This document shows, piece by piece, positions 1 to 64,000 of a DNA stretch of 64,000 nucleotides. Positions within the stretch are counted from its first letter, which is position 1. Each line of letters begins with the position of its first letter. Below the pieces are notes generated by a model. The model had not been told where the DNA came from. It was given only the letters and a program-made list of their open reading frames with translations, and made no database searches. The translations under genes were made by a program, and so were the position numbers. Location: NCBI RefSeq assembly GCF_051903065.1, contig NZ_CP178438.1; one strand, given 5' to 3'. This stretch comes from Escherichia coli. GTDB lineage: Bacteria; Pseudomonadota; Gammaproteobacteria; Enterobacterales; Enterobacteriaceae.

Positions 1-438
1 GGCTAGGACAAAACGTTGATGAATCACCTCCACCAGGCGGATGGATTCACTATCAAGCCCCAGAGATTCACGGCGTTGCCAGACAGCATCTACCCGCGCG
101 AATAATTCACCGTTCAGATAGATATCATTAGCCAGTTCCGCCAGTTCAGCGGAAAACTGCTCGTCAAGACGCTGTAATTCATCATTGGTATGCGCCGCAG
201 TCATCGCAAAAAAGACGCTGGTAACGCGGGTAAGTAATTCTCCGCTTTGTTCCAGTGCCAGAATAGTATTGTTGAAATCAGGTGTTTGCGGGTTAAGCGC
301 GATGGCAGCAATTTCTGCCCGCTTTTGCAGCATTCCCTCATCGAATGCCGGGCGATAGTGATGATTGGCAATTTGATCAAAATGGGGAGCCAAATACGGC
401 AGTGTGCTTTGCACAAGGAAAGGATTCATTGTTGTCAT
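1..438 (-). CDS. dcp: peptidyl-dipeptidase Dcp (M3 family), N-terminal part; gene continues past window start
   Basis: Minus-strand frame from ATG at 436-438 reads MTTMNPFLVQSTLPYLAPHFDQIANHHYRPAFDEG... with no stop down to position 1; matches remembered Dcp N-terminus. Confidence 0.85.
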   Translation of the reverse strand, partial: MTTMNPFLVQSTLPYLAPHFDQIANHHYRPAFDEGMLQKRAEIAAIALNPQTPDFNNTILALEQSGELLTRVTSVFFAMTAAHTNDELQRLDEQFSAELAELANDIYLNGELFARVDAVWQRRESLGLDSESIRLVEVIHQRFVLA

Positions 439-574
439 TTTCTTCTCCTGAACGCGAGGTGTTCCATAGCGTAGGCTTACTGATAACGGAGTGCAATCTT
501 GCAAACCAGTATTACCCGCTCTTAAGCATCACGTGCTATGTTATTGACACACAAAAGCGTTGAGGAACAGTGAG

Positions 575-1321
575 ATGATCGTTTTAGTAACTGGAGCAAC
601 GGCAGGTTTTGGTGAATGCATTACTCGTCGTTTTATTCAACAAGGGCATAAAGTTATCGCCACTGGCCGTCGCCAGGAACGGTTGCAGGAGTTAAAAGAC
701 GAACTGGGAGATAATCTGTACATCGCCCAACTGGACGTTCGCAACCGCGCCGCTATTGAAGAGATGCTGGCATCGCTCCCTGCCGAGTGGAGCAATATTG
801 ATATCCTGGTAAACAATGCCGGCCTGGCGTTGGGCATGGAGCCTGCGCATAAAGCCAGCGTTGAAGACTGGGAAACGATGATTGATACAAACAACAAAGG
901 CCTGGTATATATGACGCGCGCCGTCTTACCGGGTATGGTTGAACGTAATCATGGTCATATTATTAACATTGGCTCAACGGCAGGTAGCTGGCCGTATGCC
1001 GGTGGTAACGTTTACGGTGCGACGAAAGCGTTTGTTCGTCAGTTTAGCCTGAATCTGCGTACGGACCTGCATGGTACGGCGGTGCGCGTCACCGACATCG
1101 AACCGGGTCTGGTGGGTGGCACCGAGTTTTCCAATGTCCGCTTTAAAGGCGATGACGGTAAAGCGGAAAAAACCTATCAAAATACCGTTGCATTGACGCC
1201 GGAAGATGTCAGCGAAGCCGTCTGGTGGGTGTCAACGCTGCCTGCTCACGTCAATATCAATACCCTGGAAATGATGCCGGTTACCCAAAGCTATGCCGGG
1301 CTGAATGTCCACCGTCAGTAA
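575..1321 (+). CDS. ydfG: NADP-dependent 3-hydroxy acid dehydrogenase (SDR family)
   Basis: ORF 560-1321; likely start at internal Met (MIVLVTGATAGFGE, Rossmann TGxxxGxG motif); 248 aa. Confidence 0.9.
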   Translation: MIVLVTGATAGFGECITRRFIQQGHKVIATGRRQERLQELKDELGDNLYIAQLDVRNRAAIEEMLASLPAEWSNIDILVNNAGLALGMEPAHKASVEDWETMIDTNNKGLVYMTRAVLPGMVERNHGHIINIGSTAGSWPYAGGNVYGATKAFVRQFSLNLRTDLHGTAVRVTDIEPGLVGGTEFSNVRFKGDDGKAEKTYQNTVALTPEDVSEAVWWVSTLPAHVNINTLEMMPVTQSYAGLNVHRQ

Positions 1322-1409
1322 TTTTTATACCCGGCGTAACTGCCGGGTTATTGCTTGTCACAAAAAAGTGGTAGACTCATGCAGTTAACTCACTCACAAG
1401 CAAGAACGA

Positions 1410-2096
1410 ATGACCGTCGAAACGCAACTTAATCCCACACAGCCTGTCAATCAGCAAATTTATCGTATCCTTCGTCGCGACATTGTCCATTGCCTGATTG
1501 CCCCAGGCACACCGTTGTCGGAAAAAGAAGTTTCTGTTCGTTTCAATGTGTCACGCCAGCCGGTTCGTGAAGCCTTTATTAAACTGGCGGAAAACGGCCT
1601 GATTCAAATTCGTCCGCAGCGTGGCAGCTACGTCAACAAAATTTCCATGGCCCAGGTGCGCAACGGCAGTTTTATCCGTCAGGCCATTGAGTGCGCGGTG
1701 GCGCGTCGGGCGGCGAGCATGATTACCGAAAGCCAGTGCTACCAACTGGAACAAAATCTTCACCAGCAACGCATTGCCATTGAGCGCAAGCAACTGGATG
1801 ATTTTTTTGAACTTGATGACAACTTCCATCAACTCCTGACGCAGATTGCCGACTGTCAACTGGCGTGGGATACCATTGAGAACCTGAAAGCGACCGTTGA
1901 TCGCGTGCGCTATATGAGTTTCGACCACGTTTCTCCACCAGAAATGCTGTTACGCCAGCATCTTGATATTTTCTCTGCCCTGCAAAAACGTGATGGCGAT
2001 GCGGTAGAACGTGCAATGACGCAACATTTGCAGGAAATCAGCGAATCCGTGCGCCAGATCCGTCAGGAAAACAGCGACTGGTTTAGCGAAGAGTAA
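1410..2096 (+). CDS. ydfH: GntR/FadR-family transcriptional regulator (RspR)
   Basis: 228-aa ORF with N-terminal winged-HTH GntR signature; position upstream of ydfZ as in K-12. Confidence 0.85.
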
Positions 2097-2272
2097 TTCA
2101 TTTCCTCTCATCCCATCCGGGGTGAGAGTCTTTTCCCCCGCCTTATGGCTCATGCATGCATCAAAAAAGATGTGAGCTTGATCAAAAACAAAAAATATTT
2201 CACTCGACAGGAGTATTTATATTGCGCCCGTTACGTGGGCTTCGACTGTAAATCAGAAAGGAGAAAACACCT

Positions 2273-2476
2273 ATGACGACCTACGATCGTAACCGTAACG
2301 CAATCACCACTGGCAGCCGTGTTATGGTTAGCGGCACCGGTCACACTGGCAAGATCCTGTCGATTGATACTGAAGGTCTGACCGCTGAGCAAATCCGCCG
2401 CGGAAAAACCGTAGTTGTTGAAGGTTGTGAAGAGAAACTGGCACCTCTGGACCTGATTCGTCTCGGCATGAACTAA
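2273..2476 (+). CDS. ydfZ: small protein YdfZ (putative selenium-binding)
   Basis: 67-aa [20 protein letters not shown]...; followed by hairpin terminator. Confidence 0.85.
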
Positions 2477-2483
2477 GCGTGTG

Positions 2484-2512
2484 AATGCCGCCGATGGCGG
2501 CATTGCTTTTTT
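2484..2512. terminator. Rho-independent terminator between convergent ydfZ and ydfI
   Basis: GC stem AATGCCGCC-GAT-GGCGGCATT followed by GCTTTTTT. Confidence 0.7.
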
Positions 2513-3971
2513 ACTTCACGGAATATTTCGCCACGGTCGCTTTCGCACCATGCGCTAATAAAAACAAGTACGCTTCCGTCACTTTTGCAGTAAACAAGCT
2601 ATTGTCTGGCAAATCATCACCAAAGATCGCCTTAATCGCCAGCAATGACTGGACGCGCGCTTTCCCTTCGGCACTACTTTGTACAGCCTTCTGAATAACA
2701 GGTAACAGTGGGTCACTGATTTCAATCGGATTTCCCTGTTCATCAACACCACCGACATAACGCATCCAACCCGCGACGCCCAGCGCCAGCAGATCGAACT
2801 TGCTGTCATGCGCCAGATGCCAGCGAACAGAATCCAACATCCGCTGTGGCAATTTCTGGCTGCCATCCATCGCAATCTGCCAGGTTCGATGGCGTAACGC
2901 CGGGTTGCTATAGCGTGCAATTAATCGGTTAGCGTAATCTTGCAAATCAACGCCCTGCACTTTCAGCGTCGGCGCTTGTTCCTGCAACATCAAGCCATAC
3001 GCCGCATGACGATAATGTTCATCTTCCATACAGTCATTAATGTGCTGATATCCGGCAAGATAACCCAGATACGCCAGGAATGAATGACTGCCGTTGAGCA
3101 TGCGCAACTTCATCTCTTCATAAGGCAGTACATCGCTAACCAGTTCTGCTCCCGCTTTTTCCCATTCCGGACGTCCGGCAACAAAATTATCTTCGATTAC
3201 CCACTGGCGGAAAGGTTCACAGGCAACGCCAGCAGGATCGCGCACACCGGTAAGTTGTTCGATTTTCGCCAGCGTATCCTCTGTCACTGCGGGCACAATA
3301 CGGTCCACCATTGTTGATGGGAAAGTCACGTTATCTTCGATCCATTGTGCCAGTTTTACATCAACGGCTTGCGCGTAGGAAGTGACAACGTCACGCATAA
3401 CATGACCGTTTTCTGGCATGTTGTCACATGACATGACGGTAAATGCGGGAAGTCCTGCCGCTTTACGGCGAGCCAGCGCCTCAACAATCACCCCTGTTGC
3501 TGTTTTCGGCTGGTGGGGATTTTGCACGTCGGCAACGACCATCGGGTGATCGAGCATTAACTGTCCGGTCGCCGGAGAGTGGAAATACCCTTTTTCGGTG
3601 ATTGTCAGAGAGACAATCGCGATTTGTGGTTCACACATCGCAGCCAACACGGTTTCTAAGCCATCTATCTGTACGTGCAAGGCTTTTTTAACGACGCCAA
3701 CGACGCGAGCCGTCCACGCATCGGCCGACATTTCCGCAACGGTATAAAGATTATCTTGCTGTTGTAAATCGGCAATTTGCTGTTCGCCACCGATTAAGTT
3801 GACCTCATAATATCCCCAGTCACTGAAATGTTCTGTAGCAAGAATATCGGCATACACGCCCTGATGCGCACGGTGAAATGCACCAAAGCCTAAATGAACA
3901 ATTCTTGGGGCCAGGTTATTACGATCATAAACAGGGAGTGTCGCTTTTGCTGATAACAAATTATTTCCCAT
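2511..3971 (-). CDS. ydfI: mannitol dehydrogenase-family oxidoreductase (mannonate/altronate oxidoreductase-like)
   Basis: 486-aa ORF; family assignment from overall similarity to UxuB-type proteins by memory. Confidence 0.85.
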
Positions 3972-4059
3972 AACAATTCCTTAAATTTAAATATGGCAAG
4001 CTACATGTTTTGTTATATGAAGAAAAATCCCCTCTCCGGTAAGAGAAGGGATTGAGGAT

Positions 4060-5343
4060 TTAAAGACTTCTGGAAGGTTGCGCAGCTCTTACAACACGCG
4101 GTTGATCTTCCGCAGCGTCTTCCAGCGCACTTAAATCACGGTCTTTCACTTCTGGCATTTTCAGCGCAGAGATTAAACCAATCACTGAATATGCCATGAT
4201 CATAATGGCGATTGGATACCAGGATTCCGTCATGGTGCAGAAAATACCCGCCAGGATAGGACCAAAACCGGAAGCGATAAGACCACCAATTTCTTTAGAA
4301 ATAGCCATCCGGGTAAAGCGGTTTTTACAGCCGAACATTTCTGCCATGGTAATGTTTTCCAGAGCAAATAATCCCAGCACCGCACAGTTATGAATCACAA
4401 TCAGTGCAACCATAATGGTGCTCGGGGCATAGCTTTTATCTACGATGATAGAAAGCATTGGCCATGCCAGCACAATCGCGGAGGTATTCATAATAATATA
4501 CGGGATCCGGCGACCAATTTTATCGGATAACCAACCAAGGAACGGAATGGTCATAAAGCCGAGAATCGAACTAATCATCAATGCATCTGTTGGAATTGCT
4601 TTGTTAAACAATAACGTCTGCACTAAATAGCCTGCAAGGAAAGTCTGAATTAACCCGGAGTTACCCGCCTGACCAAAACGCAGCCCTGTTGCCAGCCAGA
4701 AGGATTTGCTCTGGAACATGCTACCAGCAGGTGCAGGTTTTGCTGTCGGTTGGTTGCTGTCGTTAACCTTCTCAAAGACCGGGCTTTCTTTCAGATTCAT
4801 ACGCAACCAGATAGCAAAGACCATCACGACAACGCTCGCCAGGAACGGTATACGCCATCCCCACGCCAGCAGTTCCTCTTTACTGAGAATGAAGAACATA
4901 AAGGCCCAGATTGCCGTTGCGCTTAAGGTTCCGCAGTTAGTTCCCATAGCCACAAATGAGGAGATAATTCCGCGCTTACCTTTTGGCGCATATTCCGCCA
5001 GCATCGTACCGGCACCGGAAATTTCCGCACCTGCACCCAACCCCTGAATAATACGCAGCGTCACCAGCAAGATGGGTGCAAAAACACCAATCTGTGCATA
5101 GGTCGGTAACACACCAATTAAGGTGGTACAGATCCCCATCATGGTGATGGTAATAAAGAGCACTTTTTTACGCCCTATTCTGTCGCCCATTTTGCCGAAA
5201 ATAAATGCTCCGACAATACGCGCCACATAACCTGCACCGTAGGTTCCCATTGCCAGAATTAACGCCATTGCCGTTGATGATTCAGGAAAAAATATTTCAT
5301 GAAACACTAACGCTGCGCCGAGTGAATATAACTGGAAATCCAT
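4060..5343 (-). pseudogene. ydfJ: MFS transporter YdfJ (ProP-like), 3' portion; first ~28 codons displaced to 34966-35058 by prophage insertion
   Basis: 427-aa ORF starts MDFQLYSLGAALVF...; upstream N-terminal codons are found at the other prophage end; att core overlaps the ATG. Confidence 0.8.
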
Positions 5344-5345
5344 AA
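5335..5345. repeat. att core copy at left prophage junction (attL-like)
   Basis: GAAATCCATAA identical to 34966-34976; lies at the ydfJ fragment junction. Confidence 0.7.
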
Positions 5346-5946
5346 TTCACAGGTGTTTTTTCCCATCCTGTGGTTTCCTTGGCGTTTTCTAGGTTTTTTC
5401 AGATAGTTGCATTTTTTAAAAAGCATCCTAAGTTCGATCTCAGTGTCTATCTGGGGCCTATTTCTGTCCCATATATGCCCCAAAAAAACTCCCCAACAGA
5501 TAAGTAGTTTTTTCATGGATTTATGCGTAAAATCAAGAACGGCTGGAAATCATTCAATACTCACACTATCGAAAAATTTACCAGCCAACCGCAGCACGTT
5601 CTTGCATAAGGCGTGTCTGCGTTTTTTCAACTATTCAGATACATCACTCCCATCACAGTCATTCCTCCGCATCAAAGGCATATAGGCTATATCACCTTGA
5701 TATTTTTCTTTTTCAGATAAAAACTGTTATCTATGTATACTTTTAAACCCAATCCGTGTAGAGTCTCTGCATAAGATAGTTTGCAGTTGCCGCTTCAGCT
5801 TGCGCCATAAACCGCCTGATTTTTGCTGCCACCTGCTAGCATTCCTGTATACCTGAAACGACAATGTTTATCTACGAACTTTAAAAACACCCAAGATAAA
5901 AATTGTCAACTATATCATATATAACACATTACTAATTCGAGGCTAT

Positions 5947-6060
5947 ATGAACAGCATACTGATAATCACTTCTCTCCTTATCATATTCAGCATTTTTAGT
6001 CATGCCCTAATAAAATTAGGGATTGGCATATCCAATAACCCAGACAAAACCGATGTATAA
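5947..6060 (+). CDS. possible small hydrophobic protein (37 aa, one predicted TM helix)
   Basis: ATG preceded by GAGG; [37 protein letters not shown]; no homology check possible. Confidence 0.3.
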
Positions 6061-6095
6061 GTCAACATATCCTGAATCAGACATACAATATCGCA

Positions 6096-6362
6096 ATGAA
6101 AATCAATAATATTTTAAGGAATATCTTCATGAAATCAAAAGACACCCTAAAGTGGTTCCCTGCGCAGCTTCCTGAAGTAAGAATTATCCTAGGGGATGCT
6201 GTAGTGGAAGTAGCAAAACAGGGAAGACCTATTAATACCAGAACATTGCTTGATTACATTGAAGGAAACATAAAGAAAAAATCATGGCTGGATAACAAAG
6301 AATTATTACAAACAGCGATATCAGTTCTTAAAGACAACCAAAATTTAAATGGTAAAATGTAA
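6096..6362 (+). CDS. ydfK: prophage cold-shock-induced protein YdfK (YnaE paralog); true start may be internal Met at 6129
   Basis: 88-aa ORF containing MKSKDTLKWFPAQLPEVRIILGDAVVEVAKQGRP... Confidence 0.8.
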   Translation: MKINNILRNIFMKSKDTLKWFPAQLPEVRIILGDAVVEVAKQGRPINTRTLLDYIEGNIKKKSWLDNKELLQTAISVLKDNQNLNGKM

Positions 6363-6679
6363 TATAATAAACTTACTTTTTTATCATTTTTCCACTTTAA
6401 CAACATTTTTCTCCACTTTTCCACGTCCAAACAACTTGAAATCTGGTTAAAATAACACGCAACACTATTCTTCTTCCTTGAGTCCGCCCGGAACTCGAAA
6501 AACAAACCGAGTTAAAGCCATTTTTCACAAAATCGATTTTGGGTCTCACCAAAAATTACGGGGTTGCATACGCATTCGTTTATTTTCGAACGTGTACATA
6601 CAAATATGCACAAAAATAATCATAATTATTTTCTGAGATGCATTATGATATGAACACCAATTTCGAATAGAGTCTCACT

Positions 6680-7270
6680 ATGTCTCGAATTTTTGCTTAC
6701 TGTCGGATATCAACGCTGGATCAGACCACCGAAAATCAACGCCGGGAAATCGAAAGTGCAGGTTTTAAAATCAAACCTCAGCAAATAATCGAAGAACACA
6801 TTAGCGGCTCAGCAGCAACCAGTGAGCGTCCTGGTTTTAACCGGTTGCTTGCTCGCCTGAAATGTGGTGATCAATTGATTGTGACAAAACTGGATCGCCT
6901 TGGTTGTAATGCAATGGATATCAGGAAAACAGTGGAACAACTGACCGAAACAGGTATCAGAGTGCATTGCTTAGCATTGGGTGGCATTGACCTGACCAGT
7001 CCAACAGGAAAAATGATGATGCAAGTAATTTCAGCAGTCGCTGAATTTGAACGAGACCTTTTACTTGAACGCACTCATTCCGGGATAGTAAGAGCCCGCG
7101 GCGCAGGGAAACGTTTTGGTCGACCACCTGTGTTAAATGAAGAACAGAAACAGGTGGTATTCGAACGAATTAAGTCAGGTGTAAGTATAAGTGCCATTGC
7201 CCGGGAATTCAAAACCTCGCGGCAAACCATTTTAAGAGCCAAAGCAAAACTTCAGACACCTGACATATAA
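6680..7270 (+). CDS. pinQ: serine-recombinase DNA invertase Pin
   Basis: 196-aa [23 protein letters not shown]... (resolvase/invertase N-terminal catalytic Ser motif) with C-terminal HTH. Confidence 0.9.
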
Positions 7271-7367
7271 AAAATAATCTCGGTGTGAGATGCTTTACGT
7301 GTTCCAAGCCCCCTTCCTTGCCGTAAATGGAAAGATACATCTAATTATAGAATTTATATGTTTTACC

Positions 7368-7943
7368 CTACGGCAGTGCTGGCCATTCAATATCCTGTGC
7401 AGTTGACGTATCAACACGGTTCAGCAATACCCGATACTTTTTCCATGCTTCCAGCAACGAGATTTCTTCCTCCGTTGCAATTTCCAGATCTGCAGCATCC
7501 TGAAGCGGCGCAATATGCTCACTGGCTACCTGCATCAGGTTGTTTTTTGTTTCTTCCGCCTCCCGGATCCGGAACAGTTTTTCTGCTTCCGTATCCTTCA
7601 CCCAGGCTGTGCCGTTCCACTTCTGAAACTCCCCTTCCGGCGATAACCAGGTAACATTTTCCGGTAACGGACCGAGTTCAGAAATAAATAACGCGTCGCC
7701 GGAAGCCACGTCATAGACGGTTTTTCCCCGATGATCTTCAACGAGATGCCACGATGCCTCATCACTGTTGAAAACAGCCACGAAGCCTGCCGGAATATCT
7801 GGCGGTGCAATATCGGTACTGTTTGCTGGCAGACCTGTATGAGGCGGAATATATGCGTCACCTTCACCAATAAATTCATTAGTTCCGGCCAGCAGATTAT
7901 AAATTTTTATGGTCTGTGGTTGTTCACTCATTCTGAATGCCAT
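7368..7943 (-). CDS. tfaQ: tail fibre assembly protein
   Basis: 191-aa ORF immediately downstream of tail fibre gene; Tfa-family organisation. Confidence 0.85.
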
Positions 7944-9127
7944 TATGCAAGCCTCACAATATAGTTAAATGCGATGTTTTTGACGGTGTTTTCCGCGTTA
8001 CCAGCAGCGTTAACGGTGATGGTGTGTCCATGTGAACCAATCGCAACGGAGTGCGTATGAGCACCAATACCGACAGTATGTGCATGTGCGCCTGCGCTTG
8101 CAGCAGTGCCGGACAGCGAGTGGGTATGAGCACCATCTGATGATGTCTTCCCTGCATTACGAGTCTGGCCACTACCGCTTGTTGTGCTCATAATCCCCGC
8201 GCTTAGATTTGAAATCGCGGTATAACCATTAGGGAAAATGCTCGTGTTCGTGCCACCAAATGCACCGGAACTCTTGTGTTGGTGCGCACCGGCACTATTT
8301 GCAGTCCCGCTAATACTATGGGTATGCGCCCCGGTGTTATTCGTGGATTTGGTTCCGTAATCAAACGACGATGTGTTTTTCGTCCCCAAATCCGTACTGG
8401 ATGCGCTGGCGCTGTGGGTGTGCGATTTAATGCCGTCCTGTTCCTGAGACAATACGGCACGACCACTGGCGGGTTTGCCCTTAATCGTCCAGCCACGCAT
8501 ATCAGGGATCACGGCTGACGGATAAGCGGCTGCAAGTTTCGGGTATGCAGATTTGTCAAAAGTCTGCCCCTGCATCAGGGCATAGCCAGACGGAACGGTA
8601 TCTGATGGCCACGGGATTGGTGCGCCAGGCGGATAAAACTGCTCTGATGGCGTATAGAGTGAATAAACTGTACCGTCCGTTAACCCTTCCGGCTTATTAG
8701 CAGAATATGCTGGTGACGTATGAATCGTCACGCTGGCATTACTGGTATAATCCCATTGAATATTTACACCAGTCGCATAATTTCCGATTGCAACGTAAAT
8801 ATCGTAAGTATCACCAGATGTATTGACCCAGGCAAAATTTGTAAACCCTGTCGATGTGCGCTGCCATAAAGCACCAGTAATCCCCTTCGGATTACCATTA
8901 CCTGCACGCAAAACAAGTTCAGATATACCTGCCTGTTGAGGTGACCCCACGTTAAATCCCGCGCCACCAATCAACGTAATTGAAACAACAGAACTCGCCT
9001 GTGGCATGGTTACCGTTGCTAATTTGAACCAACCAGCACCACCGCTGAATGACATTGTTGTTGAGTTAAGCGTACCAATATCTTTCGGCGTCAGTGTTAT
9101 ATCCGCTGAAAGCGCCTTACCATTCAC
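7943..9127 (-). pseudogene. stfQ: side tail fibre protein fragment (C-terminal part lambda Stf-like with His-rich GAHxHS repeats); N-terminal/constant region absent
   Basis: 394-aa ORF; C-terminus ...GAPIPWPSD...GAHTHS...[18 protein letters not shown] resembles lambda Stf C-terminus; in-frame TGA immediately 5' of ATG and IS903 32 bp upstream. Confidence 0.75.
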
Positions 9128-9159
9128 CTTACGGGCAGAAGGTACCCGACCATTCGCAT

Positions 9160-10216
9160 GGCTTTGTTGAATAAATCGAACTTTTGCTGAGTTGAAGGAT
9201 CAGATCACGTATCTTCCCGACAACGCAGACCGTTCCGTGGCAAAGCAAAAGTTCAAAATCACCAACTGGCCCACCTACAATAAAGCCCTCATCAACCGTG
9301 GCTCCATAACTTTCTGGCTGGATGATGAAGCTATTCAGGCCTGGTATGAGTCAGCAACACCTTCTTCACGAGGCAGACCTCAGCGCTATTCTGACCTTGC
9401 CATCACGACTGTGCTGGTCATTAAACGCGTATTCAGGCTGACCCTGCGCGCTGCGCAGGGCTTTATTGATTCCATTTTTTCTCTGATGAACGTTCCGCTA
9501 CGCTGCCCGGATTACAGCTGTGTCAGCAGGCGGGCAAAGTCGGTTAATGTCAGTTTCAAAACGCCCACCCGGGGTGAAATCGCACACCTGGTAATTGATT
9601 CCACCGGGCTGAAGGTCTTCGGTGAAGGCGAGTGGAAAGTCAAAAAGCATGGCCAGGAACGCCGCCGTATCTGGCGTAAGCTGCATCTCGCCGTTGACAG
9701 TAAAACACATGAAATCATCTGCGCTGACCTGTCGCTGAACAACGTTACGGACTCAGAGGCCTTCCCCGGGTTAATCCGGCAAACCCACCGGAAAATCAGG
9801 TCAGCCGCCGCCGATGGCGCTTACGATACCCGGCTATGTCACGATGAACTGCGGCGTAAGAAAATCAGCGCGCTTATCCCTCCCCGAAAAGGTGCGGGTT
9901 ACTGGCCCGGTGAATATGCAGACCGTAACCGTGCAGTGGCTAATCAGCGAATGACCGGGAGTAATGCGCGGTGGAAATGGACAACAGATTACAACCGTCG
10001 CTCGATAGCGGAAACGGCGATGTACCGGGTAAAACAGCTGTTCGGGGGTTCACTGACACTGCGTGACTACGATGGTCAGGTTGCAGAGGCTATGGCCCTG
10101 GTACGAGCGCTGAACAAAATGACGAAAGCAGGTATGCCTGAAAGCGTGCGTATTGCCTGAAAACACAACCCGCTACGGGGGAGACTTACCCGAAATCTGA
10201 TTTATTCAACAAAGCC
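9160..10216 (+). mobile_element. IS903-like insertion sequence (IS5 family), 1057 bp
   Basis: 18-bp terminal inverted repeats GGCTTTGTTGAATAAATC at 9160-9177 and 10199-10216 (reverse complement); single transposase ORF; no 9-bp target duplication. Confidence 0.85.
9192..10160 (+). CDS. IS903-type DDE transposase
   Basis: 322-aa [55 protein letters not shown]...; recognised as IS903/IS102-type by memory. Confidence 0.85.
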
Positions 10217-11317
10217 TTTATGACCTAAAAGAAGTTCGACAATATAAGGATCCGCCCCCATATCATTAAGCGTAGTGGAAAATGTGCGCCTGAAATCATG
10301 TATGCACCACAAGCCATTAGTATCATGACCAAGACACCTGCATATTCTGTTTGCAGCCCCTGTTATTGTCGCCCTTTGCAAAGCACAACCGACAACATAA
10401 CCGCGATTTTTTGTTTCTGCGTAAAGATTAACGATCCATTGTTTTATTCCGTCAGGAACAGGCCTTACTATAGCCTCCTTGTTTTTGCTGTGCTCTTTTG
10501 GGACTGTCCATACCCAGTTTTTTAAATCCCATTCGTCCCAGGTGGATAGCCTCGCCTCCTGCTGTCGGCAACCAAACACCAGGCAGATAACCATTATTCT
10601 TCGGTTATATATTGATGACAGAGTTAGCAAATTATTACCGTAAGCATAAGACCATACATCAGCGGTTTCATTGATATTAAGAACGCGATCCCTTATACCG
10701 GATGAGCGCCCGACATAACTTACGTTAATATCTCCAAAGGGATCGCACGCGATGTATTGCCTGACGCGACAAAAACGCAACGCCTGTTTGATATCAAGAA
10801 AAATTGCACCAGACATAACAGGCGCATTTTTTTTGATCCTGTCAAAGACGGTAAGCCATGTGTGTAATTTGCACTGTTCTATAGCCATATCACCGATATA
10901 GGGGAAGATATGCTTTTCAAATCGTTTTATTAAATATTCATGCTCTTTTCTGGCTGTTGTGGCGTGATTGTCGTACCAGTAAAACAGCGCATCCCTTACG
11001 GTCACTGGTTGCATAGTTTTTTCGGCAGCAAGTTTTATTTGCCTGCGGGGGTCCAGATTTTCAGCCAGCCATTCACGGCACTGATCACGCATGCGCCTGG
11101 CCGTTGCAAGAGACATGTCAGGATAGCGACCAAGTGTAAGCCATACCGGAGGGGATTCCCTGCCACCAAGACGATAGTAAAAAACAAAGCTGATCCCCCC
11201 AACCATGCTTACACGCACAGACAACCCGCGCCCATCCGCTATTGTTTTTTGTTTGTCCTGCCGTTTTCCGACAAGACTCTTTAACAGTTTGTCACTGAGT
11301 TTGTTTTCAATAGCCAT
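10202..11317 (-). pseudogene. P4-family tyrosine integrase, C-terminally truncated by IS903 (catalytic Tyr region missing)
   Basis: 371-aa ORF with HDFRRT and LLGH core motifs; reading frame ends FVE-stop inside the IS903 inverted repeat. Confidence 0.75.
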
Positions 11318-11335
11318 TAAAAGCCCTCAAGAGAT

Positions 11336-11389
11336 TTGCAATACACACCCATCCCGATCGCCAATTTGCAATACACATTGCAATACACA
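11336..11389. repeat. three direct copies of 12-bp motif TTGCAATACACA upstream of integrase start
   Basis: Copies at 11336-11347, 11366-11377, 11378-11389; 19-72 bp upstream of the int ATG (minus strand). Confidence 0.7.
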
Positions 11390-11465
11390 AAACCGCGAAA
11401 AACTGGAAGGGTGATGAACGGTCATCAAAAGCATGGAAAACGACATTCCAGACGCAGCAAGGGTT

Positions 11466-14446
<2,981 letters not shown>

Positions 14447-14472
<26 letters not shown>

Positions 14473-14992
14473 TCAGCAACCCCGGTATCAGTTCATCCAG
14501 CGCGGCTGCTTTGTTCATGGCTTTGATGATATCCCGTTTCAGGAAATCAACATGTCGGTTTTCCAGTTCCGGAAAACGCCGCTGCACCGACAGGGGGATC
14601 CCGTCGAGAATACTGGCAATTTCACCTGCGATCCGCGACAGCACGAAAGTACAGAATGCGGTTTCCACCACTTCAGCGGAGTCTCTGGCATTTTTCAGCT
14701 CCTGTGCGTCGGCCTGCGCACGCGTAAGTCGATGGCGTTCGTACTCAATAGTCCCTGGCTGGAGATCTGTCTCGCTGGCCTGCCGCAGTTCTTCAACTTC
14801 CCGGCGCAGCTTTTCGTTCTCAATTTCAGCATCCCTTTCGGCATACCATCTTATAACGGCGGCAGAGTCATAAAGCACCTCATTACCCTTGCCACCGCCT
14901 CGCAGAACGGGCATTCCCTGTTCCTGCCAGTTCTGAATGGTACGGATACTCGCACCGAAAATGTCAGCCAGCTGCTTTTTGTTGACTTCCAT
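14447..14992 (-). CDS. lambda-like terminase small subunit Nu1 (NohA-type)
   Basis: 181-aa ORF MEVNKKQLADIFGASIRTIQNWQEQGMPVLRGGGKGNEVLYDSAAV... Confidence 0.9.
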
Positions 14993-15215
14993 TGTTCATT
15001 CCACGGCCAAAAACAGAGAAAGGAAACGACAGAGGCCCAAAAGCTCGTTTTCAGCACCTGTCGTTTCCTTTCTTTTCAGAGGGTATTTTAAATAAAAACA
15101 TCAAGTTACGACGAAGAAGAACGGAAACGCCTTAAACCGGAAAATTTTCATAAATAGCGAAAACCCGCGAGGTCGCCGCCCCGTAACCTGTCGGATCGCC
15201 GGAAAGGACCCGCAA
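14993..15215 (-). other. lambda-type cos site (cosB, cosN and probable cosQ)
   Basis: Reverse complement reads ...CAGGTTACG GGGCGGCGACCT CGCGGGTTTTCGCTATTTATGAAAATTTTCCGGTTTAAGGCG...; 12-nt cohesive-end sequence at 15170-15181; matches lambda cos from memory. Confidence 0.8.
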
Positions 15216-15380
15216 AATGATAATAATTATCATCTGCATGTCACAACGTGCATCTACGCCATCAAACCACGTCAAATAATCAATTATGACGCAGATATCG
15301 TATTAATTGATCTGCATCAACTTAACGTAAAAACAACTTCAGACAATACAAATCAGCGACACTGAATACGGGACAACCTC

Positions 15381-15614
15381 ATGTCAACGAAGAACAGAAC
15401 CCGCAGAACAACAACCCGCAACATCCGCTTTCCTAACCAAATGATTGAACAAATTAACATCGCTCTTGAGCAAAAAGGGTCCGGGAATTTCTCAGCCTGG
15501 GTCATTGAAGCCTGCCGCCGGAGACTGTGCTCAGAAAAAAGAGTTTCTTCTGAAGCAAACAAAGAAAAGAGTGACATTACTGAATTGCTCAGAAAACAGG
15601 TCAGACCAGATTGA
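15381..15614 (+). CDS. ynfO: prophage small protein YnfO
   Basis: 77-aa ORF, position between cos and ydfO. Confidence 0.65.
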   Translation: MSTKNRTRRTTTRNIRFPNQMIEQINIALEQKGSGNFSAWVIEACRRRLCSEKRVSSEANKEKSDITELLRKQVRPD

Positions 15615-15656
15615 AGCAATTTAGATAATCGTGCAGACTACGCCCCCTCATATCAC

Positions 15657-16082
15657 ATGGAAGGTTTATCTATGGATCAGGTAGTCATTTTTAAACAAAT
15701 ATTTGATAAAGTTCGAAACGATTTAAACTATCAATGGTTTTATTCTGAGCTAAAACGTCACAATGTCTCACATTACATTTACTATTTAGCCACAGAGAAT
15801 GTTCATATTGTATTAAAAAATGATAATACAGTGTTATTAAAGGGCCTAAAAAACATTGTGTCTGTCAAATTTTCAAAGGATAGGCATCTTATAGAAACGA
15901 CCTCTAATAAGCTGAAATCCAGAGAGATCACATTTCAGGAATACAGAAGAAACCTTGCTAAAGCAGGAGTTTTTCGGTGGGTTACAAATATCCACGAACA
16001 AAAAAGATATTACTATACCTTTGATAATTCATTACTATTTACTGAAAGCATCCAGAAAACTACACAGATCTTACCACGCTAA
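15657..16082 (+). CDS. ydfO: prophage protein YdfO (DUF1398 family)
   Basis: 141-aa ORF; position as in K-12 Qin. Confidence 0.75.
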
Positions 16083-16233
16083 ACCATAACGTCCGGCTTC
16101 TCTCACTCCTGAGCCGGACTGCATTGGTTTAATAAAAACCATCAACAATTGTGATTTAGATATTCGGAACCATTCAAATATAACAAAACCCCGTAAAAAC
16201 GAGGTTTATGGATAAATTTTATTATTGAATACA

Positions 16234-16407
16234 TCAGATTAAATTAATCTTGACATCATAGCTTTCAAGACCCGTCATTTTTTCCCGTGCGGTAAACTGA
16301 ATACTGGTAACTTCTTTCCCGGTCTTTTTCTTAAGTTCAATAATTTTTTTTGTTATATATTCAGAAATATCTGCTTCTGCTTTTGTTTTTAAGTTTTCAA
16401 TATTCAT
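16234..16407 (-). CDS. gnsB: GnsB (suppressor of secG/fabA phenotypes), 57 aa
   Basis: Hand translation of minus strand: MNIENLKTKAEADISEYITKKIIELKKKTGKEVTSIQFTAREKMTGLESYDVKINLI; not in supplied ORF list (below length cut-off). Confidence 0.8.
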   Translation of the reverse strand: MNIENLKTKAEADISEYITKKIIELKKKTGKEVTSIQFTAREKMTGLESYDVKINLI

Positions 16408-16578
16408 CATTTCCTCTTTTAGTCTGTTATGACTTTCCAGTTACACAGTAAGTCGATTATATGGTGCAAACGTGTAAAAGATAAGATGAAACATCGCAAT
16501 AATCAACATACGATAGTCTAAATTTTACACAAACAGACAAAGAGAATTTTCCTGAATTATCAATGCAATAGCATCAAA

Positions 16579-16809
16579 TCAACTCAAGAGCCTTATTGCT
16601 GCTTCCAGAATTTCTTCTGAAGTAACATGTCGATCCGCGGCTACATAAATGACTTTATGATCTCCGGTCAGAGATGGAAACCCTGCGGCCATTACAGTAA
16701 GGTGTGTTTTTTCGCCATTTGGATATTCACGCATGATGGTGTTAACTCCAGTCATCGCTGGCACTACCACTGCTGGTTCAGAGTTAAAAAAAACTATGAT
16801 TTTTTTCAT
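16579..16809 (-). CDS. ynfN: prophage small protein YnfN
   Basis: ORF 16579-16851; likely start at MKKIIVFFNSEPAVVVP... Confidence 0.65.
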   Translation of the reverse strand: MKKIIVFFNSEPAVVVPAMTGVNTIMREYPNGEKTHLTVMAAGFPSLTGDHKVIYVAADRHVTSEEILEAAIRLLS

Positions 16810-17080
16810 GATGTTACCGTAGTATGTGAGTATCCATCGAATAGACACCAAGCAAAAAAGCTCCCGAAGGAGCCTTCATTTTCACTTTTTTAAATCCAAC
16901 GACAGACGGCTGGCATTTAAGTATTGTGAAATATTATCAAATGTAATCATCATTGATTTACAAAAGATACATTTTGCCCCGAAAGGATTCATGTCAGAAA
17001 CATCAAAAGATGATGTTCTATACTGGGAACCATGACAACACGGGCATCTAAAGTGAATATGGTTTGTAATATTGTCTACC

Positions 17081-17293
17081 TCAAAGCGCCACTACATGAA
17101 CAGCGGCAGGACCTTTAGGTCCGTTCTCAATACCAAATTCAACTTCCTGATTCTCAGTTAATGTTTTGAAATCGTTGCTCTGAATTGCTGAGAAATGGAC
17201 AAACACATCTTTGCTGCCATCTTTCGGCGTGATGAAACCAAAACCTTTTTCAGGGTTAAACCATTTCACTAAACCAGTCATTTTGTTAGACAT
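17081..17293 (-). CDS. cspI: cold shock protein CspI (CspA family)
   Basis: 70-aa [26 protein letters not shown]... cold-shock domain RNP motifs. Confidence 0.9.
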
Positions 17294-17655
17294 AATTATT
17301 ACCTTTTGAAGAAATTAGCCCTTGGGCAGAATGGTCCGAAAAAAAATATCAGAGAGAAAAACCAACAAGGAAATCTCAAGAGGTACAAATAATAAAATTA
17401 TAACAATGACTGCTTCAGATAAATTTGTAACAAACCAGAACACCATTAACGCATGATTAACCACCCATAGCAAGGATTACTTTTGTAAAGAAAAACACAG
17501 CAATGAAAGAATAGCTTTATTTATTAATAAAACGTGTCATTCTGATTAAGACCTTTTATCTTACCCTTAAGATTTCAGGAATTTTGGCTCATGGAAGAGT
17601 CCTTTTTATTTAAATTTTACATTCCGCGATGTAAATGTTCCGATTTAATATTACC

Positions 17656-18679
<1,024 letters not shown>

Positions 18680-18683
<4 letters not shown>

Positions 18684-18991
18684 AGATATTTATGATGAGG
18701 ACGCTCGTGCTTATTGGCAGGATTTTCAATCTTAAAGGAGTACTGATGCTGCAGATAAGACTCAACTTTTTCTGACAATTTTTCTGCTACTTCCAGGAAG
18801 ACTTGCCGGACGCTCCTTCTGGCTGCTGCCTCATAAAACTCCAGCGCAGCTCCTTCAACACGGTCCATGGCGACATCCAGGTCAAAAATTTCACCGTCAA
18901 AGCGTTCTTTGTCCTGTAAGGCTACAGTTACCGTAACTTTATTCTCAAAATTACGGACTCCTTTCACAACCAGTTCATAGTCTTGAGTCAT
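18680..18991 (-). CDS. ydfR: prophage protein YdfR
   Basis: 103-aa ORF between holin and lysozyme genes. Confidence 0.7.
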
Positions 18992-18995
18992 TGGA

Positions 18996-19211
18996 TTACT
19001 CTCCTCTCGCAGCCTTACGCCTGTCTTCTTTAATCTTGAAATAAAGATTTGTCAGATACGTCAGCAGGCAAAAAACCAGGCTACCCAGCACACCGATTGC
19101 AGCCCACTGTGACGGAGTTACTTTATCGAGTAACTGCAATGCCCAGAAACCAGCATTACCCGCCGATGTGCCATAGGCAACACCTGTTGTTAACTTATCC
19201 ATTGATTTCAT
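18996..19211 (-). CDS. essQ: holin (S-like)
   Basis: ORF 18996-19286; likely start [28 protein letters not shown]... with TM segment. Confidence 0.75.
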
Positions 19212-19429
19212 ATCCTCACCCCGATGTACACGGATGGTGCAATATGTTTGAAAAGATCGGAGTCTACGGGGTAGTTTTGACAGCACACGTTGTTCTCAAC
19301 GGCGCTAAAAAACATACACATTAAAAATGTGGGTAATTATTTTGAAAGAAAATCATATATAAAATAATAATACGAGAAATGTTTTCATATTTAGTGTACT
19401 GTATACGGCCATTTATACAGGAAATGCCT

Positions 19430-19600
19430 ATGTCAGAACGTAAAGACTCAAAATCACGCCGTAATTATCTCGTTAAATGTTCCTGCCCAAACTGCACCCA
19501 AGAGTCAGAACACAGTTTTTCAAGAGTACAAAAAGGTGCCCTTTTGATCTGCCCTCATTGCAACAAAGTATTCCAGACAAATCTTAAAGCTGTAGCCTGA
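19430..19600 (+). CDS. small zinc-ribbon protein (56 aa, CxxC...CxxC); possibly the K-12 small protein YnfU
   Basis: ATG at 19430 with AGGA upstream; MSERKDSKSRRNYLVKCSCPNCTQESEHSFSRVQKGALLICPHCNKVFQTNLKAVA. Confidence 0.55.
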   Translation: MSERKDSKSRRNYLVKCSCPNCTQESEHSFSRVQKGALLICPHCNKVFQTNLKAVA

Positions 19601-19963
19601 TTGATTTTATTAGTAACAAGTATTTTTTATATTTTAATAATATATTTAAAGCAGATAATAAAAAACCCGCCTGAGCGGGTTTGAGATTGTGGTGCTTTTT
19701 GTGGGAGTCATCCACTTACGCACTTTGTTTTGCGATGCCAGCAGTTAGCTTCTGCTGTGAAACTATTCATGCAGCAAACCTGCACTTCACCACAATGGTT
19801 AGCATACTTTTCCTGATTAAGATTTTGCCAAATATGCTGGCCATTGTTTCATGTATTGGACCTCCTTACTTTTTATTAAAGAGATCCAATATTCACTACT
19901 CTGTCCGTATCTCTACTCAGGCATCAGCCTTCTTCGTTATCGTATACAGACGAGCGATGAATT

Positions 19964-20179
19964 TTAATCAGTAATGATGACATTTACTGCTGCAGGACCT
20001 TTAGCACCACTCTCTATAGAGAAGGTAACCTTTTGACCTTCAAATAAGGTTCGATAATTATCATTCTGAATCGCAGAAAAATGCACAAACACATCTTTAC
20101 TACCATCAACAGGAGAAATAAAGCCGAAACCTTTATCAGCGTTAAACCATTTTACTAAACCAGTCATTTTATTTGACAT
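19964..20179 (-). CDS. cspB: cold shock protein CspB
   Basis: 71-aa [26 protein letters not shown]... Confidence 0.9.
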
Positions 20180-20489
20180 TCTACATTCCTTAACTTGAGC
20201 CTTTCGGCATAAATGGTTTGCATAACAGAAACGACTTCGTACTTAATTGGAGAGACTCAAAGAAGGAATAAGTGAATAACACCTGAAATGAGAACTGCTT
20301 TAGTAAACTACTTCGTATATCGTCTGTTCTTCAAACCGACGCAGTCATTAACTCATAGTTGAACATATGAAGCAATGTTTATTTTAGACATCCAGCCACC
20401 TTCAATCCTATCAAAAAAGTAGTTTTCTCCAGGAACGTGTGTATGGTGCACCAGGTTATCAGTATTAAGGAGTTTTTCTGTCCCCTAAA

Positions 20490-20690
20490 ATGACAGGAAT
20501 TGTCAAAAACTTTGACGGCAAAAGCGGCAAGGGTCTTATCACCCCATCCGATGGTCGTATCGATGTCCAGCTTCATGTTTCAGCGCTCAATCTCCGCGAT
20601 GCAGAAGAAATTACCACCGGATTACGCGTGGAATTTTACCGGATAAATGGTCTGCGTGGCCCTTCAGCTGCCAATGTTTACCTTTCATGA
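20490..20690 (+). CDS. cspF: cold shock protein CspF (start may lie slightly upstream at a non-ATG codon)
   Basis: 66-aa [39 protein letters not shown]... Confidence 0.8.
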
Positions 20691-20744
20691 GCTATATTAA
20701 AGCTTTAATTTCAGGCCCCATCGGATCACACATGGAGAGTTTTT

Positions 20745-20834
20745 ATGAATAACCCCGTCTGTCTTGATGACTGGTTGATTGGCTTTAAAATCTTATGCTG
20801 TACTTTGGCCGTAATAGCTCTGCTAATAATATAA
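20745..20834 (+). CDS. possible tiny hydrophobic protein (29 aa)
   Basis: GGAGAG 6 nt upstream of ATG; [29 protein letters not shown]. Confidence 0.3.
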
Positions 20835-20983
20835 TAAGCAGACTCATTGTGTTTAGGGACATTGTACTGGAAGAAAACATTTTAAACATCAGGCAAATAA
20901 CCAAGTCACCAGCTAAATAATAAGTTAACAGACATGAGTCCCGGGATGAGATTCAACATTACCATTGCCCCATTTAAAGCACA

Positions 20984-21015
20984 AAACCCGCTCATCAGCG
21001 GGTTTTCTACTTTTT
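20984..21015. terminator. bidirectional hairpin terminator between cspF and quuQ
   Basis: AAAACCCGCTCATCAGCGGGTTTT stem-loop flanked by T/A runs on both strands. Confidence 0.6.
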
Positions 21016-21111
21016 CTTAACGTCGGGTATACAAAGCCCATCGTTGAAAAAATTTTATCCATATTTTTTGAAAAATGCAAACATCATGTCGCCATCTTCA
21101 GCAAAAATCAT

Positions 21112-21864
21112 TTATCTCGTCACCTTCCTCAATTGCGCTTCCGCGTATGCTTCTTCCTGCCAGCACTTTGTTACCAGTTTACCAATGACGTCCGCATACC
21201 CCTTATACCACTGATAATCGGTCAGGTCTGGTACCAGCTTCTGGACATGACGTCGTGCCAGCGTGGTCGGTAAACGACTAAACCGGTTTCCATTACAACG
21301 CCCACAAATCTTATATACCGGTACGCCATGAAACCGGGTTCTTTTTTCATCCAGAACAATCCCTTTACCCTTACACCCTCTGCACGCTGTGCTGGCTTCG
21401 CCCTTACCATGGCAATGCTGACATAGTTCCTTCACCCATTCTTCCTTGATTACAGATTCCCCGCGTCTGTAGTGTTTCACCACTTCGCGCAATACATTAT
21501 AAAATCCCGTACCTGAACAATGCTCACAGCGAGCCTTACTTGCCGCAGACCTGGAGTAATCAGCAAAGGCAAAACTCACGAGGTAAGGAATAATCTGTAA
21601 CCGGATTTCTTCACTCAATTTGTTCAATGTCGGGTTATCCAGTGCCATCGCGTAATTTAGCAGGCCTTCAATCGCAAACTGAGGGTCCTGAACACCAACT
21701 TTTGCCAGAAATAAGGCCAACCCAAGTGGTGCTTTCGACTGCACCATCCCCTGCGCTGCCATTACATCCGTAATTGTTAAACAACCGGTGCCTGTCGCTG
21801 GAGCGTCATCGCTCAATTTTGGAGATTTTGGGGAGTAATATTTTGGTAAGGCTTCAAGGTTCAT
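21112..21864 (-). CDS. quuQ: lambdoid late-gene antiterminator Q-like
   Basis: ORF 21112-21894; Cys-rich zinc-binding motifs (CxxC); upstream of lysis cassette. Confidence 0.8.
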   Translation of the reverse strand: MNLEALPKYYSPKSPKLSDDAPATGTGCLTITDVMAAQGMVQSKAPLGLALFLAKVGVQDPQFAIEGLLNYAMALDNPTLNKLSEEIRLQIIPYLVSFAFADYSRSAASKARCEHCSGTGFYNVLREVVKHYRRGESVIKEEWVKELCQHCHGKGEASTACRGCKGKGIVLDEKRTRFHGVPVYKICGRCNGNRFSRLPTTLARRHVQKLVPDLTDYQWYKGYADVIGKLVTKCWQEEAYAEAQLRKVTR

Positions 21865-21877
21865 GCTCGTTCTCCAC

Positions 21878-22966
21878 TTACGCCAGTACGCCAATTGCCA
21901 GCGCGCGATCGATAAAACGAAATATCAGCTCCAGTTGGGAGCCATACTTATCTTCAAATGCCACTGTATCCGTATGCAGCTCGTTGTGATGCTTTCTGCA
22001 CAAAGGCAACACAAAGAGATCATGTGCTTTTGTTCCCATTCCGCCCTGCCCGTGACCAATCAGATGATGCGGATCGTCGGCTGGCATACCGCAGCAAGCA
22101 CACGGCTGTGTCTTAACCCAACGTGTGTATTTCTCCTTAACCCAGCGGCGACGTTTAGGCAGCTTCATGAAAGATTCCGGAGACTCTGGATCAACGGTGA
22201 TGCTTACCACCGTCTTTTCCTGTGGTGATTTTTGTTGCTGGTGGGCGTAAGGCAACGGTGCAAGATTTTTTGTGCGTTGTTTCAATATGCTGGTGGCGGT
22301 CTGCTCTCCCGGTACGATGTCGCTTTCGCGGTACACCGAGCAGATTTTTTCCGCTGGTAATCCCAGCGAACGACGCGATACAGCCTCAGGTAGTGCATCC
22401 ACCACCTGATTGCAGACCGCCCACCAGGATAATTCAGCCAAAGATAATTCCCGCTCCTGCGTACCGCTTATTGCGTGACGGATGACGTCAATCACCCATG
22501 CTGTCAGATTTTGTTGAGCAAGCAGCTCCAGTGATTCCGATGTCTGGTCACGCAGTTGGTTGTCGCAGTGCCAGCACAACACCATTGCGCCGGTACCATA
22601 ACGGTGAATGACTGTTTCAGTGTGATGGTAATCGCCATTAGGCCACTGGCAGGATGTAACATGACGTAATAGCCAGTCGGACAATGCGCCAACGCCGCCA
22701 GCAGCACGAATCACCCGTTCGTTACTAAAAAACGGCAGCAATGTTTTGTCTTCCGCCAGCGGCTGGCGAACGGCAGGAACGACTCCGGATGGCAGATTAC
22801 GCATGCTTTTTGGTTCCGGTTCCACCAGCACTCGAGGATTATGAAATATCTGTATGGATTCACGGCCCGGCTTAAGGACCACCAGCCCAAGCTCAGGCAC
22901 CAGAACAGGTCTAAGTAATACCCGCACGTTACCTCCAGATCCGTTGCTGGAAAGTGCGGGACGCAC
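21878..22966 (-). CDS. ydfU: prophage protein YdfU with C-terminal HNH-type motif
   Basis: 362-aa ORF; C-terminal CACCGMPADDPHHLIGHGQGGMGTKAHD...CRKHHNELH. Confidence 0.75.
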   Translation of the reverse strand: MRPALSSNGSGGNVRVLLRPVLVPELGLVVLKPGRESIQIFHNPRVLVEPEPKSMRNLPSGVVPAVRQPLAEDKTLLPFFSNERVIRAAGGVGALSDWLLRHVTSCQWPNGDYHHTETVIHRYGTGAMVLCWHCDNQLRDQTSESLELLAQQNLTAWVIDVIRHAISGTQERELSLAELSWWAVCNQVVDALPEAVSRRSLGLPAEKICSVYRESDIVPGEQTATSILKQRTKNLAPLPYAHQQQKSPQEKTVVSITVDPESPESFMKLPKRRRWVKEKYTRWVKTQPCACCGMPADDPHHLIGHGQGGMGTKAHDLFVLPLCRKHHNELHTDTVAFEDKYGSQLELIFRFIDRALAIGVLA

Positions 22967-23207
22967 GTGGTGGGCGTTCGGAATAAGGCAGCCTGACAGA
23001 GATTATCCAGTGCCGATAGTCGAGACTGAGAGCTTTCTTAACCTCGAACCCGCGCCTGCGGTAAGAATGAATCAGCCATTCGGCCTGTTCTGCAGTGCAT
23101 GGAGGGTGCTGGAACCATTCAGACTTGAATGCGTGAGAATACCGCCCGTGCGTGCAGGCAAGAACGGGCGAATTATCAGAATTGTAATATTTTGCGTTGC
23201 GTGCCAT
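22929..23207 (-). CDS. hypothetical prophage protein (92 aa)
   Basis: ORF with protein-like composition overlapping predicted ydfU start by ~38 nt; no family assigned. Confidence 0.4.
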   Translation of the reverse strand: MARNAKYYNSDNSPVLACTHGRYSHAFKSEWFQHPPCTAEQAEWLIHSYRRRGFEVKKALSLDYRHWIISVRLPYSERPPRASRTFQQRIWR

Positions 23208-23273
23208 CGGTTTTCTCCGGTGGCACGGTGTTACTCAGCGGGAGTTCAGCCCCGCGCAAGATTGTAGATGAGT

Positions 23274-23525
23274 TTATTCTCCTGAAAAAGCAGAAAAGCC
23301 AGCTTTTATTCCGATCTCTTTCAATGCCTGTAATGAAGTGACAAACTCACCTTCGCGCAAGATAAATCCGTCCGTGACCCGAGCATCCACAAAATTAATT
23401 AACGCAGCCCCATTCTTTCGCAAACACATAATGCGGTAATGACTAACAAGATTTCCATTTTCAACGCACACAGCATAGAGGCCATCTTCACAAAAAATTT
23501 TACGCAGTTCTTCGATGTTCATCAT
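23274..23525 (-). CDS. rem: prophage protein Rem
   Basis: 83-aa ORF MMNIEELRKIFCEDGLYAVCVENGN... Confidence 0.8.
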   Translation of the reverse strand: MMNIEELRKIFCEDGLYAVCVENGNLVSHYRIMCLRKNGAALINFVDARVTDGFILREGEFVTSLQALKEIGIKAGFSAFSGE

Positions 23526-23640
23526 CAGAATCCTTCCGGATAATTAGCTCTCCCCTTTAAGGGACCATCCCTCTTATCCCTGCGCGCTACTTAAGTATTT
23601 TTGATTCTATTCCGGCACCGTCCAGAACTTCAAACGCGTT

Positions 23641-23673
23641 GAAAATAAAAACAAAAACCCGCCGAAGCGGGTT
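23641..23673 (-). terminator. Rho-independent terminator downstream of relBE-hokD
   Basis: Stem AACCCGCTTCGGCGGGTT followed by T-rich run on minus strand. Confidence 0.65.
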
Positions 23674-23741
23674 AAGTGCGGGTGCGTTGAGGATGCCTGC
23701 CACATCAGAGGTGGCGAGGGATTTCTCCCCCGCCGGGTCTC

Positions 23742-23897
23742 TTACTCCTCAGGTTCGTAAGCTGTGAAGACAGCGACCTCCGTCTGGCCGGTTCGGATTC
23801 GTACCTCGCAGAGGTCTTTCCTCGTTACCAGTGCCGTCACTATGACGGTTAAACAGATGACGATCAGGGCGATTAACATCGCCTTTTGCTGCTTCAT
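23742..23897 (-). CDS. hokD: Hok-family small membrane toxin (RelF)
   Basis: Hand translation: MKQQKAMLIALIVICLTVIVTALVTRKDLCEVRIRTGQTEVAVFTAYEPEE (51 aa); not in supplied ORF list. Confidence 0.85.
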   Translation of the reverse strand: MKQQKAMLIALIVICLTVIVTALVTRKDLCEVRIRTGQTEVAVFTAYEPEE

Positions 23898-23968
23898 AGC
23901 CTGCTTCTCCTGTCAACGCAAAGCAGAAGTGTCACCTTCGGTGCGAAACAGAGATGTCATGCTTTGGT

Positions 23969-24256
23969 TCAGAGAATGCGTTTGACCGCCTCGCTATATA
24001 CTTCCGAGCGTTCTCTTTTCCCAACAGAAATCACGAAAACGACAACTTTCTCGTCTATAACCTGGTATACAAGGCGATAGCCTGAAGACCGGAGCTTAAT
24101 CTTGTAACAATCAGGCATACCACGGAGCTTGTTTGCTTCAATCCGGGGTGACTCAAGTACTTCAACCAGCTTCTTTTTCAACTGTTCACGTACCGTCGAG
24201 CCCAGCTTTCGCCATTCCTTTAGTGCCCGCTCGTCAAAATCCAGAAAATACGCCAT
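23969..24256 (-). CDS. relE: RelE mRNA interferase toxin
   Basis: 95-aa ORF MAYFLDFDERALKEWRKLGSTVREQLKKKL... Confidence 0.9.
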   Translation of the reverse strand: MAYFLDFDERALKEWRKLGSTVREQLKKKLVEVLESPRIEANKLRGMPDCYKIKLRSSGYRLVYQVIDEKVVVFVISVGKRERSEVYSEAVKRIL

Positions 24257-24495
24257 CAGAGTTCATCCAGCGTCACACGTACTGGCTTAGGATTACGAAG
24301 CCGTTCTTTCACTATCTCCACAAGTTCAGCATCTTCATCACTCAGGAGTGTCTGTTTGAACGGCAAGCGTTCATTGTCAGCGATATACTCGAGCATGAGA
24401 CGAAGCGCTTCAGAAGGAGTTACACCCATTTTTTCAAGCGCGGCGTAAGAACGCGCTTTAAGTTCATCGTCAATACGCAGGTTAATGCTACCCAT
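24256..24495 (-). CDS. relB: RelB antitoxin
   Basis: 79-aa ORF MGSINLRIDDELKARSYA...; overlaps relE start. Confidence 0.9.
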   Translation of the reverse strand: MGSINLRIDDELKARSYAALEKMGVTPSEALRLMLEYIADNERLPFKQTLLSDEDAELVEIVKERLRNPKPVRVTLDEL

Positions 24496-24504
24496 GTCTT
24501 ACAC

Positions 24505-24535
24505 CTCTTGTAATTACAAATGTCATTACAAGTAT
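24505..24535. promoter_or_regulatory. relBE operator-like inverted repeats
   Basis: CTTGTAATTACAAATGTCATTACAAG: palindromic TTGTAAT/ATTACAA elements just upstream of relB. Confidence 0.55.
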
Positions 24536-24825
24536 CGCACTACAACATGCTTAGGGCAAGTCACGAAGGAAGTCAGAAAGTAGTCGTAAGAACGGTGATC
24601 ACTGTCCGCTTTGTGCCAGGAGCAGCCATTGCTAAGTCCATCCTGTATTGTGCAGGTCAGCTCGTTTTTAAAGAGTCCGGCCATCATCTTACTGGTACAG
24701 ACACCATATACTTTGTGACGGTCAGGCTACATATGCACAACTCAACTTATTCATCTATTTTTTGCTTTAGCATGTCAGTGTTGCTTTCTCGTCGGCGGGT
24801 GAGCGGTGACCTGACCTGTCGATAA
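24520..24825 (+). CDS. ydfV: prophage protein YdfV
   Basis: 101-aa ORF divergent from relB. Confidence 0.6.
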   Translation: MSLQVSHYNMLRASHEGSQKVVVRTVITVRFVPGAAIAKSILYCAGQLVFKESGHHLTGTDTIYFVTVRLHMHNSTYSSIFCFSMSVLLSRRRVSGDLTCR

Positions 24826-24977
24826 AGGAACGTAACACGTTTTATGCAACACCCGCATGCGGCAGAAAATTATTGCCGAACGTTTACCCCTGTCAACAAG
24901 CTTTACTTTCTGAGGCGCGCCAGCCCGCGAGGAAAACAATCTGAACATCAAACAATTAATGACACAAGAAATACGAT

Positions 24978-25004
24978 TAAAGATTTTTTTGTACATGCCG
25001 ATAG
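24978..25004 (+). promoter_or_regulatory. sigma-28 (FliA) type promoter upstream of flxA
   Basis: TAAAGATT-N11-GCCGATAG versus consensus TAAAGTTT-N11-GCCGATAA, 24 bp upstream of flxA ATG. Confidence 0.7.
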
Positions 25005-25027
25005 TGCTTTTTTAAAAGGAGAAATCT

Positions 25028-25360
25028 ATGTCTGTCACAATTCAGGGAAATACCTCAACCGTTATTTCAAACAACTCCGCCCCGGAAGGAACATCAGAAA
25101 TAGCCAAAATCACAAGACAAATTCAGGTGCTGACTGAAAAGCTTGGGAAAATCTCATCGGAAGAGGGGATGACGACACAGCAGAAAAAAGAAATGGCTGC
25201 ATTGGTACAGAAGCAAATTGAAAGCCTCTGGGCTCAACTGGAGCAGTTGTTAAGGCAGCAGGCAGAGAAAAAGAATGAAGACGCGACAGTTCAGCCTGAT
25301 AAAAAAGAAGAGAAAAAAGACGATACAAATACCGCTGGCACCATTGATATTTACGTCTAA
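25028..25360 (+). CDS. flxA: FliA-regulated protein FlxA
   Basis: 110-aa ORF MSVTIQGNTSTVISNNSAPEGTSEIAKITRQIQ... Confidence 0.85.
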   Translation: MSVTIQGNTSTVISNNSAPEGTSEIAKITRQIQVLTEKLGKISSEEGMTTQQKKEMAALVQKQIESLWAQLEQLLRQQAEKKNEDATVQPDKKEEKKDDTNTAGTIDIYV

Positions 25361-25374
25361 GTGACAGCCGTATT

Positions 25375-25397
25375 GTGGCCCTCATCGGGCCACTTTT
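25375..25397 (+). terminator. Rho-independent terminator after flxA
   Basis: GTGGCCC-TCATC-GGGCCAC followed by TTTT. Confidence 0.7.
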
Positions 25398-25796
25398 CGC
25401 CATCAGCCTTTTCTTTAAAGACATATTATCTTTGTATCATTTCTGATAGTTAACATTACAAGATATAAGTAATGGACGCACTCCCAATTAGTCTATTTAA
25501 ATCGCCACGAGTTTAACTGACAACCCATGATCAATTATGAATTGCAACTATTTCTGTAGTCACTTTTGTGGGGACAGTCCACAAAACTGCCAACTTCCGC
25601 TTCTTGCTCTTAGCGGACATTAGCATAGGCTATTTACCATAACGCCTCATTACGCACACCGCCCAGACTGACTCAGCGCGTTTCTGGCATATCCCCGGTA
25701 AAACAAGTAACAAACCACCCGAAAATGAACACCAGAAACGCGACTTAAGAATCTACCCTATGAATGGATATGCACTCAACCGAATCGATCTTGGTT

Positions 25797-27110
25797 TCAA
25801 TCTTTTTTATCGGGATCAGGCTTCTTTTTAGGTAACTTCGGGGGCTTAACTTGCTGATGACTTTGCGTTCGGCGCGTAAGCCAGGGATGGTCAGCTTTAG
25901 GTTTAACATAGTATTTTGAGCGTAAATCAATACGGGCATTATCCACTCGTTCATGGACACTCTTTTCATCATCCGGTGGTATAGGCTCCGGGCCATCAAC
26001 ATACTTTTCCCAGCCCAGCGCTTTCCCGTCATACAGAACGTTAATTTCACCGTCAAAGTTCTCGCATACAGTAACAACCGAATGCCTAAGTCGATATCCC
26101 CGGCCCTCACTGCGTACCTGAAACGCACTGCTTTTGTACTGGAAAGTGAGATTTTTAGACAGAACGCGCTTCGCCTGTAGGCTGAAGATATAACCCAGTT
26201 CCTCTTCAGAATGGTGCACATCAAGATGAGCATTATCAGTAGTACGAGGCGACGTAGCGAACCGGTTGTTATAGGCTTCAATAAAGGTCGGCAACCATGC
26301 ATTTGCTGTTTCAATATCACTGATATTCTGAAGCCGCATTTCTTTGACCAGCCTGTCCTGTAGTGTCTGATTGGCGCGCTCTACCCGCCCTTTTGCCTGC
26401 GGGCTGTTGGCATGGATTGGCTCGATGCCCAGTGTCTTTATCGCACGAGTGAACTGGGTCAGCTCACCTTCCCGCTCTGGGTTATTTACCCTGAATATAC
26501 TGTGTCTATCAGAGTAGAGAGCGAGCGGTACGCCATGATCATTAAGGTAACCCCGGAGGGTTTCCATGTAAGCCCGGGTTGTTTCAGCAGGCACAAAACG
26601 CAACGCCATCAACGCACTGGTGGCATCATCAATGAAAACGATCAGTGTACATCTGGGGCCTCGATTTTCAAACCAGTCATGAGATGAGCCATCAATCTGG
26701 ATCAGTTCACCGTAAGATGGTCGTCGCATGCGGCGTTGATATATACGGGCAATTTTACGACGGCGTTCACGCCATAACCCCTCTTCTATCATCCACTTTC
26801 TGAGAGTTTCAACGGATAAAGATAAACCGTGTATCTCGCGCAATTTTTCGCACGCAAACGTAGGTCCAAAATCAGCGTAACGGCCTTTGAGGAGTGAAAT
26901 TACTGTTGCTCTGAATTCAGTAGAAAAGGAATTATTAGGACGCTTTCCACGTCGGTGGGAAACCAGACCAGAAGGCCCTTCATTTCTATACCGTTGCACC
27001 AGACGTTTAACCTGCCGAATAGAAATGCCAATGCGTGCCGCAGCTTGTTCCTGAATAATCTGAAGTCGGTGGAGTTCCTTATGACTCATCGTAACAGTCT
27101 CTTTGATCAT
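25797..27110 (-). CDS. DDE transposase/integrase with N-terminal HTH and rve (retroviral-integrase-type) core; IS481/ISNCY-like, family not confirmed
   Basis: 437-aa ORF; motifs ...IQIDGSSHDWF..., ...VFIDDATS..., ...HANSPQAKGRVERANQTLQDRL...; element ends not identified. Confidence 0.7.
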   Translation of the reverse strand: MIKETVTMSHKELHRLQIIQEQAAARIGISIRQVKRLVQRYRNEGPSGLVSHRRGKRPNNSFSTEFRATVISLLKGRYADFGPTFACEKLREIHGLSLSVETLRKWMIEEGLWRERRRKIARIYQRRMRRPSYGELIQIDGSSHDWFENRGPRCTLIVFIDDATSALMALRFVPAETTRAYMETLRGYLNDHGVPLALYSDRHSIFRVNNPEREGELTQFTRAIKTLGIEPIHANSPQAKGRVERANQTLQDRLVKEMRLQNISDIETANAWLPTFIEAYNNRFATSPRTTDNAHLDVHHSEEELGYIFSLQAKRVLSKNLTFQYKSSAFQVRSEGRGYRLRHSVVTVCENFDGEINVLYDGKALGWEKYVDGPEPIPPDDEKSVHERVDNARIDLRSKYYVKPKADHPWLTRRTQSHQQVKPPKLPKKKPDPDKKD

Positions 27111-27444
27111 GAAAAATCCCCCAGAGAATTGTCTGGGGACATTTTAGAATGGTTCAAAGGGGACATTACAGCTTGGTGTTAACAATAGCCTGCTTCTCCG
27201 TGCCTTTCGGCACGTAAGAGGCTAACCTACATGTGTCTAGCATGAAATTGGCCTCAGATTAATGTTAAGCGTCTTGCAGGACGCGTAATGTTAACTGGGG
27301 CTTTTCTCTATCTGCCGTTGGTGTCCATGCCCGAGGCAGATAGCCTCAAGCACCCGCAGTCATTCTACTTAACTAAGATTTCCCCGCAAACCGTTTTTGT
27401 CCAGCACAGTAAATATCCAACTAAACCAATGGAGTTCGCTGTAT

Positions 27445-27624
27445 TTACCGCCAGTATTCAATGCACATGACCGCCATGAACACCCCTAAAAAAAGGGCAT
27501 TTATATATCCAAATATTAATATCAAAACATCAACTTTTTCCATATACCTTGCTGTGAAGATGATGGGCATACATGATGCGAACAACCAGAACGCAACAAA
27601 CAAAAACTGCAATGCGTTTTTCAT
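27445..27624 (-). CDS. small membrane protein, 59 aa, two predicted TM helices, unknown function
   Basis: AGGAGG 4 nt upstream of ATG; MKNALQFLFVAFWLFASCMPIIFTARYMEKVDVLILIFGYINALFLGVFMAVMCIEYWR. Confidence 0.5.
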   Translation of the reverse strand: MKNALQFLFVAFWLFASCMPIIFTARYMEKVDVLILIFGYINALFLGVFMAVMCIEYWR

Positions 27625-27878
27625 TATTCCTCCTACAATCAATGTGCAATTACATTTAAACACACCTCAATTTGGCCGGACATATAAATATCTAAACCAG
27701 AAAAAATCACTTACATAGCGTTACAAACTCTTTAGTCTAAAGGTTCATCGTAAAACATTCCCCATACTTATCAGTCCGTTCCGCGCCAGGTAGCTCATTG
27801 CCTTATCTGGCAACCTGTAATCAGGTTTCCGCTTTTTCAGTTGGCTGGTCGTTTAACCGACATAGTTAATCCATTAAT

Positions 27879-28166
27879 CTAGTTGCCGGATGTTGGTGGA
27901 TTTTCGCGTTTTAGTTGTTCATAAAAGTGCACAGCTTTAACCAGTTCTTCTGATGTAACTGGGACTGGTGAGGCAGTGAATAAGGCCTGAATTTGATAGT
28001 TCGGCCTGTCGTTACAATCCTCTTTTTTCGGTACATATTTCCAGTCACCAGACCACTACTTCCCCTGAAAGTCCGTAACGCCTTTTTTCACGTAGCGATA
28101 TCGCCATGCCACTGGTTTTGCTTGCCCCGCCGTTTCATGCCCTTCCTGATAATTAATCTCGCTCAT
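27879..28166 (-). pseudogene. small prophage ORF (95 codons) interrupted by one in-frame TAG at 28056-28058
   Basis: Hand translation MSEINYQEGHETAGQAKPVAWRYRYVKKGVTDFQGK-TAG-WSGDWKYVPKKEDCNDRPNYQIQALFTASPVPVTSEELVKAVHFYEQLKRENPPTSGN. Confidence 0.45.
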
Positions 28167-28354
28167 TCATCGCCCCACTCATCACAATATGCTTCGACCG
28201 GAGTTTTTCCCGCTTCATAGTCATCACGCTAGGATTCGACATCAGCAGCACTTCCACCGCGTAACTCACCATAGTCCATTAATAGTTCATCCCGCTCTTC
28301 AAAACTGATGTTATATTTAGCTGAACAAAAATCAGCCACTTTGTTCTTCCTCAT
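28163..28354 (-). pseudogene. small prophage ORF (63 codons) interrupted by one in-frame TAG at 28229-28231; stop overlaps next ORF start (ATGA)
   Basis: Hand translation MRKNKVADFCSAKYNISFEERDELLMDYGELRGGSAADVES-TAG-RDDYEAGKTPVEAYCDEWGDE. Confidence 0.45.
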
Positions 28355-28403
28355 CGTCTTTTATTTCGTGGTATGAGTAATTGCAGTAGTTAAAGAAAAT
28401 TTC

Positions 28404-28514
28404 TTATGCTCCGTCATGAATTTCCTCAGGTGTTGCGTCATCGTCCACTTCGAATACATCCTCAAAATCTCCACCAGCTATTCCCGTTTCAATAATAATT
28501 TTGAACTTTCGCAT
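28404..28514 (-). CDS. possible small acidic ORF (36 aa) at head of degenerate small-gene cluster
   Basis: MRKFKIIIETGIAGGDFEDVFEVDDDATPEEIHDGA; may itself be a fragment. Confidence 0.25.
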   Translation of the reverse strand: MRKFKIIIETGIAGGDFEDVFEVDDDATPEEIHDGA

Positions 28515-28776
28515 TTCACTACCGCCCTTTCGGGCGGCCTCCTGATGTTCTGAGGGTGCAGAAATCCATCCGGTTAAGGATTAAATTTTATTTACAGAAC
28601 TGAATTTAATTATTCAGATATACGTATCTGTAGCCTTACGAATCTACTCACTGGATGCCTCTTTCATAAAAATAATCCAGTGGGTTTTATCGTTTTTTCC
28701 CTGTTCGTTGACAGATAACAGGTTTTCTGTCTGTCAGTGCCAGAATCTGGCTTACCGGTATTTGCGTTTCATTCCA

Positions 28777-29133
28777 TTAAAAAATCAGAACGCCGTGCGG
28801 CCTCAACACCCGAAAGGCTTCTTTAAATCTCTGTCGCGAATCATCACGCCAGGCATCTTTATTCAGCCGTCCATATTTCTTTCCCATCCAGGCGTTATCA
28901 CCAACACTCTCAAGATGCGGAGGGTCTAATACAACCATCGAAAAAGATGCGTCTGCAAATGATAATGCACGAAAATCTGCGATAATGTCAGGGCTGATAA
29001 TCAAGCGTCTCCCATTGCGTAATGTGTATCCTTCTTTTCTGATATCGCTGAATATCGCCCGTTCGTCAGACTTATCGAACCAGAACATGCGGCTGCCACA
29101 GCACATATCAAGAATGGTTGCCGGTGCACTCAC
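28777..29133 (-). CDS. SAM-dependent methyltransferase-like protein, probably truncated (118 aa)
   Basis: Motif I-like LDMCCGSRM and motif IV-like VVLDPPH; ORF too short for a complete DNA methyltransferase. Confidence 0.5.
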   Translation of the reverse strand: MSAPATILDMCCGSRMFWFDKSDERAIFSDIRKEGYTLRNGRRLIISPDIIADFRALSFADASFSMVVLDPPHLESVGDNAWMGKKYGRLNKDAWRDDSRQRFKEAFRVLRPHGVLIF

Positions 29134-29552
29134 TGCGCCACGTCCTGAAAATTACCCTGATAGAAAGCCAGTATGCGCTGCATAACTTCGCTCTTCCGGC
29201 ACTCGCGACAGATTATGTTTAGGCGACTGTCGTAGCGACGTATTTCTCCGTCAGGTGATGACCAGATAAGGTCCGGATCAACCACAGCAGGTTTCTTCAC
29301 CTTTGCCCTCGAGAGTTTTTTGCGGGCGTTTTGCCAGTCCTTACGCGCCTGTTCAGAGGGGAATAACCCGTAGCCGGAGTTGTATACATCGCCACTGGCT
29401 ACCAGCTCTCTGGCAAGAACGCTCATCAGATATCTAGTCGCACCTGTTTTAGCTTCCAGTTGCCGTAACGTCTCACGGCCGCTCTGGCGCACGAGTTCCA
29501 CCACCTGCCATTTAATTTTTTCCCGCTCTTCTTGTGTAAAAACTTTTGCCAC
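29130..29552 (-). CDS. hypothetical protein (140 aa), translationally coupled to downstream methyltransferase-like gene
   Basis: Stop overlaps next start (ATGA at 29130-29133); HTH-like segment TLRQLEAKTGATRYLMSVLARELV. Confidence 0.5.
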   Translation of the reverse strand: MAKVFTQEEREKIKWQVVELVRQSGRETLRQLEAKTGATRYLMSVLARELVASGDVYNSGYGLFPSEQARKDWQNARKKLSRAKVKKPAVVDPDLIWSSPDGEIRRYDSRLNIICRECRKSEVMQRILAFYQGNFQDVAQ

Positions 29553-29592
29553 AAGTCCCCCTTAAAATTACCTCATGACCTGAAATCAACAC

Positions 29593-30558
29593 TTATCCTC
29601 TGAAACCAGGCGGAATTTCTGTATCCGGTTCAGAAATATGATTAACACAACGCTGTACAGGTGAACGTCCCAGGCGGATGACCAGTTCGTCCCATTTTTC
29701 GAGGAGCTTTGACGGGCTCATGATGTTTTTTACCCAGAATGGATCTCGCTGAACCCGACCAAACATTTCGCAAATTTGTCTGTGGCTTCTGCCATCCAGC
29801 ATCCGCATTGTGCGCACGTCATTGGCCCAGGCAGTCCAGTTAGGCTCTTTTGGTCGCATGATCTCGCCATCATCACTGGCTGCCTGTTCGTAGAGACCCA
29901 CGATCCGCCCCCAGATCCACTGCGCACACGCCAAATCCTCCCTGCTACCCCACTGGCGTTTTTTCGCACTAAACACAACCGCGTCGGAGTTCCGGGTTAA
30001 AAAATCCTGTTCAGTCGTCTGCGGGTCCGGTTGCGAAGCTTCCGGACGAAAAGTGTTTTTATTCTCTGTAGTAATCTCTGTTGTATTCTCTGTAAGATCA
30101 TCAGGCCATTTTGACCCGATGACATTGGGTCGTTTTGAACCAATGGAGCGTTTCATTTTGACCTCTTCCATCGTGTCATTTTGACCTGATGGAGCGGCGC
30201 ATTTTGAACCGATGGATTCGCTCAATTTGCCACCATCTAAAAGCTCGCTCCCATAGTTGATCGTGTAGAAATTGGTCATATCGCGCTTTGATTTATTGAG
30301 CTTTTCACAACGCAAAAGCCCCAGCGTTTTCAGACTTGCAAACGCGCGCTTTAACGTTGACTCTGACCAGAATGGGAACTGTTCCAGCCATTGTTCCGTT
30401 GTGTTATAAATCCAGCGAACACCATCACATTCCATGCCGGAGTTGGTATCTCTCAACCAGTAGTGCAGTTGTTGCAAAACAATGGCTTCGTTTAAGCCAA
30501 TTTTCATTGCCAGCTGCGTGTTTATAACCAGTGGGCGTTCAGCAAAAAGAAGGCTCAT
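29593..30558 (-). CDS. lambda O-like replication initiation protein
   Basis: ORF 29593-30612 (start probably Met at 30558); C-terminal region ...WANDVRTMRMLDGRSHRQICEMFG... resembles lambda gpO; iterons inside gene. Confidence 0.75.
   Translation of the reverse strand: MSLLFAERPLVINTQLAMKIGLNEAIVLQQLHYWLRDTNSGMECDGVRWIYNTTEQWLEQFPFWSESTLKRAFASLKTLGLLRCEKLNKSKRDMTNFYTINYGSELLDGGKLSESIGSKCAAPSGQNDTMEEVKMKRSIGSKRPNVIGSKWPDDLTENTTEITTENKNTFRPEASQPDPQTTEQDFLTRNSDAVVFSAKKRQWGSREDLACAQWIWGRIVGLYEQAASDDGEIMRPKEPNWTAWANDVRTMRMLDGRSHRQICEMFGRVQRDPFWVKNIMSPSKLLEKWDELVIRLGRSPVQRCVNHISEPDTEIPPGFRG
30105..30240. repeat. iteron array (5-6 copies, ~23-24 bp period) inside O-like gene: candidate replication origin
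   Basis: Repeated CATTTTGACC/CGTTTTGAACC...GATGGA units at ~30107, 30131, 30154, 30177, 30201, 30224; flanked by AT-rich TCTCTGT repeats. Confidence 0.7.
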
Positions 30559-31060
30559 AATTCCATCCAGCTTTTTGTTGGTATTGCTGTCGATACGCAA
30601 GTTTGAAAGCAATTGCTTTTTCTATAAGTTCGTCAGTTTCACGATCCACTACGGCAGGATCAGCAAAAAGCAGTCCGGACTCCACCACATCGCCATATTC
30701 TTTGTTTAACCCGGCGATCATGCACGTGATGCTTTTTCCGTCAGTAATTTCACGATACAACCTGAAATCATTAATCCGGATAGCCTCCATAATTGCAGGC
30801 ACTAGCGCCGTGAACTTTTCACGCTTATCCCTGGTGTCGATAGCCTTCCAGCGTTCAAATATCTTCACTCGATTAACGCCAAGCGCTCGCTGATCAATCG
30901 CGCCACCTTCATATGTGACACGCTGAACATCGATGTTCGGGCGCTCTTTCAAAGCCCAGAATGCTTCAGTGATTAATATCGTCGCCTGCTCCTGTGTCAT
31001 TCCTGGTCGACATATCCAGGCATCCAGAGCCTCACGAGCCTGTTCAGGAGTGATTTTCAT
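30539..31060 (-). CDS. YdaT-like protein (cII-position regulator analog)
   Basis: 173-aa ORF downstream of cro-like dicC; ...DKREKFTALVPAIMEAI... resembles Rac YdaT by memory. Confidence 0.55.
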   Translation of the reverse strand: MKITPEQAREALDAWICRPGMTQEQATILITEAFWALKERPNIDVQRVTYEGGAIDQRALGVNRVKIFERWKAIDTRDKREKFTALVPAIMEAIRINDFRLYREITDGKSITCMIAGLNKEYGDVVESGLLFADPAVVDRETDELIEKAIAFKLAYRQQYQQKAGWNYEPSFC

Positions 31061-31274
31061 TGTTCAACCGCCCCGCCCGCTTCGTCTTACGATATTCATC
31101 ATAAACTTTGGGATCATACTGAAGCTCCCCGCCAGATGCCTCCTGTAGACGCATCGCGCGACCTTCGGGAACTAAATCCCCTTTCCAGCTATAAAGCGAA
31201 GCCAAACGAATACCTGCTGCTTGTGCAAGTTTTGTTTTTGAACCGAAATACAAAAGAGCGTCAGTTTTAAGCAT
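31044..31274 (-). CDS. dicC: Cro-like repressor DicC
   Basis: 76-aa ORF MLKTDALLYFGSKTKLAQAAGIRLASLYSWKG...; divergent from dicA. Confidence 0.85.
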   Translation of the reverse strand: MLKTDALLYFGSKTKLAQAAGIRLASLYSWKGDLVPEGRAMRLQEASGGELQYDPKVYDEYRKTKRAGRLNNENHS

Positions 31275-31357
31275 TTAAAACACCTTTATTGTTAGCCATA
31301 ACTAACAAGATAGATGTTAACAAAAACATAGTCAATACGATTTAGCATTAGCTAACT

Positions 31358-31765
31358 ATGGAAACAAAAAATTTAACTATCGGCGAACGCATCAGGTATC
31401 GTCGGAAAAACCTCAAACACACCCAAAGGTCTCTTGCTAAAGCCCTGAAAATCTCCCATGTGTCTGTATCACAATGGGAACGGGGTGATAGTGAACCTAC
31501 AGGGAAGAACCTTTTTGCCCTCAGCAAAGTATTGCAATGCTCACCAACATGGATTCTATTTGGCGATGAAGACAAGCAACCAACACCACCTGTTGAGAAG
31601 CCAGTTGCCTTATCCCCCAAAGAACTAGAGCTCCTTGAGCTGTTTAATGCACTGCCAGAATCAGAACAGGATACCCAGCTCGCCGAAATGCGAGCTCGAG
31701 TAAAAAACTTCAATAAACTCTTTGAAGAATTACTAAAAGCCCGTCAGCGGACAAATAAAAGATAA
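31358..31765 (+). CDS. dicA: CI-like repressor DicA (HTH_XRE)
   Basis: 135-aa ORF METKNLTIGERIRYRRKNLKHTQRSLAKALKISHVSVSQWERG... Confidence 0.9.
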   Translation: METKNLTIGERIRYRRKNLKHTQRSLAKALKISHVSVSQWERGDSEPTGKNLFALSKVLQCSPTWILFGDEDKQPTPPVEKPVALSPKELELLELFNALPESEQDTQLAEMRARVKNFNKLFEELLKARQRTNKR

Positions 31766-31931
31766 CATCATCAATGAGTTATCTTTTACCACATCAATTA
31801 TGTTAGCTATAGCATACAAAATCACTTGACCGATATGTTAGTCATGGCTAATCTTGTTTGCATCAACACACCGCACGGTGTTCTCAGCAAACAGTTCCGC
31901 TACCCCAGCGTTAAGGGGAAATGAGGTCAGC

Positions 31932-32087
31932 ATGGATACTATCGATCTTGGCAACAACGAATCTCTGGTGTACGGCGTGTTTCCAAACCAGGACGGCACG
32001 TTCACCGCAATGACGTATACCAAAAGCAAAACGTTTAAAACCGAAAATGGTGCCCGTCGCTGGCTGGAAAGAAACTCAGGTGAGTGA
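31932..32087 (+). CDS. ydfA: small prophage protein YdfA
   Basis: ORF 31854-32087; likely start MDTIDLGNNESLVYGVFPNQDG... Confidence 0.7.
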   Translation: MDTIDLGNNESLVYGVFPNQDGTFTAMTYTKSKTFKTENGARRWLERNSGE

Positions 32088-32088
32088 T

Positions 32089-32217
32089 ATGGATTTCGAC
32101 ACAATCATGGAAAAGGCTTACGAAGAATACTTCGAAGGCCTTGCCGAAGGCGAAGAAGCTCTCAGCTTCAGTGAGTTTAAACAGGCGCTTTCCAGTTCGG
32201 CAAAATCTAACGGCTGA
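32089..32217 (+). CDS. ydfB: small prophage protein YdfB (42 aa)
   Basis: Hand translation MDFDTIMEKAYEEYFEGLAEGEEALSFSEFKQALSSSAKSNG. Confidence 0.7.
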   Translation: MDFDTIMEKAYEEYFEGLAEGEEALSFSEFKQALSSSAKSNG

Positions 32218-32246
32218 TAAGCGAAACAGCACCGCGAGGAATCAGT

Positions 32247-32465
32247 ATGCAGAAACGAGAACCCGTCATCATCGCGCCAGACTATACCGATGATGAACTT
32301 TATGAGTGGATGCGCCAGAAAATTAATGCAGCGCAGGATCTGAAATGGGCTAATGAAGCCAGGGCTAAGCAGGCTGAAAATCTGTCCGCTCTGGAGCAGG
32401 ATATCACCAATCTGGAAAAAGCAGCGGCATTAAGCATTGCCAGAATGATTACATACCCGCGTTAG
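32247..32465 (+). CDS. ydfC: small prophage protein YdfC
   Basis: 72-aa ORF MQKREPVIIAPDYTDDELYEWMRQKINAAQDLK... Confidence 0.8.
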   Translation: MQKREPVIIAPDYTDDELYEWMRQKINAAQDLKWANEARAKQAENLSALEQDITNLEKAAALSIARMITYPR

Positions 32466-32805
32466 TAGCTAATCAACAAAGCTAAGGTTAGTAATTAAGG
32501 AGTTCTCCACGGGTGAGGTGGAGTGCGTGCGCCGGACACGGGTGCGCATCCGGAACTGACAGTTTACTGAAAGGATATTTCCCTGAAAAGTCAGACCATA
32601 ACGCGAAAGCGCACGGCGAGGTAGCTGGTTCATAGATAGCCTGTCGTTAAATTTTCATCGACCGTGCGCTTCCGGTTGTGGCAACCCGCGAAATGGCGCG
32701 GCGGTAAGTATGGCGGGGTTATTCCTTCCCCGTTGAGGACACCGGGTTGTCAGGTTGACCATACGCTTAAGTGACAACCCCGCTGCAACGCCCTCTGTTA
32801 TCAAT

Positions 32806-32863
32806 TTTCTGGTGACGTTTGGCGGTATCAGTTTTACTCCGTGACTGCTCTGCCGCCCTTTTT
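32806..32863 (+). ncRNA. dicF: DicF small regulatory RNA (ftsZ-targeting)
   Basis: TTTCTGGTGACGTTTGGCGGTATCAGTTTTACTCCGTGACTGCTCTGCCGCCCTTTTT matches remembered DicF with intrinsic terminator; ends approximate. Confidence 0.8.
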
Positions 32864-33032
32864 AAAGTGAATTTTGTGATGTGGTGAATGCGGCTGAGCG
32901 CACGCGGAACAGTTAAAACCAAAAACAGTGTTATGGGTGGATTCTCTGTATCCGGCGTTAATTGTTAACTGGTTAACGTCACCTGGAGGCACCAGGCACT
33001 GCATCACAAAATTCATTGTTGAGGACGCGATA

Positions 33033-33056
33033 ATGAAAACGTTATTACCAAACGTT
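33033..33056 (+). pseudogene. dicB: dicB (cell-division inhibitor) first 8 codons only; interrupted by IS1
   Basis: ATG AAA ACG TTA TTA CCA AAC GTT (MKTLLPNV) then IS1 left end at 33057. Confidence 0.75.
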
Positions 33057-33071
33057 GGTAATGACTCCAAC

Positions 33072-33575
33072 TTATTGATAGTGTTTTATGTTCAGATAAT
33101 GCCCGATGACTTTGTCATGCAGCTCCACCGATTTTGAGAACGACAGCGACTTCCGTCCCAGCCGTGCCAGGTGCTGCCTCAGATTCAGGTTATGCCGCTC
33201 AATTCGCTGCGTATATCGCTTGCTGATTACGTGCAGCTTTCCCTTCAGGCGGGATTCATACAGCGGACAGCCATCCGTCATCCATATCACCACGTCAAAG
33301 GGTGACAGCAGGCTCATAAGACGCCCCAGCGTCGCCATAGTGCGTTCACCGAATACGTGCGCAACAACCGTCTTCCGGAGCCTGTCATACGCGTAAAACA
33401 GCCAGCGCTGGCGCGATTTAGCCCCGACATAGCCCCACTGTTCGTCCATTTCCGCGCAGACGATGACGTCACTGCCCGGCTGTATGCGCGAGGTTACCGA
33501 CTGCGGCCTGAGTTTTTTAAGTGACGTAAAATCGTGTTGAGGCCAACGCCCATAATGCGGGCTGTTGCCCGGCAT
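33072..33575 (-). CDS. insB: IS1 InsB (expressed as InsAB' by frameshift)
   Basis: 167-aa ORF overlapping insA 3' end. Confidence 0.9.
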
Positions 33576-33769
33576 CCAACGCCATTCATGGCCATATCAA
33601 TGATTTTCTGGTGCGTACCGGGTTGAGAAGCGGTGTAAGTGAACTGCAGTTGCCATGTTTTACGGCAGTGAGAGCAGAGATAGCGCTGATGTCCGGCGGT
33701 GCTTTTGCCGTTACGCACCACCCCGTCAGTAGCTGAACAGGAGGGACAGCTGATAGAAACAGAAGCCAC
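33494..33769 (-). CDS. insA: IS1 InsA
   Basis: 91-aa [46 protein letters not shown]... Confidence 0.9.
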
Positions 33770-33824
33770 TGGAGCACCTCAAAAACACCATCATACACTA
33801 AATCAGTAAGTTGGCAGCATCACC

Positions 33825-34928
33825 GCAAAACAGTTTCCCTCCTCACGCAATCTGGAAAAATTTGGTGAGGCCCGACAAGATTTAACCATAAAAGAACTGG
33901 CTGAAAAATTTCTGGCACTGAAAGAAACTGAAGTCGCCAAAACATCACTCAACACATACCGTGCCGTCATCAAAAATATCCTAAGCATAATCGGTGAAAA
34001 AAATCTTGCCTCATCGATTAATAAAGAAAAATTACTGGAGGTTCGTAAAGAGCTACTGACTGGATACCAGATCCCCAAAAGTAACTATATTGTTACACAA
34101 CCAGGGAGATCGGCTGTAACTGTAAATAATTACATGACAAATCTTAACGCCGTGTTCCAGTTTGGTGTTGATAACGGTTACCTGGCAGATAATCCGTTTA
34201 AGGGGATCTCGCCATTAAAGGAATCAAGAACCATTCCGGATCCTCTTTCGCGGGAGGAATTTATCCGTCTTATCGATGCGTGCAGAAATCAGCAAGCAAA
34301 AAATTTATGGTGTGTTTCTGTTTATACTGGCGTTCGCCCTGGTGAGCTGTGTGCACTTGGATGGGAGGACATAGATCTGAAAAATGGAACAATGATGATC
34401 AGGAGAAATTTAGCAAAAGACCGTTTCACGGTACCAAAAACACAGGCGGGAACCAATCGGGTCATTCATCTTATTAAGCCAGCAATCGACGCTCTCCGGA
34501 GTCAGATGACATTAACGAGACTGAGCAAAGAGCATATCATTGATGTTCACCTCAGAGAGTATGGCAGAACAGAAAAACAAAAATGCACCTTTGTTTTTCA
34601 ACCTGAAGTATCAGCGAGAGTAAAAAATTATGGTGACCATTTTACCGTTGACTCAATAAGGCAGATGTGGGACGCAGCGATAAAACGTGCCGGACTCCGC
34701 CATCGAAAATCATATCAGTCGAGACATACTTATGCCTGCTGGTCGCTGACTGCTGGTGCTAACCCGGCATTTATAGCAAACCAGATGGGCCATGCAGATG
34801 CGCAAATGGTATTTCAGGTATACGGAAAATGGATGTCTGAAAACAATAATGCACAGGTAGCTTTGTTAAATACACAGTTAAGCGAGTTTGCCCCAACCAT
34901 ACCCCATAACGAAGCAATGAAAAATTAA
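33825..34928 (+). pseudogene. intQ: lambda-type tyrosine integrase lacking its N-terminus (5' end replaced by IS1)
   Basis: Frame open from IS1 junction to 34928; C-terminal ...HTYACWSLTAGANPAFIANQMGHADAQMVFQVYGKW... (His/Tyr catalytic region); adjacent to att core. Confidence 0.75.
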
Positions 34929-34965
34929 TTTAATATTTATCAAATAGTTGACACGTATGACTCTT

Positions 34966-34976
34966 GAAATCCATAA
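34966..34976. repeat. att core copy at right prophage junction (attR-like)
   Basis: GAAATCCATAA identical to 5335-5345. Confidence 0.7.
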
Positions 34977-35058
34977 ATTCAAGCGCAGTGCCCAGCCATC
35001 CCGATACTGCTGCTTTCACCAAATCCTTAGTGCTTCTTTCGTGTTTTTCTATTGTCAT
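34966..35058 (-). pseudogene. ydfJ: ydfJ 5' fragment (first ~28 codons) separated from rest of gene by prophage
   Basis: Minus strand from ATG 35056-35058: MTIEKHERSTKDLVKAAVSGWLGTALEF then MDF entering the att core. Confidence 0.7.
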
Positions 35059-35115
35059 AATGGTTATCTCTAAAAAAGAGGTAAGATGCGTACTACTTAC
35101 TCGCCGTTATTGGTA

Positions 35116-36135
35116 TTATTCAGAAAAAGTGAGTAAGACTTTGCAGCAATGTTTTTGATCCTGTTCAAATAAACTAATGGCATCAGCAACATGCTGGAAA
35201 TCAAACGTATGGGTAATTAATTTTTCTGGTTTAATTAACCCTTTACTTAACCAGTCGATAACGACCGGAAATTTATTTGCATTTAAGCGTGAAGAGAAAA
35301 TAGAGAGTTCTTTTCCGGTAATTCCTTGCTGAATCACTTCAGACGGTTCACTGGAGAAGCCCATCAATACAATACGTGCCGCTGGAGAAGCCAGCGTTAC
35401 GGCCTCTTTCAGGATAGAAGGATGACAAGCCGCATCAATAATTAATGTCGGCTTTATGCCTTTTTCAGCGAAAATCTCGCCAAGCGGTGTCTGGCTGTTA
35501 TTAATCACCCAGTCAGCCCCGCTCTCTTTCGCTTTTTCCAGTCGTTCATCAATGCGATCGGCAACAATCACATTTTTAACGTTATAGACGCCTTTTAATA
35601 CCTGAACGATCGTCAGGCCGATTGGACCGGCACCATAAACCAGAACGGTATCATTTTCAGTCGGTTGACCATGTCCGGTTACGTTAGCCGCAATGGTAAA
35701 AGGTTCGATCATCACCGCATATTGATCGGCCACTGCTTCAGGAATTTTCCACGCATTTTTTGCCGGAACCACAGCATATTCACTGAAACCACCGTCAACA
35801 TGCACACCTAATACAGCGAGTGTCGTACAAACGTTCGGCTTACCTATAGAGCACGGATAGCAATGACCACAGCTGACCACCGGATCGACAGCAACACGTT
35901 CACCGACTCTGGCGCTTTCCACACCTTCACCCACCGCATCAATGACGCCAAAGAATTCATGTCCAATGACGCGCGGATATTTCGCAAAAGGATTATGCCC
36001 ACGATAAATATGGCTATCTGAACCACAAATTCCGGCAAGTTTTACTTTTACTCGAACTTCACCCGCTGACGGGGTGGGTATTTCACGTTCGATAATCGCC
36101 AGTTGATTCGGTTTTTCAATTAAAATGCTTTTCAT
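35116..36135 (-). CDS. rspB: starvation-sensing protein RspB (zinc alcohol dehydrogenase family)
   Basis: ORF 35116-36159; start at MKSILIEKPNQL...; GHEFFG and Cys ligand motifs. Confidence 0.9.
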   Translation of the reverse strand: MKSILIEKPNQLAIIEREIPTPSAGEVRVKVKLAGICGSDSHIYRGHNPFAKYPRVIGHEFFGVIDAVGEGVESARVGERVAVDPVVSCGHCYPCSIGKPNVCTTLAVLGVHVDGGFSEYAVVPAKNAWKIPEAVADQYAVMIEPFTIAANVTGHGQPTENDTVLVYGAGPIGLTIVQVLKGVYNVKNVIVADRIDERLEKAKESGADWVINNSQTPLGEIFAEKGIKPTLIIDAACHPSILKEAVTLASPAARIVLMGFSSEPSEVIQQGITGKELSIFSSRLNANKFPVVIDWLSKGLIKPEKLITHTFDFQHVADAISLFEQDQKHCCKVLLTFSE

Positions 36136-36146
36136 TAACTTACTCC

Positions 36147-37361
36147 TTACCAGTTCCACAGCGTGCCATCTTCCAGACGTGCGACTGGTAGATAAGCAGG
36201 TTCATAGGGATATTTCGCCGCCAGCTTTTCATCGAATTCGATACCAAGACCCGGTTTGTCTCCCGGATGCATATAGCCGTTATCGAAAGTCCAGTTGTGC
36301 GGGAAGACTTCGAGCATTTGTTCGGAATAACCCATGTATTCCTGGACACCGAAATTGGGGACCCACAGATCAAAGTGCAGCGCCGCAGCCATGCAGACTG
36401 GTGACAAATCGGAAGGACCGTGTGAGCCAGTACGTACCTGATACAACGAAGCAAAATCGGCAATCCGGCGCATACCGGTAATTCCGCCTGCATGGGTCAG
36501 CGTGGTGCGGATATAATCGATGAGTTGCTCTTCAATCAGTTGTTTGCAGTCCCAGATGCTGTTGAAGACTTCACCCACAGCGATGGGTGTGACGGTATGT
36601 TGGCGAATGAGACGGAAGCATTCCTGGTTTTCCGCAGGCGTCGGGTCTTCCATCCAGAACATGCGATAATCTTCAATGCTTTTACCAAAGCGCGCCGCTT
36701 CAATAGGCGTTAAGCGATGGTGCATGTCATGCAGCAAATGTTCATTAAAACCAAACTTGTTACGTACCGCGTCAAACAATTTCGGCATGAAATCGAGGTA
36801 TTTCTCCGTCGACCACAGCTGCTCTTCCGGCCACTGTCCTTTGGTTGCGGGTTCATAAGCCAGACCTTTACCTTTCGACATGCCGTAGGTGGTTTTCATA
36901 CCAGGGATTCCGCACTGCACGCGGATGGCTTTGAATCCCAGCTCCTGATGACGGGCATAATCATCCAGAGCTTCATCAATACTGTGACCGGTGGTATGGC
37001 AATAAACCATCACCCCTTCACGAGATGCGCCGCCGAGTAACTGGTAAAGCGGCATGTTGGCAGCTTTGGCTTTAATATCCCACAGCGCCATATCAACCGC
37101 TGAAATGGCCGACATCGTAACCGGACCGCGACGCCAGTAAGCACCTTTATAGAAAAACTGCCAGATATCTTCGATACGGTGCGCATCGCGACCAATAAGC
37201 TGCGGACAAAGGTGATCCTGCAAATAAGAGGCCACGGAAAGCTCACGTCCATTGAGGGTGGCATCCCCAAGGCCCGTAATACCGTCCTCAGTGGTGATTT
37301 TTAATGTGACGAAATTACGCCCCGGACAGGTAACAAAAACTTCAGCCTTTACGATCTTCAT
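36147..37361 (-). CDS. rspA: starvation-sensing protein RspA (mannonate dehydratase-like enolase superfamily)
   Basis: ORF 36147-37394; start at [17 protein letters not shown]... Confidence 0.9.
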
Positions 37362-37566
37362 GTTCGATTCCTTGCATCGCTTGTCGTGATGCATGAAATC
37401 TACGCAACTGAGCTACTACCATACAAGTATGAAGATCAAAAAAAGCCAGAGTGATCACAAAAAAAGGCGTATATTTGCGCTGTGAATGGTTGACAAAAGA
37501 TGAAATAGAATACCTTTTATCAGCTGACACTTCCTCGTATCTTATTGATAAAATGGATTTATGTTC

Positions 37567-37893
37567 CTACGTACGCCCCCAGCCCGCAACAATGATCAAC
37601 ATGCCGCAAAGCGCAATCAACGCCCCCGTCCAGTCATAAAGAGTCAGTTTCACGCCATCCACAACGCGCAGCCACATCAACGCCGTGCAGACATAAACGC
37701 CACCATAAGCCGCGTAAACACGCCCACTCGCCGCAGGATGCAACGTTAACAACCAGACAAACAGAGCCAGTGAAATCCCCGCCGGAAGCAACAGCCAGAT
37801 ACTGGCGTTTCGTTTTAACCACAACCAGGGCAGAAAGCATCCAATAATTTCACACAGCGCAGTAGCAAAAAATAGTAACGTTGTTTTAATCAT
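37567..37893 (-). CDS. ynfA: UPF0060 inner membrane protein YnfA
   Basis: ORF 37567-37902; start [18 protein letters not shown]... Confidence 0.85.
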
Positions 37894-38027
37894 CTTTGTC
37901 ACTTATTGACATCATGTATAGTTATAGGGCGACATAATATCATCAATATAAACACCCTCTTGGTACGTTTTGCGTCCGCAGTGGATGGTGTAGAATCACC
38001 TTTAATCATTCACACAGGGAATGAATT

Positions 38028-38369
38028 ATGAAAATCACTCTCAGCAAACGAATCGGCCTGCTCGCTTTTCTGCTGCCTTGCGCACTGGCATTGAGCACAA
38101 CTGTTCATGCCGAAACTAACAAACTGGTGATTGAGTCTGGCGACAGTGCACAAAGCCGCCAGCACGCCGCTATGGAAAAAGAGCAATGGAATGACACGCG
38201 CAATCTGCGTCAGAAAGTGAATAAACGCACTGAAAAAGAGTGGGATAAAGCCGACGCCGCTTTTGATAACCGCGATAAATGTGAGCAAAGCGCCAACATC
38301 AATGCCTACTGGGAGCCCAATACTTTGCGCTGCCTGGACCGTCGAACTGGCCGCGTTATTACCCCCTAA
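38028..38369 (+). CDS. ynfB: secreted protein YnfB (signal peptide)
   Basis: 113-aa [31 protein letters not shown]... Confidence 0.85.
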
Positions 38370-38403
38370 CCTGTTATTGATTTAAGGAATGTAAGGACAC
38401 GTT

Positions 38404-38964
38404 ATGCCAAGCGCCCACAGTGTTAAGCTACGCCCGCTGGAGCGTGAAGATTTACGCTATGTACATCAACTCGACAATAACGCCAGTGTGATGCGTTACT
38501 GGTTTGAGGAACCCTACGAAGCCTTTGTTGAACTCTCTGATCTGTATGATAAGCATATTCACGATCAGAGCGAACGACGCTTTGTGGTGGAATGTGACGG
38601 CGAAAAAGCCGGTCTGGTGGAGTTGGTGGAAATTAACCATGTACATCGCCGCGCAGAATTTCAGATAATTATCTCCCCGGAGTATCAGGGGAAAGGTCTG
38701 GCAACCCGTGCCGCCAAATTAGCAATGGACTATGGCTTCACCGTTCTCAATCTCTATAAGCTGTATCTGATCGTCGATAAAGAGAATGAAAAAGCGATTC
38801 ACATTTACCGCAAGCTTGGCTTTACGGTTGAAGGTGAATTGATGCATGAGTTCTTTATTAATGGTCAATATCGTAATGCCATTCGCATGTGTATATTCCA
38901 GCATCAGTATCTGGCAGAGCACAAAACACCGGGTCAGACTCTCCTGAAGCCGACCGCACAATAG
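38404..38964 (+). CDS. speG: spermidine N-acetyltransferase (GNAT)
   Basis: 186-aa [42 protein letters not shown]... Confidence 0.9.
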
Positions 38965-38966
38965 CA

Positions 38967-39677
38967 TTAATAATAATCGATTGTATTTTTGATGGTGTAA
39001 ACCCGTTCGACGGCGGGTTTTACTCCTTCATCAACAATGATTAGCTGACAGTCCACCGGATTGGCGTGACTGTCATATTCACAGCTCTGTTTTACATTAC
39101 CAACCCGTTGATTGTTCAGTAAAGTAACCGCTGTGTAATCTAATTTTTTGATCGGATCCGTTGATGGCGTGGCGCTGACAGATAATGTTTTGTCGTTACT
39201 TTTCGTGGTTTTACCTAGCGGATACCCCTGATCATCATAGCGATATTCCATCTGCATCTGTTTGCTGCTGGCTTTAATCACGAAGCCATTATCATCGGTT
39301 TCCCAACTCACCCCGGCGGAAGGTAATTCCGCTAGCTGGCATTTTCCCTGTAAACGTACTCTCTTCTCCAGCGTCTCAGCATCACGGTAATAATTGGCGT
39401 CCAGTACCAGAGCGACCACGGTATTATTTTCCAGATCCAGTAATTCGAGTGAATCAAAACAGCCTTCTTCCGACAAAGTCCCCGAAACACGTTTCGTCAC
39501 TTCACCTTGCTCATCCATTAATGTCTGAGTGAAATCTTTTACCGGACCACGCAGCGGATCAAAATCGAATTCATTAGAGAAACTGGCCATCTCAGGGGTA
39601 AATGAAAGTGTTACCTCTGTGCGGTCACATCCTGTGAGGAATATCGCGAGTAAGCATGGTAGTAATTTGTATTTCAC
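38967..39677 (-). CDS. ynfC: lipoprotein YnfC (UPF0257); probable GTG start
   Basis: ORF 38967-39713; lipobox LTGC after KYKLLPCLLAIF. Confidence 0.8.
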   Translation of the reverse strand: MKYKLLPCLLAIFLTGCDRTEVTLSFTPEMASFSNEFDFDPLRGPVKDFTQTLMDEQGEVTKRVSGTLSEEGCFDSLELLDLENNTVVALVLDANYYRDAETLEKRVRLQGKCQLAELPSAGVSWETDDNGFVIKASSKQMQMEYRYDDQGYPLGKTTKSNDKTLSVSATPSTDPIKKLDYTAVTLLNNQRVGNVKQSCEYDSHANPVDCQLIIVDEGVKPAVERVYTIKNTIDYY

Positions 39678-39784
39678 AACAGTCACCAGAGAGTAGAGAT
39701 GATTCTCAATCATAGTAGCAAATACAGTACTTTACACGTTAAATGCTATGCTTAAAGAAGTTATCTTCGCGTAAGGAGCTTATG

Positions 39785-40090
39785 ATGAAACTCTCAACCT
39801 GCTGTGCCGCGCTTCTGCTCGCCCTCGCCTCACCCGCGGTACTCGCCGCGCCGGGATCCTGTGAGCGCATACAGAGCGATATATCACAGCGCATTATCAA
39901 TAATGGCGTACCCGAAAGCAGCTTCACGTTAAGTATTGTACCCAATGACCAGGTTGATCAGCCTGATTCCCAGGTCGTCGGGCATTGTGCTAATGATACG
40001 CATAAAATTCTCTACACCCGCACCACCAGCGGTAACGTCTCTGCTCCCGCGCAGTCTACCCAGGATGGCGCGCCTGCCGAACTGCAGTAA
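39785..40090 (+). CDS. ynfD: secreted protein YnfD
   Basis: ORF 39743-40090; start MKLSTCCAALLLALASPAVLA (signal peptide) with AGGAG upstream. Confidence 0.8.
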   Translation: MKLSTCCAALLLALASPAVLAAPGSCERIQSDISQRIINNGVPESSFTLSIVPNDQVDQPDSQVVGHCANDTHKILYTRTTSGNVSAPAQSTQDGAPAELQ

Positions 40091-40287
40091 TACATTATCG
40101 ACTGAACGCCGGATACGACGCATCCGGCGATTTGAACATATAACATAACCCACCTTATTACTCATACCCTTCTATTGATATGGATTAATAATTCTTAACC
40201 CAAAATGGGTAGACTCCCTCTATTGTTAGCGCGCTAAATATTCAATATATAAACTTTTATATAACGATAAAGAACAGGGAGTGAGTT

Positions 40288-42714
40288 ATGTCCAAAAATG
40301 AACAAATGGTGGGCATCAGCCGCAGAACACTCGTTAAATCTACCGCGATAGGTTCTCTGGCGCTGGCTGCAGGCGGTTTTTCTTTACCGTTTACCCTGCA
40401 CAGTGCAGCAGCAGCGGTACAACAGGCCCGCGAAAAAGTGGTCTGGGGTGCCTGTTCTGTCAACTGTGGTAGCCGCTGTGCACTTCGTCTACATGTTAAA
40501 GATAATGAAGTGACCTGGGTGGAAACTGACAATACCGGCAGCGATGAGTACGGCAACCATCAGGTACGCGCCTGTTTGCGCGGTCGCTCCATCCGCCGGC
40601 GTATTAATCATCCCGATCGCTTGAATTACCCAATGAAACGCGTGGGCAAACGCGGCGAAGGCAAATTCGAACGGATTAGCTGGGATGAAGCCCTGGATAC
40701 TATCGCCAGTAGCCTGAAGAAAACCGTCGAACAATATGGCAATGAGGCTGTATATATTCAGTACTCTTCGGGGATCGTTGGCGGCAATATGACCCGCTCT
40801 TCGCCATCAGCCTCGGCGGTCAAACGCCTGATGAACTGCTACGGCGGTTCACTCAATCAGTATGGCTCCTACAGCACCGCACAAATTTCCTGTGCCATGC
40901 CCTACACCTACGGCAGTAATGATGGCAACAGCACCACGGATATTGAAAACAGCAAGCTGGTCGTGATGTTTGGTAACAACCCGGCAGAAACCCGCATGAG
41001 CGGCGGTGGCATCACTTATCTTCTTGAAAAAGCGCGCGAGAAATCGAACGCCAAAATGATTGTTATCGATCCGCGATATACCGATACGGCTGCTGGTCGT
41101 GAGGATGAATGGCTTCCTATTCGCCCGGGCACCGATGCCGCGCTGGTTGCGGGGATTGCCTGGGTATTGATTAACGAAAATCTCGTTGATCAACCTTTTC
41201 TCGATAAATACTGCGTCGGCTATGACGAAAAAACCTTACCCGCAGATGCACCCAAAAATGGTCACTATAAAGCCTATATTCTTGGTGAAGGTGATGATAA
41301 CACAGCGAAAACGCCGCAGTGGGCTTCGCAAATTACCGGTATCCCGGTGGACCGTATCATCAAACTGGCGCGTGAAATTGGCACAGCAAAACCCGCTTAT
41401 ATCTGCCAGGGCTGGGGGCCGCAACGCCAGGCAAACGGCGAGCTGACTGCACGCGCTATTGCTATGTTGCCTATTTTGACGGGCAATGTCGGCATCAGCG
41501 GCGGAAATAGTGGCGCGCGTGAATCGACCTATACCATTACCATAGAGCGACTGCCGGTGCTGGATAATCCGGTCAAAACGTCAATTTCCTGCTTCAGTTG
41601 GACAGATGCTATCGATCATGGTCCGCAAATGACGGCAATCCGCGACGGCGTCCGCGGCAAAGATAAACTGGATGTGCCCATTAAGTTCATCTGGAACTAC
41701 GCGGGAAATACCCTGGTTAATCAGCATTCTGACATCAACAAAACGCATGAAATTCTGCAAGACGAATCGAAATGCGAAATGATTGTGGTCATCGAAAACT
41801 TTATGACCTCATCGGCAAAATATGCCGACATTCTGCTGCCAGACCTGATGACCGTTGAGCAGGAAGATATTATTCCTAACGACTACGCCGGTAACATGGG
41901 ATATCTCATTTTCCTCCAGCCTGTCACCAGCGAAAAATTCGAACGCAAACCGATTTACTGGATCCTGAGTGAAGTCGCGAAACGTCTTGGACCTGACGTC
42001 TATCAAAAGTTCACAGAAGGTCGTACGCAGGAACAATGGTTACAACATCTGTACGCCAAAATGCTTGCCAAAGATCCGGCGTTACCGTCTTACGACGAAC
42101 TGAAAAAAATGGGTATCTATAAGCGTAAAGATCCCAATGGTCATTTTGTCGCCTACAAAGCATTTCGTGACGACCCCGAGGCAAATCCACTTAAAACACC
42201 TTCCGGTAAGATTGAAATTTATTCCAGCAAGCTGGCGGAAATTGCCCGTACCTGGGAACTGGAAAAAGATGAAGTGATAAGCCCACTGCCAGTTTATGCC
42301 TCTACCTTTGAAGGCTGGGACTCACCTGAACGTAGAACCTTCCCACTGCAACTGTTTGGTTTCCATTACAAATCCCGTACTCACTCGACCTACGGCAATA
42401 TTGATCTCCTGAAGGCTGCCTGCCGTCAGGAGGTGTGGATCAACCCTATAGATGCGCAGAAACGTGGGATTGCCAACGGCGATATGGTGCGGGTGTTTAA
42501 CCATCGTGGCGAAGTTCGGCTACCAGCCAAAGTGACACCACGTATTCTCCCTGGAGTTAGCGCTATGGGCCAGGGAGCCTGGCACGAGGCCAATATGTCT
42601 GGCGATAAAATCGACCATGGAGGCTGTGTGAATACGCTAACCACTCTGCGCCCTTCACCACTGGCGAAGGGAAACCCGCAGCATACGAATCTGGTCGAGA
42701 TCGAAAAAATATAA
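40288..42714 (+). CDS. ynfE: DMSO-reductase-family molybdoenzyme catalytic subunit (putative selenate reductase) with Tat signal
   Basis: 808-aa ORF; twin-arginine motif SRRTLVK; Cys cluster CSVNCGSRC. Confidence 0.9.
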   Translation: MSKNEQMVGISRRTLVKSTAIGSLALAAGGFSLPFTLHSAAAAVQQAREKVVWGACSVNCGSRCALRLHVKDNEVTWVETDNTGSDEYGNHQVRACLRGRSIRRRINHPDRLNYPMKRVGKRGEGKFERISWDEALDTIASSLKKTVEQYGNEAVYIQYSSGIVGGNMTRSSPSASAVKRLMNCYGGSLNQYGSYSTAQISCAMPYTYGSNDGNSTTDIENSKLVVMFGNNPAETRMSGGGITYLLEKAREKSNAKMIVIDPRYTDTAAGREDEWLPIRPGTDAALVAGIAWVLINENLVDQPFLDKYCVGYDEKTLPADAPKNGHYKAYILGEGDDNTAKTPQWASQITGIPVDRIIKLAREIGTAKPAYICQGWGPQRQANGELTARAIAMLPILTGNVGISGGNSGARESTYTITIERLPVLDNPVKTSISCFSWTDAIDHGPQMTAIRDGVRGKDKLDVPIKFIWNYAGNTLVNQHSDINKTHEILQDESKCEMIVVIENFMTSSAKYADILLPDLMTVEQEDIIPNDYAGNMGYLIFLQPVTSEKFERKPIYWILSEVAKRLGPDVYQKFTEGRTQEQWLQHLYAKMLAKDPALPSYDELKKMGIYKRKDPNGHFVAYKAFRDDPEANPLKTPSGKIEIYSSKLAEIARTWELEKDEVISPLPVYASTFEGWDSPERRTFPLQLFGFHYKSRTHSTYGNIDLLKAACRQEVWINPIDAQKRGIANGDMVRVFNHRGEVRLPAKVTPRILPGVSAMGQGAWHEANMSGDKIDHGGCVNTLTTLRPSPLAKGNPQHTNLVEIEKI

Positions 42715-42771
42715 CCCACTACAACCATAAATTCTGGCATGACATTTTGTTTGAAAAGCAATAAGTGAGTA

Positions 42772-45198
42772 ATGATGAAAATCCATACCACAGAGGCGCT
42801 CATGAAGGCTGAAATCAGCCGTAGAAGTCTGATGAAAACCTCCGCACTTGGCAGTCTTGCGCTGGCAAGCAGTGCTTTCACTCTGCCATTTTCCCAAATG
42901 GTCCGGGCGGCACAGGCTCCGGTAGAAGAGAAAGCGGTCTGGAGTTCCTGCACCGTTAACTGCGGGAGCCGCTGTCTGTTACGTTTGCATGTGAAAGATG
43001 ACACCGTGTACTGGGTGGAGTCTGATACGACAGGTGACGACGTCTACGGTAATCATCAGGTTCGAGCGTGTTTACGCGGGCGCTCTATCCGCCGACGGAT
43101 GAATCATCCTGATAGGTTGAAATATCCCATGAAGCGCGTCGGCAAGCGCGGTGAAGGTAAATTTGAACGGATAAGTTGGGACGAAGCCCTGGATACCATC
43201 AGTGATAATCTTCGGCGGATCCTAAAAGATTACGGCAATGAGGCTGTACATGTCCTGTACGGAACAGGTGTAGATGGCGGAAACATCACCAACTCAAACG
43301 TCCCGTACCGTCTGATGAACTCTTGCGGTGGTTTTCTCAGTCGCTATGGCAGCTACAGTACCGCACAGATCAGTGCCGCAATGAGTTATATGTTCGGTGC
43401 CAATGATGGCAACAGCCCGGATGATATCGCCAATACGAAACTGGTCGTTATGTTCGGAAATAACCCGGCAGAAACGCGGATGAGCGGTGGTGGTGTCACT
43501 TACTACGTCGAGCAAGCCCGCGAACGTTCAAACGCACGCATGATCGTCATCGATCCACGTTATAACGACACAGCTGCCGGGCGTGAAGATGAATGGCTGC
43601 CCATTCGCCCTGGCACCGATGGCGCACTGGCCTGTGCGATTGCCTGGGTGCTGATTACTGAAAACATGGTCGATCAGCCATTTCTCGACAAATATTGTGT
43701 TGGTTACGATGAAAAAACGCTGCCCGCCAACGCACCACGTAACGCGCATTATAAAGCCTATATTCTGGGCGAAGGGCCTGACGGCATAGCTAAAACGCCG
43801 GAATGGGCAGCAAAAATCACCAGCATTCCGGCAGAAAAAATTATCCAGTTGGCACGAGAGATCGGTTCAGCAAAACCTGCTTATATTTGTCAGGGTTGGG
43901 GGCCACAACGACATTCCAACGGCGAGCAAACATCCCGCGCTATTGCCATGCTTTCCGTTCTCACCGGTAACGTCGGCATAAACGGCGGCAACTCAGGTGT
44001 ACGCGAAGGTAGCTGGGATCTGGGGGTAGAATGGTTCCCGATGCTTAAGAATCCTGTTAAAACGCAGATTTCCGTCTTTACATGGACAGATGCCATCGAC
44101 CATGGTACGGAAATGACCGCGACCCGTGATGGTGTTCGTGGAAAAGAAAAACTGGATGTCCCCATCAAGTTTTTATGGTGCTACGCCAGTAACACATTGA
44201 TCAATCAACATGGCGACATCAATCACACCCATGAGGTGCTTCAGGATGACAGCAAGTGCGAGATGATTGTTGGCATTGACCACTTCATGACGGCCTCGGC
44301 TAAGTATTGCGATATCCTGTTGCCCGACCTGATGCCAACAGAGCAAGAAGACCTTATCTCTCATGAATCTGCAGGGAATATGGGCTATGTGATCCTCGCC
44401 CAACCCGCAACCTCAGCAAAATTTGAACGCAAACCCATCTACTGGATGCTGAGTGAAGTCGCCAAACGCTTAGGACCGGACGTTTATCAAACCTTTACTG
44501 AAGGTCGCAGTCAGCATGAATGGATCAAATATCTCCATGCGAAAACGAAGGAACGTAACCCTGAGATGCCCGACTACGAGGAGATGAAAACGACCGGGAT
44601 CTTTAAGAAAAAATGCCCGGAAGAACACTACGTCGCTTTCCGCGCATTCCGTGAAGATCCACAGGCAAACCCGTTGAAAACACCTTCGGGGAAAATCGAA
44701 ATTTATTCTGAACGACTGGCGAAGATTGCAGATACCTGGGAATTGAAAAAAGATGAAATTATTCATCCCCTTCCTGCGTATACCCCAGGTTTTGATGGCT
44801 GGGACGATCCCCTGCGGAAAACCTATCCACTGCAGTTAACGGGCTTCCACTACAAAGCGCGTACCCACTCCAGCTACGGCAATATTGATGTGTTACAGCA
44901 GGCCTGCCCACAAGAGGTGTGGATCAACCCCATTGATGCTCAGGCTCGCGGTATCCGTCATGGCGATACCGTGCGGGTATTTAACAATAATGGAGAAATG
45001 CTGATTGCCGCAAAAGTGACTCCGCGTATTCTGCCTGGCGTTACCGCCATCGGGCAAGGTGCGTGGCTTAAAGCGGATATGTTTGGTGACCGGGTCGATC
45101 ACGGCGGCAGTATTAATATTCTGACCTCTCACCGCCCTTCACCGCTGGCAAAGGGAAACCCGTCGCACAGCAATCTTGTCCAGATCGAAAAGGTTTAA
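42772..45198 (+). CDS. ynfF: DMSO-reductase-family molybdoenzyme catalytic subunit, paralog of ynfE, Tat signal
   Basis: 808-aa ORF; SRRSLMK; CTVNCGSRC. Confidence 0.9.
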   Translation: MMKIHTTEALMKAEISRRSLMKTSALGSLALASSAFTLPFSQMVRAAQAPVEEKAVWSSCTVNCGSRCLLRLHVKDDTVYWVESDTTGDDVYGNHQVRACLRGRSIRRRMNHPDRLKYPMKRVGKRGEGKFERISWDEALDTISDNLRRILKDYGNEAVHVLYGTGVDGGNITNSNVPYRLMNSCGGFLSRYGSYSTAQISAAMSYMFGANDGNSPDDIANTKLVVMFGNNPAETRMSGGGVTYYVEQARERSNARMIVIDPRYNDTAAGREDEWLPIRPGTDGALACAIAWVLITENMVDQPFLDKYCVGYDEKTLPANAPRNAHYKAYILGEGPDGIAKTPEWAAKITSIPAEKIIQLAREIGSAKPAYICQGWGPQRHSNGEQTSRAIAMLSVLTGNVGINGGNSGVREGSWDLGVEWFPMLKNPVKTQISVFTWTDAIDHGTEMTATRDGVRGKEKLDVPIKFLWCYASNTLINQHGDINHTHEVLQDDSKCEMIVGIDHFMTASAKYCDILLPDLMPTEQEDLISHESAGNMGYVILAQPATSAKFERKPIYWMLSEVAKRLGPDVYQTFTEGRSQHEWIKYLHAKTKERNPEMPDYEEMKTTGIFKKKCPEEHYVAFRAFREDPQANPLKTPSGKIEIYSERLAKIADTWELKKDEIIHPLPAYTPGFDGWDDPLRKTYPLQLTGFHYKARTHSSYGNIDVLQQACPQEVWINPIDAQARGIRHGDTVRVFNNNGEMLIAAKVTPRILPGVTAIGQGAWLKADMFGDRVDHGGSINILTSHRPSPLAKGNPSHSNLVQIEKV

Positions 45199-45208
45199 GG
45201 AGTAGCCC

Positions 45209-45826
45209 ATGACCACACAATATGGATTTTTTATCGATTCCAGCCGCTGTACTGGCTGTAAAACCTGCGAACTGGCGTGCAAAGATTTTAAAGATCTTGG
45301 CCCGGAAGTCAGTTTCCGCCGTATTTATGAATATGCTGGCGGCGACTGGCAGGAAGATAATGGCGTCTGGCACCAGAACGTGTTCGCTTATTATCTCTCC
45401 ATCTCCTGTAACCATTGCGATGACCCCGCATGTACAAAAGTCTGCCCCAGCGGCGCAATGCATAAGCGTGAAGATGGCTTTGTGGTGGTTGATGAAGATG
45501 TTTGTATCGGCTGCCGCTACTGCCACATGGCTTGTCCGTACGGCGCACCACAGTACAATGCTGAAAAAGGGCACATGACGAAGTGCGATGGTTGTTATTC
45601 GCGCGTCGCCGAGGGGAAACAACCCATATGTGTCGAATCCTGCCCGCTGCGTGCACTTGAGTTCGGTCCAATTGAAGAGCTGCGCCAGAAGCACGGCACT
45701 CTTGCTGCCGTCGCGCCACTGCCGCGCGCGCATTTCACAAAACCCAATATCGTTATCAAACCTAACGCCAACAGCCGCCCGACCGGCGATACCACTGGTT
45801 ATCTGGCTAATCCGGAGGAAGTGTAA
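45209..45826 (+). CDS. ynfG: 4Fe-4S ferredoxin-type subunit (DmsB-like)
   Basis: 205-aa ORF with four CxxCxxCxxxCP clusters. Confidence 0.9.
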   Translation: MTTQYGFFIDSSRCTGCKTCELACKDFKDLGPEVSFRRIYEYAGGDWQEDNGVWHQNVFAYYLSISCNHCDDPACTKVCPSGAMHKREDGFVVVDEDVCIGCRYCHMACPYGAPQYNAEKGHMTKCDGCYSRVAEGKQPICVESCPLRALEFGPIEELRQKHGTLAAVAPLPRAHFTKPNIVIKPNANSRPTGDTTGYLANPEEV

Positions 45827-45827
45827 A

Positions 45828-46682
45828 ATGGGAAATGGATGGCATGAATGGCCACTGGTTATCTTTACCGTATTGGGTCAATGCGTAGTAGGCGCGCTGA
45901 TTGTTAGCGGAATTGGCTGGTTCGCCGCCAAAAATGACGCAGACCGTCAGCACATTGTTCGTGGCATGTTTTTCCTCTGGCTGTTGATGGGCATCGGGTT
46001 TATTGCCTCTGTCATGCACCTGGGATCGCCACTGCGGGCGTTTAACTCGCTGAATCGAATCGGAGCTTCTGGTCTGAGTAACGAGATTGCTGCCGGTTCC
46101 ATATTTTTTGCCGTTGGCGGACTATGGTGGCTGGTGGCGGTCATCGGTAAAATGCCGCAAGCGTTGGGGAAACTCTGGTTACTTGTCAGCATGGCGCTCG
46201 GCGTCATTTTCGTCTGGATGATGACCTGCGTGTATCAAATCGACACTGTGCCAACCTGGCATAACGGTTACACTACGCTGGCTTTCTTCCTGACGGTATT
46301 GTTGAGTGGTCCAATACTTGCTGCCGCAATTCTGCGGGCAGCCCGCGTTACATTTAATACCACACCATTTGCCATCATTAGCGTTCTGGCGCTGATCGCT
46401 TGTGCCGGGGTGATTGTGCTGCAAGGTTTGTCTCTGTCGTCTATTCACTCATCCGTGCAACAAGCCAGCGCACTGGTACCAGATTACGCCTCCTTACAGG
46501 TCTGGCGTGTGGTATTGTTATGCGCAGGTCTAGGATGCTGGCTTTGTCCGCTCATACGTCGCCGTGAACCTCACGTTGCCGGACTTATTCTGGGGTTAAT
46601 CCTCATTCTTGGCGGTGAGATGATCGGGCGTGTGCTCTTTTATGGCCTGCACATGACGGTAGGAATGGCTATTGCAGGTTAA
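45828..46682 (+). CDS. ynfH: membrane anchor subunit (DmsC-like)
   Basis: ATG 1 nt after ynfG stop; MGNGWHEWPLVIFTVLGQ... polytopic membrane protein. Confidence 0.85.
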   Translation: MGNGWHEWPLVIFTVLGQCVVGALIVSGIGWFAAKNDADRQHIVRGMFFLWLLMGIGFIASVMHLGSPLRAFNSLNRIGASGLSNEIAAGSIFFAVGGLWWLVAVIGKMPQALGKLWLLVSMALGVIFVWMMTCVYQIDTVPTWHNGYTTLAFFLTVLLSGPILAAAILRAARVTFNTTPFAIISVLALIACAGVIVLQGLSLSSIHSSVQQASALVPDYASLQVWRVVLLCAGLGCWLCPLIRRREPHVAGLILGLILILGGEMIGRVLFYGLHMTVGMAIAG

Positions 46683-46724
46683 CAAATTGGTGCGGGGCAA
46701 CCCGCACATTTCAGGATGTTAGGA

Positions 46725-47339
46725 ATGACCCATTTTTCACAGCAAGATAATTTTTCTGTCGCGGCGCGCGTGTTGGGCGCGCTGTTTTATTACGCTCCAG
46801 AGAGTGCTGAAGCCGCACCTCTGGTTGCGGTACTCACCAGTGACGGCTGGGAAACTCAGTGGCCTCTACCAGAAGCGTCATTAGCGCCGCTGGCGACGGC
46901 TTTTCAGACACAGTGTGAAGAGACTCTCGCCCAGGCCTGGCAGCGTTTGTTTGTCGGCCCGTGGGCACTGCCGTCTCCGCCGTGGGGATCGGTCTGGCTG
47001 GATCGCGAATCTGTGCTGTTTGGCGATTCAACATTGGCACTTCGTCAGTGGATGCGCGAGAAAGGCATTCAGTTTGAAATGAAGCAAAATGAACCGGAAG
47101 ATCATTTTGGTTCATTGCTGTTGATGGCTGCGTGGTTGGCGGAGAATGGTCGCCAGACAGAATGCGAAGAATTGCTGGCATGGCACCTTTTTCCCTGGTC
47201 AACACGTTTTCTTGACGTTTTTATCGAAAAAGCAGAACACCCTTTCTACCGTGCACTGGGTGAACTGGCTCGCTTAACGCTGGCGCAATGGCAATCACAA
47301 CTGTTAATTCCTGTCGCGGTTAAACCATTCTTTCGATAG
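46725..47339 (+). CDS. dmsD: Tat proofreading chaperone DmsD
   Basis: ORF 46716-47339; start MTHFSQQDNFSVAARVLGALFYYAPES... Confidence 0.9.
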   Translation: MTHFSQQDNFSVAARVLGALFYYAPESAEAAPLVAVLTSDGWETQWPLPEASLAPLATAFQTQCEETLAQAWQRLFVGPWALPSPPWGSVWLDRESVLFGDSTLALRQWMREKGIQFEMKQNEPEDHFGSLLLMAAWLAENGRQTECEELLAWHLFPWSTRFLDVFIEKAEHPFYRALGELARLTLAQWQSQLLIPVAVKPFFR

Positions 47340-47532
47340 GATCACTGTAATATTGCCGGATGGTGACGATTACGCGCGATTCGGCAACAATACGTTACAG
47401 TGTCACGTTTTTTGTCTCTTAAAGCACGCACTGCTTTTGCAGCTGGCCTCTTTTGCCGCAAAATAGTCGCCCGTGTTTCATTGCCCATTTCTGCTCATGC
47501 ATCATCTACACACCTATCCGGATCTGCGCACT

Positions 47533-48789
47533 ATGTTCCGCCGTCTGCTTATCGCAACAGTCGTCGGTATTCTCGCGGCCTTTGCCGTTGCCGGGTTTCG
47601 TCATGCGATGCTGCTACTGGAGTGGTTGTTCCTCAATAATGACTCCGGCAGTCTGGTCAATGCAGCGACAAACCTTTCCCCTTGGCGACGGCTGCTAACT
47701 CCGGCGCTCGGCGGACTGGCGGCGGGTTTGTTGCTGATGGGCTGGCAGAAATTTACCCAGCAACGCCCTCATGCGCCGACCGATTATATGGAAGCGTTGC
47801 AAACCGAGGGTCAGTTTGATTACGCAGCAAGCCTGGTTAAATCGCTTGCCTCTCTGCTGGTAGTAACCAGCGGCAGTGCAATTGGTCGCGAAGGTGCGAT
47901 GATTCTTTTAGCTGCCCTTGCCGCCTCCTGTTTTGCCCAACGTTTTACGCCACGCCAGGAGTGGAAATTATGGATCGCCTGTGGGGCCGCGGCGGGAATG
48001 GCTGCGGCCTATCGTGCCCCGCTTGCTGGCAGTTTATTTATAGCCGAAGTGCTGTTTGGCACTATGATGTTGGCCTCTCTCGGCCCGGTGATTATTTCCG
48101 CCGTCGTGGCATTGCTGGTTAGCAATCTGATTAATCATAGCGACGCGTTACTCTACAGCGTACAACTCTCAGTGACGGTTCAGGCTCGTGACTATGCGCT
48201 GATTATCAGTACAGGTGTGCTGGCAGGTCTGTGCGGACCACTGTTGTTAACGTTAATGAACGCCTGTCATCGTGGATTTGTAAGTCTCAAGCTTGCGCCG
48301 CCCTGGCAACTGGCACTGGGCGGCTTAATCGTGGGTCTGCTTTCCCTGTTCACACCTGCAGTGTGGGGCAACGGCTATAGCACCGTACAATCCTTTTTAA
48401 CCGCCCCGCCACTGTTAATGATCATTGCCGGGATCTTCCTCTGTAAACTGTGTGCCGTGCTGGCGAGTAGTGGTTCCGGCGCGCCCGGTGGTGTCTTTAC
48501 ACCGACGCTATTTATCGGTCTTGCCATTGGCATGTTGTATGGTCGTAGCCTGGGATTATGGTTCCCTGATGGCGAAGAAATTACGCTTTTACTCGGATTG
48601 ACCGGGATGGCGACACTGTTGGCGGCAACCACGCACGCGCCGATTATGTCGACGTTGATGATATCTGAAATGACCGGGGAGTATCAGCTACTCCCCGGTT
48701 TATTGATTGCCTGCGTAATTGCGTCGGTAATTTCGCGGACGTTACACCGTGACTCTATCTACCGCCAGCACACTGCGCAGCATAGCTAA
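47533..48789 (+). CDS. clcB: ClC-type voltage-gated chloride channel
   Basis: ORF 47473-48789; start [17 protein letters not shown]...; GSGIP/GREG-type motifs. Confidence 0.85.
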
Positions 48790-49437
48790 GCGGATGTATT
48801 GCCCCAGTTCACGCTGTTCGGCGCGCGGCAGATAAGGCAGTTCACCAATGAGCGGTGCCGGAAGTTTTTTACCGAGCACATCAATGATTTCCGCATAATG
48901 CGCCAGTCCTGGGTTGATTCGGTTAGCCACCCAGCCAATGAGCGGCAGCCCGTCGTTGGCAATCGCCTGAGCTGTTAGCAGTGCATGGTTAATGCAACCT
49001 TCCTGAATACCGACAACCATCAACACCGGCAGTTGTTCCTGCACCACCCATTCAGAGAGTGGACGCAAATCATTCATCAGACTGCGCCAGCCGCCAGTCC
49101 CTTCTACCACGACATGATCGACTTTTTCGGTCAGGTTTGCCAGGCCGTTTGAAATGAGGGTGTAATTGATTGGGCAACTGTGCGCCACGCTACTTTCTTC
49201 TTCGCTTAACGCGATAGGATTAACTGCTTCATAAGGCAGTTCGATGGTTGAAACACTCTGCAACACCAGGGCATCTTTATTACGCAGCCCTTCGGGTGTC
49301 TCTTTGCTCCCCTTCGCTACGGGTTTATATCCCGCAACCGTTTTTCCCTGGGAGGCTAACGCTTGTAGCAATGCGCGGGAAACCACCGTTTTCCCTACAG
49401 AAGTGTCTGTACCGGTAATAAAGAAACGCTTCAGCAT
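48742..49437 (-). CDS. ynfK: dethiobiotin synthetase paralog (BioD2)
   Basis: ORF 48742-49449; start [19 protein letters not shown]... P-loop. Confidence 0.85.
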
Positions 49438-49561
49438 CACTAACTCCACCGTTATGCTTCACAAATATAAACCAGGAAAATAATTAACCTTGAAAGTCTA
49501 AGTTATGCTTTCCTGGCCCAAATTGAGATAGCGCAAATTTTGGTAGAACAGTTAAAAAATG

Positions 49562-50782
49562 TTAACCCTGCAACAGACGAATCAACAAAGAACCGTTATA
49601 CATCGCGTCTTTTACCAGCGCAGCGCCTGCCATCGTACCCTGGTTAGAAAACTGAGTACTCTCAACGCTAATGTGCTGACTATACGCAGGAAGGGCCTGC
49701 TGACGGATGCTATCTGAGATGACCGGGAAGAGGATATCTGCCGCTTTACTTAACGGTGAGCCAATCAGTATTTTTTGTGGGTTAAATAAATTCACCATGA
49801 TGGCAAGAATGCGCCCTACATGCGCGCCCACCCCGGTAATGATGTCTTTTGCCAGCAGATCGCCGCGCAATGCCGCCTGACACAATGAGTCCACGGTTAA
49901 CGGTTGCCCATGTAACATCGAGCTCATGGATTGATTGAGACGCAGCTGTGCCAGCTCAAGAATACTGTCCACACTGGCGATGGTTTCGAGGCAGCCGTGG
50001 TTCCCGCAATAACAGCGTTTACCATATGGGTCTACCTGTGTGTGACCTATTTCCACGAGGCTACTGCTGCCTGCGTGTAGCAGATGACCATCGGTAATGA
50101 CGCCCGCCCCCACGTTGTGATCGATAACCACCTGAATCACATCGCGCGCCCCGCGTGAGGCACCAAACAAGGCCTCTGCCATCGTCCATGCGCTGATATC
50201 ATGCTGTATATAAACCGGAACGCCGGTATGCTGCTCCAGAGCCTCGCCGAGCGGCATCTCTTTTACATCCTCGTAGAACGGCATGCGATGTACAATGCCA
50301 TTTTCCGTATCAATAATTCCCGGCAGGGTTATGGCAATCGAAGTTAGACGCTCAAGTTTTTTCTGGTGGCGGATAAAAAACTGATCGATATGGGAAATGA
50401 TACGATCCAGCAATGGCGAGTCATCTTTTAACGCCAGTTCCTGCGACTCTTCCACCACCAGTTTGCTGCTCAGATCGCGCAGAGCAAGGAAAATCTCCCC
50501 GCGACTAATGCGCAGAGAAAGATAGTGCCAGGCTTCAGTTTCAACCACCAGCCCCACCGCCGGACGGCCACGGTTCCCCGCTTCTTTGATTTCCAGCTCT
50601 TGCACCAGGTGTGCTTCGAGCATCTCACGGACAATTTTAGTGATACTGGCAGGAGCCAGCTGCGCCAGACGGGAAAGATCGATACGCGAGACTGGACCAA
50701 GCTGATCAATCAGGCGATAAACCGCGCCCGCGTTGGTCTGCTTTATTTGATCAATGTGCCCAGGCTGGTTTTCAGCAACCAC
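49562..50782 (-). CDS. mlc: ROK-family global regulator Mlc (DgsA)
   Basis: 406-aa ORF; ROK motifs and Cys cluster CYCGNHGCLE. Confidence 0.9.
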   Translation of the reverse strand: MVAENQPGHIDQIKQTNAGAVYRLIDQLGPVSRIDLSRLAQLAPASITKIVREMLEAHLVQELEIKEAGNRGRPAVGLVVETEAWHYLSLRISRGEIFLALRDLSSKLVVEESQELALKDDSPLLDRIISHIDQFFIRHQKKLERLTSIAITLPGIIDTENGIVHRMPFYEDVKEMPLGEALEQHTGVPVYIQHDISAWTMAEALFGASRGARDVIQVVIDHNVGAGVITDGHLLHAGSSSLVEIGHTQVDPYGKRCYCGNHGCLETIASVDSILELAQLRLNQSMSSMLHGQPLTVDSLCQAALRGDLLAKDIITGVGAHVGRILAIMVNLFNPQKILIGSPLSKAADILFPVISDSIRQQALPAYSQHISVESTQFSNQGTMAGAALVKDAMYNGSLLIRLLQG

Positions 50783-50916
50783 CGCATACTCCCTATATTT
50801 TCGCGCTCCGAAATAATCTGTAGGCTATGGTGAAGCACTTCAATACGTGTCGTCAAATTTTTACTTAGGCATGTGATTAACAGCACATTTTTCGGGCTTT
50901 TTCGCTGAAATTTCCC

Positions 50917-51810
50917 TCACCTGAGAGCATTCAGCAGATGAATACGAAAGTTACGCGCAGCTGGACTTTGTTCATGATGTTTCGGCCAGACCAACCACAT
51001 TTCAGAAACCGCATCCTCTTCAGCAATCGGCACCCAGCGCATTTCGTTGAGCTGAACACGTTTAAATGACGCAGGCAAAATTGAAACACCCAGACCGGCG
51101 GAAACCAGACCGATGATGGTCATTGCCTCGCCCACCTCCTGAGTGATGACGGGCGTCAAATGGTAACGTCGCATCAGCCCGAGAATATCGTCATACAGCC
51201 CTGTCCCGACGTGCGGATCAAAAAAGACAAAGGGTTCTTTCGCCAGTTCAGCCAGCGTTACATTCGGGTTATTTGCCAGGGGATGATCGTGCGGGATCAT
51301 CGCCATAAGCGGTTCATGGACGATGACTGCGTGTTCAAGCGTCTCCGGTAACGCTGTGTTACGCAGCAATCCCATATCCAGCGTTCCTTCAATGAGCGGA
51401 GCGATTTGCTCGCGAGTGTTCATTTCGCGGGTTTGTAAATGGACATCGGGATAATCTCGGCGAAACAGCGATAACGTATCGGACACCGCCCGAATAAAAG
51501 GAGCCGACGAAGTAAAACCAATGCGCAACTCCCCCGCTTCACCCTGATGCAGTCTTTCAGCGCGAGCGGCAGCGTCATCCACCATAGACAGGATTTGCCG
51601 ACTATCTGCAAGAAACTGTTTTCCTGCTGCCGTCAGCAATACACTGCGATTGGTTCGTGCCAGCAGTCGGGCACCAATTTGTTGCTCCAGCGCCTGAATC
51701 TGCTGACTTAGCGGCGGTTGCGAAATATTCAGGCGGGCAGCGGCGCGCCCGAAATGCAGCTCTTCCGCAACAGCAACAAAGTAACGCAGATGACGAAGTT
51801 CAATATTCAT
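50917..51810 (-). CDS. ynfL: LysR-type transcriptional regulator
   Basis: 297-aa ORF MNIELRHLRYFVAVAEELHFGRAAARLNISQPPLSQQI... Confidence 0.9.
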   Translation of the reverse strand: MNIELRHLRYFVAVAEELHFGRAAARLNISQPPLSQQIQALEQQIGARLLARTNRSVLLTAAGKQFLADSRQILSMVDDAAARAERLHQGEAGELRIGFTSSAPFIRAVSDTLSLFRRDYPDVHLQTREMNTREQIAPLIEGTLDMGLLRNTALPETLEHAVIVHEPLMAMIPHDHPLANNPNVTLAELAKEPFVFFDPHVGTGLYDDILGLMRRYHLTPVITQEVGEAMTIIGLVSAGLGVSILPASFKRVQLNEMRWVPIAEEDAVSEMWLVWPKHHEQSPAARNFRIHLLNALR

Positions 51811-51916
51811 ATTTAAAACATCTTATTTGAGATTATTAATATATTAGACAGAACAATTCGATTTTCCTACCCTATGTATAAGCCTGATCCACAGGCACAT
51901 TTAGCAAGGATTTCAA

Positions 51917-53170
51917 GTGAGCCGTACTACAACTGTTGATGGCGCTCCGGCAAGCGACACTGACAAGCAAAGCATTTCTCAGCCAAATCAATTTATTAAA
52001 CGCGGTACGCCGCAATTTATGCGCGTCACCCTGGCGCTGTTCTCTGCCGGACTGGCAACATTTGCACTTCTCTATTGTGTGCAGCCTATCCTTCCGGTGC
52101 TTTCGCAGGAGTTTGGCTTAACGCCCGCGAACAGTAGTATTTCACTGTCCATTTCCACGGCGATGTTGGCTATTGGTTTGCTGTTTACTGGCCCCCTATC
52201 CGATGCCATTGGTCGCAAACCAGTGATGGTCACGGCGCTACTGTTGGCCTCCATTTGTACGTTACTTTCGACAATGATGACCAGCTGGCACGGCATTTTG
52301 ATTATGCGCGCCTTGATTGGGCTTTCGTTAAGTGGCGTGGCAGCTGTTGGCATGACTTATCTTAGCGAGGAAATCCATCCCAGTTTCGTGGCCTTTTCGA
52401 TGGGGTTGTATATCAGCGGCAACTCAATTGGCGGCATGAGCGGACGCTTAATTAGCGGTGTCTTCACGGACTTTTTCAACTGGCGAATTGCTCTGGCGGC
52501 TATCGGTTGTTTCGCGCTAGCCTCGGCGTTGATGTTCTGGAAAATCCTCCCGGAATCACGCCATTTTCGCCCGACTTCGCTGCGACCTAAGTCGTTGTTT
52601 ATCAACTTTCGTCTGCACTGGCGTGACCGGGGATTACCGTTATTGTTCGCAGAAGGCTTTTTGCTGATGGGGTCGTTCGTCACGCTGTTTAATTACATCG
52701 GCTATCGGTTGATGCTCTCCCCCTGGCATGTCAGTCAGGCCGTGGTTGGCTTATTATCGCTGGCTTATTTGACCGGTACATGGAGCTCACCCAAAGCCGG
52801 AACCATGACCACCCGCTATGGGCGTGGTCCAGTGATGTTGTTTTCGACGGGGGTTATGCTGTTTGGTTTACTGATGACCTTATTCAGCTCGCTGTGGCTG
52901 ATCTTTGCCGGAATGTTACTCTTCTCAGCAGGATTCTTCGCAGCCCACTCAGTTGCCAGCAGCTGGATCGGCCCCCGCGCAAAACGCGCTAAAGGCCAGG
53001 CCTCCTCGCTGTATCTGTTCAGTTACTATCTGGGGTCGAGTATTGTCGGGACGCTGGGTGGTGTTTTCTGGCATAACTATGGCTGGAACGGCGTCGGCGC
53101 ATTTATTGCTCTGATGCTGGTCATTGCTCTGCTGGTCGGGACGCGTTTGCATCGTCGTCTGCACGCCTGA
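51917..53170 (+). CDS. ynfM: MFS transporter YnfM
   Basis: 417-aa ORF, 12-TM MFS-like. Confidence 0.85.
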   Translation: MSRTTTVDGAPASDTDKQSISQPNQFIKRGTPQFMRVTLALFSAGLATFALLYCVQPILPVLSQEFGLTPANSSISLSISTAMLAIGLLFTGPLSDAIGRKPVMVTALLLASICTLLSTMMTSWHGILIMRALIGLSLSGVAAVGMTYLSEEIHPSFVAFSMGLYISGNSIGGMSGRLISGVFTDFFNWRIALAAIGCFALASALMFWKILPESRHFRPTSLRPKSLFINFRLHWRDRGLPLLFAEGFLLMGSFVTLFNYIGYRLMLSPWHVSQAVVGLLSLAYLTGTWSSPKAGTMTTRYGRGPVMLFSTGVMLFGLLMTLFSSLWLIFAGMLLFSAGFFAAHSVASSWIGPRAKRAKGQASSLYLFSYYLGSSIVGTLGGVFWHNYGWNGVGAFIALMLVIALLVGTRLHRRLHA

Positions 53171-53593
53171 AAAATAAGTCCGGACTGCGGTAAATACCCG
53201 TCCGGACTTATTGCCTACTCAAACCAACGTTAATAGCCATCCTAAAATAGACGAAGCGCCAGCCAATTCCCGCAGCGCGTCTAGCGTCATCAGGATTATA
53301 AGTACCCAAATAAACGGATTCATTTTGCTGTGTGTCATTTATTACTGATGCGCAGTTATTCTACCGCTTTGTAAGTAGTAAAATAGTTAACCCGATCAAG
53401 ACTACTATTATTGGTAGCTAAATTTTCCTTAAGTCACAATACGTTATTATCAACGCTGTAATTTATTCAGCGTTTGTACATATCGTTACACGCTGAAACC
53501 AACCACTCACGGAAGTCTGCCATTCCCAGGGATATAGTTATTTCAACGGCCCCGCAGTGGGGTTAAATGAAAAAACAAATTGAGGGTATGACA

Positions 53594-53902
53594 ATGAAAA
53601 AAGTATTAGCTCTGGTTGTTGCCGCTGCTATGGGTCTGTCTTCTGCCGCCTTTGCTGCAGAGACTGCGACCACACCTGCTCCGACTGCGACGACCACCAA
53701 AGCAGCACCGGCGAAAACTACACATCATAAAAAACAGCATAAAGCAGCACCTGCCCAGAAAGCGCAGGCGGCTAAAAAGCATCATAAAAATGCGAAAGCT
53801 GAACAGAAAGCCCCAGAACAAAAAGCGCAGGCAGCGAAGAAACACGCCAAGAAACACAGCCATCAGCAACCGGCAAAACCTGCTGCACAACCCGCAGCGT
53901 AA
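53594..53902 (+). CDS. asr: acid shock protein Asr (low-complexity Ala/Lys/His/Gln-rich periplasmic protein)
   Basis: ORF 53567-53902; start [21 protein letters not shown]...; repeated AAKKH motifs. Confidence 0.85.
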
Positions 53903-53994
53903 GTTTTCAACAGTAATGCTGGCGCGCCCCCTCGCGCCTGAAAATTACGGTGCTAAGCGGGTAACGTTTAGCACCGCCTTTAGCGGAGGGTAGT

Positions 53995-54078
53995 ATGGTG
54001 GGCCGTTATCGCTTTGAGTTCATTCTTATCATCCTTATTTTATGCGCACTGATTGCCGCCCGTTTTTATCTTTCCTGA
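53995..54078 (+). CDS. ydgU: small membrane protein YdgU (27 aa)
   Basis: Hand translation MVGRYRFEFILIILILCALIAARFYLS; known small protein by memory. Confidence 0.6.
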   Translation: MVGRYRFEFILIILILCALIAARFYLS

Positions 54079-54177
54079 CTGTAGTTATCTGATTTTACTC
54101 CCACTTTCATCCCGTCCCGTCTATAGTATTTATGAGGGTTTGCTTTTAATAATCATAATTACCCACCAGAGTGTGAT

Positions 54178-54999
54178 ATGCGTACAACCATTGCTGTAGT
54201 GTTGGGTGCAATTAGTTTGACGTCTGCTTTTGTGTTTGCAGATAAACCAGACGTTGCCAAATCGGCAAACGATGAGGTCAGCACCCTGTTTTTTGGTCAT
54301 GATGATCGTGTGCCAGTGAATGACACGACCCAATCACCGTGGGATGCGGTTGGGCAACTGGAAACGGCCAGCGGCAATTTATGTACGGCGACGCTGATTG
54401 CACCCAATCTGGCATTAACGGCAGGACACTGTTTATTGACACCTCCAAGGGGTAAAGCCGATAAAGCAGTGGCGCTGCGTTTTGTGTCAAATAAAGGTCT
54501 TTGGCGCTATGACATCCACGACATAGAAGGCCGCGTTGATCCGACACTGGGAAAGCGGTTAAAAGCAGATGGGGATGGTTGGATTGTACCTCCCGCAGCC
54601 GCGCCGTGGGACTTCGGATTGATTGTGCTACGTAATCCCCCTTCTGGCATTACGCCGTTGCCGTTATTTGAGGGAGATAAAGCCGCGCTTACCGCCGCAT
54701 TAAAAGCGGCAGGTCGTAAAGTGACTCAGGCAGGATACCCTGAAGATCATCTCGATACGTTGTACAGTCATCAAAACTGTGAAGTGACTGGCTGGGCGCA
54801 AACGTCGGTGATGTCACATCAGTGCGATACCTTGCCGGGTGACAGCGGTTCGCCTCTGATGTTGCATACCGATGACGGCTGGCAATTAATTGGGGTGCAA
54901 AGTTCGGCTCCTGCCGCGAAAGATCGCTGGCGCGCCGATAACCGGGCCATTTCTGTTACCGGTTTTCGCGACAAGCTGGATCAACTGTCGCAAAAATAA
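54178..54999 (+). CDS. ydgD: trypsin-like serine peptidase YdgD
   Basis: 273-aa ORF with signal peptide; TAGHC and GDSGSP catalytic motifs. Confidence 0.85.
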
Positions 55000-55037
55000 T
55001 GTTCAAACGCTGCCCGACTGTGCGGGCAGCGTGTTCA

Positions 55038-55367
55038 TCAGGCAAGTTTCACCATGATCATTCCAGCCAACAGCAAGACCAGGCCAATCCAGCCTTTACG
55101 ATTTAACCGTTGACCAAACAAGATCCAACCTGCGGCTAACGTGGCGGCAATACCAAACCCGCCCCACAATGCATAAGCGACAGACAAGTCGATCCCTTTA
55201 ACGGCCTGAGAAAGCGCACTAAAGGCAGCCAGCACCGCCGCCAGGGAGAGCAAGCCAAATATTTTGCGACGAAAGCCGTCAGAAAATTTCAAAAAGACGT
55301 TAGCAACGATTTCCAGCACGATTGCCAATGCCAGCCAGGCGGCGTGAACCCATTCAAACTGCACCAT
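55038..55367 (-). CDS. mdtI: SMR-family spermidine exporter subunit MdtI
   Basis: 109-aa ORF, 4-TM SMR. Confidence 0.85.
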
Positions 55368-55719
55368 GGTTCACCTCCAGTTCAGGTTTACGCGCTTTAC
55401 GGGTACCTGATTTTATCAACACAATCCCGGCGACCAGGGTGGTTAACCCGGCAATTTTCATCAGCGATAAACTTTCGTCGAATAACAAAACGCTAAACAA
55501 GGTAATAAATAAAATACCGATACCTTCCCACAGCGCATAAGCTACGCCTAAGGCGATTTTTTTAACGGCGAAAGAGAGAAATATATACGACAGAGAAATC
55601 ATCACCAGCATTAAAATAAAGCCGCCATTTCCCTCACTGACGCTCGCCCATTTCATGGACAGCGTACCGGTAATTTCTGTAGCAATAGCCAGACCTAATA
55701 AAATCCAATAAATATACAT
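55354..55719 (-). CDS. mdtJ: SMR-family spermidine exporter subunit MdtJ
   Basis: 121-aa ORF overlapping mdtI start. Confidence 0.85.
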
Positions 55720-56130
55720 TGTCCTTCTCCTGCAAGAGAATTATTTTAATTTTCGCTTAATTCAGCGAAACCAAAGTAAAGTGGTCAAGCCCCGCGCTTA
55801 GCGCAAGCTTTGGCAGAAGAAAGGACTAAAGCGCGTTGCGCCAGTGCTGCTCACCTACGAGCAAGATAGTGGATGAGGTACGAAGATGGGTAAATGTAGA
55901 AAATAACGTCCTGAACAAATTGTCCATAATATTACAATTATCCGCAGTGTTGCTTCTCGTCATCGCGGATGATAATTGTCCTCGGTAGTTGAACACGCCT
56001 GATTTGTATCATAGCTTAAGAATTAACTCAAAATATTTTCATTTCTTTACCTGAGCGGTTTGATTTTCGTTATGATGACGGAGCGAAAAAGACATTATTA
56101 TTAGCAAAGGAAGAAAAAACGGGGACAAGC

Positions 56131-57165
56131 ATGGCAAAGCCGATCATCACGCTCAATGGCCTAAAAATCGTCATTATGTTGGGAATGCTGGTCATTATTC
56201 TCTGCGGTATCCGTTTTGCCGCCGAGATCATCGTGCCGTTTATTCTCGCATTATTTATTGCTGTTATTCTTAACCCGCTGGTGCAACACATGGTCCGCTG
56301 GCGAGTGCCGCGTGTACTGGCGGTGTCGATTTTGATGACCATCATCGTGATGGCTATGGTGTTGCTGTTAGCTTATCTGGGTTCCACGCTCAACGAGTTG
56401 ACGCGGACGTTACCGCAATATCGCAACTCTATTATGACGCCGCTGCAAGCTCTTGAGCCGTTGTTGCAACGCGTAGGGATTGACGTCTCAGTTGACCAAC
56501 TGGCGCATTACATTGATCCGAACGCGGCGATGACGTTGCTCACCAACTTATTGACGCAGTTATCTAATGCCATGTCATCAATATTTTTATTGCTGCTGAC
56601 GGTGCTGTTTATGCTGCTCGAAGTGCCACAATTGCCCGGAAAATTTCAGCAAATGATGGCGCGTCCGGTTGAAGGGATGGCGGCGATTCAGCGTGCGATT
56701 GACAGTGTGTCTCATTATCTGGTGCTGAAAACAGCCATCAGCATCATCACCGGCCTGGTCGCATGGGCGATGCTCGCCGCCCTCGATGTTCGCTTCGCTT
56801 TTGTCTGGGGATTGCTGGCCTTTGCGCTTAATTACATCCCTAATATTGGTTCAGTTCTCGCGGCAATCCCCCCTATCGCTCAGGTACTGGTGTTTAATGG
56901 CTTCTACGAAGCGTTGTTGGTGCTGGCGGGATATCTGCTGATTAATCTGGTCTTCGGCAATATTCTGGAGCCACGCATCATGGGGCGTGGGCTGGGACTT
57001 TCCACATTGGTGGTATTTTTGTCGTTGATTTTTTGGGGATGGTTGTTAGGACCGGTGGGTATGCTGCTTTCCGTGCCGTTAACAATTATTGTCAAAATTG
57101 CGCTTGAACAAACAGCGGGAGGTCAAAGCATCGCCGTTCTGTTAAGCGATCTCAATAAAGAGTGA
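56131..57165 (+). CDS. tqsA: AI-2 exporter TqsA (YdgG)
   Basis: 344-aa polytopic membrane ORF. Confidence 0.85.
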
Positions 57166-57185
57166 CGGCCTCCGCAGAGGCCGTC
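57164..57185. terminator. bidirectional hairpin between convergent tqsA and pntB
   Basis: GACGGCCTC-CGCAG-AGGCCGTC. Confidence 0.6.
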
Positions 57186-57189
57186 AGGG

Positions 57190-58581
<1,392 letters not shown>

Positions 58582-58588
58582 TTACCCC

Positions 58589-60184
<1,596 letters not shown>

Positions 60185-60644
60185 TCATGTACGAGCTAAA
60201 TGTTACTCCGTTAAAATAAATTAGTAACAAACGCCCTATAACGTACTGAAAATTATGCCTGTGATCTAGCGCCAAAAATCAGTATTTCGGCGTGAACTCG
60301 CAAAATATTAACGATTCAGCCGTGATAGTGGGATAAACACCTTAGAACGCCGGATAAAGACTGATAATTGTCTTCGACGGTCGGGTAAAACGAGACATCG
60401 CCCCGGCACGAATCACTACTTAACATTAAATTAACTTATACAATTCAGTTGCTTCAGTAGTAATGATGCTGATACGGCTGTTTTTTAAGCATAGACGGTC
60501 ATTTGAGCAGGATTAAAAATGACTTAAGGAATGTGATATGAAAAATGACGCAGACAGTTACACCGTTTAAATGCAATAATCAGCCACGTTTCTCGTTAAT
60601 AACAATACCAGTACCTGGTTTGCGCAAGGCGAAGGATTATTTTT

Positions 60645-61589
60645 ATGAAGCTTAAGAACACCCTCCTGGCGTCGGCACTGCTTTCTGCTACGGCATTCTC
60701 CGTTAACGCAGCAACAGAACTGACACCGGAGCAAGCGGCAGCGGTTAAACCTTTTGACCGTGTAGTGGTTACCGGTCGTTTTAATGCTATTGGCGAAGCG
60801 GTGAAAGCCGTTTCTCGTCGCGCAGATAAAGAAGGTGCCGCCTCTTTTTATGTTGTCGACACTTCTGATTTTGGTAACAGCGGTAACTGGCGTGTGGTCG
60901 CTGACCTCTATAAAGCCGATGCTGAAAAAGCAGAAGAAACAAGTAATCGCGTAATTAACGGTGTTGTCGAACTGCCGAAAGATCAGGCTGTTCTGATTGA
61001 ACCGTTTGACACGGTCACCGTCCAGGGCTTCTATCGTAGCCAGCCAGAAGTCAATGATGCCATCACCAAAGCGGCAAAAGCGAAAGGTGCCTACTCTTTC
61101 TACATCGTTCGTCAAATCGATGCCAACCAGGGCGGCAACCAGCGTATTACTGCATTCATCTATAAAAAAGATGCTAAGAAACGTATCGTCCAGAGCCCGG
61201 ATGTGATCCCGGCAGATTCCGAAGCAGGACGTGCAGCTCTGGCTGCCGGTGGCGAAGCCGCGAAGAAAGTTGAGATCCCGGGTGTTGCGACTACCGCATC
61301 ACCAAGTTCTGAAGTCGGTCGCTTCTTTGAAACCCAGTCATCAAAAGGCGGGCGTTACACCGTCACGCTCCCGGATGGCACTAAAGTCGAAGAACTGAAC
61401 AAAGCGACCGCAGCGATGATGGTCCCGTTCGACAGCATCAAATTCTCTGGCAACTACGGCAACATGACCGAAGTCTCCTATCAGGTTGCGAAACGTGCCG
61501 CGAAGAAAGGTGCTAAGTATTACCACATCACCCGCCAGTGGCAGGAACGTGGTAATAACCTGACCGTCAGCGCAGATCTGTATAAATAA
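60645..61589 (+). CDS. ydgH: periplasmic DUF1471-repeat protein YdgH
   Basis: 314-aa ORF with signal peptide and three internal repeats. Confidence 0.85.
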   Translation: MKLKNTLLASALLSATAFSVNAATELTPEQAAAVKPFDRVVVTGRFNAIGEAVKAVSRRADKEGAASFYVVDTSDFGNSGNWRVVADLYKADAEKAEETSNRVINGVVELPKDQAVLIEPFDTVTVQGFYRSQPEVNDAITKAAKAKGAYSFYIVRQIDANQGGNQRITAFIYKKDAKKRIVQSPDVIPADSEAGRAALAAGGEAAKKVEIPGVATTASPSSEVGRFFETQSSKGGRYTVTLPDGTKVEELNKATAAMMVPFDSIKFSGNYGNMTEVSYQVAKRAAKKGAKYYHITRQWQERGNNLTVSADLYK

Positions 61590-61607
61590 CTATTCAGTTA
61601 CTCCTAT

Positions 61608-61633
61608 AAGGCGGCTTGATGCCGCCTTTCGCA
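61608..61633 (+). terminator. Rho-independent terminator after ydgH
   Basis: AGGCGGC-TTGAT-GCCGCCT followed by TTCGCATTTTT. Confidence 0.6.
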
Positions 61634-61774
61634 TTTTTAGTCACAAATTTCCCTGCGACCATTGCATGCAGACACATCTCTTCGTAAAATCCCGCGCTTC
61701 AGTGGCAAACTCCATTTTTATGCGTTTTGCCCTAATATTTATTCTTCTTATCACGTTTTAATCACTGGATATCG

Positions 61775-63157
61775 ATGGAAAAGAAACTGGGACTGAGCGC
61801 ACTCACCGCGCTGGTATTAAGCTCAATGCTGGGCGCGGGTGTTTTCAGTCTGCCGCAAAATATGGCGGCAGTTGCCAGCCCGGCAGCACTGCTCATCGGC
61901 TGGGGTATTACTGGCGCTGGCATTTTATTGCTGGCCTTTGCCATGCTGATCCTCACGCGCATTCGTCCCGAACTTGACGGCGGTATCTTTACCTATGCCC
62001 GCGAAGGGTTTGGCGAGCTAATCGGCTTTTGTTCCGCATGGGGATACTGGCTGTGCGCGGTCATCGCCAACGTCTCCTATCTGGTGATCGTTTTTTCCGC
62101 GTTAAGCTTTTTTACGGACACGCCGGAATTGCGCCTGTTTGGCGATGGTAATACCTGGCAATCGATAGTCGGTGCATCGGCTTTATTGTGGATTGTTCAC
62201 TTTTTGATCCTGCGCGGGGTGCAAACCGCTGCCAGCATTAACCTGGTGGCGACACTGGCAAAATTGTTGCCGCTGGGTCTGTTTGTTGTGCTGGCGATGA
62301 TGATGTTCAAACTGGATACCTTCAAGCTCGACTTCACCGGACTTGCACTTGGCGTACCCGTGTGGGAACAGGTGAAAAACACCATGCTGATCACCCTGTG
62401 GGTTTTCATTGGTGTGGAAGGTGCCGTGGTTGTTTCTGCGCGTGCGCGTAATAAACGTGATGTTGGCAAAGCGACACTGCTGGCGGTTCTCTCCGCTCTG
62501 GGCGTTTACTTGCTGGTAACGCTGCTTTCGCTGGGAGTGGTGGCACGTCCTGAACTGGCTGAAATTCGTAACCCGTCAATGGCCGGTCTGATGGTGGAAA
62601 TGATGGGACCGTGGGGCGAAATCATCATCGCTGCCGGTTTGATCGTTTCCGTTTGCGGCGCGTACTTAAGCTGGACCATCATGGCGGCAGAAGTTCCGTT
62701 CCTGGCTGCCACTCATAAAGCATTCCCACGCATTTTTGCGCGCCAGAACGCACAAGCTGCGCCATCCGCCTCACTGTGGTTGACCAACATCTGCGTGCAA
62801 ATTTGTCTGGTACTCATCTGGCTGACCGGTTCCGATTACAACACGTTGCTGACCATCGCCTCAGAAATGATTCTGATGCCCTATTTCCTGGTGGGCGCGT
62901 TCTTGCTGAAAATCGCAACCCGTCCACTGCATAAAGCGGTAGGTGTCGGTGCCTGCATTTATGGCTTATGGTTATTGTACGCCTCTGGTCCAATGCACTT
63001 GCTGTTATCCGTTGTTCTGTATGCACCGGGGCTGCTGGTTTTCCTGTATGCGCGCAAAACGCATACACATGATAATGTACTGAACCGTCAGGAAATGGTG
63101 CTGATTGGCATGCTGTTAATTGCCTCAGTTCCGGCGACCTGGATGCTGGTGGGATAA
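61775..63157 (+). CDS. ydgI: APC-family amino acid antiporter (putative arginine:ornithine antiporter)
   Basis: 460-aa polytopic membrane ORF. Confidence 0.85.
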   Translation: MEKKLGLSALTALVLSSMLGAGVFSLPQNMAAVASPAALLIGWGITGAGILLLAFAMLILTRIRPELDGGIFTYAREGFGELIGFCSAWGYWLCAVIANVSYLVIVFSALSFFTDTPELRLFGDGNTWQSIVGASALLWIVHFLILRGVQTAASINLVATLAKLLPLGLFVVLAMMMFKLDTFKLDFTGLALGVPVWEQVKNTMLITLWVFIGVEGAVVVSARARNKRDVGKATLLAVLSALGVYLLVTLLSLGVVARPELAEIRNPSMAGLMVEMMGPWGEIIIAAGLIVSVCGAYLSWTIMAAEVPFLAATHKAFPRIFARQNAQAAPSASLWLTNICVQICLVLIWLTGSDYNTLLTIASEMILMPYFLVGAFLLKIATRPLHKAVGVGACIYGLWLLYASGPMHLLLSVVLYAPGLLVFLYARKTHTHDNVLNRQEMVLIGMLLIASVPATWMLVG

Positions 63158-63193
63158 CGTTCATCCCATCGTTGGATAGCAAAGGAGATAACG

Positions 63194-63916
63194 ATGGGTA
63201 AAACCCAGCCCTTGCCAATATTAATTACTGGCGGAGGTCGTCGCATCGGCCTCGCCCTCGCATGGCATTTCATTAATCAAAAGCAACCGGTGATTGTCAG
63301 CTATCGGACACACTATCCAGCCATTGATGGACTGATTAATGCAGGTGCGCAGTGTATTCAAGCTGATTTTTCGACCAACGACGGTGTGATGGCGTTTGCC
63401 GATGAAGTACTAAAAAGCACCCATGGTCTGCGTGCTATTTTGCATAACGCCAGTGCGTGGATGGCGGAAAAACCGGGTGCGCCACTGGCCGACGTACTGG
63501 CTTGCATGATGCAGATCCACGTTAATACCCCATACCTGCTCAACCATGCGCTGGAAAGATTACTGCGTGGGCACGGACACGCCGCCAGCGATATCATTCA
63601 CTTTACCGATTATGTAGTGGAGCGCGGTAGCGACAAACATATTGCGTATGCTGCAAGCAAAGCGGCACTGGATAATATGACCCGCTCGTTTGCCCGCAAG
63701 CTGGCACCGGAAGTGAAAGTGAATTCTATTGCGCCATCGCTGATCCTGTTTAATGAACATGATGATGCCGAATATCGACAACAGGCGCTGAATAAATCAC
63801 TGATGAAAACCGCGCCTGGCGAGAAAGAAGTGATCGACCTGGTCGATTACTTACTTACCAGTTGCTTTGTCACCGGACGCAGTTTCCCACTTGATGGCGG
63901 TCGTCATCTGCGTTAA
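63194..63916 (+). CDS. folM: dihydromonapterin reductase (SDR family)
   Basis: 240-aa ORF MGKTQPLPILITGGGRRIGLALAWHF... Confidence 0.9.
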   Translation: MGKTQPLPILITGGGRRIGLALAWHFINQKQPVIVSYRTHYPAIDGLINAGAQCIQADFSTNDGVMAFADEVLKSTHGLRAILHNASAWMAEKPGAPLADVLACMMQIHVNTPYLLNHALERLLRGHGHAASDIIHFTDYVVERGSDKHIAYAASKAALDNMTRSFARKLAPEVKVNSIAPSLILFNEHDDAEYRQQALNKSLMKTAPGEKEVIDLVDYLLTSCFVTGRSFPLDGGRHLR

Positions 63917-64000
63917 TGCAGCTTTATCCAGCATATAATCAACACCCATGCGCTTATCCCCCAACACGCAACAGAACCAACAAAAGCGGCGGGCAAGCGC
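63913..64000 (-). CDS. ydgC: GlpM-family membrane protein YdgC, C-terminal part; gene continues past window end
   Basis: Minus-strand frame ends ...WVLIICWIKLH-stop with stop overlapping folM stop by 3-4 bp. Confidence 0.7.
   Translation of the reverse strand, partial: RLPAAFVGSVACWGISAWVLIICWIKLH

Follow-up and report, generated by a model that had tools for sequence, protein, structure and literature searches.

The known relBE-hokD operon of a Qin-type prophage was very probably built by insertion of an IS1202/ISNCY-family transposon into a phage hok/sok locus

The relB and relE genes of Escherichia coli K-12 are followed by a third gene, relF (hokD), and all three are co-transcribed from the relB promoter, as has been shown experimentally (PMC3598666). 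Ribosome-dependent mRNA cleavage by RelE and its neutralisation by RelB have also been established for the K-12 proteins (PMC2812701, PMC3507626). Further, PMC12214031, citing Pedersen and Gerdes 1999, lists hokD among the inactivated chromosomal hok loci of K-12 and names a genomic rearrangement as the cause. The operon lies in the Qin cryptic prophage, with rem, ydfU, ydfV and flxA as its neighbours.

In the work of Pedersen and Gerdes from 1999, IS150 or IS186 is said to lie close to hokA, hokC and hokE. Tn3-family transposons, reportedly described in this respect by Lima-Mendez et al. in 2020, carry type II toxin-antitoxin pairs, and we know of no such carrier that targets another toxin-antitoxin locus. 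Members of the IS1202 family encode DDE transposases of 400-500 aa and have imperfect terminal inverted repeats (TIRs) of 24-26 bp with TGT/ACA ends (PMC10132070); the family includes ISAjo2/ISAba32, which target dif/pdif, and tISKpn21, a 'transporter IS'. Duplications of 15-17 bp are known from the ISTde1 subgroup. ISEsa1, the namesake of this transposase family, is recorded by ISfinder as an element of 1,609 bp with 15/22 repeats and without a duplication or a target (PMC10132070), which does not agree with the 3.3-kb unit delimited below.

We analyzed a stretch of 64,000 nucleotides of E. coli DNA (contig NZ_CP178438.1; hereafter, the window), in which a relB-relE-hokD operon had been predicted at positions 23641-24535. 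The whole gene set is on the minus strand, which the original prediction had left unstated. When the region was aligned to K-12, positions 23600-24600 were 100% identical to MG1655 and to many other E. coli, and no frameshift was found in relE or hokD; the genes annotated in this interval of those genomes are relB, relE, hokD and ydfV. The encoded proteins, relO, the terminator and the neighbouring genes are likewise those of K-12. Therefore the operon itself was already known, as had been claimed; it is the relBE-hokD (relBEF) locus of a Qin-type lambdoid prophage. The features of the locus are listed in Table 1.

Table 1. Positions in the window of the relBE-hokD operon, the surrounding transposon and the two parts of the hok locus.
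Feature	Position	Strand	Description
relB	24495..24256	-	79 aa; ribbon-helix-helix antitoxin and autorepressor; PF04221 1e-32; NF008412 133 bits (cut-off 96); WP_000534858.1, the K-12 accession
relE	24256..23969	-	95 aa; ribosome-dependent mRNA endonuclease toxin; PF05016 ParE_toxin/RelE 2e-13; TIGR02385; WP_000323025.1, as in K-12
Probable relBE promoter	24559..24531	-	-35 TTGCCC (24559..24554), 17-bp spacer, -10 GATACT (24536..24531); read from sequence
relO operator	24531..24508	-	half-sites TTGTAATGACAT and TTGTAATTACAA; four [A/T]TGT[A/C]A hexads
hokD (relF)	23897..23742	-	51 aa; Hok/Gef membrane toxin; PF01848 HOK_GEF 1e-23; WP_000813254.1, as in K-12
hok 3' UTR and intrinsic terminator	23741..23652	-	fbi-like segment GCATCCTCAACGCACCCGC; hairpin AACCCGCTTCGGCGGGTT (23673..23656), then T-run; homologous to the 3' end of intact hok loci
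IS1202/ISNCY-family transposon	27184..23911	-	3,274 bp; order IRL, tnp, flxA, ydfV, relB, relE, IRR
IRL	27184..27159	-	TGTTAACACCAAGCTGTAATGTCCCC; inner part repeated subterminally 24 bp further in
IRR	23911..23936	+	TGTCAACGCAAAGCAGAAGTGTCACC (inward reading); after the relE stop, before the hokD ribosome-binding site
Target-site duplication, copy 1	27199..27185	-	GGAGAAGCAGGCTAT
Target-site duplication, copy 2	23910..23896	-	GGAGAAGCAGGCTAT; hokD Shine-Dalgarno sequence and AT of the ATG
Transposase gene	27110..25797	-	437 aa; ISNCY/IS1202-like (ISEsa1 family); NF033594 455 bits (cut-off 250)
flxA	25028..25360	+	110 aa; FlxA-like; cargo; PF14282 2e-14
ydfV	24520..24825	+	101 aa; cargo; no family match; ATG inside relO
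Orphaned hok 5' half	27481..27200	-	mRNA leader, promoter, mok start (ATG 27243) and Sok target; aligns with L003 and 933W sokW/mokW/hokW
Sok-like antisense RNA gene	~27235..27305	+	predicted; coordinates transferred by gap-free alignment to annotated sokW of phage 933W

The predicted type II module was present with both proteins at the lengths given. NCBIfam models agreed with the Pfam calls for RelB, RelE and Hok, and the relE product matched the RelE chains of PDB entries 4FXE and 4V7J over its full length (E ~1e-57). The antitoxin gene comes first in the operon, and its stop codon overlaps the relE start in the sequence ATGA. In gene order, antitoxin family and toxin fold, the pair is a type II module of the RelBE family, and by analogy with the identical K-12 proteins RelE would cleave mRNA on the ribosome and be neutralised by RelB.

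The palindromes noticed upstream of relB are real and correspond to relO. They match letter for letter both half-sites that were mapped by mutagenesis and footprinting (PMC2812701), an identity that marks the site as the autoregulatory operator at which the antitoxin-toxin complex would act on the promoter. The 24-mer occurs once in the window, compared with zero expected copies in shuffled sequence. A consensus promoter scan missed the relBE promoter because only 8 of 12 consensus positions agree, which is below the threshold; the sole site found, at 23633..23604, would serve rem. Our assignment of the probable relBE promoter therefore leans on the published position of relO, which extends from -10 to +17 around the mapped start of transcription (PMC2812701); the two are consistent. 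The likely -35 element falls just beyond position 24535, the end of the predicted region, whereas all features originally described lie inside it. As established in K-12, RelB dimers, aided by RelE, would bind relO, which overlaps the promoter, and repress transcription, and surplus RelE would free the RelB-RelE complex from relO (conditional cooperativity).

A Hok-family gene and a terminator had also been predicted downstream of relE, and both were found there. HokD is identical to K-12 HokD and is a membrane toxin peptide of the Hok/Gef type. The rest of a type I system is absent from this position: there is neither an overlapping Sok gene nor a coupled mok frame, of which only the 3' part overlaps hokD, and upstream of the Shine-Dalgarno sequence we found the transposon end and relE, with no hok leader. 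Searches with Rfam models of the region 22500-26000, which includes hokD, yielded no sok match at E<1. Weak matches to rsmX and to isrK (25 bits; gathering score, 50) near hokD were dismissed as chance matches driven by the terminator hairpin. Further, the 3' element for tac/fbi fold-back is kept at hokD and its 5' partner is located on the orphaned leader, so far as the folding model indicates; 5'-3' fold-back was predicted only for the intact E. coli prophage locus L003. Thus, hokD is an incomplete type I system that lacks Sok, the mok start and a promoter of its own at its position.

The absent parts are found upstream of the transposase gene. The only Rfam match to sok (RF01794) was detected at 27184..27355 with 104 bits, compared with a gathering score of 59, and the mok ORF has been cut to 25 codons by the insertion. 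When the window was aligned to L003, positions 28617..27185 matched at 94.6% and were followed directly by positions 23911..23655 at 98.4%, with L003 positions 1760-1775 matched by both segments. Phage 933W, in which sokW, mokW and hokW are annotated, bridges the two halves in the same way and has an uninterrupted site that contains the 15-mer once. Among the phage records listed, both flanks form one continuous stretch of 88-92 bp, and 92 bp is the value for a single duplication copy. We therefore rejected an origin of the orphaned leader and hokD from two paralogous hok loci, because L003 and 933W each bridge both halves with one 15-mer copy. In comparison with the intact hokW/sokW locus of 933W, the downstream half comprises hokD, its 3' UTR and the terminator, and the upstream half is positions 27185..27481; the joined halves align with it end to end. 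Here the halves are 3.3 kb apart, and the hokD transcript is consequently devoid of the Sok target, the mok start and the 5' partner for its 3' fold-back element.

The intervening 3,274 bp have the features of a transposon. IRL and IRR match at 19 of 26 positions and have TGT...ACA termini; a subterminal repeat was not found at the right end. The 15-bp duplication is perfect and occurs exactly twice in the window, compared with 0.01 expected copies, and once in intact loci. With a DDE transposase, imperfect TIRs of the TGT/ACA type, a duplication, and multiple occupied sites together with empty sites, the element is an IS1202 (ISNCY) member as judged from its sequence. In RefSeq plasmid annotation, the corresponding protein is named 'IS1202-like element ISEsa1 family transposase'. 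Compared with the 446-aa copies on plasmids, the transposase of the window lacks 9 aa, in frame, from its N-terminal HTH region and may be inactive given this deletion. Shorter variants of the element keep only the first ~33 codons of ydfV. In contrast to the window, which keeps the entire arrangement, K-12 has a 4.8-kb deletion (window 25982..30780) and has lost most of the transposase gene, the remnant of which is 'ydfW', the left transposon end, and the orphaned hok leader with Sok. The left junction is therefore invisible in K-12.

An element ~99% identical to that of the window is present on Salmonella IncI1 and Enterobacter IncF plasmids, with an identical IRR at the junctions. These copies lie where pndA-type and IncF hok genes begin, a position equivalent to that in the window, between 15-bp duplications of different sequence, TGGAGGGGCTATGAT and GGAGAAGAAGGCCAT, and when the plasmid flanks were rejoined with one duplication copy, they matched uninterrupted plasmids at 100%. 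These filled and empty sites bear on two other readings of the locus. First, relB-relE-hokD might be an ancestral, purpose-built operon from which stand-alone hok/sok loci were derived, with no mobile element involved. The co-transcription of the three genes in K-12 (PMC3598666) and the presence of the arrangement in 1,161 of 5,426 complete E. coli genomes would suit such an origin. However, the boundary between relE and hokD is a transposon end followed by the 15-bp repeat, the other copy of which ends the orphaned hok leader 3.3 kb away. Intact loci with one copy of the repeat and the pairs of filled and empty sites also contradict it, as does the finding that the relBE unit precedes unrelated hok genes with duplications specific to each locus. 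We consider an ancestral operon extremely improbable.

Second, an ordinary ISEsa1-like IS of ~1.5-1.6 kb could have entered the hok leader when flxA-ydfV-relBE already lay beside hokD, in which case the IRR at 23911..23936 would be a chance sequence. The length recorded for ISEsa1 (PMC10132070) and the size of IS1202-family members, mostly 1.3-2.0 kb, speak for a short element. However, downstream of the transposase gene there is no candidate inverted repeat: nothing lies within 8 mismatches of the 26 positions, and the best match, 11/22, is at chance level. The two copies of the 15-bp duplication enclose all 3,274 bp, and on both IncI1 and IncF plasmids the full unit with its cargo lies between matching duplications, with empty sites 100% identical to the rejoined flanks. 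Moreover, relBE immediately adjoins the right end on its inner side in almost every locus, across many genera, and a ~1.6-kb element with the same left end and duplications of its own was not seen among 114 loci. An insertion limited to a short IS is thus very unlikely, and the evidence argues for a 3.3-kb transposon of which relBE is cargo.

To follow the right end irrespective of its surroundings, we used its 20-nt sequence in an unbiased search, which yielded 109 loci. The end abuts a Hok coding sequence in 87 of them; these junctions comprise 11 distinct 15-mers, including offsets of +/-1 nt, next to several distinct Hok proteins. Another 14 junctions, each a singleton and mostly from other genera, are away from hok, indicating that hok targeting is a strong preference and not an absolute one. 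A junction group reading GGAG(A/T)TGTATGGGTC was rejected as a new non-hok target; it appears to reflect the secondary entry of another IS into the duplicated hok sequence. At locus L111 the flanks are chimeric, a pnd leader lying to the left and hokD to the right, and recombination between copies therefore also shifts flanks.

Such recombination, the 14 junctions outside hok and the dominance of a single hokD type (63 of the 87 hok junctions) would be expected if the transposon had no true preference for hok and a few old insertions had been disseminated through transfer of plasmids and phages and through recombination between hok loci. In contrast, the 11 hok 15-mers, with 1-nt offsets even within one hok type, each agree on either side with the locus in which they lie, wherever both ends can be seen. 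Identity to HokD is 37-41% among the flanking Hok proteins compared, whereas the elements are ~99% alike. Further, the insertion point is always 2 bp past the GCCGNAAGGC hairpin, in the same orientation with one exception. Passive spread of a few insertions is therefore unlikely, and multiple independent hok insertions account for the junctions.

We considered also whether hokD was exapted as a second toxin, with translation from the relBE mRNA upon loss of RelB, so that the operon would constitute a two-toxin module under RelB control. The gene keeps its ORF, Shine-Dalgarno sequence and terminator. The relF part is the commonest fragment of relBEF mRNA following toxin-induced cleavage (PMC3598666), HokD is toxic when over-expressed (bioRxiv 10.1101/2025.08.07.668861), and hokD mRNA undergoes A-to-I editing (~6%) at a Tyr-to-Cys site (PMC12214031). 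However, the literature regards hokD as inactivated via rearrangement (PMC12214031), translation of hok needs mok, the start of which is split off here, and the predicted fold leaves the hokD AUG region base-paired. Many different hok genes have the same insertion, suggesting that hok is the landing site and not a selected partner. A role for hokD as second toxin seems rather doubtful to us; according to the folding model, hokD would be translated weakly from the chimeric mRNA.

We therefore favour an origin of the three-gene operon by insertion. The 3,274-bp transposon would have entered a complete phage hok/sok locus 2 bp after the conserved leader hairpin and would have duplicated the 15 bp that hold the hok Shine-Dalgarno sequence. 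The relBE genes would have been carried next to the right end, in a unit of tnp, flxA, ydfV and relBE, and the controls would have been swapped: the hok promoter, the truncated mok and Sok are now directed at the transposase gene, into which the hok promoter probably reads through, and transcription from the relB promoter runs on into hok. hokD would then be transcribed solely as the last part of the relBE mRNA, which would stop at the original hok terminator. The transposon repeatedly picks the same site in different hok-family genes of phages and plasmids. Both the act of transposition and the mechanism by which the target would be recognised are deduced from these junctions. Read in this way, the operon is chimeric, the product of a transposon that brought relBE to a hok ribosome-binding site, and we consider it very probable that the known relBE-hokD locus was built by such an IS1202/ISNCY-family insertion in a phage hok/sok locus.

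The element shares with the IS1202 family the transposase type and the type of TIR, and with one subgroup the length of the duplication. As in some members, insertion is oriented and site-specific and passenger genes are carried, which happens occasionally in the family. In contrast to the site-specific members, it targets the leader and Shine-Dalgarno region of hok and not a Xer site, and, unlike usual members, it is doubled in length by a cargo of a toxin-antitoxin operon with flxA and ydfV. Like the Tn3-family carriers, it holds a type II module as an integral passenger, but its transposase superfamily and mechanism are different. In comparison with the hok loci that have IS150 or IS186 nearby, the element described here interrupts the locus itself, at the ribosome-binding site; it supplies a promoter of its own together with a type II module, and is found again at the same point of other hok genes.

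In the literature searched, on ISEsa1, on IS1202/ISNCY in connection with relBE and hok, on the hokD rearrangement and on flxA, relE and hok together with a transposase, we found no account of relBE as cargo of an IS1202-family element or of hok targeting. Our fullest claim is that relBE of K-12 is cargo of a 3.3-kb IS1202-family transposon that had not been delimited before and has an ISEsa1-like transposase; that this element inserts in a fixed orientation, with a 15-bp duplication, at the Shine-Dalgarno sequence and start of hok-family genes of phages and plasmids; and that the relBEF operon and the long-noted 'rearranged' hokD are by-products of this insertion. We put the chance that this claim is both correct and unpublished at about even.

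The operon alone adds nothing new, being base for base the relBE-hokD of K-12. Its proposed origin would supply a concrete mechanism for the 'genomic rearrangement' behind the inactivation of hokD, a rearrangement identified in the present analysis, and would explain why a type II operon ends in a type I toxin gene. Further, ends, a 15-bp duplication and a specific target would be defined for a branch of the IS1202 family in which published surveys found neither duplication nor target. If this is true, a transposon that carries one toxin-antitoxin system has its landing pad in another, and a much-studied chromosomal toxin-antitoxin module would be mobile cargo, which bears on the debate over the purpose of chromosomal relBE.

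The relB, relE and hokD genes and the terminator of the original prediction were all present on the minus strand, and the full length of RelE matched solved structures of the E. coli protein. The proposed comparison with the K-12 relBE-hokD region showed 100% identity over window positions 23600-24600, both with K-12 MG1655, in which the matching kilobase is annotated with relB, relE, hokD and ydfV, and with many other E. coli. Frameshifts in relE or hokD, named beforehand as evidence against the module, were detected in neither gene, and the prediction thus withstood its own test. The locus had Qin-prophage neighbours (rem, ydfU, a Q-like antiterminator, cspB/cspF, flxA and dicF). Among 5,426 complete E. 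coli genomes, approximately 1,161 have the relBE-hokD kilobase. The operon, its operator (relO) and the homology of hokD (relF) to hok have long been known; the operon finding is correct as written and, as the prediction acknowledged, already known.

Coordinates of genes and RNA features in the window
Feature	Position	Strand	Details
relB	24495..24256	minus	79 aa; Pfam and NCBIfam RelB, well above curated cut-offs
relE	24256..23969	minus	95 aa; ATGA overlap with relB; Pfam and NCBIfam RelE/ParE, well above curated cut-offs
hokD	23897..23742	minus	51 aa; Pfam and NCBIfam Hok/Gef, well above curated cut-offs
Terminator	23673..23656	minus	GC-rich hairpin and T-run, 3' of hokD
Transposase	25797-27110	minus	Intact 437-aa ORF; 455 bits against ISNCY model
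Sok-like antisense gene	about 27235-27305	plus	In orphan hok leader region
IS009 sRNA	7402-7600		Rfam, gathering level
cspA-type leader	17054-17439		Rfam, gathering level
cspA-type leader	19917-20340		Rfam, gathering level
DicF RNA	32807-32858		Rfam, gathering level

Elsewhere in the window, the Rfam matches to IS009, two cspA-type thermoregulator leaders and DicF were consistent with a Qin-like prophage. A sub-threshold isrK match (25 bits; gathering score, 50) over the hokD 3' UTR and terminator (23652-23733, minus strand) was probably driven by the terminator. In a sister genome the phage replication O gene is disrupted by an IS903B-like element, to which positions 9160-10216 were 99.9% identical; the element occupies different sites in these otherwise identical strains.

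Upstream of relB, the minus strand reads GATACT-TGTAATGACAT-TTGTAATTACAA-gaggtgtaagac-ATG. The palindromes noted there are real: the 24-mer TTGTAATGACATTTGTAATTACAA (24531..24508) is exactly both relO half-sites as published (PMC2812701) and occurs once in the window (0 expected by chance). Scanning mutagenesis and hydroxyl-radical footprinting mapped relO to four [A/T]TGT[A/C]A hexads at about -10 to +17 (PMC2812701). Because this position fits, we place a putative relBE promoter at TTGCCC (24559..24554) and GATACT (24536..24531) with a 17-bp spacer; it scored below threshold in a consensus promoter scan, and its -35 hexamer lies just beyond the interval originally delimited (23641-24535). 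The ydfV ORF (24520-24825, plus strand) has its ATG within relO, on the strand opposite to relB, and matched no protein family. Shorter variants of the transposon described below retain just its first ~33 codons, which constitute the relBE promoter region, and ydfV may not be a real gene.

The prediction also called hokD a type I toxin gene. The Hok/Gef toxin gene and its terminator are intact, but the features that define a type I system are absent. Rfam detected no sok-like RNA in 22500-26000; a sok-family match (104 bits) lay 3.3 kb from hokD on the same strand, at 27184..27355. An orphan hok mRNA leader occupies 27185-27481 (minus strand; mok start codon at 27243) and breaks off at ...GGAGAAGCAGGCTAT, after which the transposase gene follows. 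Neither this leader nor the Sok-like gene is annotated in the RefSeq genomes sharing them. An uninterrupted E. coli prophage hok locus (L003) aligned to window 28617..27185 and then straight to 23911..23655, with 16 bases at the hok ribosome-binding site matched by both segments. Phage 933W, in whose record sokW, mokW and hokW are annotated, gave the same picture, and in the other lambdoid phages listed both hok flanks were contiguous over 88-92 bp, 92 bp being the expectation for one copy of the 15-mer. The orphan leader is the missing 5' half of hokD. Alignments to L003 and 933W showed no hok homology upstream of the hokD ribosome-binding site, which leaves the hokD transcript without a promoter of its own, a mok start, a Sok target or a 5' fold-back partner. 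Published work describes hokD as inactivated by 'genomic rearrangement' (PMC12214031).

The 3,274 bp between the hok halves (23911..27184) have the anatomy of an IS1202/ISNCY-family element. The ends are 5'-TGTTAACACCAAGCTGTAATGTCCCC and ...GGTGACACTTCTGCTTTGCGTTGACA-3', with TGT/ACA termini and inverted repeats identical at 19/26 positions; at the left end, their inner part is repeated subterminally. Directly outside both ends lies a perfect 15-bp direct repeat, GGAGAAGCAGGCTAT, present in exactly two copies in the window. Within the element, the transposase is accompanied by flxA, the ydfV ORF and relBE; relE ends 57 bp from the right end, and no candidate right end was found just 3' of the transposase gene. 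Compared with the 446-aa plasmid copies, the transposase lacks 9 residues of its N-terminal helix-turn-helix region through an in-frame deletion, and the window copy may therefore be immobile. In RefSeq records of identical DNA, the transposase ORF is split into 'ydfW' and a partial pseudogene.

A deletion has removed window 25982..30780 (4.8 kb) from K-12 MG1655, and with it the first ~375 transposase codons, the left end, one duplication copy and the orphan leader together with Sok; the window strain keeps this stretch. The element structure is thus hidden in K-12, where ydfW represents the leftover C-terminal transposase codons. About 494 complete E. coli genomes have the stretch that contains the entire transposase gene and the leader. 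Between ydfW/ydfX and dicC, K-12 has lost DUF7167-like, methyltransferase, DUF977 and replication-protein-O remnants, which the window strain retains.

Plasmids of Salmonella, Enterobacter, Citrobacter and E. coli carry this 3.3-kb unit at about 99% identity, as does one sequenced phage. In a Salmonella IncI1 plasmid, the unit adjoins trbA and lies before a pndA-type Hok/Gef gene, with TGGAGGGGCTATGAT on each side; on an Enterobacter IncF plasmid it precedes a different hok, with GGAGAAGAAGGCCAT on each side. When these flanks were rejoined with one repeat copy, they matched uninterrupted plasmid loci, among them ColIb-P9, at 100% over 300 and 236 nt. There are three pairs of filled and empty sites, each with a different duplication, as evidence for mobility of the entire unit. 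Escherichia phage PhiR42_1 (PV340562.1, from ECOR13) carries the complete transposon and both hok flanks at 11437-14817 (99.9% identity), and the element is therefore carried along in a phage genome that has been deposited. Mangrovibacter phragmitis (L013, 8180-10117) has a 1,938-bp derivative in which the two terminal repeats are present together with a flanking repeat matching at 13/15; it lacks transposase and relBE, contains unrelated ORFs and may represent a non-autonomous relative that sits outside hok.

When three public collections were searched with the 20-nt right-end sequence alone, blind to the flanks, 109 loci were retrieved. The right end directly abutted a Hok coding sequence in 87 of them, at 11 distinct 15-mers that included one-base offsets inside a single hok type. 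Several distinct Hok proteins were represented, and those compared were only 37-41% identical to HokD. Where the left flank was visible, the insertion was always 2 bp past the conserved leader hairpin GCCGNAAGGC, and relBE lay just inside the right end in nearly all loci, including variants without flxA and most of ydfV. Five more junction types were secondary modifications of a hok site: an apparent insertion of another IS past GGAG, head-to-tail junctions (IRR-15 bp-IRL, right and left terminal repeats) and one inverted case. Fourteen singleton junctions, mostly in other genera, were unrelated to hok. In L006 (1887-1953), L065 and L068, the right end is followed by 15 bp of hok Shine-Dalgarno sequence and then a left end; such junctions suggest tandem or repeated insertions into a duplicated target. 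The flanks of L111 differ (pnd-type leader on the left, hokD on the right), which points to recombination between element copies. In L018 the right end lies within a related transposase gene, and L071 holds an entire element copy at a site other than hok, where the sole repeat is a possible one of 6 bp (CGCCTT). We concluded that this relBE-carrying transposon strongly, though not absolutely, prefers to insert in one orientation at the leader/Shine-Dalgarno junction of hok-family genes.

In K-12, which has the identical sequence, the relBE mechanism has been established: relO is bound cooperatively by RelB2-RelE complexes, which repress the promoter; an excess of RelE disrupts the complex, and RelB is degraded by Lon, after which RelE cleaves mRNA at the ribosomal A site (PMC2812701; PMC3507626). 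In K-12, probes for relB, relE and relF picked up a single full-length transcript that needed the relB promoter, and the relF part accumulated after cleavage induced by other toxins (PMC3598666). hokD is transcribed as the final part of the relBE message. Structure prediction gave the classical 5'-3' fold-back for the intact locus; in the predicted chimeric RNA, the compact hok core was kept and the hokD AUG region was paired. In the predicted relE-hokD RNA, the transposon end UGCGUUGA (23911-23925) pairs with UCAACGCA (23685-23700) of the hok 3' fold-back element, replacing the lost 5' partner; this pairing may be due to chance. Because mok is lost, we infer little or no production of HokD under normal conditions, consistent with the literature that calls hokD inactivated by rearrangement. 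Over-expressed HokD is toxic (bioRxiv 10.1101/2025.08.07.668861). K-12 hokD mRNA is A-to-I edited at a Tyr-to-Cys site at about 6% (PMC12214031); codon 47 (window 23747-23761), a Tyr TAC followed by G (UACG context) and identical to K-12, appears to be this site. The orientation of the insertion places the transposase gene 3' of the hok promoter, Sok and a truncated mok', and we speculate that transposase expression could be coupled to hok-leader control.

Published descriptions, PMC10132070 among them, give IS1202-family elements imperfect 24-26-bp repeats, TGT/ACA ends and 400-500-aa transposases, with a subgroup producing duplications of 15-17 bp, members that are site-specific and, occasionally, passenger genes. 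ISEsa1, the name RefSeq gives to the window transposase family, is listed in two surveys of the family, including PMC10132070, at 1,609 bp with 15/22 repeats and with neither a duplication nor a target. In these surveys toxin-antitoxin genes appear only as neighbouring dif modules and not as cargo. Insertions linked to relBE are not mentioned in a 2026 preprint dealing with the diversity and genomic context of Hok. Our literature searches, of partial coverage and thus compatible with an earlier description, returned none of the delimited element. The operon itself is of low interest and the surrounding transposon structure of moderate interest: an IS1202-family transposon carrying toxin-antitoxin genes and targeting hok loci is well supported and apparently unreported.

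Follow-up and report, generated by a model that had tools for sequence, protein, structure and literature searches.

The 64-kb stretch of Escherichia coli DNA that we analysed, referred to in the following as the window, carries the flxA gene on its plus strand (positions 25028–25360). This gene begins with an ATG codon, encodes a protein of 110 amino acids that belongs to the Pfam family PF14282 (FlxA-like), and is annotated as flxA. It is flanked on one side by ydfV, relB, relE, hokD, rem, ydfU, the Q-type antiterminator gene ydfT, csp genes and lysis genes, and on the other side by ydfW, an ISNCY-type transposase gene, a methyltransferase gene, the gene for a phage O protein, cro/cI-like regulatory genes, dicB, and genes for an exonuclease, an excisionase and an integrase. 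A preliminary description of this DNA had placed flxA within a prophage, and the phage genes present on both of its sides leave this assignment intact. Positions 12000–34981 of the window are 99.6% identical over 93% of their length to Escherichia phage PhiR42_1 (PV340562; host ECOR13), which likewise possesses the ydfV-flxA module, there with the promoter sequence found in K-12. The element hosting flxA is a Qin-type lambdoid prophage and a near-complete relative of PhiR42_1; the window begins within this prophage, whose integrase end lies near position 34,980. While the Qin prophage of K-12 is a deleted remnant, the prophage in the window has kept replication, immunity, integrase and structural genes, with those for the O protein, cro/cI and integrase/excisionase among them, and is far more complete. 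The two elements also differ just downstream of flxA/ydfW, where the window carries an intact open reading frame for 437 amino acids (25797–27110, minus strand) with helix-turn-helix and integrase-core (rve_3) domains. Its counterpart in the best-matching strain has been annotated as a transposase of the ISNCY family; the gene is present in PhiR42_1 and absent at that place in K-12 DH1.

The region 24500–25500 is 100% identical to the corresponding DNA of E. coli 2013C-4991 and matches K-12 in 1000 of 1001 bases (99.9%). Colinearity of the whole window with strain 2013C-4991 had to be rejected upon direct comparison, as this strain differs outside positions 16117–31172; the window consequently stems from a different strain.

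A sigma-28-type site precedes flxA on the plus strand. It consists of the −35 element TAAAGATT (24978–24985), an 11-nt spacer with the sequence TTTTTGTACAT (24986–24996), and the −10 element GCCGATAG (24997–25004). Each of the two boxes deviates at a single position from the corresponding part of the FliA consensus, TAAAGTTT-N11-GCCGATAA, so that 14 of the 16 consensus positions (seven of eight in either block) are matched, and the CGATA core of the −10 element is intact. The preliminary description had regarded TAAAGATT-N11-GCCGATAG as a close match to the FliA consensus situated 24 bp upstream of flxA. A careful recount of the spacer and of the −10 element yields exactly 11 nt and seven of eight matches, and the distance is correct when counted from base to base; 23 nt intervene between the end of the −10 box at position 25004 and the ATG codon at position 25028. 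Located within these 23 nt is the Shine-Dalgarno sequence AAGGAG (25016–25021), 6 nt 5′ of the start codon, which is kept in the homologues of the gene. Given the spacing that is customary in sigma-28 promoters, transcription of flxA is predicted to start at positions 25011–25014 on the plus strand, about 7–10 nt 3′ of the −10 box, and the leader of the flxA mRNA should therefore be about 14–17 nt long. For a mutational analysis of the −10 box, GCCGATAG would be altered to GCCTCTAG.

The only sizeable open reading frame on the plus strand downstream of the sigma-28 site is flxA itself. A terminator-like hairpin, GTGGCCC-TCATC-GGGCCAC followed by TTTT, occupies positions 25375–25397 of the plus strand and begins 15 nt past the flxA stop codon; it possesses a GC-rich stem of 7 bp with a calculated stability of −18.3 kcal/mol (z −3.0). 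A simple terminator scan missed this hairpin because its T run comprises just 4 bases. All genes of the early rightward operon of the phage (cro, O … Q) are encoded on the minus strand and flxA is encoded on the plus strand; since it is opposed to this operon and is followed by a hairpin of its own, flxA has the appearance of a self-contained single-gene unit.

How strongly does the DNA sequence by itself point to a FliA-dependent promoter? When both strands of the 64-kb window were searched, the site in front of flxA was the sole match to the FliA consensus, both at up to two and at up to three mismatches, and the numbers of matches expected by chance are 0.04 (4 in 100 shuffles) and 0.65, respectively. 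We also derived a weight matrix from the 51 other motifs that Fitzgerald et al. (2014; PMC4183435, Table 2) give for FliA ChIP-seq sites, leaving out the flxA motif itself. A scan with this matrix, the check that had been proposed for the site, ranked it first in the window with a score of 19.07 bits, followed by a runner-up with 14.1 bits, and this score was equalled in 4 out of 200 shuffled windows (2%). A second matrix built from 17 well-regulated promoters left the ranking unchanged. Statistical support for the flxA promoter from the sequence alone is thus moderate; the case is carried by the position of the site directly before a gene, by published data, and by the conservation of the site across species.

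The sigma-28 promoter of flxA is in itself already known, and genome-wide studies have re-confirmed it. Ide and Kutsukake reportedly identified flxA in 1997 as a FliA-dependent gene of the Qin prophage and determined its transcription start site by primer extension. In K-12, flxA is associated with a FliA ChIP-seq peak (FAT score 16; motif TAAAGATTTTTTTGTGCATGCCGATAGT), and its expression reached a value of 280 in the motile strain MG1655 versus 2 in the fliA deletion strain, a difference flagged as significant (Fitzgerald et al., 2014; PMC4183435). Zhao et al. (2007; PMC1935009) found expression of flxA (b1566, Qin prophage) decreased 28.4-fold in a fliA deletion strain and increased 8.2-fold 5 min after the induction of FliA. 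A genomic SELEX peak of the sigma-28 holoenzyme, with an intensity of 23.2, is positioned between ydfV and flxA (Shimada et al., 2017; PMC5493296). The statement that FliA control of flxA is known for K-12 is backed by these three studies.

The window and K-12 have the locus and the gene in common, with an identical protein (WP_001301033.1) in K-12 DH1 and in the best-matching strain, and both promoter boxes, the length of the spacer and the distance to the ATG codon are identical as well. The sole difference from K-12 DH1 in the promoter alignment is located in the spacer, where position 24993 is an A in the window and a G in K-12, and this exchange is the one base in which the 1001 positions compared above disagree. 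Among E. coli records, the 61-bp promoter region of the window (A) was found as an exact match in 31 of 1187, and the K-12 version (G) in 1105 of the 1190 records that have the region. The matrix scores of the two versions, 19.1 bits for A and 19.2 bits for G, predict no functional change, and we would thus expect the A version of the spacer to be as active as the G version. Binding of FliA and dependence on fliA were demonstrated by others for the K-12 promoter; for the window, the near-identical sequence leads us to anticipate the same behavior.

Against this background, one can ask if the site might be a chance match, decayed, or otherwise non-functional in this particular strain, with flxA being either silent or transcribed from elsewhere, for instance through read-through from ydfV or, upon induction, from phage promoters. 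Many FliA-bound sites are without regulatory output (Fitzgerald et al., 2014; PMC4183435), 2–4% of shuffled windows contain a comparable consensus match, and the spacer base at position 24993 is unlike that of K-12. The deviating spacer base, however, is a single position of low information content, and the K-12 flxA gene ranks among the most FliA-dependent genes measured (PMC4183435; PMC1935009). Furthermore, purifying selection clearly acts on the two boxes throughout the FlxA family, as detailed below, and a search of the flxA strand between positions 24200 and 25900 revealed no sigma-70-like promoter, and hence none 5′ of the gene. We therefore regard a non-functional site as highly improbable, although some read-through into flxA from ydfV, or from phage promoters upon induction, may take place.

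On the opposite strand, a near-consensus sigma-70-like promoter, TTGACA-16-AATAAT (11 of 12 positions), is present at positions 24869–24896, in the DNA that separates the flxA promoter from the end of ydfV. This site is directed antisense across ydfV towards relB, and its −35 part falls into the DNA segment shared with the flxA cassettes of Enterobacter. It is possibly a divergent promoter, or it might drive an antisense transcript or a long relBE transcript.

A different view of the locus would be that of a mixed class 2/3 promoter that directly requires or uses FlhDC in addition to FliA. Dual inputs of this type exist at fliAZY, fliLMNOPQR, flgMN and fliDST (PMC4183435), and one paper (PMC6551532) loosely counts flxA among the genes that FlhDC controls. 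Yet, the table of FlhD/FlhC binding sites determined by ChIP-seq lists no site near flxA (PMC4183435, Table 1), which indicates a pure class 3 promoter, and the dependence on fliA alone amounts to about 140-fold (PMC4183435). These data make a direct contribution of FlhDC so improbable as to be almost negligible. The segment 24978–25004 can be regarded, with a probability of roughly 95%, as a working FliA (sigma-28) class 3 promoter of flxA.

The canonical class 3 promoters of fliC, tar, motA, flgM, tsr and yhjH share the architecture TAAAG(T/A)TT-N11-GCCGATAA with the site in front of flxA. They score between 17.7 and 27.4 bits in the 51-site matrix, a range that includes the value of 19 bits obtained for flxA. 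Unlike these promoters, that of flxA is located in a prophage and outside of a flagellar gene cluster, and its −10 box ends with a G instead of an A. These features lend themselves to the following model. RNA polymerase containing FliA would recognize TAAAGATT as the −35 and GCCGATAG as the −10 element, set 11 nt apart, and transcription would begin a few bases 5′ of the AAGGAG sequence. A short, single-gene flxA mRNA would be produced that should end at the hairpin at positions 25375–25397. As the anti-sigma factor FlgM keeps FliA inactive until the hook-basal body is complete, flxA should be expressed late in flagellar assembly, alongside the flagellin and chemotaxis genes, and in motile cells only.

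To trace the ancestry of the promoter, we examined relatives of FlxA. An exhaustive protein search returned 48 cluster representatives and no more. Copies with 85% identity exist in other mobile contexts: one resides near icd in Enterobacter sp. HG048 (L004), two close copies of it on short contigs (L005 and L006) adjoin a phage integrase gene, and another (L007) adjoins genes for a holin and a lysozyme. Copies with 64–65% and 45% identity originate from metagenome contigs. Each of these mobile genes (85, 65, 64 and 45% protein identity) is preceded by a sigma-28-type site that ends 23–26 nt before the ATG codon. A matrix with a fixed spacer under-scored homologues with a 12-nt spacer, and we consequently used a two-block scan that allows for spacers of 10–13 nt; the spacers of the sigma-28 sites in the flxA homologues proved to be 11 or 12 nt long. 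In an alignment of seven diverged mobile copies, TAAA and G.CGATA are invariant within positions −50 to −23, and both the spacer and the upstream flank diverge.

The homology shared by flxA of the window with that of other mobile elements is confined to a block of about 87% DNA identity that spans the promoter and the gene (24865–25371, plus strand). In comparison with L007 the block starts at position 24865, and in comparison with L004 and L005 at positions 24889–24890; it ends at position 25371 in all three cases. The flanking genes differ among the window, the L004/L005 copies and the L007 copy. We conclude that flxA is a small promoter-plus-gene cassette that is carried by phage.

The more distant members of the FlxA family, with 26–35% identity, are encoded on chromosomes. 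They are positioned between gltX and a LysR-type gene at the yfeR position, and the locus continues with genes for an SBF-family transporter, a small protein of the QSregVF_b family (ypeB position) and DNA ligase. Flanked in the order gltX-flxA-like-yfeR-yfeH-ypeB-ligA, such genes are found in Enterobacter, Citrobacter, Kluyvera, Kosakonia, Pantoea, Erwinia and others. They share with the prophage gene the Pfam family, the layout of the protein and the distance of the promoter, but differ from it not only by their low protein identity but also by their fixed position, by a −35 element that mostly reads TCAAG instead of TAAAG, and by the lack of phage genes nearby.

We scanned one genome per species with an alignment of the chromosomal subclade as the query and obtained 39 flxA-like loci, 38 of the Enterobacterales type and one from the Burkholderiaceae. 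Represented are Lelliottia, Enterobacter, Citrobacter, Leclercia, Cedecea, Kosakonia, Buttiauxella, Pseudocitrobacter, Pluralibacter, Trabulsiella, Kluyvera, Phytobacter, Superficieibacter, Siccibacter, Pantoea, Mixta and Pseudescherichia. Added to these are single genomes labelled Klebsiella sp. and Escherichia sp., an unclassified Enterobacteriaceae isolate, and two metagenome-assembled genomes labelled only as Proteobacteria that carry the same locus. Nearly all 38 copies occupy the gltX-yfeR position. The motif TCAAG/TAAAG-N11-12-GCCGATA(A/T/C) is present 26–34 nt before a conserved MTTI start in each of the 38 loci, and it nearly always attains the best score on both strands of the entire 3–6 kb locus; among random 150-nt windows drawn from these chromosomal loci, 1.4% reach 12 bits. 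The metagenome-assembled Burkholderiaceae locus (L058), with a doubtful site 137 nt upstream of the gene, was left out of this statement on conservation.

The apparent absence of a promoter from four of the loci (L022, L042, L043 and L051) was an artefact of choosing the first ATG as the start codon, and the promoter was found in all four when the MTTI start was used. In L022, L023, L029, L031, L042 and L053, an in-frame ATG follows the −10 box of the sigma-28 site by about 9 nt and would add N-termini such as MARGI(R/K)M, MAKKKGSSM, MANKEFIM or MARKEIAM ahead of MTTI. As this early ATG would be located at or upstream of the predicted transcription start site, the longer open reading frames called there are probably over-extensions.

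In E. coli, the flxA unit is carried by about 1,184–1,202 of the 5,426 complete genomes (22%). A sensitive DNA search with the gene of Escherichia sp. ESNIH1 detected the chromosomal copy in just one of these 5,426 genomes, that of strain ST95-32 (NZ_CP043950.1; L062), where it is found at positions 4905–5246 in the order gltX-tRNA-flxA-like-LysR. The neighboring genes for the LysR-type regulator, the transporter and zipA are annotated as frameshifted at this locus, which suggests that the region either was acquired from another genus by recombination or was assembled incorrectly.

These distributions speak to the question of where the connection between flxA and the flagellar regulon was established. 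The promoter could have been born inside the prophage, with phage DNA drifting towards the FliA consensus and thereby newly linking a phage gene to the flagellar regulon. Such an origin would fit the confinement of flxA to Qin-type prophage DNA or its fragments in E. coli, and the absence of the chromosomal copy from 5425 of the 5426 complete genomes of this species at the sensitivity of blastn. It is difficult to reconcile, however, with the presence of the promoter at the same distance in all FlxA-family genes examined, including the 38 chromosomal ones from about 20 genera, as inheritance is a much more likely explanation than a separate origin of the promoter in each lineage. Moreover, the DNA that different mobile elements have in common consists of the promoter and the gene, and of nothing else. 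We therefore consider a birth of the promoter within the prophage as very unlikely. Since the promoter precedes every FlxA-family gene examined by 23–34 nt, the link to the regulon probably predates the prophage. In other words, the ancestor of the FlxA family was probably already controlled by sigma-28, so that the promoter would have been inherited together with the gene and the link would have come with the cassette rather than having been made in the prophage; this is a reading of compared sequences and gene contexts. The portrayal of flxA as a host regulon wired into a prophage consequently holds as a description of the locus, but not in the sense of an invention by the phage, as the promoter appears to be ancestral to the entire family, chromosomal copies included.

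A more specific scenario, which we favor with some reservation, is that flxA and its promoter go back to an ancient class 3 gene of the flagellar regulon of Enterobacterales, passed on vertically and residing at the gltX-yfeR position in at least 20 genera, that lambdoid phages captured a diverged version of it as a 0.5-kb cassette, and that the approximately 22% of E. coli strains possessing flxA have it only by way of a prophage. If this scenario is correct, FlxA has a conserved role in motility or in the late steps of flagellar assembly, and the phage gains by expressing flxA in motile hosts only.

With respect to its organization, flxA resembles the morons of lambdoid phages, for which bor and lom of lambda are examples: each is a small gene that is inserted between phage operons and equipped with a promoter of its own and a terminator-like hairpin. 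Like these, flxA is opposed to the adjoining phage transcription unit, and its cassette is common to otherwise different elements; unlike these, it is driven by an alternative sigma factor of the host and not by sigma-70. Of the characteristic traits of a moron, a location inside prophage DNA, an own promoter combined with a predicted terminator, and the occurrence as a discrete cassette in otherwise unrelated elements are found with flxA. It may accordingly be viewed as a self-contained passenger gene inserted between the replication genes and the gene for the Q antiterminator, and it illustrates clearly how a member of a host regulon can be carried by a phage along with its regulatory signal.

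The FlxA protein itself offers few clues as to its function. It matches PF14282 with 53.8 bits (cut-off 26.3; E value 2.3e-14) and is a member of PHROG 11044, which is labelled as having an unknown function; no NCBIfam model scored above its cut-off, and a profile search against the PDB returned only coiled-coil noise. An alignment of the family reveals an N-terminus rich in Ser and Thr, a helical core rich in Gln and Ala, and a conserved C-terminal tail, IDIY(V/I). AlphaFold predicts, with low confidence (pLDDT 62.8), a helical hairpin formed by helices 24–42 and 50–87 with disordered ends. Two giant proteins, P0131 (3361 amino acids) and P0147 (2729 amino acids), contain 17 and 7 repeats, respectively, that resemble residues 8–50 of FlxA, a segment comprising the Ser/Thr-rich N-terminal part and the start of the helix. 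The flxA gene is counted among the uncharacterised genes of K-12 (PMC11551758). Its apparently conserved control by sigma-28 argues for a role of FlxA linked to flagella or motility, even if the published studies recognize no evident one in the flagellum.

We found no paper on a family-wide conservation of sigma-28 promoters in front of FlxA genes; the search term “FlxA-like” yielded none, and flxA is absent from the papers on the evolution of FliA promoters. What our analysis adds to the searchable literature is the conservation of the sigma-28 promoter across genera, together with the synteny of the chromosomal locus. This comparative result is a modest one; it makes the search for the function of FlxA more pressing and leaves the classification of its promoter unchanged. 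The flxA promoter can furthermore serve as a positive control for the reading of promoters from raw sequence.

Two further observations concern FliA motifs and flxA promoters at other places. The sequence TAATATTTTGCGAGTTCACGCCGAAATA, present at positions 60283–60310 of the window (minus strand), is an exact copy of the motif that Fitzgerald et al. (2014) assigned by ChIP-seq of FliA to “pntA”. It scores 13.4 bits and is located 5′ of pntA (58589–60175, minus strand); in K-12, this motif is weak, with a FAT score of 1 and no regulation (PMC4183435). The flxA promoter also occurs in six plasmid places. One plasmid, the 88.6-kb resistance plasmid pCRST047 (NZ_AP045821.1; L061), carries at positions 1819–6757 a fragment of the Qin module that comprises a partial relE, relB and a partial ydfV, followed by flxA with its promoter region; this fragment is broken by genes for a BCCT transporter and a DUF2254 protein, after which come IS26 and mph(A)-mrx(A)-mphR(A).

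Follow-up and report, generated by a model that had tools for sequence, protein, structure and literature searches.

The putative transposase gene on the minus strand of this DNA very probably belongs to a 3,274-bp transporter element of the ISEsa1 type, which carries a relBE toxin-antitoxin module and has inserted in a hok gene. We use "the window" for the whole 64,000-nucleotide stretch of Escherichia coli DNA that was analysed. The ends of the element, its target-site duplication, the empty site, independent insertions elsewhere and the family assignment are all regarded as demonstrated, while the geometry of cleavage, the cause of the preference for hok, the inactivity of the window copy and the effects of insertion on expression are what we infer. 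The transposase family was already known; what is new is a variant with a distal right end (IRR), cargo and a duplication of 15-16 bp.

The transposase gene

A sequence-only reading of this DNA had drawn attention to a 437-aa open reading frame between flxA (25028-25360) and the replication region, and the frame is indeed there, at 25797-27110. Its product matches the NCBIfam profile NF033594 (transpos_ISNCY_2) with 455.2 bits against a cutoff of 250, over profile positions 7-365 of 368. The N-terminal HTH and the DDE core recognized in that reading are borne out as well, the first by Pfam HTH_32, HTH_29 and HTH_28, all above cutoff, and the second by an alignment that places the core at D140, D201 and E244. 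The description of the protein as "rve-type" needs some qualification, since Pfam rve_3 does match, but with 24.4 bits it falls below the 26.5-bit cutoff. Similarly, of the suggested IS481/ISNCY families the ISNCY class holds, while membership in IS481 was rejected (NF033577, 126.8 bits against a cutoff of 224). Residues D140, D161-D162, D201, E244 and Q251 (E+7) are invariant across six aligned transposases and agree with the described signature of the IS1202 family, namely a DDE triad in which two further Asp are conserved between its first and second D and a Gln stands at E+7, which supports the family assignment. On these matches, the predicted product is an ISEsa1-type DDE transposase of the IS1202 family (formerly ISNCY). 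A terminator-like hairpin followed by a T-run (27118-27139, minus strand; inverted repeat I12) lies just inside the left end (IRL) and stops 7 nt before the transposase ATG.

Relatives of 446 aa, named "IS1202-like element ISEsa1 family transposase" by PGAP, are near-identical to the window protein except for a deletion of 9 aa (QESINRHIT) after residue 19 of the latter, within the DNA-binding region. In addition, residue 143 is Ser in the window and Pro in all five aligned relatives. Because of these two changes the window copy is probably inactive, a disabled and fixed relic. The gene is conserved at 99% or above in many E. coli genomes, with a median of one copy in that species, and is also found on many plasmids of Enterobacter, Klebsiella, Citrobacter and Salmonella.

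Ends of the element and target-site duplication

The sequence-only reading reported neither clean terminal repeats nor a target duplication. Both are present, one of the ends lying outside the interval flagged there. IRL occupies 27134-27184 (reverse complement TGTTAACACCAAGCTGTAATGTCCCC...) and IRR occupies 23911-23961 (TGTCAACGCAAAGCAGAAGTGTCACCTT...; terminal repeat 23911-23938), so that IRR is found 1.5 kb beyond that interval. The two ends are identical at 22 of 30 positions, the unique best pairing in the 64-kb window (next best, 18-19). Each end also carries two G(G/T)GACA(T/C) motifs. In IRR these are GTGTCACC (23929-23936) and ATGTCATG (23954-23961), at offsets 19-26 and 44-51; in IRL both are copies of GGGGACAT (27159-27166 and 27135-27142), at offsets 19-26 and 43-50.

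The two GGGGACAT copies, which start 24 bp apart, account for the repeated GGGGACA motifs noted earlier. As an 8-mer GGGGACAT is not enriched across the window (3 found, 1.8 expected), and its significance therefore lies in the placement of two copies within IRL rather than in its window-wide number. The third motif listed in the sequence-only reading, GGGGACAG at 25570-25577, has no such role: it lies partly in the loop and partly in the stem of a palindrome (25556-25594; inverted repeat I10), is on the wrong strand for an inverted-repeat partner, and is part of the flxA cargo module. That palindrome accompanies flxA even in a locus that has no transposase (L005).

How do these ends compare with those of known subgroups? 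Elements of the ISTde1 subgroup have ends that start with TGT and contain a further conserved block around position 20, and they make duplications of 15-17 bp. Here IRL reads TGTTAAC...ATGTCCCC and IRR reads TGTCAAC...GTGTCACC, with the second block at 19-26 in both, and the first 9 nt of IRR are identical to those of the ISCade1 IRR. The duplications are likewise in range, at 15 bp in the window and in locus L011, and 16 bp in L043, L044 and L050.

In the window the duplicated 15-mer, ATAGCCTGCTTCTCC, is found at 23896-23910 and 27185-27199, where it brackets the 3,274-bp unit (23911-27184); these are its only two copies in 64 kb, against 0.01 expected. Read on the minus strand, the first copy takes in the Shine-Dalgarno sequence of hok together with the AT of its ATG. 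Comparison with loci lacking the insertion, the check proposed in the sequence-only reading, provided both ends and the 15-bp duplication directly. An uninterrupted prophage (L001) has one continuous hokD locus, ...CTTCAT-AGCCTGCTTCTCC-TTGACC..., with a single copy of the duplicated sequence at its positions 3001-3015. The window matches this empty site up to 23911 and then again from 27185, with an overlap of 15-16 bp, and homology with hok-leader loci in general starts at 27185. When the end-finding procedure was rerun on another locus (L020), it returned ISCade1, an element of 1,426 bp whose transposase is 49% identical at the amino acid level; its duplication of 15 bp (CCTGGCCGAGGAACT) and its IRR (TGTCAACGCTAAAT...) came out exactly as curated in the Siguier supplement.

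Four other candidate boundaries were considered and rejected. An inverted-repeat search of 25300-27600 gave, as its most promising pair, a perfect 12-bp repeat, AGTTAACATTAC (25448 and 27285), with no flanking duplication and with its 27285 copy inside the hok/sok leader. A possible old IRR at 25669-25696 (TGACTCAGCGCG...CATATCCCC), 8 bp from the XerC arm of an internal site described below, matches IRL at about 14 of 26 positions by eye with a spacing 2 nt longer, and the homology of diverged copies continues through it; it is speculation only. An inner end at 25588 has no flanking duplication in any locus, and the relBE module (23911-24622), taken as a separate two-ended cassette, has a hairpin and no TGT-type end at its inner edge.

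The name intK implies, and the sequence-only reading offered as one option, a different origin for the transposase gene, as a domesticated or prophage-associated integrase of a Qin-like prophage. The prophage location, the usual single copy per genome and the strong conservation among E. coli genomes all fit such a role. Nevertheless, the match to the transposase family is at the equivalog level, the gene is flanked by terminal repeats and a duplication, it occurs on plasmids of four other genera, the window allele has lost 9 aa and a conserved Pro, and K-12 has deleted the gene with no known consequence for the prophage. We consider an integrase extremely improbable, and return to the relBE-carrying transporter element.

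A hok gene split by the insertion

The sequences on the two sides of the element belong together. On one side, directly downstream of relE, is a 51-aa coding sequence (23742-23897, minus strand; Pfam HOK_GEF, 82.9 bits) that PGAP calls hokD in an identical genome. On the other side is an orphaned hok leader with the sok and mok region (27184-27355, minus strand), in which the Rfam sok model RF01794 is matched over its full length with 104 bits against a cutoff of 59, and which shares 95% identity with the leader of hokD in L001, where that gene is intact. The Hok reading frame and its mok/sok leader are contiguous in L001 and 3.3 kb apart in the window. By sequence, then, the insertion is one that has split a predicted lambdoid-prophage hok gene at the Shine-Dalgarno/ATG.

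The relBE operon reads outward through IRR into hokD, and no terminator-like site was found between relE and hokD, the first being at 23673-23656. The relB-relE-hokD arrangement and its co-transcription (relBEF) have already been described, and relBE is reported to have integrated into hokD from plasmids, a statement that goes back to Ramisetty and Santhosh (2016). Among publications on ISEsa1, on relBEF or hok with a transposon, and on hokD with a transposase, we found no description of the present element.

The K-12 relB-relE-hokD locus of the Qin prophage is the same locus as that in the window. K-12 retains 22000-25981 of the window at 99.9% identity and then jumps to 30781, so that 4.8 kb (25982-30780) are deleted and only the last 61 codons of the transposase gene remain. 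These include ydfW (alias intK), a 49-aa frame that corresponds to the last 49 codons of the window transposase, just as the sequence-only reading had suspected of the intK fragment. The window keeps the whole insertion, whereas in K-12 the body of the transposase is gone together with IRL and the sok leader, and as a result the mobile-element origin is not visible there. The K-12 locus appears to be what remains of a single transposon insertion in the hok gene of a prophage, an event that explains why hokD has no sok/mok of its own and that offers a concrete mechanism for this textbook locus. Automated annotation breaks the window gene into "ydfW" and an "incomplete transposase", a split that conceals the intact reading frame.

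Cargo and the inner boundary

Across 23911-27184 the order, from the left end, is IRL, transposase, a cer-like Xer site, flxA, ydfV, relB, relE and IRR. The cargo toxin gene relE (23969-24256, minus strand) matches Pfam ParE_toxin with 51 bits and is called relE by PGAP; relB, the antitoxin gene (24256-24495, minus strand), matches Pfam RelB with 112 bits; and flxA, on the plus strand, matches Pfam FlxA with 53.8 bits. The ydfV frame (24520-24825, plus strand) has no Pfam match and spans a junction between cargo modules: homology inside it ends at 24622/24623 in three loci (L009, L010, L007) and begins at 24608 in another (L005), and the frame is probably chimeric or spurious. At this inner edge of the relBE module is a hairpin-like site, GTCCGCT-N10-AGCAGCC (24605-24628). 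The first three loci have GTCCGCT..AG(C/T)GGAC and diverge from one another directly after it, L005 has GGCTGCT..AGCAGCC, and the window hairpin combines one arm of each type.

The candidate cer-like XerCD site, GGTGTGCGTAA-tgaggcg-TTATGGTAAAT (25633-25661, minus strand), has an 11-7-11 layout that is present in all relatives, and flanking partners switch exactly at this site in L012 and L044. As a putative Xer site it reads ATTTACCATAA-CGCCTCA-TTACGCACACC; one enterobacterial plasmid site in the Siguier supplement is ATTTAACATAA-TCTTTG-TTATGCGCACC.

With relE, relB, ydfV and flxA between its ends, and with recurrences elsewhere that have duplications of their own, the unit has the makeup of a transporter IS, and we are confident, short of certainty, that the transposase half moved together with the cargo and not as a stand-alone 1.6-kb IS. 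Could the cargo (relBE-ydfV-flxA) have arrived separately, next to a plain ISEsa1 of about 1.6 kb (25588-27184), with the outer IRR and the 15-bp repeat as incidental features? ISEsa1 as published is 1,609 bp long, and many loci share just this part, to 25588-25602, among them "short" copies (L008, L014, L004, L007, L024) that share sequence only as far as 25589-25602; such an IS may exist or have existed. The inner boundary, TGCCAAC, also resembles TGTCAAC. This degenerate end (TGCCAACTT.., with a hairpin TCCGCT-N10-AGCGGA; 25588-25620) is found about where the published element stops, but it has no G(G/T)GACA(T/C) motifs in the required orientation and so lacks both of the transposase-type motifs. 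Furthermore, no inner-end duplication was seen in any of the 14 loci whose downstream sequence extends for 2 kb or more, nor is one found in the literature, while outer ends with locally matching duplications occur in at least five other places. The 15-bp duplication matches the empty site exactly and brackets 23911-27184; the empty-site comparison contradicts separate arrival, which we consider very improbable.

Other copies and target preference

Further complete copies of the 3.3-kb transporter element or its variants carry duplications of their own. One lies in the hok gene of an R1-type plasmid (L011; 15 bp, ATGGCCTTCTTCTCC), and three have 16-bp duplications: L043, L044 (element of 4,237 bp) and L050 (4,600 bp, transposase 90% identical). 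Another, of 2,575 bp, is at a non-hok site, where the flanking repeats match at 13 of 15 positions (L030). A full unit at a second non-hok site (L039) has a flanking repeat of just 6 bp, and the Gifsy-1 match in the phage collection, which was searched for the corresponding empty site, stops about 100 bp short of the junction. A scan of a viral-contig collection gave one locus.

The 37 IRL junctions represent 21 distinct flank contexts. The metagenome sample was chosen so as to leave out the window-type flank, and it consists mostly of enterobacterial plasmids, on which hok is common. Nine contexts are hok leaders cut at the Shine-Dalgarno/ATG, in a single orientation throughout, and one more has IRL at the Shine-Dalgarno/ATG of a leader that matches rdlD. 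In four contexts the junction runs end to end across a 15/16-mer of the hok Shine-Dalgarno type, which in two cases is GGAGTTGTATGGGTCC, with only GGAG in common with a hok Shine-Dalgarno sequence. The remaining seven are other sequences. Elements built on the IRL/transposase and relBE/IRR frame repeatedly enter different hok genes, with neither the position nor the orientation changing from one gene to the next.

L009, L010 and L058 have junctions in which 15 bp separate IRL from IRR, and the transposition model does not account for them. In addition, identity in the relBE-IRR module stays at 98-99% between copies whose transposases are just 71-90% identical, which indicates that the parts are reshuffled by recombination as well as by transposition. 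Perhaps, then, the unit never moved as a whole, and homologous recombination brought together parts of two different hok loci, one with the IRL of an IS next to the leader and the other with the end of relBE next to the open reading frame. The uneven identities, the change of partners at the Xer site and the end-to-end junctions would all be expected from such exchange. However, each complete copy is flanked by the same local 15/16-mer, in four hok sequences and at one non-hok site; the duplications are 15 bp in some cases and 16 bp in others within one hok type, as separate transpositions predict; and the outer end has the family IRR sequence and motif spacing. A composite that never transposed is very improbable on this evidence.

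Model for insertion and implications

The insertion of the transporter element probably proceeded as follows. The transposase presumably binds both ends through their paired G(G/T)GACA(T/C) motifs, and would make a 15-16-bp staggered cut in the target. With the Shine-Dalgarno/ATG of a lambdoid-prophage hok gene as target, insertion duplicated ATAGCCTGCTTCTCC. The hokD frame lost its mok/sok leader and kept a translation start, because the duplication includes the ribosome-binding site, and became the third gene of an outward-reading, terminator-less relBE operon (relBEF). The sok-bearing leader was left 3.3 kb away.

More broadly, it is conceivable, although we would put it at a little under an even chance, that ISEsa1-type transposons as a group carry their own relBE addiction module, home to the starts of type I toxin genes, and swap cargo. 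If this is true, the type I targets are hok and an ldr/rdl-like locus, the latter found in one relative, and insertion separates the toxin from its antisense RNA and places it under the auto-repressed relBE promoter. Cargo such as flxA, nickel/cobalt resistance and fosA-like genes would be exchanged at the internal Xer site and the hairpin sites, and the reported lack of a duplication for ISEsa1 would be explained by a right end placed too near the transposase. The preference for hok starts points to a second kind of site preference in the IS1202 family, where targeting of Xer sites by one subgroup is already known. A transposon that brings one toxin-antitoxin system into another is also relevant to the spread and competition of addiction modules on plasmids and prophages.

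Comparison with known systems

ISEsa1, which belongs to the same transposase lineage as the window element, was first found in Cronobacter sakazakii. The likeness is one of PGAP naming and of approximate length, in that the distance from IRL to about 25588 is 1,597 bp (1,624 bp with the missing 27 bp restored), close to the published length. The sequence-only reading had allowed that its gene might belong to a known IS with mislocated ends; the family is indeed known, but the published description of ISEsa1 does not fit the unit that moved. ISEsa1 was described with weak repeats (15/22) and no detected duplication, whereas the window unit has a distal, motif-bearing IRR, cargo and a duplication of 15-16 bp. 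These differences suggest that the published right end of ISEsa1 lies too near the transposase, and that the element belongs in the class with 15-17-bp duplications. Existing classifications place it variously: Harmer and Hall have ISEsa1 in a separate "no TSD" branch, while the Siguier supplement appears to list it on the ISTde1 sheet, just before the "IS1202 group" sheet.

ISCade1 of Castellaniella defragrans, in the ISTde1 subgroup, resembles the window unit in its 15-bp duplication, its TGT termini, an IRR that starts TGTCAACGC, two ATGTCC-type motifs per end, and the same catalytic residues in a transposase of 49% identity. It differs in being a plain 1,426-bp IS, which carries no cargo, has no Xer site inside it and does not target hok. 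The ISAjo2/ISAba32 subgroup, also of the IS1202 family, provides the parallel for target choice, since its members enter their targets in a constant orientation and at a set distance from a short conserved site; some of them (e.g., ISKpn21) also have a passenger gene. However, elements of that subgroup make duplications of 5-6 bp and enter pdif/dif sites at 5 bp from the XerC arm, whereas the window unit belongs with duplications of 15-16 bp, prefers the start region of hok, and carries its Xer-type site internally.

Transposase gene and family

The open reading frame at 25797-27110 on the minus strand encodes the 437-aa protein with an N-terminal HTH that an earlier, sequence-only reading had described, and Pfam places HTH domains in its N-terminus above cutoff. 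The rve-type core proposed in that reading is seen by Pfam only as a match to the integrase-core model rve_3 at 24.4 bits, just under the 26.5 cutoff. Of the two families then considered, ISNCY is borne out and IS481 is not: the NCBIfam equivalog model for ISNCY transposases (NF033594) scores 455 bits against a cutoff of 250, and the IS481 model reaches 127 bits, under its cutoff of 224. The NCBIfam match is decisive for the family of the transposase, and the gene is a member of that known family and not the integrase offered as a further option. A bare transposase within a prophage would be ordinary by itself. What is not ordinary is the true extent of the element, which takes in relBE, ydfV and flxA, together with its 15-16-bp duplication and its repeated landing on the hok start codon.

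Ends and target duplication

Complete E. coli genomes searched with the region yielded three kinds of relatives: genomes identical across the entire region, K-12-type genomes in which the match is limited to 25000-25981, and many prophages whose match does not start until 27185 and which have an intact hokD there. In L001, an empty hokD site in a prophage, the hokD start codon adjoins the sequence found after 27185 in the window. The L001 alignments, to 23655-23911 and to 27185-28500, overlap each other by 15-16 bp; therefore, the 15-mer ATAGCCTGCTTCTCC is single in the empty site and double in the window (23896-23910 and 27185-27199). No third copy exists in the 64 kb (0.01 expected). Comparison with a locus lacking the insertion, the check originally proposed, fixed both ends and the 15-bp duplication, which had been sought in vain from the sequence along with terminal repeats.

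The 3,274-bp interval between the two copies (23911-27184) starts with TGTCAACGCAAAGCAGAAGTGTCACC and, read inward from the opposite end, with TGTTAACACCAAGCTGTAATGTCCCC. These ends match at 22 of 30 positions, the unique top match to the 27184 end on both strands of the whole window (runner-up 18-19). Both terminal repeats, IRL (ending at 27184) and IRR (ending at 23911), carry a G(G/T)GACA(T/C)-type motif at positions 19-26, and a second one follows at positions 43-50 in IRL and 44-51 in IRR. Among the GGGGACA motifs noted previously, the two copies of GGGGACAT, at 27135 and 27159, are the IRL pair, and their IRR partners (23929-23936 and 23954-23961) lie beyond the interval flagged at the time, 25398-27444; the third, GGGGACAG at 25570-25577, falls within a palindrome at 25556-25594 (inverted repeat I10). 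As a word, the 8-mer GGGGACAT is not enriched across the window (3 found, 1.8 expected).

Cargo and the hokD locus

Inside the unit, Pfam recognizes flxA (53.8 bits), relB (RelB, 112 bits) and relE (ParE_toxin, 51 bits), and ydfV is without a family match. The relBE pair points outward, across IRR, toward hokD (HOK_GEF, 82.9 bits), and no terminator-like site lies between relBE and hokD, the first being at 23673-23656, after hokD. The duplicated ATAGCCTGCTTCTCC holds the hok Shine-Dalgarno sequence (SD) and the 'AT' of the hok ATG, and hokD therefore retains its translation start, now behind relE. The sok/hok-leader match is complete at 27184-27355, beside the other 15-mer copy (Rfam RF01794, 104 bits, cutoff 59); Rfam finds no sok match adjoining hokD. 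Integration of relBE, of plasmid origin, into hokD has been described (PMC6379469), as has a single transcript for relB-relE-hokD (PMC5120126), and the insertion gives a mechanism for both. The element thus offers an explanation for the relBEF operon and the orphan hokD.

The space from IRL to the transposase ATG contains a terminator-like hairpin with a T-run (27139-27118, minus strand), which overlaps the inner GGGGACAT motif. As insertions into hok always follow the direction in which hok is read, this hairpin could protect the transposase gene against read-through from the hok promoter.

Target preference

How strongly is hok preferred? Clustered at 90% identity, the 37 IRL junctions pooled from all sources give 21 distinct flank contexts. 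Nine of the 21 are different hok leaders, with constant cut position relative to the SD and ATG, constant orientation, and a short stem-loop directly upstream of the SD in every leader. In one context, from a Citrobacter relative (L016, 79% aa identity), IRL comes right after the SD and ATG of a leader (L016 5812-5927) in which the rdlD antitoxin model RF01813 scores 52.4 bits (cutoff 50); type I toxins of a second family would then be struck at the start codon. In four contexts, element ends meet end to end across hok-SD-type 15/16-mers; two of these four carry GGAGTTGTATGGGTCC, whose overlap with the hok SD is GGAG only. The other seven contexts are unrelated sequences. Because hok start regions make up very little of these replicons, they are strongly preferred as target within this biased sample, drawn mostly from enterobacterial plasmids with a scan pattern that left out the window-type flank.

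IRL and IRR face each other across a hok-SD-like 15-mer (IRL-15 bp-IRR) in L009 (about 3070-3100), L010 (about 2880-2910) and L058 (about 11700-11730); such end-to-end junctions could be tandem insertions into a regenerated target or fossil circle junctions. Left of IRL in L060 and L063, an end-like sequence, ...GCAATATCTGTGTGAACTTACACA, adjoins the same 15/16-mers opposite IRL and may mark the terminus of a different element with the same target.

Complete copies elsewhere and probable module exchange

Complete copies were sought by plasmid and contig searches, and each was found with its own matching duplication. An Enterobacter asburiae plasmid (L011) has an element of about 3,301 bp in an R1-type hok, with the 15-bp duplication ATGGCCTTCTTCTCC. 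Among metagenomic loci, duplications of 16 bp flank elements of 3,304 bp in a hokD-type target (L043) and of 4,237 bp (L044) and 4,600 bp (L050, transposase 90% identical) in plasmid-type hok. In an Enterobacteriaceae genome contig (L030), a 2,575-bp element occupies a target that is not hok, and the duplication matches at 13 of 15 positions.

Constant among copies are IRL, transposase and putative Xer site on one side and hairpin, relB, relE and IRR on the other. The middle varies: the window has flxA and ydfV there, L044 and L050 have 1.2-2.3 kb of different DNA, and in L041 the IRL-transposase-Xer-site frame is separated from relB-relE by over 10 kb of different sequence. This L041 middle matches a region annotated in L008 as ncrY/ncrC (nickel/cobalt efflux) and one annotated in L009 as HupE/UreJ. 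L014, L008, L048 and L056 are grouped with L041 in this respect, and L018 has a 140-aa ORF, FosA-like by eye, between transposase and Xer block (7630-8052). L041 and L018 suggest much larger cargo-carrying relatives.

The putative cer-like XerCD site (11-7-11) at 25633-25661, composed of GGTG(T/C)GCGTAA, a 7-bp centre and TTATGGTAAAT, is found in all close relatives. L012 has replacement DNA on its XerC side and L044 on its XerD side, and both switches fall exactly at this site, which suggests Xer-mediated cargo exchange there. Hairpin-like sites, GTCCGCT-N10-AGCGGAC, stand at both cargo edges (24605-24628 and 25596-25620). Two site types contribute one arm each to the 24605 site, which falls within ydfV; this reading frame thus crosses a boundary between modules and may be chimeric or spurious. 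In L004, a 25596-type hairpin houses ISEsa2, an element of the IS110 family. The relBE-IRR segment keeps 98-99% identity among copies whose transposase identity is 71-100%; in L010 the values are 98.8% and only 71%.

Could recombination have built the whole structure? The Xer-site switches, the hairpin sites and a relBE-IRR identity exceeding that of the transposase point in this direction, and the complete copies each have a matching duplication; as the origin of the structure, recombination appears doubtful. The same three observations indicate that modules are shuffled by recombination as well as moved by transposition.

The window copy and K-12

Aligned with five relatives of 49-94% identity, the window protein is the only one to lack nine residues (QESINRHIT) of the N-terminal DNA-binding region, and it has Ser143 where all five relatives have Pro, three residues past the catalytic D140. 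Copies per E. coli genome number one at the median and three at most. Judged from the sequences, we infer that the window copy is a fixed, disabled relic and that the 446-aa plasmid allele is likely the active form.

K-12 is missing window 25982-30780 (4.8 kb). This segment holds the transposase body, IRL, sok leader, a methyltransferase, a DUF977 protein and a replication-protein gene, and the far end of the deletion is within a truncated ydfX (YdaT-like) gene. The K-12 ydfW ORF, named intK in recent literature, corresponds to window 25797-25946, the final 49 transposase codons, and the guess that K-12 intK derives from this gene was therefore correct. In the identical genome NZ_AP045789, PGAP annotates the intact ORF as 'ydfW' (49 aa, 25797-25946) plus an 'incomplete ISNCY transposase' (26067-27110); this split of a continuous 437-codon ORF is an annotation artefact inherited from K-12 naming. 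Contig L013, which bears the label of a Collinsella MAG, shows 100% identity to this prophage segment of E. coli and is probably a binning contaminant.

Relation to described elements

A description of the element (extent, duplication, hok landing, relBEF origin) was not found in the literature searched, which was covered incompletely. The family is known; the element's extent, duplication and hok targeting, and the explanation of relBEF and the orphan hokD, go beyond an ordinary transposase.

Harmer, Hall and co-workers described ISEsa1 as 1,609 bp long, with repeats matching at 15/22 and no duplication in multiple copies, and assigned it to a separate 'no TSD' branch (PMC10132070). Siguier et al. 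defined three subgroups by duplication length; the ISTde1 type has a 15-17 bp duplication, TGT ends and a second conserved block near position 20, and ISEsa1 appears among the ISTde1-type entries of their supplement. In 'short' copies, the shared sequence stops at window 25588-25602, the right boundary (TGCCAAC, CGTCAAC) is without G(G/T)GACA(T/C)-type motifs, and a duplication was never seen around them. The simplest reading would be that the published right end of ISEsa1 differs from the end used for transposition. When the end-finding procedure was repeated on L020, a Castellaniella locus with a distant relative (49% aa identity), it returned a 1,426-bp IS flanked by a 15-bp duplication and with precisely the ends curated for ISCade1 in the supplement of Siguier et al. 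This agreement validates the method, and TGTCAACGC is shown to be a genuine IRR start in this lineage.

Follow-up and report, generated by a model that had tools for sequence, protein, structure and literature searches.

A putative unannotated gene for a small inner-membrane protein in the nin region of a Qin-type prophage of Escherichia coli

An open reading frame of 59 codons and a stop codon lies on the minus strand at positions 27445 to 27624 of a 64,000-nucleotide stretch of Escherichia coli DNA, referred to here as the window. The explanation we favour, with confidence a little above even, is that it is a genuine gene, unannotated in RefSeq, carried as cargo by a Qin-type prophage and encoding a small (59-aa) inner-membrane protein. 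That the frame is a real protein-coding gene is, on balance, probable. The best evidence for coding is a second, divergent clade of the same protein at another locus, whose comparison with the first is set out below. Should the gene be real, RefSeq lacks a protein encoded at two loci, each of which occurs in between about a fifth and a third of the sequenced E. coli genomes, and the protein would be one more of the small membrane proteins, growing in number, that annotation pipelines skip. Prophage nin regions commonly contain orphan small hydrophobic reading frames, and no new principle is indicated.

The reading frame and its prophage setting

The frame runs on the minus strand from an ATG at 27624–27622 to a TAA at 27447–27445, and its program translation, MKNALQFLFVAFWLFASCMPIIFTARYMEKVDVLILIFGYINALFLGVFMAVMCIEYWR, is exactly the 59-aa product quoted in an earlier note on this DNA. 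A Shine-Dalgarno sequence, AGGAGG (minus strand, 27634–27629), is separated from the ATG by the four-nucleotide spacer AATA. Its predicted duplex with the 3' end of 16S rRNA has an energy of −10.2 kcal/mol, which bears out the strong ribosome-binding site that the note had claimed. An A-to-G variant at 27631, giving AGGGGG, occurs in 43 of 167 sequences and has a duplex energy of −9.3 kcal/mol. Some GenBank records use an alternative form of 72 aa that begins at a GTG at 27663. The paralogous frame described below carries an in-frame stop six codons 5' of its ATG, and the conserved start is therefore the ATG at 27624, which encodes M1.

The window is a Qin-type lambdoid prophage, and the frame is located in its nin region, within the early-right operon; this is the prophage accessory segment to which the earlier note had assigned it. 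On the minus strand, the genes are ordered as dicC (cro-like), a ydaT-like gene, an O-like replication gene (29593–30612), a DUF977 gene, a methyltransferase gene, three small genes (broken here), the frame itself, a hok/sok leader, an insertion, hokD, rem, ydfU, and the gene for the Q antiterminator. The frame is co-oriented with the early-right operon (dicC/cro through replication to Q) and occupies a variable slot just before hok/sok. In other prophages, this slot holds DUF551 and DUF4014 genes (O157) or a gene for a HEPN-domain protein (strain VE-V10-F). The temperate phages PhiR42_1, vB_EcoS-813R8, and vB_EcoS-640R1 carry the frame at 98–100% identity, between the replication genes and Q and in unchanged orientation, and in vB_EcoS-813R8 an intact hok gene follows it directly. 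E. coli MG1655 lacks the whole of positions 25982–30780 of the window, a deletion of 4.8 kb. It follows that the frame is not a K-12 gene, in keeping with the earlier note, which did not recognise it as a named one, and the same deletion accounts for the K-12 fragments ydfW and ydfX.

Downstream, a short spacer without a terminator (27403–27444, minus strand) connects the stop codon to the left edge of the hok/sok module. The 5' leader of that module (27184–27355, minus strand; Rfam RF01794, 104 bits) is a neighbour that lies outside the putative gene. In the window, it is cut off from its hokD coding sequence (23742–23897) by a 3.27-kb insert, the cargo of which comprises a transposase frame, flxA, ydfV, and relBE. 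In thousands of genomes, the alignment of other hok loci with the window begins only at approximately 27402, and their upstream DNA differs. The frame as a part of the hok/sok module is thereby ruled out; it is instead a separate module, ending about 43 nt before the hok module.

On its 5' side, the frame is preceded by an AT-rich spacer (27625–27744, minus strand) that reaches back to the end of a broken upstream frame of 85 aa. A strict consensus scan of 27100–28300, which also misses the hok promoter, returned no sigma-70-like promoter, and a consensus scan detected no terminator between the frame and the hok promoter. Manual inspection for promoters and terminators specific to the frame yielded poor candidates only. 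Consequently, the frame is probably expressed as an operon gene.

Evidence for and against a coding function

Of 5426 complete E. coli genomes, 1566 carry the frame, in every case with at least 95% identity. Strain ATCC 8739 is among the carriers. RefSeq (PGAP) places no annotation over it in any of 60 genomes sampled across the ranking, while some GenBank submissions record a ‘hypothetical protein’ or ‘membrane protein’ of 59 or 72 aa. At permissive thresholds (E ≤ 1 for Pfam), the protein has no match in Pfam, NCBIfam, PHROGs, PADLOC, or the PDB sequences. A full-text literature search, by peptide sequence and for small membrane proteins of the nin region, retrieved nothing on the frame, whether on transcription, translation, or phenotype.

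A frame of this kind could be non-functional: a chance or decaying frame in the AT-rich stretch that separates the small nin genes from the hok/sok promoter, its hydrophobic character arising from a T-rich coding strand. We regard this as unlikely, although several observations favour it. The frame has a G+C content of 37%, compared with 48% for the window. The strand contains 38% T, rising to 52% at codon position 2, and hydrophobic codons arise from such a strand by composition alone. Random 342-nt regions with matching first-order composition contain an ATG-initiated frame of at least 59 aa in 14% of cases, and length by itself is thus not significant. The absence of a PGAP call and of relatives beyond E. 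coli points the same way. Against this, the ribosome-binding site is strong and rightly spaced: a frame of at least 59 aa that is also preceded, 3–16 nt upstream, by a 5-mer resembling a Shine-Dalgarno sequence occurs in 0.14% of composition-matched random regions.

Variation among copies of the frame provides evidence on both sides. The earlier note had proposed conservation of the frame among homologous regions as a test, and the frame withstands it. Among 117 IMG/VR loci picked solely by a 30-mer located 113 nt upstream, 114 retain an intact frame of 59 codons; the three exceptions are two indels in a T7 run and one rearrangement. At the 87 loci with long flanks, the frame is intact in 86 of 87 copies and hok in 65 of 66, while the neighbours upstream are often broken (intact copies number 54 of 74 for the DUF7167 gene, 55 of 75 for a second small gene, and 20 of 85 for the 85-aa frame). 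The frame therefore stays intact where the genes beside it have decayed, which argues against a non-functional sequence. Within each clade, however, copies are closely related, all being at least 95% identical, and frame retention at this level thus has little power. The flanks themselves were compared by means of reference-based profiles, since a multiple alignment of 1.9 kb of flanking sequence proved too mosaic.

The substitutions observed within the clade do not look like purifying selection, in a test of low power. All nine segregating sites in the frame are nonsynonymous and none is synonymous, the worst outcome of the six reading frames. Computed from site counts, this pattern has a probability of about 0.15 under neutrality, and of 0.005–0.03 if omega is 0.3–0.5, the range seen in the neighbouring genes. 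Similarly, diversity in the frame (5.0%) is close to that of the upstream spacer (6.1%). Both results favour the non-functional alternative, as does the presence in protein databases of many truncated, frameshifted, and chimeric alleles. The common variants A16V, V31I, I37M, Y40H, and M53T occur only at alignment positions where the two clades differ as well. Frameshifted alleles arise at the T7 run (27488–27494, minus strand; codons CTT TTT TTA), where T8 leads to a product of 55 aa and T6 to one of 45 aa. Programmed −1 frameshifting at the in-frame heptamer T TTT TTA was considered and set aside, since the paralog does not retain the heptamer.

An exhaustive phmmer/HMMER search, covering 1.84 billion representative proteins, recovered a single distantly related family, the paralog (P0037/P0042), at E = 1.2e-8. 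The paralog, too, has 59 aa, aligns without gaps, shares the start and the stop, and is identical at 24 of 59 positions (41%). Residues conserved in both clades include M1, L5, L8, W13, S17, C18, P20, I21, I22, T24, L36, F38, G39, N42, A43, L44, F49, I55, E56, W58, and R59. None of 200,000 segment-preserving shuffles reaches 24 identities, the maximum being 20. By codon position, nucleotide identity between the clades is 58, 72, and 48%, whereas the flanks are unalignable. The NG86 estimates are dN 0.45 and dS 2.33, the latter saturated, for a ratio of 0.19. When the frame was mutated at random to the divergence between the clades, start, stop, and open frame all survived in 0.15% of trials (P ~0.0015). 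The 59 codons are thus kept across this distance with fewer nonsynonymous than synonymous changes, and the second clade is under purifying selection relative to the first. This comparison argues against a non-functional frame, with the proviso that the paralog came from a protein database, where decayed copies cannot occur.

The paralog lies in a decayed island of 2.3 kb, bounded by uspF on one side and by ttcA with an integrase fragment on the other, the site at which the Rac prophage integrates in K-12. It is the only intact frame of plausible coding character in that island, which contains too few differences for a polymorphism test. The paralog is likewise without RefSeq annotation, and its 1045 carriers among the 5426 genomes include the type strain (DSM 30083 = ATCC 11775) and the B2 strain LF82; the counts for the two clades were made separately and the genome sets may overlap. 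A search with a two-clade profile, together with a scan of one genome per species in 100,044 species, returned no third clade. The sole match in another species lay on a contig, 100% identical, from a ‘Collinsella’ metagenome-assembled genome and is taken as contamination. The family accordingly consists of two clades confined to E. coli and Shigella.

These two clades might also be read as an E. coli-specific family of 59-aa membrane microproteins, possibly lipid-anchored, that persist because they benefit the host. The all-nonsynonymous polymorphism would then be the mark of an arms race, and intact copies in decaying remnants at two sites would reflect retention, for example for a role in phage exclusion at an inner-membrane entry component. 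We consider this account possible but improbable.

A further candidate for the gene at this position is the overlapping frame of 85 aa on the plus strand (27461–27718), which appears in GenBank as ‘hornerin’ or a hypothetical protein. It is the longest frame in the region and is annotated in three phage records. In that frame, too, seven of the nine polymorphisms in the span of the 59-codon frame are nonsynonymous, and the paralog locus has no antisense frame of at least 40 aa. Moreover, it opposes the direction of the operon and has no PGAP call. It was rejected on the polymorphism pattern and the paralog locus, and the probability that it is the real gene is very small.

Membrane architecture and a lipobox-like motif

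The two hydrophobic helices described in the earlier note are recovered by prediction. Kyte-Doolittle peaks fall at residues ~4–24 and ~33–55, and an AlphaFold2 model built from a seven-sequence family alignment has helices at 2–24 and 31–58, with a moderate mean pLDDT of 72. The first hydrophobic segment (residues 4–24; 27553–27615, minus strand) could be either a transmembrane helix or the h-region of a signal peptide with its lipobox. The second (residues 33–55; 27460–27528, minus strand) holds the conserved positions F38-G39, N42-A43-L44, and F49. Charges are found at the N-terminus (K2; R2 and K3 in the paralog) and at the C-terminus (E56 to R59), while the loop of seven to eight residues is neutral or acidic. 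This distribution suggests a hairpin with both termini in the cytoplasm (N-in/C-in), in which the periplasmic loop is very short. When the AlphaFold2 hairpin was compared with the folds of the PDB and BFVD, the search returned generic helical hairpins only, none significant, a result that is uninformative for a hairpin of 59 aa.

Within the first segment lies a lipobox-like motif, F15-A16-S17-C18 (27571–27582, minus strand), in which neither S17 nor C18 varies in either clade. Bacterial lipoproteins carry a charged n-region, an uncharged h-region, and a lipobox of the form [LIVMF..]-[..]-[AGS]-C, with the cysteine at positions 15–35. The protein may thus be a lipoprotein, from which signal peptidase II would remove residues 1–17 as a signal peptide and in which Cys18 would be lipidated, leaving a mature product of 42 aa with a lipid anchor and a single transmembrane helix (33–55). 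This is doubtful, and the evidence is divided. Both clades conform to the PROSITE-type lipoprotein rule at Cys18, having K or R among their first three residues, an uncharged hydrophobic stretch, and L-F-A-S-C18 or I-V-I-S-C18; the same is true of 6–7% of shuffles of residues 4–24. In addition, residues 1–16 are less conserved (4 of 16) than residues 17–59 (20 of 43). On the other hand, position −3 is F or V, where L is usual, and the hydrophobic run extends six residues past the cysteine (MPIIFT), for a total of 21, the length of a membrane helix. The AlphaFold2 model has one continuous helix at 2–24, and Pfam gave no match to a lipid-attachment site.

Lipidation would alter how the protein is made, and not necessarily its role. 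It would, however, bring the protein closer to the small exclusion lipoproteins of phages, such as T5 Llp and the Cor proteins of phi80 and N15. The likeness, should Cys18 be lipidated, is to small envelope lipoproteins made by a phage. Llp and Cor, which block receptors, differ in being outer-membrane proteins with soluble domains, whereas the mature part here would be 42 aa, mostly membrane helix. The lipobox-like motif, the hok/sok leader, the paralog clade, and the all-nonsynonymous polymorphism within the clade are points absent from the earlier note.

Candidate functions and nearest known systems

Cargo genes of lambdoid phages often decide conflicts between phages or between phage and host, through exclusion, abortive infection, or the timing of lysis. 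For this reason, the frame is a cheap and well-defined candidate for expression and phage-challenge experiments. The roles offered in the earlier note (toxin, holin-like protein, superinfection exclusion, and abortive infection) are likewise candidates, and neither sequence nor fold places the protein in a family of these kinds. Given that the gene is real, our leading guess is a modulator of a host inner-membrane protein, resembling the small exclusion proteins. This remains tentative. A membrane-depolarising toxin or lysis helper comes next and is nearly as likely, and the remaining probability falls to other functions. The gene probably depends for its transcription on the DicA-repressed early-right promoter, once repression is lifted, and is probably translated efficiently. 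In the modulator scheme, the protein would then bind and modulate a host inner-membrane protein, for instance blocking DNA entry.

The conserved small or polar residues within the helices (S17, C18, P20, T24, G39, and N42) suggest specific packing or a specific partner. Together with the terminal IExWR, they would favour specific contacts over unspecific membrane damage. Short inner-membrane proteins that act on host components of DNA entry are known from phages, examples being T4 Imm and HK97 gp15. The present protein resembles these as a short, phage-encoded inner-membrane protein with hydrophobic helices, but has no sequence or fold similarity to them (Pfam, PHROGs, PADLOC, and BFVD). The genes for Imm and gp15 are expressed in the lysogen or right after infection, whereas the strict scan detected no promoter of its own for this frame. 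Expression in the lysogen, which an exclusion function requires, is consequently not supported by that scan.

Another parallel for the modulator is found within Qin itself. DicB, a small Qin protein that is normally repressed by DicA, is reported to affect inner-membrane proteins and phage sensitivity, and to protect against phages by way of inner-membrane proteins (10.1101/708461). DicB differs in being soluble, in being encoded in the leftward dicBF operon, and in having a sequence unrelated to that of the present protein.

The toxin alternative supposes that the protein is made on induction and collapses the membrane potential, aiding host shut-off or lysis. As an explanation of the locus overall, it is rather unlikely. 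Its models are GhoT and Hok, which act by damaging the membrane. GhoT, a type V toxin of E. coli, has 57 aa, two transmembrane helices, and almost no soluble part. In near-equal size, two hydrophobic helices, and a short loop, the present protein is like GhoT in architecture only, and its size and two helices (59 aa; helices 2–24 and 31–58) also fall within the pattern of GhoT and OrtT. It differs in matching no Pfam or PADLOC family model, in its prophage nin-region setting, and in its neighbours, which are broken nin genes and a hok/sok leader rather than an adjacent antitoxin gene of the ghoS type.

Hok/Gef proteins offer a second likeness, being small inner-membrane peptides encoded in the same part of lambdoid prophages and expressed on induction. 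Hok, however, has one helix, a periplasmic tail, a long, structured mRNA that carries mok, and the Sok antisense RNA, none of which applies here. The protein has no match to the Hok/Gef family (PF01848; Pfam, E ≤ 1), and the real Hok of the window is the one encoded at 23742–23897. In Rfam, nothing reaches threshold over 27445–27624, the only sok match (27184–27355) being downstream of the frame.

The early-right operon that contains the frame is induced, and the frame immediately precedes a hok/sok module; both points also speak for a toxin or lysis helper, and the lack of a detected promoter fits expression on induction only. There is a precedent in prophage Sp5, where hokW-sokW, at an equivalent place, assists lysis and phage release (PMC8621323). 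Against a toxin, neither the Hok/Gef nor the GhoT nor any other toxin model matches (Pfam and PADLOC), and neither an antitoxin gene nor an antisense RNA family was found over the frame. Its stable retention in cryptic elements at two loci, with no evident antidote, and the conserved polar residues within the membrane, which suggest specific contacts, also weigh against a toxin.

A class II holin or pinholin would likewise be small, phage-encoded, and built of two hydrophobic helices, and the BFVD search gave weak, non-significant fold matches (E > 6) to proteins labelled holin. Nevertheless, the frame occupies a nin-region site about 8 kb from the lysis cassette essQ-ydfR-rrrQ-rzpQ (~17.7–19.2 kb, by mapping), and no Pfam or PHROG holin family matches it. 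The protein also lacks a dual start and a charged C-terminal tail, ending in EYWR four residues after the second helix. A holin is therefore highly improbable.

The protein is best filed as a narrowly distributed addition to the broad class of small prophage membrane proteins. In having been overlooked, it resembles YnfQ, YnfR, YnfS, and YnfU of K-12 Qin, which are reported as short genes missed by annotation pipelines until targeted ribosome profiling (10.1101/511675). Those four are present in MG1655 with evidence of translation, while the frame described here lies in a segment deleted from MG1655 and is known from its sequence.

Reading frames within and across the small membrane protein gene

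The coding strand of the unannotated 59-codon ORF (window 27445-27624, minus strand), which is predicted to encode a small membrane protein, contains a run of seven T residues at window 27488-27494, which in the reading frame gives the heptamer T TTT TTA. The run varies in length among natural alleles: an eight-T allele yields a 55-aa product, and a six-T allele a 45-aa product. The run is missing from the 59-aa paralog, which is 41% identical and occupies the ttcA-uspF site in E. coli genomes, and programmed frameshifting at the heptamer is therefore unlikely. An 85-aa ORF also overlaps the gene in antisense (27461-27718, plus strand). Phage records in GenBank annotate it as 'hornerin' or as a hypothetical protein, and it is probably a spurious call.

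Neighbouring genes in the nin operon

Upstream of the target, on the same strand, lie three small genes (together 27745-28514): DUF7167, one encoding an acidic protein of 58 aa, and a basic ORF of 85 aa. Stops or frameshifts break all three in the window, whereas phage vB_EcoS-813R8 has intact copies; in a set of 87 related loci, the target keeps its frame far more often than they do. About 190 nt upstream of the target start, a hairpin followed by a T-tract resembles a terminator (27812-27840); it is on the plus strand, antisense to the nin operon, and no plus-strand promoter to match it was found.

Downstream, an orphan hok/sok 5' leader (27184-27355, minus strand; Rfam sok, 104 bits) is split from the hokD coding sequence (23742-23897, minus strand) by a 3.27-kb insert (23912-27184), with the breakpoint at the hok start codon. 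Within the insert are relB, relE, ydfV and flxA, along with a transposase ORF of the ISNCY type (25797-27110). In another lambdoid prophage (L212 1575-2507, a stretch of NZ_AP027971.1), a 310-aa HEPN-domain protein is encoded between DUF977 and hok/sok, which suggests that defence or other accessory genes are preferentially carried at this position.

Occurrence outside the window

The paralog is the sole intact ORF of coding character in a decayed 2.3-kb island bounded by ttcA on one side and uspF on the other (L204 5984-8258, from E. coli CP042246.1), where fragments of an integrase and of an ABC-3 permease also remain. Of 5426 genomes, 1045 carry the paralog. The target itself recurs at 100% identity in a contig assigned to a Collinsella sp. 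MAG (JAIJJM010000167.1; L210 1662-1838), which is most likely mis-binned E. coli prophage DNA.

The segment absent from MG1655 and other RNA matches

A 4.8-kb stretch (25982-30780) is absent from MG1655. It spans the target and the hok leader, together with the methyltransferase, DUF977, and the O-like replication gene; the transposase ORF falls mostly within it, and the ydaT-like gene partly. Its absence accounts for the K-12 fragments ydfW and ydfX. The Qin segment deleted in K-12 MG1655 is present in NZ_CP026085.1 (L001), a 4.83-Mb record that bears the name E. coli DH5alpha; its strain label or its lineage may be wrong.

Rfam has further matches in the window: IS009 (7402-7600, minus strand), two cspA-type thermoregulator leaders (17054-17439 and 19917-20340, both minus strand), and DicF (32807-32858, plus strand).

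Follow-up and report, generated by a model that had tools for sequence, protein, structure and literature searches.

Ordinary nonsense mutations as the probable origin of in-frame TAG codons in the decaying nin-like small genes of a Qin-type Escherichia coli prophage

The locus and its prophage

The DNA considered here is a stretch of 64,000 nucleotides from Escherichia coli (GCF_051903065.1, NZ_CP178438.1), hereafter the window, and the locus under study is the nin-like accessory block of a defective lambdoid prophage of the Qin type, encoded on the minus strand. The RefSeq gene order begins with dicA, dicC, a YdaT-family gene and an O-like replication gene, continues with DUF977, a methyltransferase gene and a group of small genes, and ends with an ISNCY transposase gene, ydfW, flxA and ydfV. 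With dicA and dicC upstream and ydfW, flxA and ydfV downstream, this order identifies the locus as the cryptic prophage Qin (Kim), and both identity and synteny with dicA, dicC, ydfX/ydfW, flxA, ydfV, relBE and hokD of K-12 agree with the assignment. Sequence matching this region is present in 2,649 E. coli records. Features are collected in table 1.

Alignment of K-12 positions 1644000–1650500 to the window by blastn gives two matches, at 99.9% identity over window positions 22623–25981 and at 99.8% over 30781–33056, with abutting junctions. Since the two K-12 flanks abut in the alignment, the window sequence between them is a segment that K-12 has deleted, and it is this segment that holds the entire block. 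The K-12 gene ydfW corresponds to the last 49 codons of the insertion sequence (IS) transposase, and ydfX to the N-terminal portion of the YdaT-family gene, joined at the deletion to sequence from the other side. Both K-12 genes are thus remnants at the two edges of the deletion, and the undeleted form is found in the window.

In its intact state, found in many prophages and phages, the block comprises three overlapping, translationally coupled genes that encode a DUF7167 protein of 60 aa (gene 1), a 58-aa protein (gene 2) and a 171-aa protein (gene 3). It is flanked in intact lambdoid relatives by replication genes on one side and by hok and the Q antiterminator on the other. Orthologous genes in the same order and with overlapping starts (ATGGCTGA, ATGA) occur in the nin-type blocks of functional lambdoids (vB_EcoS-640R1, ArgO145 and the prophages of FWSEC0008 and 3CM); there they are mostly intact (60, 58 and 119–171 aa), with gene 3 already dead in vB_EcoS-640R1, whereas in the window all of them are disabled. 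An earlier note on this DNA, made from the sequence alone, had suggested pseudogenisation of a nin-like small-gene block, and both the intact genes of many genomes and the position of the block bear this out. RefSeq annotation by PGAP already labels gene 1 'internal stop' and gene 3 'frameshifted; internal stop', and the pseudogene status of these two genes is therefore known.

Membership of gene 1 in the DUF7167 family is clear from its intact ortholog in the related locus L010, residues 2–53 of which match Pfam PF23768 with E = 3.1e-14; the PGAP name is likewise DUF7167 family protein, and the PHROG match is phrog_1997. Gene 2 matches phrog_519 and gene 3, whose intact size ranges from 119 to 171 aa, matches phrog_660, neither having a Pfam family, and a search of NCBIfam found no model matched by any of the three small proteins. 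Against Rfam, the interval 27300–29000 gave a single hit, to sok, which lies beyond the end of gene 3 at the border of that interval, and no structured RNA that would explain the open reading frames (ORFs). Counts from a promoter and terminator scan were at or near the shuffle expectation.

Table 1. Features of the block and its surroundings in the window.
Feature	Position	Strand	Remarks
Segment missing from K-12 MG1655 Qin by clean deletion	25982..30780		4.8 kb; holds the whole block studied; blastn
SAM-dependent methyltransferase pseudogene	28659..29133 (lower boundary approximate)	minus	Aligned to the intact 157-aa gene of L012
Gene 1 translation initiation region	28522..28543	minus	AGGAGG at 28543–28538, hairpin at 28537–28522, 7 nt to ATG
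Gene 1, DUF7167 family, pseudogene here	28332..28514	minus	60 aa when intact; AAA>TAA at codon 37
Gene 2, pseudogene here	28163..28339	minus	58 aa when intact; TGG>TAG at codon 37 (28229–28231)
Patch around the gene 2 TAG	28211..28239	minus	29 nt, GTCGAATCCTNG...; 7 of 13 differences between the window and L016
Gene 3, pseudogene here	27745..28166	minus	171 aa when intact; aligned to the intact L009 and L010 genes
A6 run in gene 3	28083..28088	minus	2 nt longer (A8) in L002 and L004
sok/hok regulatory RNA region, second hok/sok locus	27184..27355	minus	Rfam sok RF01794, 104 bits, E = 2e-24
ISNCY/IS1202-group transposase ORF	25797..27110	minus	437 aa, full length; PGAP names ISNCY family, ISEsa1 family

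Lesions in four consecutive genes

Three ORFs run head-to-tail on the minus strand (28514..28404, 28354..28163 and 28166..27879), the last two sharing an ATGA overlap at 28166–28163, and in-frame TAG codons stand at 28229–28231 and 28056–28058 with the frame open on both sides of each. All of this had been described in the earlier note and is correct. Alignment with homologous prophages, which that note had proposed as a check, finds sense codons at both TAG sites: TGG in gene 2 and CAG, CCG or ATG in gene 3. The accompanying description of two interrupted ORFs out of three, each with a single amber codon, stands as far as the reality of both TAGs is concerned, but the first ORF is also stopped, and the TAG that ends the third is a second premature amber codon. 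Intact orthologs have sense codons at all five stops of the region, namely AAA in gene 1, TGG in gene 2, CAG, CCG or ATG at the first and CAG at the second stop of gene 3, and AAA at codon 119 of the methyltransferase gene.

The methyltransferase gene lies just upstream of the small genes and is the fourth consecutive pseudogene. It carries AAA>TAA at 28777–28779 (Lys119) and a 1-nt insertion further downstream (about 28690), its natural stop is lost, and it encodes 118 aa in the window against 157 aa in L012. PGAP describes the copy in L011 as 'frameshifted; internal stop', and the 118-aa version in NZ_LR882050 carries no flag.

In gene 1, the ochre codon TAA at 28404–28406, which the earlier note had overlooked, is premature: every intact relative has AAA (Lys37) at this site, beyond which the frame is open as far as 28332. 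Between the window and the L010 ortholog 5 of 60 codons differ, the stop among them. A strong AGGAGG is situated 23 nt upstream of the gene 1 ATG, and in the predicted fold the two are separated by a GC hairpin of 6 bp that is capped by a GAAA loop; the region from 28522 to 28543 is unchanged in all relatives aligned. The folded hairpin would bring the Shine–Dalgarno sequence to about 7 nt from the start of gene 1, a 'split SD' arrangement.

Gene 2 in fact begins with the GTG at 28339, a position occupied by either ATG or GTG where the gene is intact, and this gives an overlap of 8 nt with the end of gene 1; the ATG at 28354 given in the earlier note falls within gene 1. An intact gene 2 allele with the same GTG start is present in L016, L017 and L018.

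Gene 3 has accumulated the most damage. Its first lesion is CAG>TAG at codon 37 (28056–28058), and this is followed by a 90-nt in-frame deletion between AATCCxCCAG direct repeats (junction near 27894), by a second CAG>TAG at 27879–27881, which had been taken for the natural stop of the third ORF, and by a 4-nt deletion near 27848 that shifts the frame before the conserved C-terminus, the end of which lies at 27745. Just after the A-run, gene 3 is also frameshifted in 5 of the 28 viral contigs that belong to the same clade as the window, and this stretch of A seems to be prone to repeated frameshifting. Programmed −1 frameshifting had been considered for the relatives with A8, where an A_AAA_AAG heptamer is in phase, and was dropped because the −1 frame meets the same TAG nine codons later.

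Taken over the four consecutive genes, the lesions amount to two TAA, three TAG, two frameshifts and one 90-nt deletion. Besides the 90-nt deletion and the 4-nt and 1-nt frameshifts, the hok gene nearby has been truncated by an IS element.

Prevalence and the series of alleles

The block is found at 99% identity or more in 479–508 complete E. coli genomes and in 28 viral (IMG/VR) contigs, and the allele in which all genes are dead is carried by about 9% of complete E. coli genomes (479/5426). Identity reaches 100% in many independent complete assemblies, and several metagenome contigs also match at 99% or more. That the stops are sequencing or assembly errors, for which the earlier note had advised resequencing, has a negligible probability in view of this recurrence.

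Related loci can be arranged in a series that runs from intact genes to loss of the whole segment. All three small genes are intact in L009 and L010, and also in L005, L008 and L012; genes 1 and 2 are intact in L017, whose contig breaks off after 21 codons of gene 3. Only gene 3 is dead in L002 and L004, by the same TAG and deletions as in the window and with the A6 run longer by 2 nt. In L016, which has the same Qin and IS context and is 99.2% identical, and in L018, the TAA of gene 1 and a dead gene 3 accompany an intact gene 2. Next come the window itself, about 480 genomes and the 28 viral contigs, with all genes dead, and last K-12, from which the entire 4.8-kb segment is deleted. Decay is ongoing within the all-dead clade, where there are extra frameshifts just after the A-run, further truncations, and rearrangements by which parts of genes 1–3 are lost.

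K-12 Qin offers a close parallel. Its pseudogenes and scars (ydfX, ydfW/intK, ydfE and intQ) belong to the same prophage and locus and show the same kind of decay, by point mutation, small insertions and deletions, IS elements and larger deletion. The block has been lost there through the 4.8-kb deletion, and the window represents an earlier stage of decay.

A 29-nt patch around the gene 2 stop

The intermediate L016 differs from the window at seven positions within 29 nt of gene 2, TGG>TAG among them, and at six positions in the remaining 1,535 nt. Such clustering has a probability of about 1e-5 after correction for the number of positions, and suggests either gene conversion over a short tract or a complex mutation. 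No donor for the patch was found within the window at up to 3 mismatches, nor was a version with a sense codon found among the 28 IMG/VR matches, all of which (28/28) have TAG. An imperfect direct repeat, GGTCGAAGCATAT, lies about 42 nt downstream of the patch (near 28199–28187) and fits three of the patch changes, as judged by eye only.

The share of TAG and the test of constraint

The specific occurrence of TAG in two neighbouring genes had been singled out in the earlier note as remarkable. This impression is not sustained, since two TAA codons, frameshifts and a deletion lie alongside. The six frames of the window contain 407 stops that are preceded by 35 or more open codons and followed by 20 or more. 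The share of TAG is 14.7% among these and 14.2% among stop trinucleotides as a whole, which is no excess. The bare pattern is thus not unusual in the window, and it is homology to intact genes alone that shows two real interrupted genes. Random substitutions in the ancestral genes give a stop in 4.6–5.7% of cases, and 32–42% of these stops are TAG, depending on the mutation spectrum. The probability that both stops described in the earlier note would be TAG is accordingly 0.10–0.18, and the probability that at least three of the four stops in genes 1–3 would be TAG is 0.10–0.20.

All three TAGs are single G:C>A:T transitions from TGG or CAG. The G:C>A:T transition is the dominant class of spontaneous mutation in E. 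coli. CAG and TGG are the commonest codons here that lie one transition from a stop, and G:C>A:T changes turn them into TAG, which accounts for the predominance of this codon.

Substitutions private to the window in genes 1 and 2, with the closest intact alleles included in the comparison, number nine: four non-synonymous, two nonsense and three synonymous. The resulting ratio of 6 non-synonymous and nonsense to 3 synonymous changes compares with 18:31 in intact copies, a shift towards what relaxed constraint predicts (Fisher p = 0.14, on small numbers). Two nonsense changes among the nine are to be set against 0.4–0.5 expected (P = 0.06–0.09 for two or more), in a region that was chosen for having stops. 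Polymorphisms within the all-dead clade are 8 non-synonymous to 3 synonymous, a ratio of 2.7 that compares with a neutral expectation of 2.8–3.9 and with 0.58 for intact genes 1 and 2. A first test of relaxed constraint (p = 0.0028) was withdrawn as inflated, most of the changes counted as 'private' being those of an intact divergent allele, which shares with the window the GTG start, C5, A7, I11, R16, D17 and G24 of gene 2 and D54 and S59 of gene 1. Statistical support for relaxed constraint is weak. Since that test was inflated and the region was selected for its stops, pseudogenisation is argued here from the comparative series and from the lesions that occur together, not from statistics.

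Suppression and recoding

A different explanation, raised by the earlier note with the remark that an amber-suppressor host would read through the stops, holds that the TAGs are read through in strains such as supE, and that genes 2 and 3 are conditional genes that function there. The presence of two, in fact three, in-frame TAGs within reading frames that are otherwise largely intact fits this idea, as does the fact that a supE host would decode both CAG-derived TAGs to the ancestral Gln. It is nevertheless very unlikely. No tRNA gene is present in the 64-kb window. In NZ_LR882050.1, a genome in which the block is 100% identical, the metT-leuW-glnUW-metU-glnVX operon has four wild-type tRNA-Gln anticodons (TTG in glnU and glnW, CTG in glnV and glnX), and supE is absent from that genome, the search having covered its tRNA-Gln genes. 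Suppression of TAG alone could at most restore gene 2: the methyltransferase gene and gene 1 end prematurely in TAA, and gene 3 has lost 30 codons and is also out of frame. The allele is moreover found in hundreds of unrelated natural isolates.

Laboratory amber mutants of lambda, such as Sam7, Oam29 and Pam80, are propagated on supE or supF hosts. These too are single in-frame TAGs that arose from CAG or TGG by one transition. The alleles of the window differ from them in being natural, in affecting non-essential accessory genes, in occurring together with TAA codons, frameshifts and a deletion, and in having no supE in the genome examined.

Reassignment of TAG by the prophage itself, or programmed readthrough, would be a more radical possibility. 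In stop-codon-recoded phages, TAG is read as Gln with the help of a phage-encoded suppressor tRNA. In-frame TAGs in open genes are common to such phages and the window, and automatic gene callers working on short contigs have translated the TAGs discussed here as Gln: P0003, P0004 and P0026, three proteins from two public collections, are 'full-length' versions of the gene 2 and gene 3 products in which Gln stands in place of the stop, encoded at L019 205–399, L019 396–725 and L020 289–519. They had been considered as CAG alleles or revertants, which was rejected because the underlying DNA reads TAG and yields no match under table 11. The Q comes from the genetic code that the caller selected, and we infer that it is an artefact, in which the code with TAG as Gln was picked on short contigs because of these ambers.

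Unlike recoded phages, the window encodes no suppressor tRNA and has no excess of TAG-interrupted frames over background. Close relatives have ordinary sense codons at the sites concerned and intact genes ending in TGA, and neighbouring genes carry other types of stop. Recoding by the prophage has already been effectively refuted, and we regard its chances as minute. The Gln proteins are of practical concern nonetheless. Clusters of amber codons in short contigs push gene callers with alternative codes towards TAG = Gln, by which spurious full-length proteins enter large collections, and these could be misread as stop-codon recoding in E. coli prophages.

Stepwise decay or selected truncation

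We consider it highly probable that the two TAGs are ordinary nonsense mutations in accessory genes of a defective Qin prophage that are decaying stepwise, and not a product of suppression or recoding. A prophage that no longer needs to make phage would lose its early accessory genes by mutation that is presumably neutral. Four consecutive genes, for the methyltransferase and the DUF7167, 58-aa and 171-aa proteins, would have been inactivated in separate events of different age, by two AAA>TAA, one TGG>TAG and two CAG>TAG changes, by small frameshifting insertions and deletions and by a repeat-mediated 90-nt deletion, with an IS element truncating the neighbouring hok. Neither readthrough nor suppression would take place, and the products would be truncated or absent, those that are truncated probably having no function. 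The frames around the stops are still open because the lesions are recent relative to the rate at which further stops accumulate. One observation does not fit simple neutral mutation, which fails to explain why the gene 2 TAG lies within a cluster of seven differences in 29 nt. The case carries little biological weight, but it documents cleanly and in good resolution how genes of a cryptic prophage decay step by step.

The first premature stop of each small gene (28406, 28231 and 28058) falls at codon 37 and leaves an ORF of 36 aa, a coincidence with an a-priori probability of about 1e-4 that was noticed post hoc. It invites the alternative that the truncations are adaptive, either as host-selected inactivation of harmful accessory genes or through retention of the 36-aa N-terminal peptides for a function. 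Fixation of the allele in so many complete genomes, the slight surplus of nonsense changes over the neutral expectation and the occasional annotation of the 36-aa gene 1 remnant as an ordinary coding sequence by PGAP would all be in keeping with adaptation. The stops are, however, of different age: that of gene 3 occurs in lineages with intact genes 1 and 2, and that of gene 2 is missing from L016 and L018. Changes gained by the remnants are mostly non-synonymous (G11E, D26N and D30E in gene 1; I4V, A16V, P18T and A20T in gene 3), some remnants are deleted or rearranged within the clade, and K-12 has lost the entire block. Adaptive truncation is very improbable. The coincidence at codon 37 is treated as chance because it was spotted after the fact and because the events belong to different times and different lineages.

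The patch and the codon-37 cuts might also be read together, as the outcome of a templated, gene-conversion-like process or of selection that inactivated a co-translated trio of accessory proteins or trimmed it to 36-aa peptides, and the stops would then not be independent neutral hits. We give this reading little credence; if true, it would amount to 'domestication' of a prophage module by the host and not passive decay. Stepwise decay through ordinary nonsense mutation remains the reading that we prefer.

Downstream neighbours

Beyond gene 3, the sok/hok region belongs to a second hok/sok locus of the prophage. Its leader region is complete. The IS element breaks into hok at the start codon, where homology to L010 and L002 ends, and from this ATG onward IS sequence (25797–27184) stands in place of the coding sequence. 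Another hokD, intact and corresponding to that of K-12, lies near 23742–23897. In one protein of the collections, P0031, codons 1–33 of gene 2 are joined without a gap to the last 29 residues of the IS transposase, which means that some genomes must have lost further DNA between gene 2 and the IS element.

Between gene 3 and sok, at 27445–27624 on the minus strand, there is a small and very hydrophobic ORF (MKNALQFLFVAFWLF...) of about 59 aa counted from the ATG after GGAGGAATA. It is conserved in L002 and lies on a segment of about 270 nt that is absent from L010. RefSeq leaves it unannotated in this DNA, and phage records place a gene on the other strand instead; it may encode a small membrane protein.

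Follow-up and report, generated by a model that had tools for sequence, protein, structure and literature searches.

A candidate replication origin of a new specificity type inside the O-like initiator gene of a Qin-type lambdoid prophage of Escherichia coli

The gene at positions 29593 to 30558 (minus strand) of the window, that is, of the whole 64,000-nucleotide stretch of E. coli DNA analyzed here, raises the question of whether a decayed prophage may have preserved a complete replication module, with an initiator and the origin on which it would act. The location of the origin inside the initiator gene is a feature of lambdoid phages recognized decades ago. In particular, the lambdoid origin is found in the middle of O, where iterons are followed by an AT-rich tract (PMC7466680). 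Our analysis led us to consider the locus, with a probability of about three in four, as a Qin-type lambdoid replication module, in which the initiator gene carries its cognate origin in the linker-coding part and which is intact, the prophage being defective.

The gene, recognized through its open reading frame, its match to PHROG 391, and its alignment with lambda O, encodes a protein of 321 amino acids from an ATG start; an in-frame TTG is also present upstream, at 30612, and the ATG is the start used by every annotated relative. Upstream, in the same operon, lie a cII-like/YdaT-family gene (30539 to 31060, minus strand) and the cro-like dicC (31044 to 31274, minus strand), with dicA on the opposite strand (31358 to 31765, plus strand). 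This order, dicA/dicC, cII-like gene, O, corresponds to the placement of an initiator gene in a rightward early operon, after cro-like and cII-like genes, as in lambda. A consensus scan located a pR-like promoter (TTGACT-17-TATCTT) upstream of dicC, at 31307 to 31335 on the minus strand, and the putative transcription from it would run through the cII-like gene, O, and the origin. Directly after O lies a DUF977/Ren-like gene (29130 to 29552, minus strand), which in relatives is preceded by a loader gene, and next comes the gene of a SAM methyltransferase.

The region, which lies at the ydf/rsp locus, is a lambdoid prophage of the Qin type and is 100% identical over 24 kb to the complete genome of strain 23CRST027. 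Read through this genome, an IS1 takes the place of the sequence from the 3' end of dicB to the 5' end of int, and the same comparison places an ISNCY fragment and pseudogenes in the Qin-type prophage. Thus, the defect is in the prophage around the module; no defect is visible in the module itself, which looks intact. In 23CRST027, the initiator gene is split by an IS903B, which does not interrupt the gene of the window. A scan of 27 to 34 kb against Rfam returned DicF and sok only, with no match in the origin, and no DnaA box was found between 29400 and 30800 when up to 1 mismatch was allowed.

A reading of the sequence alone (hereafter, the sequence-only reading) had described five to six repeats of 23 to 24 bp in an O-like gene. 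By combining Tandem Repeats Finder, repeat search, autocorrelation, and conservation, we delimited an array of six units at 30099 to 30237 (minus strand), corresponding to nucleotides 322 to 460 of the gene, with five good units and a distal one (30215 to 30237) that is degenerate in the window lineage. The units start, in plus-strand coordinates, at 30099, 30123, 30146, 30169, 30192, and 30215, with a spacing of 24, 23, 23, 23, and 23 bp, and Tandem Repeats Finder reported 3.7 copies with a period of 23 at 30133 to 30216. The periodicity is far above that of shuffled sequences, since the autocorrelation at lag 23 (0.63, versus 0.16 to 0.31 at other lags) was reached by none of 5,000 shuffles, and, when the whole 64 kb is scored in 115-bp windows, the six highest scores all come from the array. 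Similarly, the 15-nucleotide consensus CATCGGKTCAAAATG, searched for with up to 2 mismatches, has four matches in the 64 kb, all of them in the array and on the minus strand. On the gene strand, the iteron core reads GGTCAAAATG. Three iterons are dyad symmetric (CATCrGGTCA-AAA-TGaCCyGATG, with 16 of 23 positions self-complementary), and the remaining ones mainly retain the left half-site.

The repeats had also been read as encoding a recurrent IGSK peptide, and it could be supposed that this peptide is what the linker of the protein needs, the DNA periodicity being a by-product with no role in cis. The region is translated and IGSK does occur three times (SIGSK, SIGSK, and VIGSK), but only in the units that share frame 2: a period of 23 is not divisible by 3, so that all three reading frames occur among the six units (0, 2, 1, 0, 2, and 2). 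Moreover, disorder is predicted for the segment that they encode, and its amino acids vary among homologues in which the DNA cores and the synonymous positions are fixed. In full-length homologues (protein identity, 68 to 94%) obtained from E. coli, E. albertii, Citrobacter, Salmonella, and metagenomes, the cores are found at identical offsets in the gene (327, 350, 373, 396, 419, and 443). When seven diverged genes are compared in pairs, their third codon positions have a mean identity that rises from 0.53 for the N-terminal domain to 0.80 for the spacers, 0.86 for the iteron cores, and 1.00 for the 12-mer segment described below. Since offsets, spacing, and synonymous sites are kept among diverged homologues, the comparison indicates that the repeats are DNA-level elements under selection on the DNA itself and not a peptide repeat; a need for IGSK as the origin of the periodicity appears extremely improbable.

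On the 3' side of the iterons, in the direction of the gene, we identified an AT-rich segment (30040 to 30098, minus strand; about nucleotides 462 to 520 of the gene) as a candidate DNA-unwinding element, on the basis of its composition, its 12-bp repeats, and its duplex stability. The A+T content is 66%, compared to 52% for the window, and three 12-bp repeats, TATTCTCTGTAG, TAATCTCTGTTG, and TATTCTCTGTAA, occupy positions 30060 to 30095. The least stable 40-bp duplex of the gene (30056 to 30095) coincides with them and, in the 64 kb as a whole, ranks among the 2% of lowest stability. The segment that the sequence-only reading had placed 3' of the repeats contains the stability minimum of the gene. 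On the gene strand, it is A rich (26 A versus 13 T), and identity over the 41 bp of the 12-mer segment is 98% in the seven diverged homologues, all 14 of its third codon positions being invariant.

The arrangement of these elements, iterons at nucleotides 322 to 460 of the initiator gene and then an AT-rich tract, is that of the lambda ori, in agreement with what had been proposed for this locus. In lambda, the iterons occupy nucleotides 349 to 433 of the gene, with a spacing of 20, 24, and 23, and are followed by a tract with 74% A+T. [quoted passage not shown] Different from lambda, the core is GGTCAAAATG in 23-bp units instead of ATCCCTCAAAACGAGGGA, and the AT-rich part is made of three 12-mers and is less rich in A+T.

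At the protein level, the AlphaFold2 model comprises two confident domains, one with a winged-helix topology (residues 10 to 108, encoded at 30235 to 30531, minus strand), presumed to bind the iterons, and one helical (residues 180 to 298, encoded at 29665 to 30021, minus strand), homologous to the C-terminal domain of lambda O. The intervening residues, 110 to 177, are modeled as disordered, with a pLDDT below 50. The origin DNA, iterons and AT-rich tract together, encodes residues 108 to 173, and in the model it corresponds to the flexible linker between the two domains of the initiator, as the lambda origin encodes the interdomain linker of lambda O.

The description of the protein as O-like holds for its C-terminal half, the N-terminal domain being of a different family. 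In fact, residues 35 to 339 of the open reading frame taken from the TTG start match positions 11 to 298 (of 298) of PHROG 391, "replication initiation O-like," with an E value of 8.3e-91, and BLASTP aligned residues 147 to 294 with residues 135 to 270 of lambda O (33% identity over 148 amino acids; E value, 1e-25), leaving the N terminus unaligned; tblastn also gave matches in lambda, Stx, and HK phages. Conversely, the N terminus does not match Phage_rep_O (PF04492), which the lambda O control matches at 5.7e-36, and the comparison with hhalign of the profile of window-type N-terminal domains gave a probability of 0.1% with the N terminus of lambda O and of 86% with the HTH_36-type N terminus of SfII O. 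No meaningful Pfam family was retrieved with the whole protein or with either half at permissive thresholds (E values up to 10), the NCBIfam search matched the DnaT tail only, and the sequence search of solved structures matched DnaT tails only, plus a spurious match to YteR. These comparisons indicate that the N-terminal winged-helix domain belongs to a family other than Phage_rep_O and has no Pfam model. A full-library search collected 11,745 cluster representatives, in most of which the N-terminal domain is joined to other C-terminal parts. The RepA_N initiators of Gram-positive plasmids (RepA of pSK41/pTZ2162; PDB 4pta) differ from the window protein in host range and in the C-terminal domain.

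[quoted passage not shown] Both the GGTCAAAATG iterons and the three 12-mers are present in the 47 loci with a window-type N terminus; neither element is found in the 31 loci with the other N-terminal type, which show 15-bp repeats of their own instead. The initiators of SfII and PhiR29_2 combine the same C-terminal family with a different N-terminal domain, and the corresponding part of their genes is occupied by 15-bp GTCAAAATCTGACNC units. The reciprocal combination is represented by the Klebsiella phage ST147-VIM1phi7.2, where the window-type N terminus, iterons, and 12-mers precede a different C-terminal domain, Phg_2220_C, and by the L006 and L011 genes, in which the N-terminal domain, iterons, and 12-mers found in the window are followed by other C-terminal domains. 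It follows from the split of 47 and 31 loci and from the Klebsiella fusion that the iteron type goes with the N-terminal domain, and such a covariation is what would be expected of a cognate initiator-origin pair. The module of the window is a new specificity type of the well-known lambdoid design with the origin in O, carried by a decayed prophage.

The break-points between modules fall just 3' of the 12-mers, both in ST147-VIM1phi7.2 and in the L006 and L011 genes. Together with the 98% identity of the 41-bp segment among genes otherwise 68 to 94% identical, this could suggest that the 12-mer segment serves mainly as a patch of homology promoting the exchange of N-terminal/origin modules with C-terminal/loader modules, rather than unwinding. 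The segment, however, goes together with a single N-terminal/iteron type and is absent from the initiators with the other N-terminal type, even where they share the C-terminal domain, which is the opposite of what a universal linker would show; moreover, it occupies the position of the lambda AT-rich tract and coincides with the stability minimum of the gene. We consider it very unlikely that exchange is its main function, and the two roles are compatible.

On these bases, it is possible to outline how a module made of initiator and cognate origin might operate. The pR-like promoter of dicC, normally shut by DicA, would both produce the initiator and transcribe the origin; the gene order is observed in the window, and the activating role of transcription is a supposition. 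By analogy with lambda O, and in line with the covariation of iterons and N-terminal domain, dimers of the winged-helix domain would bind the six 23-bp iterons, and the adjacent A-rich triplet of 12-mers, again by analogy with lambda O, would melt. Comparative genomics suggests that the C-terminal domain and the IPPGFRG tail might then bring DnaB through a DnaC-type loader, which, with no loader gene in the prophage, would be the host DnaC.

A doubt about this scheme concerns the loader itself. DUF977 begins 40 bp past the stop codon of O, with no loader gene between, and tblastn with lambda-P-type and DnaC-type loaders gave no match in the 64 kb. That no P-like gene follows O had been noted already, and the sequence-only reading had deduced from it that the origin is probably nonfunctional without a helper. 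It could be argued, in fact, that the module needs a phage-encoded loader, that the lineage has lost it, and that the origin is a relic which cannot fire. Several relatives are arranged in a way that would fit this. In the E. albertii locus L014, whose O is 94% identical and is the closest relative outside the window lineage, the gene order is O, DnaC-like, DUF1627, and DUF977; a DnaC-like gene follows O in L012 as well, and L013 has the order O, P (a homologue of lambda P), and DUF977. The decay of the rest of the prophage, with the IS1 deletion from dicB to int, the ISNCY fragment, and the pseudogenes, and the degeneration of the distal iteron also point in this direction.

However, the same loader-less junction, O followed by DUF977, is present in three deposited phage genomes, PhiR42_1, HannyBb, and mEp460_ev081. 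The O gene of the window differs from that of PhiR42_1, whose genome of 48.7 kb includes a full set of lambda-like structural genes, by 1 nucleotide of 966, the origin being identical and the reading frame of the window gene intact; the differences are 18 nucleotides from HannyBb (source, "bird poop") and 33 nucleotides from mEp460_ev081. No loader gene was found in the whole genomes of PhiR42_1, HannyBb, and mEp460, the infectivity of the first two resting on their GenBank records. mEp460 has an initiator homologous at 68%, the same iterons, and, likewise, no loader; it is among the phages for which both the lytic and the lysogenic cycle in E. coli are stated to be confirmed (PMC9836094). Among the 80 viral contigs, about 44 have O directly followed by DUF977, about 33 have the order O, DnaC-like, DUF1627, and DUF977, and 3 have other arrangements, as counted from the table; loader-less homologous modules are also found in SfII and in many complete-looking prophages, and, in L006 to L011, SfII, and mEp460, a loader is absent from O through to Q. 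In addition, the host provides a homologue of the phage loader, since the DnaC-like protein of L014 and L012 (NCBIfam DnaC at 2e-91) is 49% identical to E. coli DnaC.

The occurrence of loader-less modules in PhiR42_1, HannyBb, mEp460_ev081, mEp460, and SfII lends no support to the supposed dependence on a helper, and, judging from these genomes, the replication module probably still works without a phage-encoded helicase loader. We regard it as unlikely that the origin is a relic. Nonetheless, because L014 and about 33 of the 80 related contigs carry a DnaC-like gene after O, a phage loader may be of importance, and a module lacking it, like the present one, could fire less or fail to fire.

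Two other possibilities concerning this junction were discarded. A recent, clean deletion of the loader gene relative to L014 does not fit the alignment, where homology stops exactly at the stop codon of O and resumes in DUF977 at 71% identity; the comparison indicates that the O-DUF977 junction is a mosaic joint relative to L014. DUF977 was also considered as a hidden loader, but in relatives it follows P or DnaC, at the position of lambda ren, and it is absent from the SfII-type modules.

The closest parallels to the module of the window are found in mEp460, in the Shigella phages SfII and SfIV, and in prophages of the e14/CPS-53 type, whose initiators are annotated as "O protein" or "primosomal protein I." They share with the window the C-terminal family, a tail of the IPxGFRG type, the place of the iterons in the gene, and the lack of a P, DnaC, or DnaB gene between O and Q. 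mEp460 resembles the window also in the N-terminal domain and in the iterons; the SfII type, different from the window, has an HTH_36 N-terminal domain and 15-bp iterons. The downstream genes are also different, being PerC and Dam where the window has DUF977.

The last 20 residues of the initiator (residues 302 to 321, encoded at 29596 to 29655, minus strand; ...VNHISEPDTEIPPGFRG) are common to host DnaT, 14 of 20 being identical to the DnaT C terminus of E. coli and Klebsiella. In particular, the terminal IPPGFRG is the C-terminal peptide of host DnaT, and the DnaT signature SEPDxxIPPGFRG, with the K-12 DnaT sequence taken from the genome, is present in the tail. The similarity is confined to this stretch: BLASTP against DnaT aligned only the last 20 residues, and the NCBIfam DnaT equivalog scored 16.2 bits on the tail (cutoff, 201 bits), with no match to the N-terminal and three-helix-bundle single-stranded-DNA-binding domains of DnaT. 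DnaT, moreover, is no origin-binding initiator. Variants of the tail are IPAGFRG (SfII and mEp460), IPEGFRG (homologues from Citrobacter and Salmonella), and VPAGFRS (the Klebsiella phage, whose C-terminal domain is a different one); in loader-less phages, the tail is kept behind three different C-terminal contexts. It is absent from lambda O, which, unlike the window protein, is partnered with P and ends with TDWIYGVDL, and from the P-partnered L013 protein, which ends with DGWEDVL.

The distribution of the tail follows the type of loader. Among 80 viral contigs found with a DnaC-like protein, 79 have an abutting upstream open reading frame, and 78 of these frames encode the tail, ending with IP(P/S)GFRG; 60 of the 78 encode an unrelated 262-amino-acid protein with no Pfam match. 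Conversely, none of the 78 adjacent upstream frames in 80 viral contigs found with P-like proteins (0/78) encodes the tail, the ends being of the TDWIxG(V/L) or PEGWESTL type. An O-like initiator with a DnaC-type loader was described in the Sakai prophages Sp4, Sp10, and Sp12, along with the diversity of loader types among lambdoid prophages (PMC2669165). In prophages of the Sakai type, as in the host dnaT-dnaC pair, the gene of a DnaC-type AAA+ loader comes immediately after a gene whose product ends with IPPGFRG; the L012 and L014 relatives of the window gene show the same pairing, different from the window, which has no loader. The stop codon of dnaT lies 2 nucleotides before dnaC in E. coli K-12, and that of O lies 6 nucleotides before the DnaC-like gene in L014.

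This rule relating tail and loader is the most interesting by-product of our analysis and offers a testable lead on how the initiator or DnaT hands over to DnaB-DnaC. We tentatively propose, at somewhat less than even odds, that the IPxGFRG peptide shared by this initiator, by unrelated phage initiators, and by DnaT could be a docking motif for DnaC-type loaders, contacting DnaC or DnaB-DnaC. The loci sampled for tail and loader are phylogenetically clustered enterobacterial prophages, and part of the association could be due to linkage, if the loader gene and the 3' end of the initiator gene travel as a block. The parallel between O-P and DnaT-DnaC has been drawn earlier at the domain level (PMC5509034), according to a structural study of the restart preprimosome published in 2026, the mode of DnaB-DnaC recruitment is still unknown, and our search of the literature for a described function of the extreme C terminus of DnaT found nothing usable. 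If the peptide is indeed a docking motif, P-less lambdoid phages (Qin type, mEp460, and SfII) would need only one phage protein for firing their origin, DnaC being borrowed from the host, the P-partnered initiators would use TDWIxG(V/L) as an alternative tail, and the element by which DnaT recruits DnaB-DnaC in replication restart would be identified.

An intact origin under repressor control in a prophage that cannot excise could also have consequences for the host, as it could locally over-replicate the chromosome if the control by DicA were lost. The 2.4-kb module is matched, partly or mostly, in 4,610 of 5,426 complete E. coli genomes, so that the N-terminal domain, with no curated model in Pfam, belongs to an initiator family that is very common in this species. 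The intact gene is labeled "hypothetical protein"; the phage records annotate it as "DNA replication protein O."

The C-terminal tail of the initiator follows the type of loader encoded next to it. Among the viral contigs found via loader proteins (L103 to L262), 78 of the 79 initiators adjoining DnaC-like loader genes carry the IPxGFRG tail, whereas none of the 78 initiators adjoining P-like genes does, the C-terminal ends of the latter being TDWIxG(V/L) or PEGWESTL. The tail, which in the window (29596 to 29655, minus strand) is the same as the end of host DnaT, is also retained by loader-less phages. It accounts for the name "Primosomal protein I" that the initiator bears in RAST-annotated phage records, because the tail is DnaT-like. 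In the RefSeq records compared (NZ_CP097721.1 and NZ_AP045789.1), the intact gene (29593 to 30558) is a "hypothetical protein," and the copy split by IS903B in a 100%-identical strain is labeled a "phage replication protein O" pseudogene.

Between the initiator gene and the Ren-like DUF977 gene, otherwise near-identical modules vary in a DnaC-like plus DUF1627 gene pair, which is present in the related loci L014 (5973 to 7926) and L012 and in about 33 of the related viral contigs L020 to L099. This is a clean presence/absence polymorphism at a single mosaic joint. In two contigs of the L020 to L099 set (L030 and L031), a 229-aa ORF located about 370 nt past the O stop replaces DUF977 or the DnaC-like gene.

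At the other end of the initiator protein, no Pfam model covers the N-terminal winged-helix domain (30235 to 30531, minus strand), through which, chiefly, the initiator matches 11,745 representatives of 50%-identity clusters. The N termini of Staphylococcus phage "DnaD domain" proteins are 46% identical to it (tblastn), and its top predicted fold match is 4pta, a RepA_N-type plasmid initiator.

Within the candidate origin, a GATC (Dam) site at 30096 to 30099 (gene strand, GATGATCTTACAGAG) lies where the last iteron meets the first 12-mer, and it is kept in all homologues examined. The site may have a role, for example in control by SeqA or methylation of the kind seen at the origins of Stx phages.

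The window prophage cannot excise, and its origin, if active, would fire in situ. An IS1 element (33072 to 33769 and flanks) occupies the place held in fuller Qin prophages by the dicB 3' end, the exonuclease, the excisionase, and the integrase 5' end. The DicF small RNA lies at 32807 to 32858 on the plus strand (Rfam RF00039, 76.7 bits). A sok-type antitoxin RNA (27184 to 27355, minus strand; Rfam RF01794, 104 bits) is adjoined by an ISNCY-family transposase ORF (25797 to 27110).
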